A DNA stretch of 52,957 bases, filler included, from Streblomastix strix (Eukaryota): the NCBI GenBank assembly GCA_008636045.1. It is 3 parts of 3 records of this genome, joined end to end, with 100 filler letters (N's around TTAATTAATTAA, not from the genome) between each part and the next. Parts side by side here need not be neighbours in the genome. Positions count along the whole stretch, not along the records: positions 1 to 17,600 come from SNRW01000691.1; 2 more parts are not named here. One strand, given 5' to 3'. Under the pieces are notes generated by a model. It was not told the DNA's origin and searched no databases. It saw nothing but the letters and a program-made list of their open reading frames with translations. A program made the translations under genes and the position numbers. Shown here piece after piece: positions 1 to 52,957 of this stretch; position 1 is the first letter of the stretch; each line of letters begins with the position of its first letter.

Positions 1-3000
1 ACTTTGCTGAACAAATTCATTGGGAATGTAGAAAAGAATGAAGAATTTGTTTGTATTTTATTTTATTTATTTAATATTTATATATAATAAATCAGGTTCT
101 GAGCACAACAATCTAACATGTTATTGGAGTTCGAAATGGGAGTGATGACAAAACAATTCTTGCAGGAGCTGTAACAGATTCAATGATTCTTTCCATTTTT
201 GTATATATTCTGATTTTATTTACTTTTCTATTTAATATTTATTATATATTTAGTCTCCAGATGAAAAGACATCAAAATCAGGAAGCAAATCACTATGCGA
301 TCTAATTGAAGAAAATGAAATATTCGGACATTCACTGATGACAACTGGATTCATCTAGAAAGTTCAACATGCATTCACAAATAACTAATAATCTTCTTCT
401 TCCTCACAAACTGAAAGCACGACGCCTTATCATGTGAAATGTGGACTACTTGATATTATTCATAAGTTAGCTGCTACTGTTGATGACCTTCAACCAATTT
501 CAATTCTGATTCCAATTCTAATTGTATTGAAAACCAATGAAGATAAAAATATAAAGAAAAAATCAGAAAATATATTCATATTTTTGAATTCGAAAGGAAT
601 CAATGCTCCTTCATCCGAATCTACAAAAGAGAATGATGAAAAGATTCAATATTTAGAAGAATAGAACAGAATTAAGGATGAAGAAACGAGAAGAAAAGAT
701 GAATAACTTCAAAAAGAATTAATTGAAAAATCAAAAGAGACGAAACGAGCCGAAGAAGCTGAAGAAAAAGTGCGCATTGCTGAAGAACGTGCGAGACTTG
801 CAGAAGAGCGTACAAGATAAGCCGACATTCAATTAAGAGCAGCTTAAGATCACGTACTATTAGTTGCAAAATAAACTACAAAACCATCTCAAAGTATATT
901 TTTCTTATATAAAAAAAGTTTTTTTTGTTATTTTATTATAATTATCTTTATTTTAATTATTTATAATTTATTTTTTATATCTAATCCTTAGTTCCTGCAT
1001 CACTTAACTCAGCGCTTCAAAAGATGAATGTTCCATAAGGAGATAAGGGCAGAGTTTAAGGAAGTTCTTTTGTTCATTCGAATGAAAGATGTAATTCCAC
1101 AATTACAATGGATCCGATCATAAATGAAGGAGTTGCACGTTTTGAAGTAGTTTTCAATGAACACGATGGAGAAAAATTCAGTTTGATATTCAAGTTTATA
1201 TTTAAAGGATTACGAACATATTTATTCATATTTAACTTAATAATTATTTATTAGGTTTGGGAATTGTTATTGCTTCGCAAGTCTTTAAATAGAATGATTT
1301 ACCAATTGGAAGTGTGATATTTAATTTAAATAAATATCAAATATTGATTATATTTATATTTTTTATTTATTTATTTATATTTATATTTTTTATTTATTTA
1401 TATTTATATTTTTTATTTATTTATTTATATTTATAAATGAAATATATGATTGTTTTTAATCAAATTATTAGTGAGTTTGAATAATTAAAATTTATAATAT
1501 ATTTTTAAAACAAATTACTATTTAAAATTAATTTTTTAAAAAATCTTTATACTTTAATATAAAAATTATTTTTATAAAATTTCAATTCAATTAATAAATT
1601 AAAATTATTAATATTTGATGAATTATTTGATATATATAAAAACAGCTTGTATGAATAAAATTTAAATTAAACTGTCTAATATATTAAAATATAATTAAAT
1701 AATAGAATAATGAAAATTTCTAATTATTTATTAATATTATTTATTAAAATTTTAATTAATTTATAAAATTATTATTATTAAATTTAATTATAATTATATT
1801 TCAAATTATAATTATAATTCAAATTATAATGGAAAAATATTTGATGATTTTTCTATTTAAAATATCAGAGAGTATGCATAAAATATAATAATAACTATTT
1901 TATTTGAACAAATATAATTAAATGATTGATTATTGAAATTTTCTAATTATTTTATAATATTTATTATTTATATTATAATTAATTTATAAAATTATTAATT
2001 TAAATTTAATTAAAATTATGATTATATTTTTAATTGAATAATATTTGATTAATTTTCTATTTAAAATATCAGAGGGTAAGCATAAAATATAATAATAACT
2101 AATTTATTTGAACAAATATAATTAAATGATAGATTATTGAAAATTTCTAATTATTTATTAATATTTAATAATATTTTGATTAATTTATAAAATTATTATT
2201 TTTTTAATTTAATTATTATTATAATTATATTTGCAATTGAATAATGTGTGATGTTTTATCTATTTAAAATATCAGAGGGTATGCTTTAAATATAATAATA
2301 ACTATTTTATTTGAACAAATATAATTAAATGATAGAAAAATGAAAATTTCTAATTATTAAATAATATTAATTTTTTTTTTTTTAAATAATTTATAAAATT
2401 ATAATTTTTAAATTTAATTATTATTATAATTTTATTTATAATTGAATAATATTTGATGATTTTTCTATTTAAAATATCAGATTGTATGCATAAAATATAA
2501 TAATAACTATTTTATTTGAACAAATATTATTAAATAATAGAATATTTAAAATTTCTAATAATTTAATAGAGTAAATTATTAATATTTTAATTAATTTATA
2601 AAATTATTATTTTTCAATTTAATTATAATTATTTTTATATTTGTAATTGGATACTATTTGAATAATATTCTATTTAAAATATCAGATTGTATGCTTAAAA
2701 TATAATAATAACTAATTTATTTGAACAAATATAATTAAATGATAGATTATTGAAAATTTTTATTTTTTAATAATAGTTAATAATATTTTTATTAATTTAT
2801 AAAATTATTATTTTTAAATTAAATTATAATTTTATTTAAAATTTAATAATATTTGATTAATTTTCTATTTAAAATATCAGTGGGTATACTTAAAATATAA
2901 TAATAACTATTTTATTTGAACAAATATAATTAAATGATAGATTATTGAAAATTTTTATTATTTAATAATAGTTAATAATATTTTAATTAATTTATAAAAT

Positions 3001-6000
3001 TATTATTTTTAAATTTAATTATAATTATTTTTATATTTGTTATTGAATAATATTTGATTAATTTTCTATTTAAAATTTCAGCTAGTATGCTTTAAATATA
3101 ATATTAACTATTTTATTTATTCAAAAATAATTAAATAATAGAATAATGAAAATTTCTAATTACTTAATAAAGTTAATTATTTATATTTTTATTAATTTAT
3201 AAAATTATTATTTTTAAATTAAATTATAATTTTATTTAAAATTGAATAATATTTTATGAATTTTCTAATTAAAATATCAGATTGTATGCTTAAAATTTAA
3301 TAATAACTATTTTATTTATTCAAAAATAATTAAATAATAGAATAATGAAAATTTTTAATATTTAAAAATAATAATTAGTAATATTTTAATTATTTTAAAA
3401 AATTATTATTTTTAAATTAAATTATAATTTTATTTAAAATTGAATAATATTTGATGATTTTTCTATTTAAAATATCAGTGAGTATGCATAAAATATAATA
3501 ATAACTATTTTATTTGAGCAAATATAATTAAATGATAGAATAATGAAAATTTCTAATAATTTAATATAGAAAATTATTTATATTTTTATTAATTTATAAA
3601 ATTATTATTTTTAAATTAAATTATAATTTTATTTAAAATTGAATAATATTTGATTAATTTTCTTTTTAAAATTTCAGGGGGTATGCATAAAATATAATAA
3701 TAACTATCTCATTTGAACAAATATAATTTAATAATAGAATAATGAAAATTTCTAATAATTTAATAAAGATAATTATTTATATTTTTATTAATTTATATAA
3801 TAATTATTTTTAAATTAAATTATAATTTTATTTAAAATTGAATAATATTTGATTAATTTTCTATTAAAAATATCAGCTAGTATGCTTAAAATATAATAAT
3901 AACTATTATATTTGAACATATATTATTAAATAATAGAATAATGAAAATTTCTAATAATTTAATAAAATTAATTATTTATATTTTTATTAATTTATAAAAT
4001 TATTATTTTTAAATTAAATTATTATTTTATTTAAAATTGAATAATATTTGATTAATTTTCTATTAAAAATATCAGCTAGTATGCATAAAATATAATAATA
4101 ACTATTTTATTTGAACAAAAATAATTAAATGATAGAATAATGAAAATTTCTAATTATCTTATAATATTAATTATTTATATTATAATTAATTTATAAAATT
4201 ATTATTTTTTAATTTAATTATTATTATTATTATATTTTTAATTGAATAATATTTGATGATTTTTCTATTTAAAATATCAGAGGGTATGCTTTAAATATAA
4301 TAATAACTATTTTATTTGAACAAATATTATTTAATAATAGAATAATGAAAATTTCTAATAATTTAATAAAGATAATTATTTATATTTTTATTTATTTATA
4401 TAATAATTATTTTTAAATTAAATTATAATTTTATTTAAAATTGAATAATATTTGATTAATTTTCTATTTAAAATATCAGCTAGTATGCTTAAAATATAAT
4501 AATAACTATTTTATTTGAACAAATATAATTTAATAATAGAATAATGAAAATTTCTAATAATTTAATAAAGATAATTATTTATATTTTTATTAATTTATAA
4601 AATTATTATTTTTAATTTAAATTATAATTTTATTTAAAATTGAATAATATTTGATTAATTTTCTATTTAAAATATCAGGGAGTATGCATCAAATATAATA
4701 ATAACTATTTTATTTGAACAAATATTATTTAATAATAGAATAATGAAAATTTCTAATAATTTAATATAGATAATTATTTATATTTTTATTAATTTATATA
4801 ATAATTATTTTTAAATTAAATTATAATTTTATTTAAAATTGAATAAAATTTTATGATTTTTCTATTTTAAAAATAAGATTGTATGCTTAAAATATAATAA
4901 TAACTATTTTATTTGAACAAATTTTATTAAATAATAGAATAATGAAAATTTCTAATAATTTAATAATATTAATTATTTATATTATAATTAATTTATAAAA
5001 TTATTATTTTTTAATTTAATTATTATTATTATTATATTTTTAATTGAATAATATTTGATGATTTTTCTATTTAAAATATCAGAGGGTATGCTTTAAATAT
5101 AATAATAACTAATTTATTTGAACAAATATAATTAAATGATAGATTATTGAAATTTTTTTTATTTAATAATTGTTAATAATATTTTTATTAATTTATAAAA
5201 TTATTATTTTTAAATTTAATTATAATTTTATTTAAAATTGAATAATATTTGATTAATTTTCTATTAAAAATATCAGGGAGTATGCATAAAATATAATAAT
5301 AACTATTTTATTTGAACAAATATAATTAAATGATAGATTATTGAAAATTTTTATTATTTAATAATAGTTAATAATATTTTTATTAATTTATAAAATTATT
5401 ATTTTTAAATTAAATTATAATTTTATTTAAAATTGAATAATATTTGATGAATTTTCTATTTAAAATATCAGTGAGTATGCATAAAATTTAATAATAACTA
5501 TTTTATTTGTTCAAAAATAATTAAATAATAGAATAATGAAAATTTCAAATTAATTAATTATATTAACTAAAAATATTTTAATTATTTTTTAATATTAATA
5601 TTTTTAAATTTATTTATTTTTATAATTATATTTGTAAATGAATAATTTTTGATGTTTTTTTTTCTATTTAAAATATAAGGTTGTATGCTTAAAATATAAT
5701 AATAACTATTTTATTTATTCTAATTTTAATATATAATACATTAATAAAAACTTCTAATTATTTAATAATATTAATTTCAAATTTAATTATTATTTTATGT
5801 ATTTATAATTATATTTTATTATATATATATTAAATTTTAATAATTCTTTTTATAAAGATGGATATAATTCTGCTCGTTTCTTAAACAGGTATTTTTATTT
5901 TAAAAATATTTATTAAAATATTTTTTATATTTAAATTTTTTTAATCTCTTTAGTGGGAACCTGGAACATCGCCTTTACCATATAAATAAAAATTCTGTTC

Positions 6001-6348
6001 CAATCAAAGGCAATTCTCCATTTGATTGCGGTCAGAAAATTTCAATTGAAGTAGATATGACTTCAAATCCGAGAAGGGCTGTGTTTTTCATAGATGGAGT
6101 CGAATAAATAAATTCAGTTGTCAACATTCCAGAAGCTGTTCGTTTCTATGTATGATTAATTATTTAATTAATATTTTTATATTAATATTTATTTATTTAT
6201 TTTAAACTTTTATATGCTTAATCAGGTCTATGTATCCAAACCGAATTCATCTTTCCAAGTTACAAAGTTTGAAAGACTTCCTGTTTCATCTGCTCGTGGT
6301 GTCCCAGGATCAAGATAATGGTACTGGGGAACAAATTGGATTCAATGA
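1..6348 (+). CDS. Multi-exon gene, 5'-truncated: helical/coiled-coil region plus C-terminal SPRY/B30.2-like beta domain. Exons <1-48, 96-200, 254-893, 992-1180, 1255-1311, [optional 3-nt microexons], 5858-5888, 5954-6149, 6226-6348
   Basis: All introns are GT-AG with consistent phases. With TAA/TAG=Gln the spliced frame is open: ...TITMDPIINEGVARFEVVF...FSLGIVIASQVFKQNDLPIG|NGYNSARFLNSGNLEH...GNSPFDCGQKISIEVDMTSNPRRAVFFIDGVEQINSVVNIPEAVRFYVYVSKPNSSFQVTKFERLPVSSARGVPGSRQWYWGTNWIQ*. The SPRY-like call is from motif resemblance only. Confidence 0.85.
1450..5720 (+). repeat. Tandem array of ~195-205-bp AT-rich units (about 20 well-conserved plus 2 divergent 5' units) inside the gene 1 intron 1312-5857
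   Basis: Recurring core ttttctatttaaaatatcAG-NNN-GTatgc(a/t)taaaatataataataactattttatttgaacaaat at ~200-bp period. Confidence 0.97.
1472..5682 (+). other. 22 candidate 3-nt microexons: 1472 tga, 1646 ctt, 1869 aga, 2073 agg, 2276 agg, 2481 att, 2686 att, 2881 tgg, 3082 cta, 3281 att, 3479 tga, 3678 ggg, 3877 cta, 4076 cta, 4281 agg, 4480 cta, 4679 gga, 4878 att, 5083 agg, 5277 gga, 5472 tga, 5680 gtt
   Basis: Each triplet is preceded by an acceptor-like AG (cag x19, aag x2, tag x1) and followed by a donor-like GT (mostly gtatgc; also gtaagc, gtatac, gtatga, gtttga), similar to donors of ordinary introns in the same gene. No transcript evidence. Confidence 0.75.
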
Positions 6349-6779
6349 AAATGATTAAATACAACTGATTGAAGAGAATGAGAATTAAAGATAATTAGAA
6401 AAAGATTTTTGAAATGATTATTTGATAGAAAATGATTTAAGATAGATCTGAAAGATATGATAATGAATTTGAATCTATTCTACAAAGAGTGATTTTTAAA
6501 TTTTTATTAAATTCATACACTTAACACCTTGCACATCAGCCATTCACACTTGAATATAGTTTACTTACTCATTCTTACTGTTATAACGTAGCACATCAAT
6601 TAATAGAACCTTATAAATAAATGGCATAAATACTTCTTTAATTTATTTGTTAGTGTATTTTTTTTATTAAGAATATTTTCATTAATAAAATTAGTAATAA
6701 AAATACGGTTGAAAATAAAATAAGTTTGAAAAAAAGATAATTAAACTTATAATTTGTTGATCAAATTAAGTTCATTATT

Positions 6780-15650
<8,871 letters not shown>

Positions 15651-15940
15651 CAAAGATTTGAATATAAATATGTTGAATAAAATTTATTTTAATAAACTAT
15701 TAAATAAAATATTCAGAAAGTGGCAAACATTGATTTTTTCTTTTTGTCAATGAACAATAAATATGACTGAGAATAAAAGTTCCCTAATGTATTATTCCAT
15801 CCAAAATTCTTATTAAATGAAAGTTAAAATAATTAAAATTATATAAAATAAAGAAAAATAAATCTTTGATAAAGATAAAATTATAACAGAATTTTGTAAA
15901 TTGATTTTAAGATTATTTAAGAGTAAATTTGTAATTAGTT

Positions 15941-16066
15941 TTAGATGAAGATGAAGATTAAGATGATGAAGATTAGTTTAGTTTCAATTATGATGAAGAA
16001 TATTTATTTTATTTTGGTGATGATGTTGTATCAAATATTAATATTCTTCCAATTGAATTTTCTTCA
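15941..16066 (+). repeat. ~125-bp direct copy of coding segment 9376-9501
   Basis: ttagatgaagatgaagattaagatgatgaagattagtttagtttcaattatgatgaa...tatcaaatattaatattcttccaa occurs at both sites with few substitutions. Confidence 0.9.
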
Positions 16067-16995
16067 TTGAGTTAAAAATCATATTAATTAATTGAATTAT
16101 TTTCTTAATGTATTAAAAAGTTATTTAAAAAACTAAATTATCCTACTTCAGTTTATTTAAAGAATGAAAAAGTTGTTGATAAATAGAAATATAAATATTT
16201 TGTATCTATCATATTTGTTCTTTATTATAAATGTCGAACAAATGAGCAAGTTTGAAAGGTTTTGAAAGTTATTTCTTATTTACCTATAATTAAAAATAAT
16301 TAATTGTGAATAATAGTTAAATAAAAAAATAAACTATTAATATTTAAATTGAAAAAATGCAATTTAGTGCTATAAATAATGTGTAAATTACAAATTATTT
16401 AGAAAATTTAAAATAATTAAACAATTATGTATAATAAATGATAAAAAGTGAATCATTTATTAAATATATAAAATATGTTCATATTAAGTAATTTAATAGA
16501 AATACTATAATTTTTTTAACAGTGAATAAAGTAGGAGAAGCAGTGGAAAGAAATGTTCTTCATGTTAACTGTATTATGCAACAAATAGATTGATATATAT
16601 TGTATACTTAATATTAAATTTATTTTGTTTGAAAATAATGCATTATATACGAATTTAATGATATTCTGGGAAGAAATTCCTTGCCAAATTTTATTTTCCA
16701 TTTGCAACTTTAAATACATATTATTTTTTTTTAATTTTAGATAAAAGCGCAATAATATTTATATTTGTATTAAATGATATAATTTTAAATGTAATTGAAT
16801 TTACAATTATTTCATAAAATAAATTCTAATTTTATTTTTTATAAATTCTAATTTTTCACTTCATACCAGTTTAATCTTCCGTCTGTTAATATTGTTCTGC
16901 TTTATTCTTTTTGTTTTATTAATAATTTCTAAAAATTATACTCATTTATTATTTAACTTCGTTTTAGTTTTAGTTTTTTATAATTTTTTTCAGAA

Positions 16996-17600
16996 ATGAC
17001 TTCAAACGATTCAGGTTACTGATCTAACAATATTTAAAACTTCCGAAAATAGAACTTTAATCATTTCAACTATACATTTGCATCCAATGATCAACATTTA
17101 GGAGATGAAACTGATGAATCTAATCAAGATTAACAACAGGATGAATTATCAGAAGAAGAAATGAAATAAAATCTAATTTAATCCTGCAAAAATCTTCAAG
17201 ATCGACTTCAAAACGAGCAAAACAAACAACAACTCATGAAATCACTGCTTATTGAAGTTTAATATTATTAAATATTAGATAAATCATTTAAATAATATTA
17301 TTTGAATATATTTTCTACTATAATTATTTTAATTTTTCTTTTTTTGATTATTTTAATTCGCTATTAAAACAGAATATGATAGAACCCTCCATTGGTAAGA
17401 TTTCACCACCACTTTAACGAAGTATGAATAAATTTTAATTCCCTATTTTTTCTTAATTTATTTTAACTTTCCATTAATTTCCAGGCCAAAGTCAAGACTT
17501 CATTAATTAAATAATTTTCACCGATCGCCTGTTTAAAAAGAGAGACGACGAATCAGGACTTAGATCCATCAACCAGTATATCATCCACCAAATGATTGGC
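16996..17600 (+). CDS. Hypothetical protein, spliced, 3'-truncated by the contig end
   Basis: MTSNDSGY[TGA]SNNIQNFRKQNFNHFNYTFASNDQHLGDETDESNQDQQQDELSEEEMKQNLIQSCKNLQDRLQNEQ..., with two GT-AG introns near 17257-17372 and 17422-17484. Confidence 0.55.
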
Positions 17601-17700
17601 NNNNNNNNNNNNNNNNNNNNNNNNNNNNNNNNNNNNNNNNNNNNTTAATTAATTAANNNNNNNNNNNNNNNNNNNNNNNNNNNNNNNNNNNNNNNNNNNN
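17601..17700. other. Artificial contig linker N44-TTAATTAATTAA-N44
   Basis: An identical 100-nt structure occurs at 35280-35379, and the core has TAA in all six frames. Confidence 0.95.
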
Positions 17701-18241
17701 AACACGGGCCGTGTTACCGTGCCATACCGTGCCATAACGTGCAACACGGGCCGTGCCAGCGTGCAATGCCGTGCCATACCGTGTCGTACGGTACCGTGCC
17801 CCTAATGTCGCCCGTCGGGTCGGGTCGGGTTGGGTCGGGTCGGGTCGTTTTTTTTTAAAGCCAAATTTTGACAGTAGCAAGAATTGCACGCCTGTAGGAT
17901 AATAATACATAAATTGATTAAGATTGAAATATGATAATGATATAACTGCACATAATTATAATAAATAAAGTCAATTTTTCAATTAACTGGGCGCGAAAAA
18001 GAGTTTACCCATGACGACCCGAACTAATTTTCAGAAAAAAAATTTTTTTATTGAAACTATATTTATTATTTTAATGTATACAAACAAATCATACGTAAAT
18101 ATTAAAATGTATTTAATATATTATTAATCAAATCTGAACCATTAAAAATAATTTGATATTTTATTTAATTTTTTTAATTTGGGTCGTTTTTCTTGGTTGG
18201 GTGGGTAGGTCGGGCTCTGGGTGGTTGGGTTGGTATCCCCA
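17701..18241. mobile_element. GC-rich subterminal-repeat remnants, probably ends of one or two hAT-like DNA transposons
   Basis: CCGTG-type repeats end in ...gccccta at 17804 (TAGGG-type terminus on the minus strand). CGGGT-type repeats lie at 17813-17846 and 18180-18240, ending ...atcccca. Confidence 0.4.
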
Positions 18242-18356
18242 AGTTAAGAATATAGTTTTGGAGTGAAATAAGCAATAAATTTTACAAGATTGAAGAAAGT
18301 GATGAAATTATTTTTTTTATTTATTATTCATCCATTTTCTAGTTATGATTTATGTT

Positions 18357-19750
18357 TCATTTGTATTCTTATTAGCCATGATAAATGAGATATTAGCCTT
18401 CTTATCCATTAGATCCATACTTAGATTTCTTCTACAATAATTATATGCAAAATAAAAATATATTATTTAGATATATTATATCGATAATTTATATATAAAA
18501 ATACCTTTCTAGGAGCAAAGTCTTTAATGAATATTGTGTTTAATATAGCTGCAATAAGAATTACTAATCCAACTACAATTCCAATAATAATATTTGTATT
18601 TTACCACCATTTGTCTTGAATCTCATGAATAGTTATATCTCCAATAAAAAGTAATTCATCATCATCATCAGGTCCATAATATTAATAATGAATACTGCCA
18701 TTTCCAGCATCAGATTAACTTCCATTGAACATTGCACTTAAAAAAGTTGAAATGATAACTTAGCTGCAGTCATCAGTTTTATTGCTGATTCTTAAGAAAA
18801 CGTCCTTACCAACTCCTATTGATTAATTGTTTTGATTTTTGGAGAATTTGTTATTCTTGAAGCTGATTTTGGAGTTGTTATTATCAGTGTACAGATATAT
18901 AGCACCAGAATAATTTCTAAAATTATTAGTGAATGTGTTACCTTCAACAATGAATTCACTTAGATTGACTTTATCATTGCGGTGATCAGCAATGAATATA
19001 GCACCTGTTGCCGAATTCATACTTGTGCAGTTTATGAATTTATTACCTGTTATTTGCGCTTTAACAACTTTCATCCATCGTATTTCAAGTGTAGCAGGGT
19101 TATAATTATCAGTGTTATTCAAATTAACAAACTCACAGTTATAGATAATTAATGATCTAAACTCTCACGTTTCTTTGAATCCATAAAATAAAATTGCATT
19201 TTAAGCTCCTTGGAAAGTACAATTGTCAATTTCTACTCTATTTCCATTAAGAATCTGCTCATGAACATATCCTGCTTCTTTATACCATAAAGGAAATGAT
19301 TAGAATGTGCATTTGTGCTGAATTATGAACGGTAAAGTTAAGTTTGTATAAGGTGGTTCACCAACAATATCAACATCAATAAAACAAAATCTAGGAGTAA
19401 CAGTAGAATTGGAATCATTATGCAAAAAGAAATGGAATTCGATGTTTTCTAACGTAACATCTCCTTTATAAAGACAAATAATATTTAATTCATTTATATT
19501 TAATTTCCAGATAGTTGAAATCTTATTTGCATTCTAACAGTAAAAAAATTAAAAAATAAAATATGAAAATGTTAATTCGCGGAATTCTCAGATCAATGAA
19601 GATGAAATGAGATAAGAAAGAAACCAAAAGTAATGACTCAATTAATTATGTTATACTGTCTTTTGAATTTATTGATATTTACAGCTACTCTATGATCATC
19701 TATATCATAAAGATAAACAAATTATGATCCAGTTTTCTTTTATACATTAA
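18357..19750 (-). CDS. Parallel beta-helix (pectin-lyase-like) type I membrane protein, 5' end apparently missing, one in-frame TGA at 19165
   Basis: Repeats CTFQ/NCTF/NCEF/NKFINC/GAIF/NTFTNN/GAIY, a TM segment IIIGIVVGLVILIAAILNTIFI, an intron at ~18432-18504 and the tail KKSKYGSNGQEGQYLIYHGQQEYK*. Confidence 0.7.
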
Positions 19751-19929
19751 TATGAAATAATCTATAATCATTAACATTACGCTAGTAAAATTTATCTGTT
19801 TGCTAACTATAGGAATAGGATTAAAAATCATAATAATCATGATTAGTAGGATAATTTTCTACATCATAAGCGTCATCAGGGAGTTTATTTACAAAGTTAT
19901 ATTTAATTTTTTCATTAATTGAACGTCTA

Positions 19930-22900
19930 AATTTTGTTTAAATTCAAATTATTATTTTTCATTGTTCCATTTATTTACAATCATTGAATAGCACTTAGGT
20001 CCAAATGATGTAAGTTCATCTCCTTCATTTTCTATTCCAAATCCAAGTATCTTTTTGTAGTCATAGAAATCTTTATTAGGATCAGGTAAATATTAGTATA
20101 CATGTTAGTTATAGAACTATTTATCTGATACTATAGCTTCAAATTATTAATAACAATCTTTATTACGAACTCCAGCAATAGCTATATAAATTGAATCAGT
20201 ACCTGCAAGAACAAAATGAAATCGTTTGCGATCAAGATATTTAAACATAAAGTTATGTATATAATTGAGATACCAATATTTTGCATCATCTAGTGTAAAA
20301 ACTCCTGATTAAATTGATGTAAAACAAGTAGCTTTCTTAGATTTAATTTATACTGCAAATGTGTTAGCACCAATCCGTCCGGTACCAATGTGATTAGGAT
20401 GATGCTATGCAATAAATGTATCGGCTTTATCTAATAATTTGATCTTAATAAATTTCTCTATATTTAATGTATCATATCCATATGATGAATTAATTAATGA
20501 TTTATAGAATTTCTCTTTAGATGATCCTGCTAGTATAGTTTAAATTTTTAAGTTCATAATTGTCCTAACAAAAGGTTCATATACCGCATTTTTCTCAAAG
20601 ACAGCAATAGATTTATAATCAGTATTGACGAAACCGAGATCAATAAGTAGCCAAAGATAACAGTTATTGAATACAATAAATTATCCATTAGTGTCGAGTA
20701 ATGTTGTTAGTTTTCTATCTTTCTTAGTCATTGGAAATGAATGTTTTTGTGCTTATGAATACATATATTCACCTATCACTTCTTTCTTATTTTCTATCTC
20801 AATATATCTAAATATAGCAGGTAGTGCAAGGAGGTTATTGTATTCAGATTTAGGAAAATACCCTTTGACTTTTGCTACGAATATATCCTTTCGCTAATCT
20901 ATACAATTTTTAATTACATATGGTTTTTCTGAATAAAATCTCGATCTGCCTGCCATATACATTCTATGATCTGCGTAAGGAATATTTTCATTTTTGACTG
21001 ATGAATATGAACTTGGATAAAGACTATTACCGTCAAGAGCAAATATTTGTGTAGTACCATTTTCATTATCTTATGAGATCACTTTGTTTGATTATTCATC
21101 ATATGTTAATTCATTTATATGTGTTTATCCTGCTATGTTTTCCCTATGTAATACTGCTGCTAGACCACCTGTAATACATTCTCGAAGTAGATTATATATT
21201 CTTTCATCACTAATTGTCATAGATAAGTTGTTCTTTATTGACTATTATCTGATCTTAAAATATAATGAAGTAATAGTTGGATCTCTATTTGCGTGTGCAA
21301 TATCACATGAAACACATGCAAGCAAACAGTTATCTTTAGTATGAGGAAGTTCATTATTTTATCTATCTAAACTAGGTTGATTATCATAAATAAATTTAGC
21401 ACTACAAATTGAACATATTGATGTACTGAATAAATTTTTGTAGTATTCATAGTCATCAACTGTTACGTTATTTTCAGTTTCTCTACCTGCTTTATAATTC
21501 TATTATTTATAATTATAACACTTATTTTTCCAGTGCCATTCTGTTTGTACAAAAGGTTTAGAATTAGGATTTGGATTAGTGTAGTCAGCATTTATATCAA
21601 AATCTTCATAGTAGCAAGCTTTAACTTGCTGGCATAAATCCTAAACTTGTTTGTCACTTTCAAGATTGAATTTAGAAGGAAAGTATGTTGAATAGTGTTT
21701 CGTTGCATACGCACATGAAGCTATTGAAATATAGTGTAAGATATAAATATTAAATTATTCAAGTGTATCAATTAAATTCATTAATGGTTTAACCATAATT
21801 TCTGTATCATTAATGTTATAATATTTGAGATATTCTAATCTGTTATTGAATCTCTTAAAATCAATTAAATATGACTCATATTCATCTTTTGTAATAGAAT
21901 AATCTCCTTTGAGCTATGATTTAAAATCTTCATATTCAAATTGTTCTATTTTCATTAATACATCGTTCCAATTCTTTAAGTTAATAATTTCATATGGAAA
22001 TACATCTTTATGTTCTGATTTATCTCCATAATCTTTTACGCAAGCTTTTAATGTCATTGGTCCAAATTTACTCTCTGCATCAATAAATTGTAATTTCATG
22101 TGTGACTTCTTATATGTTACTGTAATTGATTTAGTATTATTGAGATCACCAATAAGTACACCCATTGTCCAAAGTTCACAATCTAATGCATCCCATAATA
22201 GAGCAATATCAAATCTTGAACTAATCCACCCCAGTACTTTAACACATCTGTCAAAAGGAATATTATCATCACTATACTTCATCCACTAATATATCTATTC
22301 TGCTGATTCGAAAGTTTATGCGAACCATAGATGAACAAACGAAGAATTGGATGGTAATCCATAAATTTATAACTACTCTTAATTATTTCCGATAATTCAT
22401 CAAATAATATATAACATCTCTTAATTAATTCATATGATTTAGCGTTTATGCCACCAACGGAGTAGGTACTATTATTAGGATATACTTCTGTACATGCAAT
22501 TGATAACTTATATAATTATGATAGTAATGTTGTTTAATCTGTTATACTTTTCATAACTTAATCACTTAATGTTTCAAACTCATATGTTATAAATCCTCGC
22601 TATGCATTATATTGAAACATTAATCTATAACCCATTAAGTTCACTATAGTAGGGTGATTTAATAACGCGGGACATATAGACATTGGAACATCATGTAATA
22701 AGATAGATGGTTCATGAATTGATGATTTACATTTTTCTACATGAGTACTGAAATATTCATTAGCTCTATAATTTGTTTTTGGTAGTATTGTTACATAATC
22801 ATGACAGTGAAGACAAATAAGAACACCAGTCAATTTTTTAACATTAGATATATACATCACATGTTACTCACTTCCATTACTAATGAGTAATAAATCTAAA

Positions 22901-24305
22901 GTTATTGATTCATTATTATGTTATCCATATGAATTAAATAGTCTATATTACCCTGTTTTTCCTTCCTATTCCTCATGATATGTATATATATGTTAACTAC
23001 AAGATTAAATGTATCAGTGAATTTAGTCATTTCAGTAGAGATATTGAAACCTTAGTAACCCTATAGGTATTTGTTAAGTGATTAGTCTTTCTTCGCTGCA
23101 TTATTATATAAGTATTCAAACATTTAATATTTACCTTTAATTTTACAGAAGTAGGCAAATAATTATTTAGCAAAAGTTATTATTTAATGTTGATCAACCT
23201 TTTTGTCAATTTCACTTCTGATTTTATAACCAAGTGCTATAAAGAAACATATTTTATAATCTGAATCAATATAATGAACTGAATGCTATTTAATATGTTT
23301 ATCGAGATAGGGCATTTTTGTTCCTGTATCTATTAATTAATAAGTAGCGAACATTGCATTAAATATTCCAAACTATCAAATTTCTAATGTCTTCATAAGT
23401 TCGTTACATTAATTCCTCTAACTCTCAAATCGTATAAATTTTAAATTATTCCAATGATTTCTTGTCAGTTATTGTTGATTATTTATGTTTGAAAGCATTA
23501 TCAAATGAAGGAATTCAACAAGAATAGTCAAAATTATTTCCATCAAGTTTTCGTTAAATTAGAACTCCAAAATCAATTTGAACTTTAAACGGAAGTCCTT
23601 TGTATGAATCATATACTTTATTTACAAATTAAGAGAGTTGTTTTTACTGTGTTAGTTTATTAAAGTAATGAAGTTTATATGTAATTTCATCATAAACTAC
23701 TACAGCAATTGCTTCGTTATTTTTAAATTTATTTACTCCTTTTTATTGTTTTAATTGCTTCTTCCTCACTATTAATCTCACATAATTGTAATGCTATTGA
23801 AGATAATTTATTGTTTTTTTATACTGTCAATCGTTGAAAATGTATTAGAGAAATTATCTTCATTTTACATCAATTATTGATTCAGATTATGCTTGATTTT
23901 ATTAATTCTTTGTTTATATATTCTATCAACATCAAATTGTTTGACTTTGTATTAATCAATATTATTAAATACAGTTAATCTCTATTTTGTTTTATTAATT
24001 CTATCATTATATATTCTATTAGCATCAAATTAATAAATGAAAAGTTAGTGCGATCTATCATATAATTTATCTTTGAAATCTGAATAATTGACATCATTTT
24101 CTTACATAAGTTATTGATATGGTAACCCTAATTATTGTTCAAGAAATTGATATGCATTATTAAAATTTGTTCTTCTCCCTGTATAATTTAAATCTTTTAA
24201 TTTAGCTAATAATTCAGAATATAATGTAGCATATTTCTCTGATTCATTGATAGGTCTAATGACCGGCATTAAGTTAAAAATTTCTGGTTTTGTTAACTTA
24301 GACAT
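19930..24305 (-). pseudogene. Protein-primed family B DNA polymerase, degenerate
   Basis: ExoI-like ITYEFETL, ExoII VLGWISSRFD, ExoIII YNINDTEIM, motif A ALDGNSLYPS (~21030), motif B YKSLINSSYGYD (~20490), motif C LAGTDSIY (~20200, DTDS changed to GTDS), and FGPKCY. Frameshifts and a truncated C-terminus. Confidence 0.88.
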
Positions 24306-24457
24306 TTTATTAGAAAATAAAAAATAAATAACCATTATAGATAATAATATTATATATTATCTATAATTATAATTTTTTGTCAAAAGTAGATAAACACAAT
24401 AGAAGATTGATTTTATTATTTTTATTTTTATATATACTTCATTAACTAGATTAGTTC

Positions 24458-26236
24458 ATGAAAATAAAAAGTTACAACATTAATATTTCACATTATTTGT
24501 ATCAAACAGCTATAATAAATAACAATATACGTTATTGCTTATAGTCATTTGACGTGGACGAATGTTGATATTTTTATACAAAAAATCTTTGCCTCCAAAA
24601 CTTATATATATTATCTCTGACATCAATTATGGATGGCGAAAATTTGTGCGTTATTGACTTTGATATTAACAAGAAATTACCTATCGAAGTGATTGACAAA
24701 ATAAGATAAAATATAATAGATAATATACTTCCTGTTAATGTAGGATTAGTTATTACTGTACATGGAGGATTGTATGCCTATTACATTAGAAATTCATATA
24801 GATTACCATCCAATCGTAAAGTAAAAGTAGCTGTAACAGATAGTTTTGATACTGATATATTTGCATAAATGACTAAATATAAAATTGAAAATGGATTCGA
24901 GACAAAAGAGATAGTATAGAATCGAGAAGTTGCTCCTAACACAGCTATTCGAGAAATTAAAAATAACTAACGAGTTACACTAAAATATGAAGCAGTTAAT
25001 GATTGGGAAAACGCATCGCATTTAGCGAGCTTGAGAGAGATACTTGAAAAATGGAATTTAGATATTGAGATGTCATATAAAGATTACGCTTAATAGTAAC
25101 ATGAAAGAGTATATGGAATTTAACTTATAGATGATGGTAAAAATGAATAAATGAATGATGAACTTGCATAAGCATGTGTTGATGGATTGAAGAATCTTGA
25201 AATACATAACTATCCTTAAGCAATTAATATGGAAGTATCTCTTCTAAGCATATTCTCAGGATTATATCGAATCAGTAATGAATAAATTAGAGCTGAAGGA
25301 TTATGCAATTTACGCAAATTTAATAAATTATCTGCAAGTGCTGAAAAAAATTATGGATAAATTGTAACTAGTGGAGAACGTAAGCAAAATCCATGGATCT
25401 TTACAAAATTGTTAAGATACAGTAATAAATATTACTATGAATAGACTATTAAACTATTATAGAAAAAGAATTATGAAGCAAAATAGATGGAAAAATAAAT
25501 TTAATTAACTTTACATTGATTCCAATTAAGATAGATTTAATTGATGAATTCACTCAACTTCAACTGTAAGAGAAACCAACTAATGGAAAATATGAAAATG
25601 ATAAATAAATTGTTATGCATTTTACTAGACTATTATTATACTTCGAAGGTGAAATTGAAGATATATATGCGATTAAAAGATATGATTCAATCTGTGATAC
25701 ACAAGTGCTATTTCATATGATAGATGAAACAATTTGTAAAGAATTTGAAAAAATTAATATAAATTTTAATAAAAAGAAAATAGAAGAAAAGAGTGATGAA
25801 ACTAATGAATATGAACCATTAACTGCTAAACATATCTTTAAGAAATATTCTTTAAAATTCGTATAGAAAAGATGCAAATTTATTAGTGATGATTTCAAGA
25901 TTCTTACAGTATTCTAAAGATACAAATATAAGAAAATTGGATATAATTGACTATGAATGCTTGCAAATGTACTTCGATTTAACTAAAGAAACTAGTGCAA
26001 CAGGAAATGAAAAGGTATATGAATACATTCTTAATTGGATTGCATGGATGATACAAAATCCTAGAAAAAAATCGAGAGCAGCAATTGCATTATAAGATTA
26101 ATAAAGTATATGTTAAAATAAATTTACTGATGTAATCGCTGAACTAACAAGTCGATACAGTTGTTCAAATATAACAAACATAGACGAATTCACAGCTAAT
26201 ATATCATAGGATGTATAGGATGCAAAATCAGAATGA
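24458..26236 (+). pseudogene. Prim-pol-like primase fused to a D5/SF3-like helicase, degenerate and internally deleted (start approximate)
   Basis: LCVIDFDIN...VGLVITVHGGLYAY, then YILNWIAWMIQNPRKKSRAAIAL followed by an eroded Walker A (QDQQSICQN where GxQGxGK is expected). The helicase similarity stops after NITNIDEFTA. Confidence 0.7.
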
Positions 26237-26256
26237 AAATGAGTTTATTTTTGTTC

Positions 26257-26838
26257 GAACTTTTATGGCAGACCAAATGAATAATGAGACAAAATGAGAC
26301 AAAATTTTTGTCTTGTAATTAGTGCATATGTACTAGCCGAGTGGATAAATGAAATGAATTATCTATACAAGACAAAAGACAAGACAAGACAAAAATTTGA
26401 GACGCCAGCAATTTTTATCTGACATCTGCCATAATACCATAAATGAAATTGTTAATAAGATTCATAAGTTATAAATATTATTTTTGGAAATGAATGATTC
26501 TATGATGATTGATAATTCTCTAATATATTTGAAAATATGGGACAAGACAAATTTGAAATTCAATCTTTCGGATGGTTGCCATAACTAGATTCATATAACA
26601 GTGCAATTTAGGTAGAATGTTCACTATCTATAGATAATTTGATTCAAAATGAATGATACGGCATTACAGCACTATGAAAGAACTTTTCCACAAACCCAAA
26701 AATTTTTGTTGTGTCTTTTCTTTTATCTTGTATAGAGATTTATATAATATTCTCTATGATTCTAATATATTAACACTAATAAGTAGGTGACAATAAGACA
26801 AATCTGACAAAATCAAATTGGATACCTGCCATAAAGTT
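26257..26838. repeat. Imperfect inverted-repeat structure with AGACAA-rich motifs
   Basis: tttatggcag (26262) pairs with ctgccataaa (~26826). ctatacaagacaaaagacaagac (26363) pairs with gtcttttcttttatcttgtatag (~26713). Further tgccataa copies at ~26427 and ~26577. Confidence 0.6.
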
Positions 26839-26932
26839 TTATAATAATTATTACTCATTAATGGGAAATGTTAATGGTAATGATTATCGAACAAAAGTTA
26901 ATTATATTCATTGATTTTATCGATCGATTATC

Positions 26933-27206
26933 TCATCGATTTGAAGTAATTGCTGTACGTTAACGCTACTTTGAAGCTATTTTCTCGGCTTCTTCTTGTG
27001 AGCTATATTTTTTTAGGTCTACCTCTTAACTCTACTTTCTCTTATTCATGTTAAGTATATGTTAAAGGAGTGATATTATTATTAGAATTTATTTCAGGGG
27101 CATGAAGGACTTCATCAATAAGATTGGATTATTTTTCAACTAATTATGGTACAACTTACTATGATTATTCTTTACGGATTTGTTTTGTTCCACTAATTGC
27201 TTGCAT
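26933..27206 (-). pseudogene. Small AT-hook protein with a +1 frameshift in an A7 run
   Basis: MQAISGTKQIRKE...ELRGRPKK/YSSQEEAEKIASKQRQR. Confidence 0.55.
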
Positions 27207-27225
27207 TTCCTTTTAAGAAAAAATC

Positions 27226-28500
27226 TCATTTACTTATAGTAAATTAACTTTTATAGTTTGCTGATAACGAATTGATGTCATTACTAACGAATTTACAGTA
27301 ATATATAGGCAATTCAACTTAATTAATTGGACCATTTGATTTTAATAATTAACTTATCACTTTACCGTATTTATAAATAAAGAATGTTGCAAACTCTTTG
27401 AAATTTCATCGTACTTTTGGTGTTCTTATTTTTATTATTCCATTGTCTAGATATATTAGAATTATATTTCCAATATTGATTTCTAATAGATAGTTAGATT
27501 ATTATTATTGTTTAATTTTATCCAATTATTTCAATTAGTATCGAATGAATTAATCCTCCAAATCTCTAGATTAATGAGCTTATTAAGGTGAATATTTATT
27601 GTGAAATGCAATATGCATATTATTATTGTTTATTATTTTCATTTATTACATTAAATTATTATATGCTATCGAACTACTATCCTCACCAAATCCATCTCTT
27701 ATTGTGTGAATTACTCTATTCACTTCTCTATTATGCTATGTAAATGGAGATGAATTGAAGTATAAAAATATATTATTATCTGAGCAGAGTCTCTTAATTA
27801 CATTTCCTGTCAAACCTTTCTCTCCATCTGATCTAATATTATTAACATTTTATGAATTAATTAATTTAGTTAATGCTCCCTTTAATTGTGCAGCTGACTT
27901 ATAAATTATTGGTATTACGACTGGATATTTTGTATTAATATTAATTGCAAATAAGTATATTTATTCTCTATGTATGATTGTATCATGCGAGAATGCAAGA
28001 TCAATTATATATGATCTTGACTTTAGACTAAAGTATGGTTTTTGAAGTCTCTTTAATGCTTTCAATTAATAATCTTATATTTAATTTTATAAAACATATT
28101 TACTTTTCGTTCTATATGGATTAGTGAGAATGCGTTGTTCTTCTATCTCTTATTTAGGCATTCGTTAAGGATGTTTGGGTAACAATTAATGCTTTGGGAC
28201 TTTGAATTTCTATGCTTCTGTTCTATAAATCTAATACCATTATTCTATAAACTTACTTCCATATCTAATTACATCTGCATTATCTATAAATTCATATGTT
28301 TCGTCACTACTTTCAATTATGTGCATATTTCTAATGAATACAGGTAATGTCATCAGCAAAAGATTTTGAGCAAGGTATTCAACATTTAGATCAATTATTT
28401 TATTCCCAATATTTTATTTCAATAATTCCATTATTGATTGTTATGGTTATTTATTAATTTTTGCATCTAATTTTTATTCGCATCTGTCCAATCCATCAAA
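27226..28500 (-). pseudogene. Retroviral-type (rve) integrase of the Polinton-like element
   Basis: PYFS...YIIDLAF...YLFAININTKY...NIRSDGEKG...HNREVNRVIHTIRD, with an in-frame TGA at 27406. Confidence 0.8.
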
Positions 28501-28632
28501 AAAAAAATAAAATCACATACATCGACATAAATTTATTGATATTTTTTATTTTAAACATAATTTTTATTTTCCTAACAAAGTTATTCCATAGTGATTCCTA
28601 ATCCATAAGGTAATTTTTGTCTTTATTAACAT

Positions 28633-31586
28633 TCATTAATATTCCTTAATATCAGATTAGATTTATTCCTTAATATCAGATTACAATTATTCTTTAACAT
28701 CAGATTAGATTTATTCTTTAATATCACATTAGATTTATTCCTTAATATCAGATTATAATTATTCTTTAACATCAGATTAGATTTATTCTTTAATATCACA
28801 TTAGATTTATTCCTTAATATCAGATTATAATTATTCTTTAACATCAGATTAGATTTATTCCTTAATATCAGATTATAATTATTCTTTAATATCACATTAG
28901 ATTTATTCCTTAATATCAGATTATAATTATTCTTTAATATCAGATTATAATTATTCTTTAATATCAGATTAGATTTATTCCTTAATATCTGATTATAATT
29001 ATTCATTTATATCAGATTAGATTTATTCCTTAATATCAGATTAAGTTTATTCTTTTATATCAGATTAAGTTTATTCTTTTATATCAGATTAGGTTTATTC
29101 CTTAATATCAGATTATAATTATTCCTTAATATCACATTAGATTTATTCCTTAATATCAGATTATAATTATTCCTTAATATCAGATTAGATTTATTTTTTA
29201 ATATCAGATTAGAATTATTCTTTAATATCCTTATATTCTTTATTCCAATTTTCTTGTGGCATCTTTAGTTCGGGTTTTGATTACTTTCTTGGAATTGTAA
29301 GTGATCGAGTGTATTTAATTCTCCGTTCATTTGAAATGAATGGATTGCTTGTGCTTACAAACCTGCATATTCATTGATGAATTTTTATTCGATCAGGAAC
29401 AAATGTTCGACCACAAACTGCACACGCTATTAATGCTCCTCCATACGTATCTCCTTCATATTTATTAATAATTGGTTATCCATCAGAAACTTTTGGTTAA
29501 TTATCATCATCTTTTGCCAAAGTGTCAGATTGAACCAATTTCTTCTAATCTGATTAAATAATAAGAAATAAATAATTAAATAATTAAAATATATATACAT
29601 TTAATTAATTAGAATATTAATATTAATATTAATATTAGTTAAATATTTCTAAAATTAAAATTGAAATAATAAAAAAGATGAATAGCTTACTTTTTTTAAT
29701 CAAATTAACCATAGCAATTGCTTTTGGGCATGATTTAAGATGTTTATCCATATCACATTTTCGTACTCCTGCATCGCAATATCGACATGGGATTTCAATT
29801 ACTCGCATTTTCTGTTCGCATTATTTAATATGGATAGAAAGTGATCTTTTAAAGTACATCATTCCACAATATGGACATGTGATTGCTTTTGAATATTTGA
29901 ATGGTGATTAATCTATATTTATAAATATTTAAAAATTAAATTAATGTAAATAAAAAATATTTATTATAAATATTTCAAATTAATAATAATATAAAATTAG
30001 ATATATATATTTCTTTAATTAAATTATAATTAGAAATAATATTAAAATTTATAAATTGAACATAAGGATTCAATTAATATATATTTATAATTATTTTAAA
30101 TATCATTTAGAATTAATCATACCAAATACGCTTATGTCCCCACGTTTTATTATTTCTTTAGCCCATTTATTGAAATTTTCATATGAAAATTATGTTGATG
30201 TTTATGGTTCATTTTCTTTATTTACTTATTCATATTCTTTTTAATTCATAATTGTTTTCAAATCTCCAGTTGATTGATTTTTTGTTAATTTATTATCATC
30301 TTCTTTATGACTATGTGTAGATCTTTTGAAACTACCTGATTCTGAGCGCATCGGACTATTTGTGGCCTATATTTTATATTACTACATATAATAAATATAA
30401 TTATTAAAAATTATTTATTCAATTATCAATAGATACTTTGTTCATATTTATATAGTATAAATTAATTATTTAATAATATAAATTTTTTATTAATTTTTTT
30501 AAAATAAAATATTTTGCAAACTCTTTCAATTTGATTCTTTCGGCATATTTGTTAATGTTTCATTATTCGATCAGGAACAAATGTTCGACCACAAACTGCA
30601 CACGCTATTAAAGCTCCTCCATATGTATCTCCTTCATATTTATTAATAATTGGTTATCCATCAGAAACTTTTGGTTAATTATCATCATTTGTAATAATGT
30701 CAGATTAACCTAATTTCTTTTCATCTTATTTTATAGTAAACAAAAAATATATTAATTAAGATAAACATTTATTTAATTAATTAGAATATTAATATTTATA
30801 TTAATATTATTAGTGAAATATTGTTAAATTAATACAGAAATAATAAATAATAAACGATGAATAAATTACCTTCGATTTATTATATAATCCATTCAATAGC
30901 TTTTGAGCATGATTTAAGATGTTTATCCATATCACATTTTCGTACTCCTGCATCGCAATATCGACATGGGATTTCAATTACTCGCATTTTCTGTTCGCAT
31001 TATTTAATATGGATAGGAAGTGATCTTTTGAAGTACATCATTCCACAATATGGACATGGGATTGCTTTTACATATTAGAAATCTAAATTAAAATATTTAA
31101 AAATTAAATATATGGAAATAAATAATAGATATTAATTAAAAAGTTTTAAAGTTTATTTAAATATATTATTATTAGAAATAATATTAAAATTTATAAATTG
31201 AACATAAGGATTCAATTAATATATATTTATAATTATTTTAAATATCATTTAGAATTAATCATACCAAATACGTTTGTGTCCCCACGTTTTATTATTTCTT
31301 TAGCCCATTTATTGAAATTTTCATATGAAAATTATGTTGATGGTAATGTTGAAAATGGATCTTATTACATTTTTTAATTCGCACTCTTTGCACGACCCTT
31401 TGTGCTATTGTCAGGATTAAATACATCATCTTTTTCTTTATTTATTTGATCAAATCCATTTTAGTTCATCAGCGTTTTCTAAAGCCCAGATGGTTGACTT
31501 CTTGAAAATGTATCTTTATCTTTATCTTTATTATATAATGATTTTAACACACAAAAAGATTCAGAGCGCGTCGTATTCTTCATCAA

Positions 31587-31643
<57 letters not shown>

Positions 31644-32309
31644 ATAAAAAATATTTTTATTAATTTCAAAATATAATATTTTATTATAGTTTATTAATAT
31701 TACTAATTTAACTAAAATTGTTTTTATCCTTTAAATTTTAATATATTGCAAACTCTTTCGATGTACACATTCCGGCATATTTATTGATGAATTTTTATTC
31801 GATCAGGAACAAATGTTCGACCACAAACTGCACACGCTATTAATGCTCCTCCATATGTATCTCCTTCATATTTATTAATAATTGGTTATCCATCAGAAAC
31901 TTTTGGTTAATTATCATCATTTGTAATAATGTCAGATTGAACCAATTTCTTTTCATCTTATTTTATAGTAAACAAAAAATATATTAATTAAGATAAATAT
32001 TTATTTAATTAATTAGAATATTAATATTTATATTTATATTATTAGTGAAATATTGTTAAATTAATACAGAAATAATAAATAATAAACAATGAATAAATTA
32101 CCTTCGATTTATTATATAATCCATTCAATAGCTTTTGAGCATGATTTAAGATGTTTATCCATATCGCATTTTCGTACTCCTGCATCGCAATATCGACATG
32201 GGATTTCAATTACTCGCATTTTCTGTTCGCATTATTTAATATGGATAGGAAGTGATCTTTTGAAGTACATCATTCCACAATATGGACATGGGATTGCTTT
32301 TGCAAGCAT
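28633..32309 (-). CDS. Multi-exon C2HC zinc-finger protein (ZC2HC1/zf-C2HC_2-like fingers): three duplicated 3-finger modules plus a C-terminal 8-aa repeat tail
   Basis: ATG at 32309. Each module has CPYCGMMYFKRSL.IHIKQC, CRYCDAGVRKCDMDKHLKSC and LIACAVCGRTFVPDRI..HQ.IC. The last finger continues in frame (through a TGA at 29371) into DIKEQIQS repeats and stops at 28633. Confidence 0.78.
28636..29232 (-). repeat. 24-bp coding minisatellite, ~25 units, encoding D(I/V)KEQ(I/L/T)Q(S/C)
   Basis: Unit gatattaaggaataaatctaatct. The variants aag/aaa, att/ata and tct/tca are synonymous in this frame. Confidence 0.9.
29375..32301 (-). repeat. Three ~1.2-kb tandem segmental duplicates including introns (cores ~29375-29890, ~30565-31070, ~31785-32301)
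   Basis: Near-identical exon blocks and near-identical intron sequence between neighbouring copies. Confidence 0.92.
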
Positions 32310-32543
32310 ATTTACTCAAAGGACTAAATTTGAAGAGTAAAATATAAAATATTAATATTAATATTAAGAAATTAATTAAAATAAAAGATGATGGTCTAAA
32401 AATTATATATTAGTACTTTTGACTTTAGCTGGTGATTACTATTAAAGAAATGATTATGAATTTGAAGTATAATAAAATATATTAGATAAGACATATAGAG
32501 TTTAATTTAGAATGAATTTATCAGAGTTTATAAAGAATATATT

Positions 32544-33589
32544 GGGTAAAAATCTGAGCTAACTGCAAAAATGTACGATGGATCACTTTTAGAAAAACGC
32601 GATATACATTATGAGGCTGAGATAAAGAAAATGGTTCAGAAAATGTGCGCTCCGCCCCTAAAATTAATTAAATATAAGGTATTAAAATAATAATTGATGC
32701 CTGAATCAGGAGAAAAAAATAAGGAATTTTTTGGCATAACTAATTGTTTAAATACTTCCAATTTTCTGGAAATTTATTTGAATCAGGGGCGAATGAAAGA
32801 AAACATTTATGACTTAATTTAATTATTATTATAAGTAAAGTTGGAACTGAAAATTTGAAAAAACAGCCCGAATCTTAAATGTAAAAATTATTTGATAATA
32901 TCATGTTTATTTGTTGTATACGTCAAAATAATTTGTAGAAATGCATAAATGAGTTGTTTTATTAATTTAGGTCGGTCAGCGTGCAATTTTTTTCTTGTAA
33001 GTCAAATCTGCCGATTAATAATAATTAAAAATATATAATTGTATAGTTAAATCAAATAAAAATATAAATATAATAAATTAATTTGATTTAAATAGTTTAT
33101 GGTTGAATACATTATGCAAAAAAGTCGTTTTAATTCTGAAATTTCTTAAAATGATTGCGAAGCAGCGAAGCAGTAAATGATGTCAATTGTTATTTTATTA
33201 GCATTATTTTTGTAGAAAATAAAAGAAATAATGTTAATTATGAAATTTAAAATTGAGATGTTTGTGAAACCATTCATAAAAAATCTGCCTATGGAAGTTG
33301 TCTTTAATCTTGGCCATTAGTATCATTTTAATTACACAAATTTAATAATTTTACATTTATCATTGATAGTAATACAATTTATTAACAATTAAAATATAAT
33401 TCTTTAATCCTATATTTTTGCACAAAAAATAAAAAGCCTTCTGTTTCTCGATAACTTTCTAATTAACATATATCAAAGAGTTCAAAACCCTATGAGACTT
33501 GGATCATAGATCAACAATTTATTAATAACTCGAAAATGACACATCGTACATATTTAATCGGACTTTGCAGAAAGTTCAGATTTTTACCC
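32544..33589. mobile_element. Non-autonomous TIR element (MITE, possibly Mutator-like), ~1.05 kb
   Basis: Left end gggtaaaaatctgagctaactgcaaa..atgtacgatggatcactttt matches the reverse complement of the right end gggtaaaaatctgaactttctgcaaa..atgtacgatgtgtcatttt. No clear TSD and no transposase. Confidence 0.7.
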
Positions 33590-34087
33590 AATTTTAATTT
33601 TCTTAGAAGAAATATATTGATATTAAAATAGAAAAAGCTGATGAATTAGTTATTGGAAAAAGAACAGTTGCAGATTGGTATTATTATTATATTTCAGTTT
33701 AATCGCAATTTGAACCAACAAAATAGAAGATTAAATAAAAAAATAAATAATTGGTTTAGACATCCAGCCAGTAATCCGTTTAAGGTGGTGATAATGAAAA
33801 CATGCCTTATTTTCCTTTCAAAACAAAATTAAAATTGTTTGAAAAAAAATAAACATAAATATGCTAATAATCAATATTTGCCAGTGAAAGATTATAAATT
33901 AAAACCATTATAAAAACTACAACGATCATATTTCTCTCCAAAATTGGGCAGTTGGGAAATAGAAATAGTCTTTTCTGTAGATTAAAACTTGCTGGAAAAG
34001 GATAAACGAATAGATAAAGATGTTCAATAATCGGGTCAATAATCGGGTCAATAATCCAATTCATCATCCAGTTATTCATCGGATCAA

Positions 34088-35279
34088 TCAGCATATCAAA
34101 TGGATGTTCCTTATTTTTCCTTCAAAACATTACCCTGTCTCCAAAGGAGACGAGGATAATAATTGGTTACCCCCTTCTCTCCTTATCTCACCTCTTTATT
34201 GAGATACTTAGTTTAACCTTTCGTTATCTTTGCCTTGAACATTTGTCAATTACCTAGCTATTTCGTTTGCTCTTATTGAGGTTGCAAAGATGTAGTATTA
34301 TTGAACAGTACGTGAGTTTTGGGAATGATGTGCAAAGGTAGCGAGATCTCTTTCAGGGATACCTAGCTTTGCAAGTTCTGTTGTTGCTGAGTGTCGAATT
34401 GAGTATGCAGATGCTCCTACAATCTTCAGTTCTCTTAGTAGTTTAGTAAGTTGTAGGCTGATATCTTTTGTAGTTGTCGGTTTATTAAAACCTTTATGCC
34501 TCAATAAAAAGTCTGTACATTTTGGAAATTGTTTCTTAAGTCTATCGATCCATTTATATATTGCTAGCTTTGGGCTCAAGCTTTCATTATCAGTTTCGTA
34601 TACTTCATATGTTTCAATAGCATTAGCTTGTTTTGGTGCTAGTCTTAATGATGCTTGATTCTCTTTTTTATCAACATTCGAGAACTTCAATCTTATTTCG
34701 GCTATTTCATTTGGTCTAAAGAAGCATACTGACATCAATAGGGAAGCTATTTTAACCTGAAAGTCATAGTTATTTAGGTATTTGTTTTGTTTTGATTGTC
34801 TCCAATGATTGAATAGTATTTGGATATTCCAAATGTTTTAATATCTTCTATGCGGTATTGTTGCATTTGCTAGTGCTTTGTTAATTAGTTTTGAAGTTAT
34901 TGAGGATGCTAAACTCTCTTTATATATTAGAGATAACATTGTAGTTGGGCAAGCTTTATGGGATTTAACTGATGCGACTGAGTCGTTTTATCTTGTATGG
35001 AAAGCAATTACTTCTGTTAGTATTACTTCAGCGTCTCTTTTCATCATCTCTTCAATTGTTATTCTTTCTATATCTAACCAATCCTGTAATAATGCTAGGG
35101 AGTAAAAATCTCTCTTAACTGTACTAAATCTTTGTCCTTTGAATAGCAGGTTGACTCCATCTTCGGAGAATCCTCTCATCTGCATACATCTCATTAGCAA
35201 ATCTCTCCCGACGTCTGCGACAGGTCCAGAAGGAAGGCGCCCACATTACCTGGTGGAAACTTTTGATCCTTGTCTTTCA
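34088..35279 (-). mobile_element. 3' part of a DIRS-like retrotransposon: tyrosine recombinase ORF (~35220-34088) overlapping the tail of the upstream pol ORF
   Basis: Catalytic motifs CFFRPNEI, AYSIRHSATT, FAHHS and TVQQYY (the Tyr is reached only if TAA=Gln). An upstream frame ends KFPPGNVGAFLLDL. Higher GC, no introns, cut by the contig end. Confidence 0.85.
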
Positions 35280-35379
35280 NNNNNNNNNNNNNNNNNNNNN
35301 NNNNNNNNNNNNNNNNNNNNNNNTTAATTAATTAANNNNNNNNNNNNNNNNNNNNNNNNNNNNNNNNNNNNNNNNNNNN
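35280..35379. other. Artificial contig linker
   Basis: Same structure as 17601-17700. Confidence 0.95.
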
Positions 35380-35640
35380 AAAACGCCAGGAAACAAACAA
35401 AATGAGCTCAAACAGATTTTTACTGAAGTTCGAACACGTTCTACGAGCGATGCAAGGAATGGATCACGATATTTGGAGCTGTATGAGTTGGGGACTAATA
35501 ATATTAAGAAAAAAAGAGAATTGATTAATTAGAATGCAAATACAGCACCGAATTCTATTGGTGGGAAAGATAGATTGGAAAATTCGTTGGAATTTACTTT
35601 CAAACCAGAAAATTCTTTGATTGAGAGATGGAATAGAATA
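35380..35640 (+). CDS. Fragment of a hypothetical protein at the contig start
   Basis: Open frame KTPGNKQNELKQIFTEVRTRSTSDARNGSRYLELYELG... with coding-like composition. Confidence 0.35.
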
Positions 35641-36133
35641 TTTATTATACATATATTTTTATAATTGTTATTATTTGTTAAATATTAAATGTAGATAATA
35701 AATAATTTGCAAAAAGATTAAAAATTTATTTAATACAGATTTAGTTTCATCAACATAATTAAAGGTTTTATTACTTTAGATTATATATATTTAGTAAATA
35801 AAATATAAGATGTATTTTTATATTAAGACAGTTTGTTAATTCATGCTACGCCAGATTTGGGTAATTGTTTCAAAAATCTGATTTCTGCACCAATAATGGA
35901 ATTAATTTCATTTAATATTATAAATATTAATTTTAAATTAATTATTATTATTTATATTATTGCAAATACCTGTTTTTATTTTATATACATCTGTTTAAGA
36001 GCATTATTATACTTTTTATAATTAATTACTAATTTTCCATTAAGTGTAGTATTAATATATTATTTTGTATTATTATTTTAATTTTCACAATATTTATTAA
36101 TAATTATAAACATAATTGAATCATTTTATTAAT

Positions 36134-37363
36134 ATGACTGCGATTTTGCTTTTGCATACAACAAAAGCAAACTACTTTTATTTAAGCTTTTATAGTATTA
36201 AATATTGTTATTTATTAAACTTTTTTATTTCAGAAAGATAAGAAAGATGCTGTAAAAATTTGAAGTTGAAAATGAATAAACTGTAAGATAAATTGCTCAA
36301 GCTTAGTGTGATATGAAAATAAAATAGATTTTATTTTCGAAATATTCAATATAATATATTTAATTTTTTAATATAATTAATAAAATTATTCAGGGATATA
36401 GATATATACGAGTTAGCATAGCAAATAATTTATTTTGCTTCTGAACCTTCTGTTCAACATATGGAAGTTTCACCAGTATATTAAATGGTTAGACAGTTGC
36501 ATAAGGATAAGGCAAATTGCTTCAAAATTATTGATATTCCAAATTTTATTTAATCATTGGCTAATATAACAAATAATTTTGAATGGGAGTAGAATTACAT
36601 ATTTGAAAAAGAAATAAGAATATACAGTAAATATTGTATTTATTTAATAAATGCTATTGGAGATAATAGAGTTAAAGATGCAATCACAAAAGCACTCTAT
36701 TCAACTACTTCATTAATGAATGAAATAAGTGCTGCATCTGCAACATTTATTGAAGATATTCGTGGCAAAATGATAATGAATTCTATTTGTGGCTTCTTTA
36801 TTGATCGTTAGAGAGAAAAGAACACTATTACGCAAATGCGCCCATTTTTAGTTAATCCGAAATGGGCTGAAGAAATCTTCGAAGCAGAAGGTGGAAATGA
36901 AGAAATCGAAGCACATCTAACAAACAGGAAAGTATATTATGGAGAAATAATGTAAAATACCAAATTTATCAAATCTTTAATTTGCAATCGTTTTGAGTAT
37001 AATTCATTTTCATACCTTGATAATGGGTATTACAATATTAATTTATTTAATTTTAACAGATCTATTATTTTATATTTTAAATTATTAAATATTATCTTTT
37101 TTATTATATATAAAAAAAATATTAGTTTAACAATCTTTGCAAAAACAAATGATGGACGATCTAGCAAGATTAATAATATTGAACCTACTGATACGATTGA
37201 ATGTTTGATGTATTAGATTGAGAATATAATGAACATTCCATTTGATAAATAAAGACTTATCTATACAGGTAAGTAGTTAGAAATTTGGCGAACACTTTAA
37301 GAATGCCATATTTGCGACCAATCAACAGTCCATGTTATAATACGAAAAAGGTTCTGTTGTTGA
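36134..37363 (+). CDS. Helical-repeat-like protein fused to a C-terminal ubiquitin-like domain ending RKRFCC (start uncertain; exons ~36234-36305, 36394-37026, 37126-37363)
   Basis: The last exon LTIFAKTNDGRSSKINNIEPTDTIECLMYQIENIMNIPFDKQRLIYTGKQLEIWRTLQECHICDQSTVHVIIRKRFCC* aligns by eye with ubiquitin. Upstream motif EEIFEAEGGNEEIEAHL. Confidence 0.8.
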
Positions 37364-37527
37364 ACCAATACGAATGAACACTAATATCTTCAATAAATAA
37401 TAATTCTCTATTAACATGAAATTGTAAAGATCTTTTTTAACTTTCATTTATAAGTTATATTTTATCCATTTTACAAGTATTGAAATAAAAACATTAACCA
37501 TAAATGCCATTAGAAGTTCATTGCCTA

Positions 37528-39066
37528 CAGTATCAACAAAAAGTTATTGCGAAAAAGAATTTCATTCATAAATTTGCATACATATATATATAATTTATAA
37601 ATATAGTAGAATAATGAATTATAAAATATAAATAATTACTGTTATTAATATAAATATGAAAATATTAAAATTTGCGATTGCTTAAGTATTTTAAGAATTT
37701 TTCTAAAAATTCCCCATATAAAAAGTTATTGTGTGAGCTGTTTGCAAATGGTTCCATCTCCTCACGCAAAACGGTTTGAGCTGCAAATTTAAATTTGTAT
37801 TAAATTATTTTTATATTTTCTTTTTTTAGAAGAAAGAAACTAAATTCTTTAAAGCGGATGTAGGTAGTAACGCTTTACGAAAACGGGATGAGAATCCCAG
37901 AAATCTCGAGAAAGAAGCATATCCCAGTTGAAACCGTCCGTTATACGGTTAAATATGCCAATCCAAACATAGATTATGAAGATGCACCAAGATCAGGCAG
38001 GAGGAGGAAAACGACGCCTAGAGAAGATAGAGTGATTCGCACCTTTGGAAGAAAAAACAGATACTTATCCGCCGAACGACAAGCAAATGCAGTGGCTGCT
38101 TCTCACAACATCAACGTCTCTCCATAAACAGTAAAGAATAGATTAAAAGAGATAGGGTTGATACCAAGAGTACTGAAGAAGAGACCAATGTTAAGTAGGA
38201 AATGAATTAAGATGAGAAAGGAATTTTTCGAAACATATTAAAGTTGGTCACAGATTAAATGGGGTCGTGTGCTATTCACTGATGAGAGTAAGATAATGCT
38301 ATTTTCATCTGATGGTATAAAATGGGCATATTAATTTCAATTCGAGCACGAACAATAGAAATTTGTTAAGCCTACTGTGAAGCATTCTGCGCATGTTATG
38401 ATTTGGGCATCTATGTCCAGGAAAGGAGCTGGTTCGGTACATTTTGTTGATGGAACGATGGAATCTGGTCAGTACATTCGAATTCTGGCTGATCATCTCA
38501 AATCTGATGGACAGCGATTGTGTGGTAATAACTGGATTTTTCAGAGCGACAATGATCCAAAACATACATCGAAAGCAACAAAACGTTGGATAAAGGAAAA
38601 TAAGATTAAAACCATCAAATGGCCTAGTAACAGCCCCGACCTCAATCCTATAGAGCATTTATTCCACTGTCTCAAAGATGCGTTGAGGTTGCGAAAGATA
38701 ACGACAATTCCTGATTTGAAGACAGCGATTCTGGAAGAGTGGCAGAAGGTAGGACAAGAGTATTGTGAAGCTCTAGTAGACAGCATGCCTAGAAGGATTG
38801 ATGAGTTGAAGAAGGCTAAGGGTGGCCACACGAGCTATTGAAAGAGTTTCCGTTCACATCACAATAATTTTCTGGCTTTTAAGCCAAATGAGAATGCAAT
38901 AAAACATTCGAATTATCATAACTACTAAGCCGTTTATGTTCAAATTTATTTTTGTATTTATACTTTATAATTTATATATACTAATGTATAAACTACTTTA
39001 ATATTGCCACTTGATCCTTTTAGAGTTATGATCATAATTTGTCACAATAACTTTTTGTTAATACTG
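37528..39066 (+). mobile_element. Full-length Tc1 (DD34E) DNA transposon, 1539 bp, TA target duplication
   Basis: TA|cagtatcaacaaaaagttattgcgaaaaa ... tttgtcacaataactttttgttaatactg|TA (~29-bp TIR, 3 mismatches). Inner copies of the TIR core at ~37721 and ~38860. Confidence 0.95.
37748..38841 (+). CDS. Tc1-family transposase with one intron (37774-37829) and one in-frame TGA (38203)
   Basis: HTH region RMQVVTLYENGMRIPEISRKKHIPVETVRYTVK, then RSGRRR, VLFTDESK, FQSDNDPKH and WPSNSPDLNPIE, with 34 residues between the second D and the E. Confidence 0.93.
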
Positions 39067-39219
39067 TATATTAAAACTTTGTTTGGTAACTTGTTCATCT
39101 ATATAGATATCAAATATAAATTATATTTATCTTTTTAATACAATTTCTTTGTTTTCTTTTATTTTCTTTTTCATTTTGATTTATTGTTCTTATATTTATA
39201 TAATTTTAATTATTTTCAG

Positions 39220-39450
39220 TTAATATAAACTGAAAGAAAACAATAAGAAGAGAATAATCAGTCACCCAGAAAAAATACTCAATCTTCAGTAAAACGGACA
39301 AAAGATGAGACATTATCACCAAAGAGAGAGAAAGATCAGTTAAATGATAAGGAGAATGAATAAGATAAATAAATAAAGAAATAATAAGAATAAAGAATTA
39401 ATTCAAATCTTGATGAATTCAAATAAGCTGATTAAGATGTTAAATTAATC
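39220..39450 (+). other. Orphan coding-like exon next to the Tc1 insertion
   Basis: Acceptor ttttcag at 39219, then TERKQQEENNQSPRKNTQSSVKRTKDETLSPKREKDQLND... No partner exons identified. Confidence 0.3.
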
Positions 39451-39653
39451 TTTTAATATTTTTTTATTTCTGATTTTAATTAGATTTAAATTATTAGATT
39501 CACATGTGTTTTTTAGTAATTTTACATTAATTAAATAAAATTTAGAATATATTATTTCAAATATCAATCAAGTTTTATTATTTCATATGAAATTAAGATT
39601 TGCTGGATATTAAAAACAAAATAATTTATTCAACAAGTTTCATATAATCATAA

Positions 39654-42600
39654 TCATTCTTAAAAGTTCTATTCATTCTTTTCTTTGTTCATTTTTGATC
39701 CTCTTCTTAAATATCTGTTTATTGTATCAATTATTTCACCAACTGTCTTTTATATCAAAGTTATGCTCTTATATTCACATATTTAAGTCTCAAGCAGAAT
39801 TATTAATGAATCCCACAGTGTGAAATTGATATAATTTGAATTAATTTGCATATTTTCATTTATTTATATTATTTATTCTTTCATTACTAGAGGAGAATGA
39901 AATATGAGATTGAATGAATGAATTATAAAATCATTAATTTATTATTATGAAGAATTAGACGAATCAACTGAATGTATTATTAATCGAATTACTGTTTTTA
40001 TCAATGAAATGAGTTTGGCCACACATAAAACACCAAATTGAACACAATTCTTAATTTCATTAATTAATAATTATTAATCTTNNNNNNNNNNNNNNNNNNN
40101 NNNNNNNNNNNNNNNNNNNNNNNNNNNNNNNNNNNNNNNNNNNNNNNNNNNNNNNNNNNNNNNNNNNNNNNNNNNNNNNNNTTAGACGAATCAACTGAAT
40201 GTATTATTAATCGAATTACTGTTTTTATCAATGAAATGAGTTTGGCCACACATAAAACACCAAATTGAACACAATTCTTAATTTCATTAATTAATAATTA
40301 TTAATCTTGATCTTTCTAATCATCTAATTATTCTTCATTAAGAATACTTGAAGGTAATATGGATATAATGAATATTAAAGTGGTTGTAATTGATTACACA
40401 ACAGAGTGCTTATTAAATAACCATTCAATTATTCTTACAGCTAAATCGATATCTTTATTTATTGATTAATTTATTTTTTTTAATTGTTCATCTAACTCAA
40501 ATATATTCTCTTCAATTTCATAATTTTCTTTTATTGGGTACGTTTATTCATTATAAAATTCTTCATCTTTCTATATTTCTTCACTCTAATCAATTTATTA
40601 ACTTTTATTCTGTTTCTAATTCAAAACAGTCAATTATTTTTCCATCAGACTTCTTTTATTCCCCAATTCACTCACTTTTTGAAGTCTTTGCAGTTAATCT
40701 TCCTCCAAAATAGAAACAAGCGAAACCAAAGCGCTGAATGAGTATGAAATTGGAAGCCAAATTGATTCTAGTTCTTTCCCGCTTTCTTGACCAGCTAATT
40801 GAATGGCGGCTTGTTGGCTCATTTGCAGTAATATTCCAGAGTATCTTTTTGCTCTTTGCTTTGCTTTTTCTTGTTGTTTTAGATTGACTCTGTTTTTAAC
40901 TTATTGAATTCTGTATTCGTTGTCTTTTGAAATGGTGTTTATAGTATTGAAATTCTATTATTCTTTATCTGTTTTATTATCTATGATCTAGTTATCATTT
41001 ATGCTTTCATCTATTTTTAAGTTTTCATTATTAATAGTTTATTATTATTAACTGTTTGTGGTCAAATTAAATGTCTAATCTTATAATGAAATTATTGTGG
41101 AATCTAATTAATTACTTTATTACTAAGAAGAGGAATTAATTTTAAATATTGGTGCAATTGACAATGTATTATCAATAAGCATTATTTGTTAAGCAGCGAT
41201 CTTCATTAAGTCTTTATTTTTATTTTATTTCTATTCAAATTTTTGTTCTTCCTTATTTTATTGTTCATTTTCATTATTAATCTTTTCATTCTTTATTATA
41301 TTATTATTATCACTTTACTAAGGCGTTATTATGTTCATTTTTATTTATCTTACCAGTTATTATGTATTTGATTAAATTTATATTAAATTTTGATTATTTT
41401 TAATAATATTATTTTATTAATTTACAAAATTTTTATTCATATTATTGAATTAAATAATAGAAGTTTGATATTATTCATTTCGTTGCTATTCTATTTATTT
41501 ACTAATATTATCTTTATTATTAGGTTCTATATAAATTTTATTAATATTATTCATATCTTAATATATCTTTATTAATTATTAGTATAATAAATTAATTTTA
41601 TTTTATTATTTGGATATTTATTAATTTAAATTATTCTAATCAGTTTAACTATTCATCCAAGTTTTCTTTCTTTCATTTATATATGAAAATAAATCAGATA
41701 ATGTGTTTCTATTTTATTTATTTTCCTTTTAATCTTCACTGTTTTCAATATTAACAACTTAATCAATTTCATTAATACATTTATTATCTTTAAATGCAAT
41801 AGCCATAATTAATAATCCTAATTATCCATTATTTATTCTATTAATATTTTGCATTATATGTTTAATCCATTTTTATTTTGGAAATTAAAAATTATTATTG
41901 TTGTTTATATTATTTAAATATTATTTGTTTAATTACTATTAATTATTAATATTAATAATATCCTTACTATTAATTGGAAGTTCATTATTACCTGAAGATT
42001 GCATAACATAATCTTAATTAAATATCACTTTAACAGTTAAGTCTTCTTCATCATCTTCTTCTTATTCATTTTAATCTTCTTCATCTTCATCAAATTAACT
42101 ATTCCCTCTATCTTCATAATTTCTTTATTTCTTAATCTTCTTTTTATTCTAAACATCCTCTTTACTTTTGTACTATTAATGAATCCATTCATTCTTCTGC
42201 ATAATATATCTGGTTAATGTGAATATCTTTCTTAGCATTGGAATTATTATTGTGAATAAAGAAGAAGTCGATTGAGATGGAATTGGGAGTGATAAATATG
42301 TGAAATATGTGAATAGAGGATTTAATTATGAAATTGGTTGTTTATTTTAATGAAGTGAAACTTGTTCTAAAGGATTTGTTTGTTGTTGTTGTTATTCACA
42401 TTAATCATTTTATTATTTTAATTCTAATTAATGTTATTCTTCTAATTGATATTTCTAATTCAGAGAAGATTTCATGACGTCAATATTAAAATATTCAACA
42501 CTAAATATATCTAATAAAATTGATAATGAGGGAATAAACCTTGAAATTATTGTTTTTCTAGTAGAATTTGGAATGATAATTGGCATCAATGAAAGAATAC

Positions 42601-45600
42601 GCTATATTAATATTGAATATGATAAAAATAATATTAATGTACTATATGTGCAGTTTTATAACGATGATTCTAAAGTTGATTGTTATTGAATCAATTAATA
42701 TTCAAGGTTGGCATGTTAATGAGAAGATTATGATTAATCTGATTAGTATTATGATAATTAATTTTGTTTGTTTTTATTTTTATTGAAATTATTAATAAAT
42801 GAATCGCATCTGCAATTAATCTAAATTGGTAATGAAATTATAGTTGAAATAAATTCAATTATCGAATCTGAAATATCAGGCTATTTAATTGCTGGAGAAA
42901 ATTATACTTCTAATAATAATTATGTGAACAATTATATACATTAAGATTCTACTATTAAAATATTATTACTTATACTTTATACTGTATTATAATATTTTGA
43001 TTATTTCTTTATTTATTTCATTTATTGAAGATAATTATTCTGATTATTATTAAATTCATTCAGATTATTAATATTATTATTTATTTAACATTATTATAAT
43101 ACATATTGACTTAAACAAGTTGATGGAGATGAATCAGTTTATTGAGAAAGTGATTATGCAGTATTCCAATATTATATTTAATTAATATGATCATATTTTT
43201 ATTTCATTTTTTAATTAATGATTTATCTTGCATTAATATATTATTATTAAATTTCTTAATAATTCTATAAATTAGATTAATTGTTACTATTTATCTCTTA
43301 TTTATTTATATTTCCCAAAACAATTTCATTTTCTTCCTAAATTTCATCAAGTTCTTCTCTTTTTCTAAGTATTTACATCAATAATTAATATTTCTGAATA
43401 AATGAAGTTGAAAGTAATTATAATGTTTGTATAATAATACAAATGACTGCTGCATTGTTTTTGGATTAGAACCTTGATGTGTGAATAAATGTTCTTAATG
43501 CTGATGATGCGACAATACAAAATCTGTATAATGGAGATTAAATTTGTGAATTGTTATTATTATATCTTAATTTATTATTATGTTTATTATTATTGTTTTT
43601 ATTGCTATTCAAACTTGATGGACTATTCCAATAAAGCATATTATCATCTAACAATTAATCATCATTTTATTCATTTTTTTATTCATTGTTCTTATATTCT
43701 TATTCTTTCTATTTATTACATTCTTATTCATTTATTTTATTCTATTGTTATGGTGTATTTAACCAATGCTTTCTATTTTATTTTTAAGTCTAAATATTCA
43801 ATTCAAATTCATTATCAACAGATAAAGGAGAATCTTGCGAATTAGATGATTATTATATCAATAAGTTATTCAAATGTTATATTTCATCTTCTTCTAATGA
43901 TACTTGGTGAGTTTATTTATCATTAATTTTAACATTTAGCTTTTCTTCTTCATCTTCGTCATCGTTTCTTTCATACAAAACTAAATTATTAGTTTCTTTA
44001 ATCATCTACAATTCTGTTTATTATATTAATATCTTTATAATATATATTGTGCATCTACCATAATTTCTTATTTCTTATAATTATTTCTAGTGAAGTTTGT
44101 TGTTATTGTTTAAATTATTTTACAATTATATTGATTATTATTATTATGATTATTATAAAGATTGTTGATCAAACCATTTCTTTCTTTAAGGAGTTGATTA
44201 TATTTATTGACTATTAAGCATTGTTTATTATGTTAATAGTTGTGATTATTATATATTTAATTATTAATGCTGTTATTACTTAATTTATGATTAAGGATCT
44301 ATGTATGACTGTTATTTCAAAATGAATGATTAACATCCTTTTTTAATTTGTAATTACTAAGAAGATTGCTACTATTAAAGTACATAATTACTATAATCAA
44401 TTTTATCGCTATTATTTTCATTTAATTGTTCATTATCATTCATAATTTCATTATTTCTCTCTCTCTTCTTGACATAAATTGGTGTTAAATGAATGATTCT
44501 TTGTTCATCAGCACAAATATCGCATGAAAATATACCTTTCAATCTTGAGTATGTATAAAGCAAAATATAGATCTCATTTTATAGGATTTTTGTTTCAAGC
44601 TTAATAATTTGTTGTTATAATTTAGAAGAATGTGAAGTTATTGTTTAAGATAATGTAGATTAAAGTGATGATCTAACATCAATTGTTTAAATAAATTACT
44701 GTTATTTTTGTTAGTATCCATCTTAATTACTATCATATTCATTTTCATTTTCACATTATTAATTCCAATATTCTTAATATTCTTATTTAAGCCATAAATT
44801 CCATTTTATTCTTTCTTGCAATATTTATTCATTCTCAACCCATTAGTAAAGTTAATCAACAAGTAATGCTTATTTTTTGTTATTTAATTTTTGTTATTTA
44901 TTTTATTCAATTAAACTTTCTTTATTATCATCTTCATTTGCACCAAATTATATTTCATTTTCTTTATCTTTTTGAATATCAATCTATTATTATTAGTTTT
45001 GTAATTATAAGTCTTCATCCAACTAGACAATTAATTCACCCCAATTCTATCCTTCATAATCTTCTTATTCTTATTATTAATTTAATTCAACTTTATTTGT
45101 TTATGAATGTTTGTTATTATTTTAATTTTTATTCCTTCTTCTTATTAATGAAGATGATAATGCAATTTTCATTATAATTTCTTCTTTATCAATCTATTTC
45201 ATTGTTTATTTCTATTATTGCAGTGTTTGTTTCAATTGCTATTTGTTTTAATTGTTCAATTATTATTATTATTAGCTTAATGGTGTCGATTAAGGCGAAT
45301 TCAAATTAGATTGAAATTTAGATTATTATTATTATATTGAATTAATTGGAGATGGAATGTTTTAATATGGAGAAACTAGTGAAGATTGTGAAATAGGAGA
45401 TAATGAAGGAATATTATTGTTGTTAATTGTATTGATATTATTATTAATTTATTTATTCATATTCAATTATATTCTATTTAACTGCTTTGATTTAATCCAA
45501 TTAACAAATGAATTCAGCAATTGTTCAATTTAATGCTGTTGTGATAAAATATTAATTGATATGTATTGTAAAAGTAATGAAGAATGAACTAAGAATAATC

Positions 45601-48600
45601 GCATGTGTAAATTAGGTGGGAAATACAATGATTGAAATTAATGTGGAGGAAGAATTGATATTGAAGGAGATTATTATGATGATTTATTTTATTATTAATT
45701 TTTAGGTTTGAATTTTGTTGATTTATTTAATTTTATTTCTTTTCCTTTTTTATTTTAAGGTTCATCTTCAATGTATTTTATTTTCTCTTCATTATTCATC
45801 AATAATTACAATTCTTCTTCTTTTTATTCTTTTATATACAAAGCAATATCATTAATATCATCATTAGCCTAATTAACGAATTACTTCATTTCTTCCTTCA
45901 AATCTTGCTTGTCTTTGTCAATATGATACTACATTGCATCTGACAATAAAGCTATGATATCTTCTGTTATTAATTGATCTCCTTGTTATTGATGCAATGA
46001 ATATGGATGTTGCAGATATGGTGGGTATGGTGGTGATTATATATTGGAAAGATTGATACTAATAATACAAGTATTTTCTTTACTCATATTTTTAGTATCT
46101 TCATTGTTATTATTATTATTAATTTAATGATTGGAAATCTTCTTGTCATTATTTTTTTAATAATTTTATTCAATTTATTCATTAAATTGCTATTACTATA
46201 TTATATTGCATGTTTATATAACAGTATTGATTAATCTTACACTTTCACTAACAATGTGAATATTGATTGTTTATGTTGATAATAATGATGAACATGCTTC
46301 AATGTATATTTAAGGATGAATATTAAACAATAATATAGAATGATCTTATTATTATGAAGATGAAGATTATATGGTATTAGAATATAATGATGAAGGAGAT
46401 GTAAATTATTTATTCATAGTTTAATCGTGTTTTTATTAAGTTTATGAATAATTTGTATATGAATTTGTAAAATTTGATGATTTTACTAGTGGTTGAGTTA
46501 AACTAATAAAATTATTGTTAATTTATTTATTATTCATAATATTATTGGGAGTTTATTGTTATTATATTTAAGATTATTATTATATTGTATGAATATTATT
46601 ATTATTTGTGTAAGAGTTCTAATATTATGAAACTTTTCTAACTAATGATGGAGAATTAACAATAAATTATTATATAGTTTATTGATCAATTTATTTCGAA
46701 GTTAGTTAAATTTATGGATTTGTATTATTAATTTCTTTATCTATATTAAATTAATCTTTATTTCTTTTTATTTATTTATTTTCTTTCTATTATTTGATAT
46801 AAACTTGTCTAATATTGTAATTAATGAAAACAATGCATCTTTACAAAAGAATTGAAGGAATGTTTATGTAAAGAGATTATTATTGTATTGATAGTAATGC
46901 AAGACAACTATCAATTAAAGTTGGAAGAAGTGGATTGTATTTTTCATTTAAGTTATTAAATTATTATTTATTAATACCTTATTCTATTTCATTATAACCT
47001 TAATTGGAATTTTAATTTTAATCTATGTAACTACTATAGTAAAATTTATCTTATATTAACACATATTATGATATATAATTCAACCTTCTAATAATTTCAT
47101 GCCATTCTTGTACACTATATTTCTATATATTAGTGCTTTAATTATTTGAATCATTATTATTAATTTATTCTTTCAATGCAAATAATTTTACTTCTTCAAA
47201 TTATTAATTTTCTTCATCTTTTTATTGCAATTCGTTGTTTTGTTATTAAACCAATAAAGCAATTCCTTATATGAATATCATAACTTATTTATTCTTATCA
47301 AGTTATAAAAACTTAGTTATGGATGGCATAGAAAATTATGATGATTATAATTATTATTATTCTATTAGTGATGATTATTATTATTTTTTATTAAGTGTAT
47401 TTTGTTATTCTTGTAATAAAATATTAACATTTGGAGATTTAGGAGGTCTTTTCGAATATTAATTCATTGAAGCATTATCTTTATTACTAATACTACTATA
47501 TTAATCTTTTTAATTCAATCTATTATTAATAAAATCAACCTTCTTATCCATATTTTCTGAATTTTGAAGCAGAGATTAATATTTTGATTCAGATTTTGAA
47601 TACGAATTTGGATACAGACGAATTGAGTTGGATTTAGGAAGATTAGGTGTGATGGATTTCTAATGTTATTTTATTTGTTATTTCTCCTATTATATAATTA
47701 ATGATTGTTCTTATTATTAAATTGAATTAATATTAGATAATGAATTATTATTAGATAATGAATGAGAGCGTGCATGTGAATGAAGATATTCATGTTTTTG
47801 CTCCTATTATTATGACTGTAATAACTATTATTATATTTATTATGTTGAATTCAAATGAATTGAAGGAGATGGGGTTCGAGATATTATTTATTATTAAGAT
47901 GATTATTATGATAATTTTTATGAAGATTATGATGATTAAGATTAACATCTTTGCATTAATTTATTCTTTGTATTTTCATATTTTTCTTTCAATTCTTGTT
48001 TAATTCTCTCTTTTTCAATTTCTTTTTCTTTTTGTTTCTTCATTTTCCATTCAATTTCTTTCATTCTTTCTGATTCTTTCTCTTTTTCTATATTTATTTT
48101 CTCTTATTCTTTTTCTTTCCTTATTTATTCTCGTTTTTCTTTATCTTTATTCCATTATTATTCTCGTTATTCCCTTTATTTCAATATTTATTCTTTCTCT
48201 TATTCTAATCTAAGTTTCTTCTCTTTTTCTTTTATTTCCTTTTCAATAGTGAGTTTAAAATTCTTAATTGAATTCTCTTTATTAATTTTTTAATGGCTTG
48301 ATTCTTAAGTCGTTTATAATTCATTGTTATTTTCTTTGTTTTATTCTAAATTATCTTATTTCAGTTCAATTTAATTGTTTATTTACTCTTATTAATCATT
48401 AAAATTAATTTCAATTTCAATTATTTAAGAGTCATCATGAATTTTTATTAAATTATCATCTTTTGTTTATATTTTATTTTGTTCTTTAATCATTTAATTA
48501 TTTTAATTTTATTCTTCAAATATTTAATCAATTTATATATTTTCTTATATATTTTAACTTTTATTTAATTCTTATTCATTATTTTCTAAGATATCATCCA

Positions 48601-51600
48601 ATTCTTACTTTTATTCAAATACTTTTATTTCTGATATATTTTTCTATTCATTATTAAATCTATCAATAGAAACTGGGGTTATAAGCGGATTCATTATTTA
48701 CTTTCTTTTAATCTATTCTAATAATGATTATGATTATATTTATTATTTCAATTATTATTATGAAGACGATAATATTTAAGATGATTATTATGATGAAGAT
48801 GATTTCTGAATTGATTATATTGAAGATGAAGAATATGAGGAAGAAGATTTTAATGAAGTTAAAGTGTTCTATAATTTAGAATTTGAAGAAATCAGTTATT
48901 TTAATATAGATGATCGTGGGCTATGATTGTTTTATTATATTTATTCTTAATGTTATTCATTCAAAATATCATTTTAATCTATTATTTCTTTATTATCAAT
49001 GATTTATTCTTATTAATCTTATTCTTAATAATCTTATTCGTAATCAATCTTATCTTTCTATTAATCAATTATTTTATTATTATCAATTTAATTTTCAATT
49101 TATTTTTATTCTGAGTTTAATATAGATGAATTGGTATTAAATATTAATAAAGAAGGAGATTAAATTGTTTATTATTACAATTATTAATCTGAATATTATT
49201 TATTCTCCTAATTAATATCATTATTTAAATTATCTTCATTATTATTATTACTATTTTATTATTCATTTTAATATGGAGAACTTGCAGACAAAGGTGTATA
49301 ACTAACAATTGGAGATGTATTATTTAGAGGTGAATTAAATTATTATTATGAGTAATTTATTGATGAATTTGAAGGTAATGAAGATGGAGTGGTATATAAT
49401 TATGAAGTAGAATGTAAAGGAGAAAAATATGATGATTATAATATTACTGAAGGTTATGGATTTAAGATTTATAAAAATTATGATTAGTTTTGATGTTATA
49501 TTGATTGTGATTATGATTATTCTATATGTTATTATTATTAATGCATTTATTATATTGGTAGTGACTGTTATTGTATTGACTATTAAAATGAAGAGGAAGT
49601 TCCTGGAGTAACAACTGATTGCAATATTGGAGAAAAGTAGCTTGATTATGATGATAGCGGAATATGTTATGAATGAGCTATTAATGTTTAAGGAGTATTG
49701 ATAAATTCGTTAATTAAAATTTCTCTTTATTAAGCTTGTTCCTTGTTATTTGTATTTTCATTTAATTGGTCTTTATATTTATCTATTTATTATTATTAAC
49801 ATTATTATTCATCTAACGCTCTTAAATTTGGTGTTTGTATATCAATATATGTAATTTCTTTCAATATTGATGTTGATGGAAGAACTTACAATGAATTATT
49901 TTACTATTCATTTATTTATTCCTAATCATTATGCAAATATAATTGTTATTATAATATTTCATCTTATTAATTTTATTCTTATTATTAATCAAATTTCAAT
50001 TAATCATTATTTTCTTAATTAATACTTTCTTCTCTCTTGACTTCATCATCATCTTCTACTAAAATTTAATTTTTGTTTTCTGTATATTTTAAACTAGTTT
50101 ATATAAGAGATGGAGTTTATCCAATAATTTCTATGAATTGTGATTTTGATGGAAGATCAATTGGAATATTTTATTATTATTATTATTCTTATTCCTGAAC
50201 TTATTCAATTTCTAAATCAGGTTCTTATTCCAAATCTTATTCTAATTCAAGATCTTATTCTAATTCTAAATATTACTGCAAATCTTATTCTTAATTATAT
50301 TTCAATGCTTATTCAAATATTTAGTTTTATTCAAGAGAATCTTTAAGAAGAGATTGAAATAATACTTTTTCTTATTCGTTATTATTATTATCATCATCAT
50401 TAATTTATAATTATTATTATTAACTTTCATTAGTAATATCAACTAATAATGAATCTGAAATAATAAGTGAAGGACTTTTAATCTGCATTAATTGTGATGA
50501 TAATGATTATGATTAAGATTAAGACTTTTATAATATCTGCTATTATTAATGTTATTATTATTATAAAATTTATTATGATTAAGATTATTGTTGCTATTAT
50601 TCTGATTATTATAATAACTCTTATTATGAATGTTATTATGAATGTTATTCTGGAGATAAAGTAGAAGTAACTAAAGGAGAAGATGATAAGCTATTATTTA
50701 AAAATAATTAATAATTAGGAGAAATAATTTATTATTAATCTGATTGTTCTTTAATTTATTATTCTTATTACTAATTCAATTATGGTTATAATTAACCATT
50801 AGAAGTAGATGAAATATCAGAAGGAGTTTATTGAATAGTATCAGAAATAGGAATTTGTTATTATTATTATGATGATGATTTATATTAATTATCATAAGAA
50901 GAATATATTAATTAATTATCATTAATAATTGGAGTATAATTATAATGTTGTATTGGAGAAGATTAAACTGGATATTATGGGGGTGATGATATTTGCATTT
51001 ATTTGATCAGTAATTATTAGGGAATTGGAAAATGATCTTAATTGTCTTATATTTATTCTAATTCATATTATTATTATTAATACTCTTTTTCAAATTATTA
51101 TTGTTATTCTTACTATACTTATATCACTAATTAATATTTATTTATCATTTCATTATTTTATACAATCTGATCATCTGATTCATTTTCGATTTTCTTTTCT
51201 TCTTCATTATTTTCATTATCAAATTCTTTTAATTCATTTATTAATTTATTTTGTTTATCTAATTAAAGTTTAGAATCATCATCTTTTTCAATACTATTTA
51301 ATTCTTCATTTATAATTTTCATTTATTGATATTATTCCTATTGTTAAAATTATTTCATTGATTATTATTGCATTGATTATTATTGCATTGGTTAATTCTT
51401 TATCTTTTTCTTCTTTCTAATTGTGTTAATGTTAATTTAGTTTTATTATTATTCTTCGTTCATTGTCATTTTCTTATTAAAATTAACTTTCAATTTATAC
51501 TCATTAAATTATTCTTCTTTAATAACAACGTTTTCTTTCAATTATTTTTATTTTTCTTTAGTTATAATTTAATTATTATTTTGAATTTAATCTATCTTTT

Positions 51601-51895
51601 TATCTTTTTCGGTTTATGATATTTTACTCTGGGAATTATATTTCAATTAATAACTATTATCAGTTGATTTTGTTTTGTGCAACTCTTTCAATGCATTCAA
51701 ATGTAAACCTGCTTCAGAAACATTAGATGTAGAAGGTTATCGAAAAATAGAACTATACGTATTCTTTTACTAATGTTGTTGGTTCAATTGAGTAGTTGAT
51801 TTTGAAATCTTAGAATTTTATTTTGTATTCTCTAACTCTTTTAACAAATGCGTTGAGCTTGAAACTAGCTTTTGAGAACTCTTCGATGATTTCAT
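39654..51895 (-). CDS. Giant (~4000 aa) apparently intronless Q/N/S-rich protein with interspersed helical globular segments
   Basis: ATG at 51895 (MKSSKSSQKLVSSSTHLLKEL). Sampled segments are open in code 6 and use TGG for Trp (YSVQEWHEIIRRL, IKWNLWLKQ, ESIWLPIS, TLWDSLIILL). Ends ...QNFQE TGA TTA TGA. Not every codon was checked. Confidence 0.75.
40082..40181. other. 100-N scaffold gap flanked by a duplicated ~127 bp (unmerged overlap)
   Basis: 39955-40081 is identical to 40182-40308. Confidence 0.9.
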
Positions 51896-52393
51896 GTTTA
51901 ATTCTGATTTAAATTAATAAAAATATTAAACATTATTATGCATTTTAATAATATTAGTAAAATTTTAATAAATTATTTAATTATTTAAACTTATGATGGC
52001 AAAAAAAGCTTTTAAATAATATAGAAATTTTTATTTGAAATTAAGTACAAAAGTAGTACTAAAAGTTTATTAAGAAATTATAAATAATTAAATATAATTT
52101 TGGAATTCTTATTAAAAGTTGAGTATATTAAAAATTAATATTCTGAAATTTAAGGGAAGCGCAATTTAGCAAAATGTGATTTTTTCTTCTGTTTTAAAAC
52201 TTTTTTTTAATCGTTATAAATAAATTATTTAATTTAAATTTTAATTTACATTTAAATTTAAGTAAATATACTAATTCAAACGTGATATATTAATTAATTC
52301 TTAATTTGAAAAAGTTCAAATTTAATTAGCATTTTTAAATTTTTTTTATGTATTATTAATCCTAAACATTAAATTGAACTATGTCTGAGCAAA

Positions 52394-52680
52394 AGGGGTA
52401 AGGTGGCAATGCAATTTTGGCCTGCCAGTCAATAAAAACTTCGTTTTTCAGTGAAATGAAAAATTTTCATTAATTATGATTAAATTGAATTTAACTGAAA
52501 CTAAATATTTAACAGTTAATGATATTTATAGGCCTGGACAAAAATAGCAAGCTGGCAATGCAATTTTGGTCTGCCAGACTGTAAAAAATTCTCTTGCCAA
52601 TACTTTAAAAAAGTATCATTTAATTTAACCTTTACCATTTGGGGAATTTCTTGGGGATATGGCAAAAATGAAAATCCCTA
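52394..52680. repeat. Two copies of a semi-palindromic motif ggcaatgcaattttgg(c/t)ctgccag, possibly a transposon end
   Basis: Copies at ~52405-52428 and ~52554-52577. The segment ends in ...aatcccta at 52680. Confidence 0.4.
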
Positions 52681-52837
52681 AACATCTCAAAGATACTCCT
52701 ATCGCTTATTCGAAGGCAAATAATATATATAGAACATAAGGAAAATTAAATTAGAATTTTAGAGGTCGTGTATTGAAGATGGAATTTTAGCTTTTTTTAT
52801 TTATTAGCAGTTTTGATTATAGCTTGATTTTACACAA

Positions 52838-52957
52838 ATGGATCTGTCAGCTCTTTTTATTGACTAGTCGATCCACTGCTACTTGCCAGTCCTGCACCAG
52901 CACCAAGTGCGCCACCAATGCCCGGATGGATCATTCCTACGGGGCCCGCTACCGTTG
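52838..52957 (+). CDS. Start of a GC-richer, possibly Pro/Ala-rich ORF (perhaps ORF1 of a retroelement), truncated by the window end
   Basis: Abrupt GC rise and ATG at 52838. The frame is ambiguous. Confidence 0.3.

Follow-up and report, generated by a model that had tools for sequence, protein, structure and literature searches.

Genes with three-base exons have been described in Tuber, where the cited passages on the nank NLR genes (NACHT-ankyrin) report tens of 3-bp exons together with alternative splicing (2012; via PMC4986451, PMC13449251, and PMC9815663). The MEGs of Schistosoma, which encode secreted proteins, are described in the cited section as having exons of 3–81 bp, long introns, and alternative splicing of the very short exons (PMC10526429). 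At the level of the protein, the cited text on the SPRY/B30.2 domains of TRIM and SPSB proteins places target specificity in hypervariable loops (PMC13175477). Here we analyze a ca. 4-kb array of candidate three-base exons within a gene of the oxymonad (metamonad) Streblomastix strix, a termite-gut protist; the window is the whole stretch of 52,957 nt, filler included, that contains this gene. In the literature searched, we found no report of splicing-based, codon-level loop variation in SPRY/B30.2 domains, and titles and abstract starts in the openly accessible literature yielded no report of microexons in oxymonads or Streblomastix. As our main reading, to which we assign a probability of roughly 0.6 from sequence features, we propose that the triplets are cassette microexons of which about zero to three would enter each mRNA, such that a single gene could give its predicted SPRY surface loop tens to hundreds of different forms.

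A pattern search of positions 1200–6000 confirmed 22 AG-NNN-GT units at the places listed in Table 1 (spanning 1472–5682), compared to a mean of 2.6 and a maximum of 10 in 500 base shuffles of positions 1312–5857. The triplets are TGA (three times), CTT, AGA, AGG (four), ATT (four), TGG, CTA (four), GGG, GGA (two), and GTT. Twenty of the 22 units lie inside a repeat of ca. 199 nt, each copy of which is composed of one triplet and one intron-like stretch of 191–220 nt, and the remaining two (1472 and 1646) have diverged flanks. Across the 20 repeat units the AG and GT dinucleotides are invariant (20/20 each), with CAG and GTATGC each present in 18/20, and the 23 intervals of the array measure 160–220 nt. 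These signals agree with those that the cited passage gives for Streblomastix introns, i.e., A, U, and G at +3 to +5, a pyrimidine before the AG, and lengths of 46–229 nt (PMC1501061). Judged by their sequence context, the triplets are likely optional three-base exons. Neither the viral contigs nor the prokaryote genomes searched contained a match to the repeat motif.

Table 1. Features of the host gene and its array of candidate three-base exons (window positions).
Feature	Position	Strand	Remarks
First visible exon	1..48	+	Gene 5'-incomplete at window start; matches public model P0158
Exon	96..200	+	AG/GT borders, frame open
Exon	254..893	+	Charged, likely coiled-coil stretch at its end, as in paralogs; without Pfam match
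Exon	992..1180	+	SPRY-fold domain (predicted) begins; phase 1-1; 82% identity to P0156 over 62 aa
Exon preceding array	1255..1311	+	GGA-A at 3' end; phase-1 donor at 1312 (GTGTGA)
Candidate 3-nt exon TGA	1472..1474	+	Outside repeat; weaker donor GTTTGA
Candidate 3-nt exon CTT	1646..1648	+	Flanks diverged
Tandem repeat	1793..5776	+	Period 199, 19.9 copies, 9% G+C
20 candidate 3-nt exons	1869..5682	+	AG/GT borders, hypervariable triplets
Starts of these, first ten	1869, 2073, 2276, 2481, 2686, 2881, 3082, 3281, 3479, 3678	+	
Starts of these, last ten	3877, 4076, 4281, 4480, 4679, 4878, 5083, 5277, 5472, 5680	+	
Exon following array	5858..5888	+	Starts AT-GGA; 5683-5875 has no AG besides its acceptor
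Exon	5954..6149	+	SPRY-fold core (predicted); 74% to P0001, 78% to P0156
Last exon	6226..6348	+	TGA stop

The eight ordinary exons of the gene encode 462 residues, and the spliced frame is open for 462 codons plus stop under the genetic code of the host, in which TAA and TAG are read as Gln (code 6). Array loci are misread by gene finders, as illustrated by the public model of the window gene, which ends before the array. An earlier note on this DNA had placed the triplets in phase 1, and this placement is supported because donor 1312 is the sole donor that keeps the frame open and because paralogs agree, e.g., P0077, whose model continues through the array site as Gly-Ser-Met, consistent with A|GTATG. 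Donor 1314 (phase 0) was rejected, as it shifts the downstream exons into a stop and an alternative acceptor is absent. The introns neighboring the array and the paralog P0077 are also phase 1.

The paralog family of the host gene comprises 230 representatives at E<=0.001, and all eight proteins that were looked up are from Streblomastix strix. One window exon on its own had no Pfam match, and PF00622 is matched by 9 of 66 family members (E<=0.01). The family profile matches the SPRY domain of TRIM67 (7qs5, E 4e-4), and the Atlas model of P0156, which is 78–82% identical in two exons, reaches a TM of 0.76 to an SPSB3 cluster with predicted models on both sides. By these profile and model comparisons, the predicted fold of the host family is SPRY. 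NACHT and ankyrin domains had no match in the two window exons scanned, in a gene that is truncated 5' by the start of the window. Several loops vary within the family, and the array falls in one of them, perhaps the counterpart of v2 of TRIM5.

Arrays of one-codon exons are also found in metagenomes. In soil and wood metagenome contigs, a pattern scan that covered 30 of 64 parts revealed 46 phase-0 arrays with a period of ca. 71 nt; the 114 loci read were either such 71-nt arrays or minisatellites, and none of the matches listed from these parts is an array of the window's type. Five of nine flanking ORFs tested encode NACHT-type NTPases, and we infer a fungal origin of the 71-nt-period arrays. 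As in the window array, a hypervariable triplet is set in homogenized intron repeats, the units at the margins have diverged, and C is extremely rare as last base. Unlike the window array, they are in phase 0 with one codon per exon and strongly depleted of stop triplets. Their border codons are conserved, which suggests that some of the one-codon exons may be constitutive there.

The number of triplets that enter an mRNA of the window gene would be reflected in the length of the loop. Among 100 of 103 aligned family domains, this loop has 25 residues in 13, 26 in 29, 27 in 48, and 28 in 3, and the window loop would have 25, 26, 27, or 28 residues with zero to three triplets, which would fit the family. 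If instead most or all triplets were always included and diversity arose between alleles or paralogs via recombination of unit number and order, all 22 would produce a loop of 47 residues, while the longest among the 100 domains has 32 and the close paralog models carry 2–4 residues at the array site. We consider this alternative unlikely, even though nearly all units keep strong and near-identical splice sites, the full-inclusion frame is open, and the border codons of the fungal-like arrays are conserved between loci. The paralog models carry two (P0152), three (P0001), and four (P0156) residues at the exact array site, though these are automatic gene models, and simple indels within undivided exons may account for the residues. 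In all three, the first residue can have an A-first codon and the last is Asn. The Met-Asn of P0152 equals the dipeptide expected from triplet 1472 alone and is the only one of the three paralog peptides that the window triplets can spell.

The triplets are far more variable than their surroundings, with pairwise differences between copies of 64% versus 9.7% in the flanks, and they have 41% G+C within the G+C-poor repeat. On a tree of units that is weakly supported, with units that are probably mosaic and change counts that constitute no formal selection test, 10 changes are required at triplet position 1 and another 10 at position 3, compared to a flank mean of 1.1 (maximum 8). The three unit pairs with the closest flanks (4–5 differences) all differ in their triplets, and the triplets require 14 changes on the flank tree, which equals shuffled triplets (Mantel r 0.08, p 0.16). 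Among contigs aligned to one window unit, other letters were found at all three triplet positions in 124 from run X1, which may not be independent of the assembly, and 21 from run X2; variants of the AG or GT are not listed among these contigs. Both runs hold repeat copies with triplets absent from the window, and runs X3 and X4 (one partial contig each) were left out of the analysis. Position 2 of the triplet is limited to G or T in the window (P 0.011), with A and C missing. We discarded this limit as a rule of the repeat family since, in X1, 17% of the summed depth has A at this position (5 contigs) and 7% has C (3 contigs).

Triplets without signal on the flank tree, copies with additional triplets in X1 and X2, and paralog models that differ by whole codons would also be expected from a DNA-level library, i.e., if most units never contributed to mRNA and the one to three triplets used by a gene copy were picked through deletion or gene conversion between repeats. 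However, both splice sites are kept in every unit, which would be needless for silent donors, and no collapsed copy of the window locus was seen, making this reading improbable in our view. We find it slightly more doubtful still that a minisatellite or self-copying intron-like element is excised whole, with triplets that never appear in mRNA and a loop that stays short. The skip-all form is indeed open with a loop length found in 13 of the 100 family domains, and the metagenome scan also yielded plain minisatellites with an AG-NNN-GT word. However, the triplet is nearly invariant in those minisatellites, while no other part of the window repeat varies as much as its triplet, which has an exon-like G+C content, and a neutral repeat would leave unexplained why hypervariability is confined to three bases framed by an invariant AG and GT.

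The earlier note had described the array as a stop-proof codon generator, and recomputation reproduced its arithmetic. The codons built at the junctions combine first dinucleotides TG, CT, AG, AT, GG, and GT with last bases A, T, and G into 18 codons for 16 amino acids, and single inclusion gives 10 dipeptides, skipping all gives Asn, and full inclusion gives a 23-residue peptide. The literal TGA triplets are harmless, with every subset open under code 6; no TGA arose in the enumerated subsets of up to four exons, and in larger ones it is impossible without a GA-starting unit. The evolutionary interpretation of these facts fared differently. It seems very improbable to us that phase 1 and GA avoidance were selected for stop-freedom and that TAG=Gln enabled the system. 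The absence of GA starts is true but expected by chance (P 0.11–0.49). At exon composition, the probability is 0.49 for the 10 distinct triplets and 0.21 for all 22; with the composition of the triplets themselves, these values become 0.36 and 0.11, and letter shuffling gives 0.35. GA avoidance in the window array was thus not significant under five nulls. The missing GA starts belong to a broader pattern in this array, whose triplets lack A and C as second base. A single GA unit would introduce a stop into merely 1–4% of the 2–3-exon isoforms, and the neighboring introns and P0077 are phase 1 anyway. The Gln reading of TAG rescues only 12 of the 231 possible pairs of exons and 159 of the 1540 possible sets of three (5–10%), and comparable one-codon arrays follow ORFs that use the standard code. 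Stop avoidance is real elsewhere, with 2 stop triplets versus 20.6 expected in the 46 phase-0 arrays, of which 42 contain GA starts. A G-first letter at the triplet is not listed in X1 or X2 either, but their letter table misses the window's own G-first units and thus cannot test GA. The non-redundancy of the 10 single-inclusion dipeptides was not significant (P 0.27). Phase 1 gives at most as many isoforms as there are triplet strings (10, 68, and 370 for one, two, and three exons); it adds no isoforms and looks inherited from a pre-existing intron. Neighbor-dependent codons follow from the prior place of that intron and are not an anti-stop device.

With cassette inclusion as the preferred reading, the array could have grown, via tandem duplication and unequal recombination, from a phase-1 intron that already held a 3-nt exon at the loop. 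Recombination would have homogenized the intron parts, while selection may have kept the diversity of the triplets. Near-identical competing splice sites would make inclusion stochastic, with k included triplets rewriting k+1 residues and each codon depending on its neighbors because of intron phase 1. By analogy to immune SPRY proteins, the loop might help to bind a variable target. Spliced in this way, one gene of a single-celled eukaryote would provide a binding-loop repertoire at sub-codon resolution. A much wider interpretation, possible but on balance doubtful, is that Streblomastix, a single cell coated by bacterial symbionts, independently evolved a splicing-based receptor diversifier in which several codon-splitting 3-nt exon arrays write a random junction of 1–4 residues into the loop with which SPRY and kinase-SPRY sensors bind. 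This would be an RNA-level analogue of junctional diversity, and codon-exon cassettes would then be a recurrent, overlooked mechanism of eukaryotic immune diversity across fungi and protists.

As far as the cited passages describe the known systems, the window array shares with Schistosoma MEGs the very short exons and, in our proposal, variation by alternative splicing; unlike in these genes, its candidate exons are all 3 nt long, lie in one loop of a globular domain, and are separated by near-identical introns. Similar to the specificity loops of TRIM and SPSB proteins, it is placed in a variable loop of the same predicted fold. The closest parallel in these sources is Tuber nank, with tens of 3-nt segments between canonical acceptors and donors (22 in the window) and a host gene whose family is expanded and likely functions in recognition; alternative splicing as the source of diversity is reported for Tuber and proposed for the window. 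The window host differs from nank in being a predicted SPRY rather than NACHT-ankyrin protein of a metamonad that reads TAA and TAG as Gln, with units of ca. 199 nt, and its candidate exons split codons in phase 1, while the passages on Tuber do not state exon phase. If our main reading is true, a route that we found reported only for truffle NLR genes extends to a distant lineage, another recognition fold, and another phase. Relative to the Tuber precedent, what is new here is phase 1, the SPRY loop, and the metamonad host.

Between an exon ending at position 1311 and one starting at 5858, the window sequence holds 22 AG-NNN-GT sites, compared with an expectation of 2.6 from base shuffles and a maximum of 10 in 500 of them. 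Twenty lie in a 199-nt tandem repeat with a G+C content of 9%, and the other two are found upstream of it in diverged sequence. AG and GT are unchanged across all 20 repeat units, the acceptor CAG and the donor GTATGC each occur in 18 of 20, and the 23 array intervals each span 160-220 nt. These borders fit the splice signals given for S. strix in PMC1501061, where A, U, and G are the intron bases +3 to +5, AG is preceded by a pyrimidine, and introns measure 46-229 nt. Within the unit, variation is highest in the triplets (G+C 41%), with a pairwise difference of 64% vs 9.7% in 73 flank columns. On a tree built from the unit flanks they show no signal, and triplet positions 1 and 3 each require 10 changes (flank columns: mean 1.1, max 8). 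One array unit also matched 124 contigs of public sequencing run X1, which may derive from a source related to that of the assembly, and 21 of run X2 from a second study. In both runs, alternative letters occur at each of the three triplet positions, and the listing has none at AG or GT. The repeat thus exists outside the assembly, including copies with triplets that differ from those in the window. The array is real and striking, and we put the probability that its triplets are 3-nt exons at about 85%. The last triplet base is C in 0/22 window units, in 7 of 471 triplets from the metagenome arrays described below, and at ca. 1% of depth in run X1, an avoidance that perhaps reflects a splicing constraint.

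Eight ordinary exons give the host gene an open frame of 462 codons under code 6, incomplete at its 5' end, and its relatives bearing names are S. strix proteins. TAA and TAG encode Gln in this organism according to PMC13002328. The public model of the gene, P0158, uses a different donor after exon 992-1180, loses the frame, and ends before the array; the models P0157, P0027, P0154, and P0077 are likewise truncated near the array site. At its C-terminus, the protein carries a domain of a large family (230 representatives) whose members often follow a kinase domain. The family profile matches the TRIM67 SPRY domain (E 4e-4), PF00622 matches 9/66 members, and the paralog P0156 aligns in its Atlas model with SPSB3 at a TM of 0.76, so that the predicted fold is SPRY. 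The array site falls in the loop that follows a conserved Gly-Ile strand; like several other stretches of the family, this loop is variable. Hypervariable loops are the target-binding part of SPRY domains (PMC13175477), and by analogy the loop carrying the array may bind targets as well.

The earlier note had placed the array in phase 1, and this, with a donor at 1312, is well supported. That donor leaves a single base A, the following ordinary exon begins with AT, and the frame stays open, while a donor at 1314 leads into a stop and was rejected. Paralog P0077 continues through the donor site as Gly-Ser-Met, compatible with A|GTATG, and the two introns before the array are in phase 1, too. 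No alternative acceptor was found in 5683-5875. Read in phase 0, the ten distinct triplets would yield one stop and three synonymous pairs by the code table.

Seven paralog models share an FS[LV]GI-type motif before the array site. Three close ones have two to four residues there, namely Met-Asn in P0152, Asn-Glu-Asn in P0001, and Asn-Ala-Asn-Asn in P0156, compatible with fixed A and AT flanks plus one, two, or three triplets; only Met-Asn can be spelled from the window triplets. P0027, P0154, and P0077 end at the site or enter an intron there, and the seventh, P0005, is more distant. Loop length was taken from 100 of 103 aligned domains, and 98 of these loops comprise 24-28 residues (the others 17 and 32). 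The window loop would reach 25-28 residues if 0-3 triplets were included and 47 if all 22 were. These residues and loop lengths, taken from automatic gene models, indirectly favour few exons per mRNA. The most likely reading, held with moderate confidence, is that the triplets are used a few at a time to vary a SPRY loop.

The earlier note had further proposed that phase 1 and the lack of GA-first triplets make the array a stop-proof generator of codons, and that TAG=Gln may facilitate this. All its counts were reproduced, but they are arithmetic and no evidence of design. The lack of GA starts has a P of 0.11-0.49 under five nulls. If one unit became GA-first, the share of isoforms gaining a stop would average 1.3% (max 2.2%) with two exons and 2.5% (max 4.2%) with three, which is a minor cost in a species with a reported UPF1 decay factor (PMC1501061). 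TAG=Gln is needed in only 12/231 two-exon and 159/1540 three-exon subsets. Phase 1 leaves the isoform number no higher than that of triplet strings (10, 68, 370, and 1613 for one to four exons); what it does is extend every change to one additional residue. No G appears at the first triplet position among the letters listed for the X1 and X2 contigs, although 4/22 window units are G-first, and that list therefore cannot test GA starts.

A pattern of three AG-NNN-GTATG sites identified 115 metagenome loci in 30 of 64 parts, of which 114 were read. Filtering for ca. 71-nt spacing and varied triplets kept 63, and removing 10 with irregular spacing or fewer than six distinct triplets left 53 in 46 clusters. 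These 46 distinct arrays, on soil and wood contigs, have a homogenised core with variable codons and conserved border codons. Of their 471 triplets, 2 are stops where 20.6 would be expected (Poisson p 3e-7), a tenfold depletion, and GA starts occur in 42/46 arrays. On these grounds we take the triplets to be codon exons in phase 0, translated by the standard code. Stop avoidance is thus a real property of one-codon arrays in phase 0; the single window array is too small to reveal it in phase 1. Several arrays lie directly behind NACHT-type ORFs: among nine flanking ORFs tested, five match NPHP3_N, four of them with NACHT above the cut-off. We infer a fungal origin.

The N runs point to separate contigs having been joined in the window, and features beyond 17.6 kb may be unlinked to the array gene. 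One frame there shows motifs that, by eye, we take to be family-B DNA polymerase-like, and is possibly a decayed virus-like element.

Coordinates of metagenome arrays and of further features in the window
Feature	Location	Strand	Remarks
One-codon exon arrays, ca. 71-nt period	L022:1161-4524	+	also metagenome loci L004, L005, L014, L021, L029, L035, L073, L078, L080, L094
TTA run	12334-12443		perfect, ca. 37 copies
N runs	17601-17700, 35280-35379, 40082-40181		two flank a 12-base spacer
Frame with polymerase-like motifs	19493-22396	-	968 codons, no Pfam match
24-nt tandem repeat	28640-29229		24.6 copies
Tyrosine recombinase	34091-35407	-	PF00589, E 1.7e-8
Gln-rich open frame	40001-52315	-	ca. 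4100 codons under code 6, no Pfam match

The literature search found no paper on oxymonad microexons. In Tuber melanosporum, tens of codon-sized 3-bp exons are alternatively spliced to diversify NACHT-ankyrin genes, according to PMC4986451, PMC13449251, and PMC9815663, and the metagenome arrays suggest that this type of system is widespread. The window array would work alike, if spliced, but its host domain is SPRY rather than NACHT-ankyrin; since host domain and, probably, phase differ, we do not count it as a member of the Tuber system. Schistosoma MEGs are more distant from it still. Relative to known arrays of codon-sized exons, what is new here is the codon-splitting phase, the SPRY loop, and the metamonad host.
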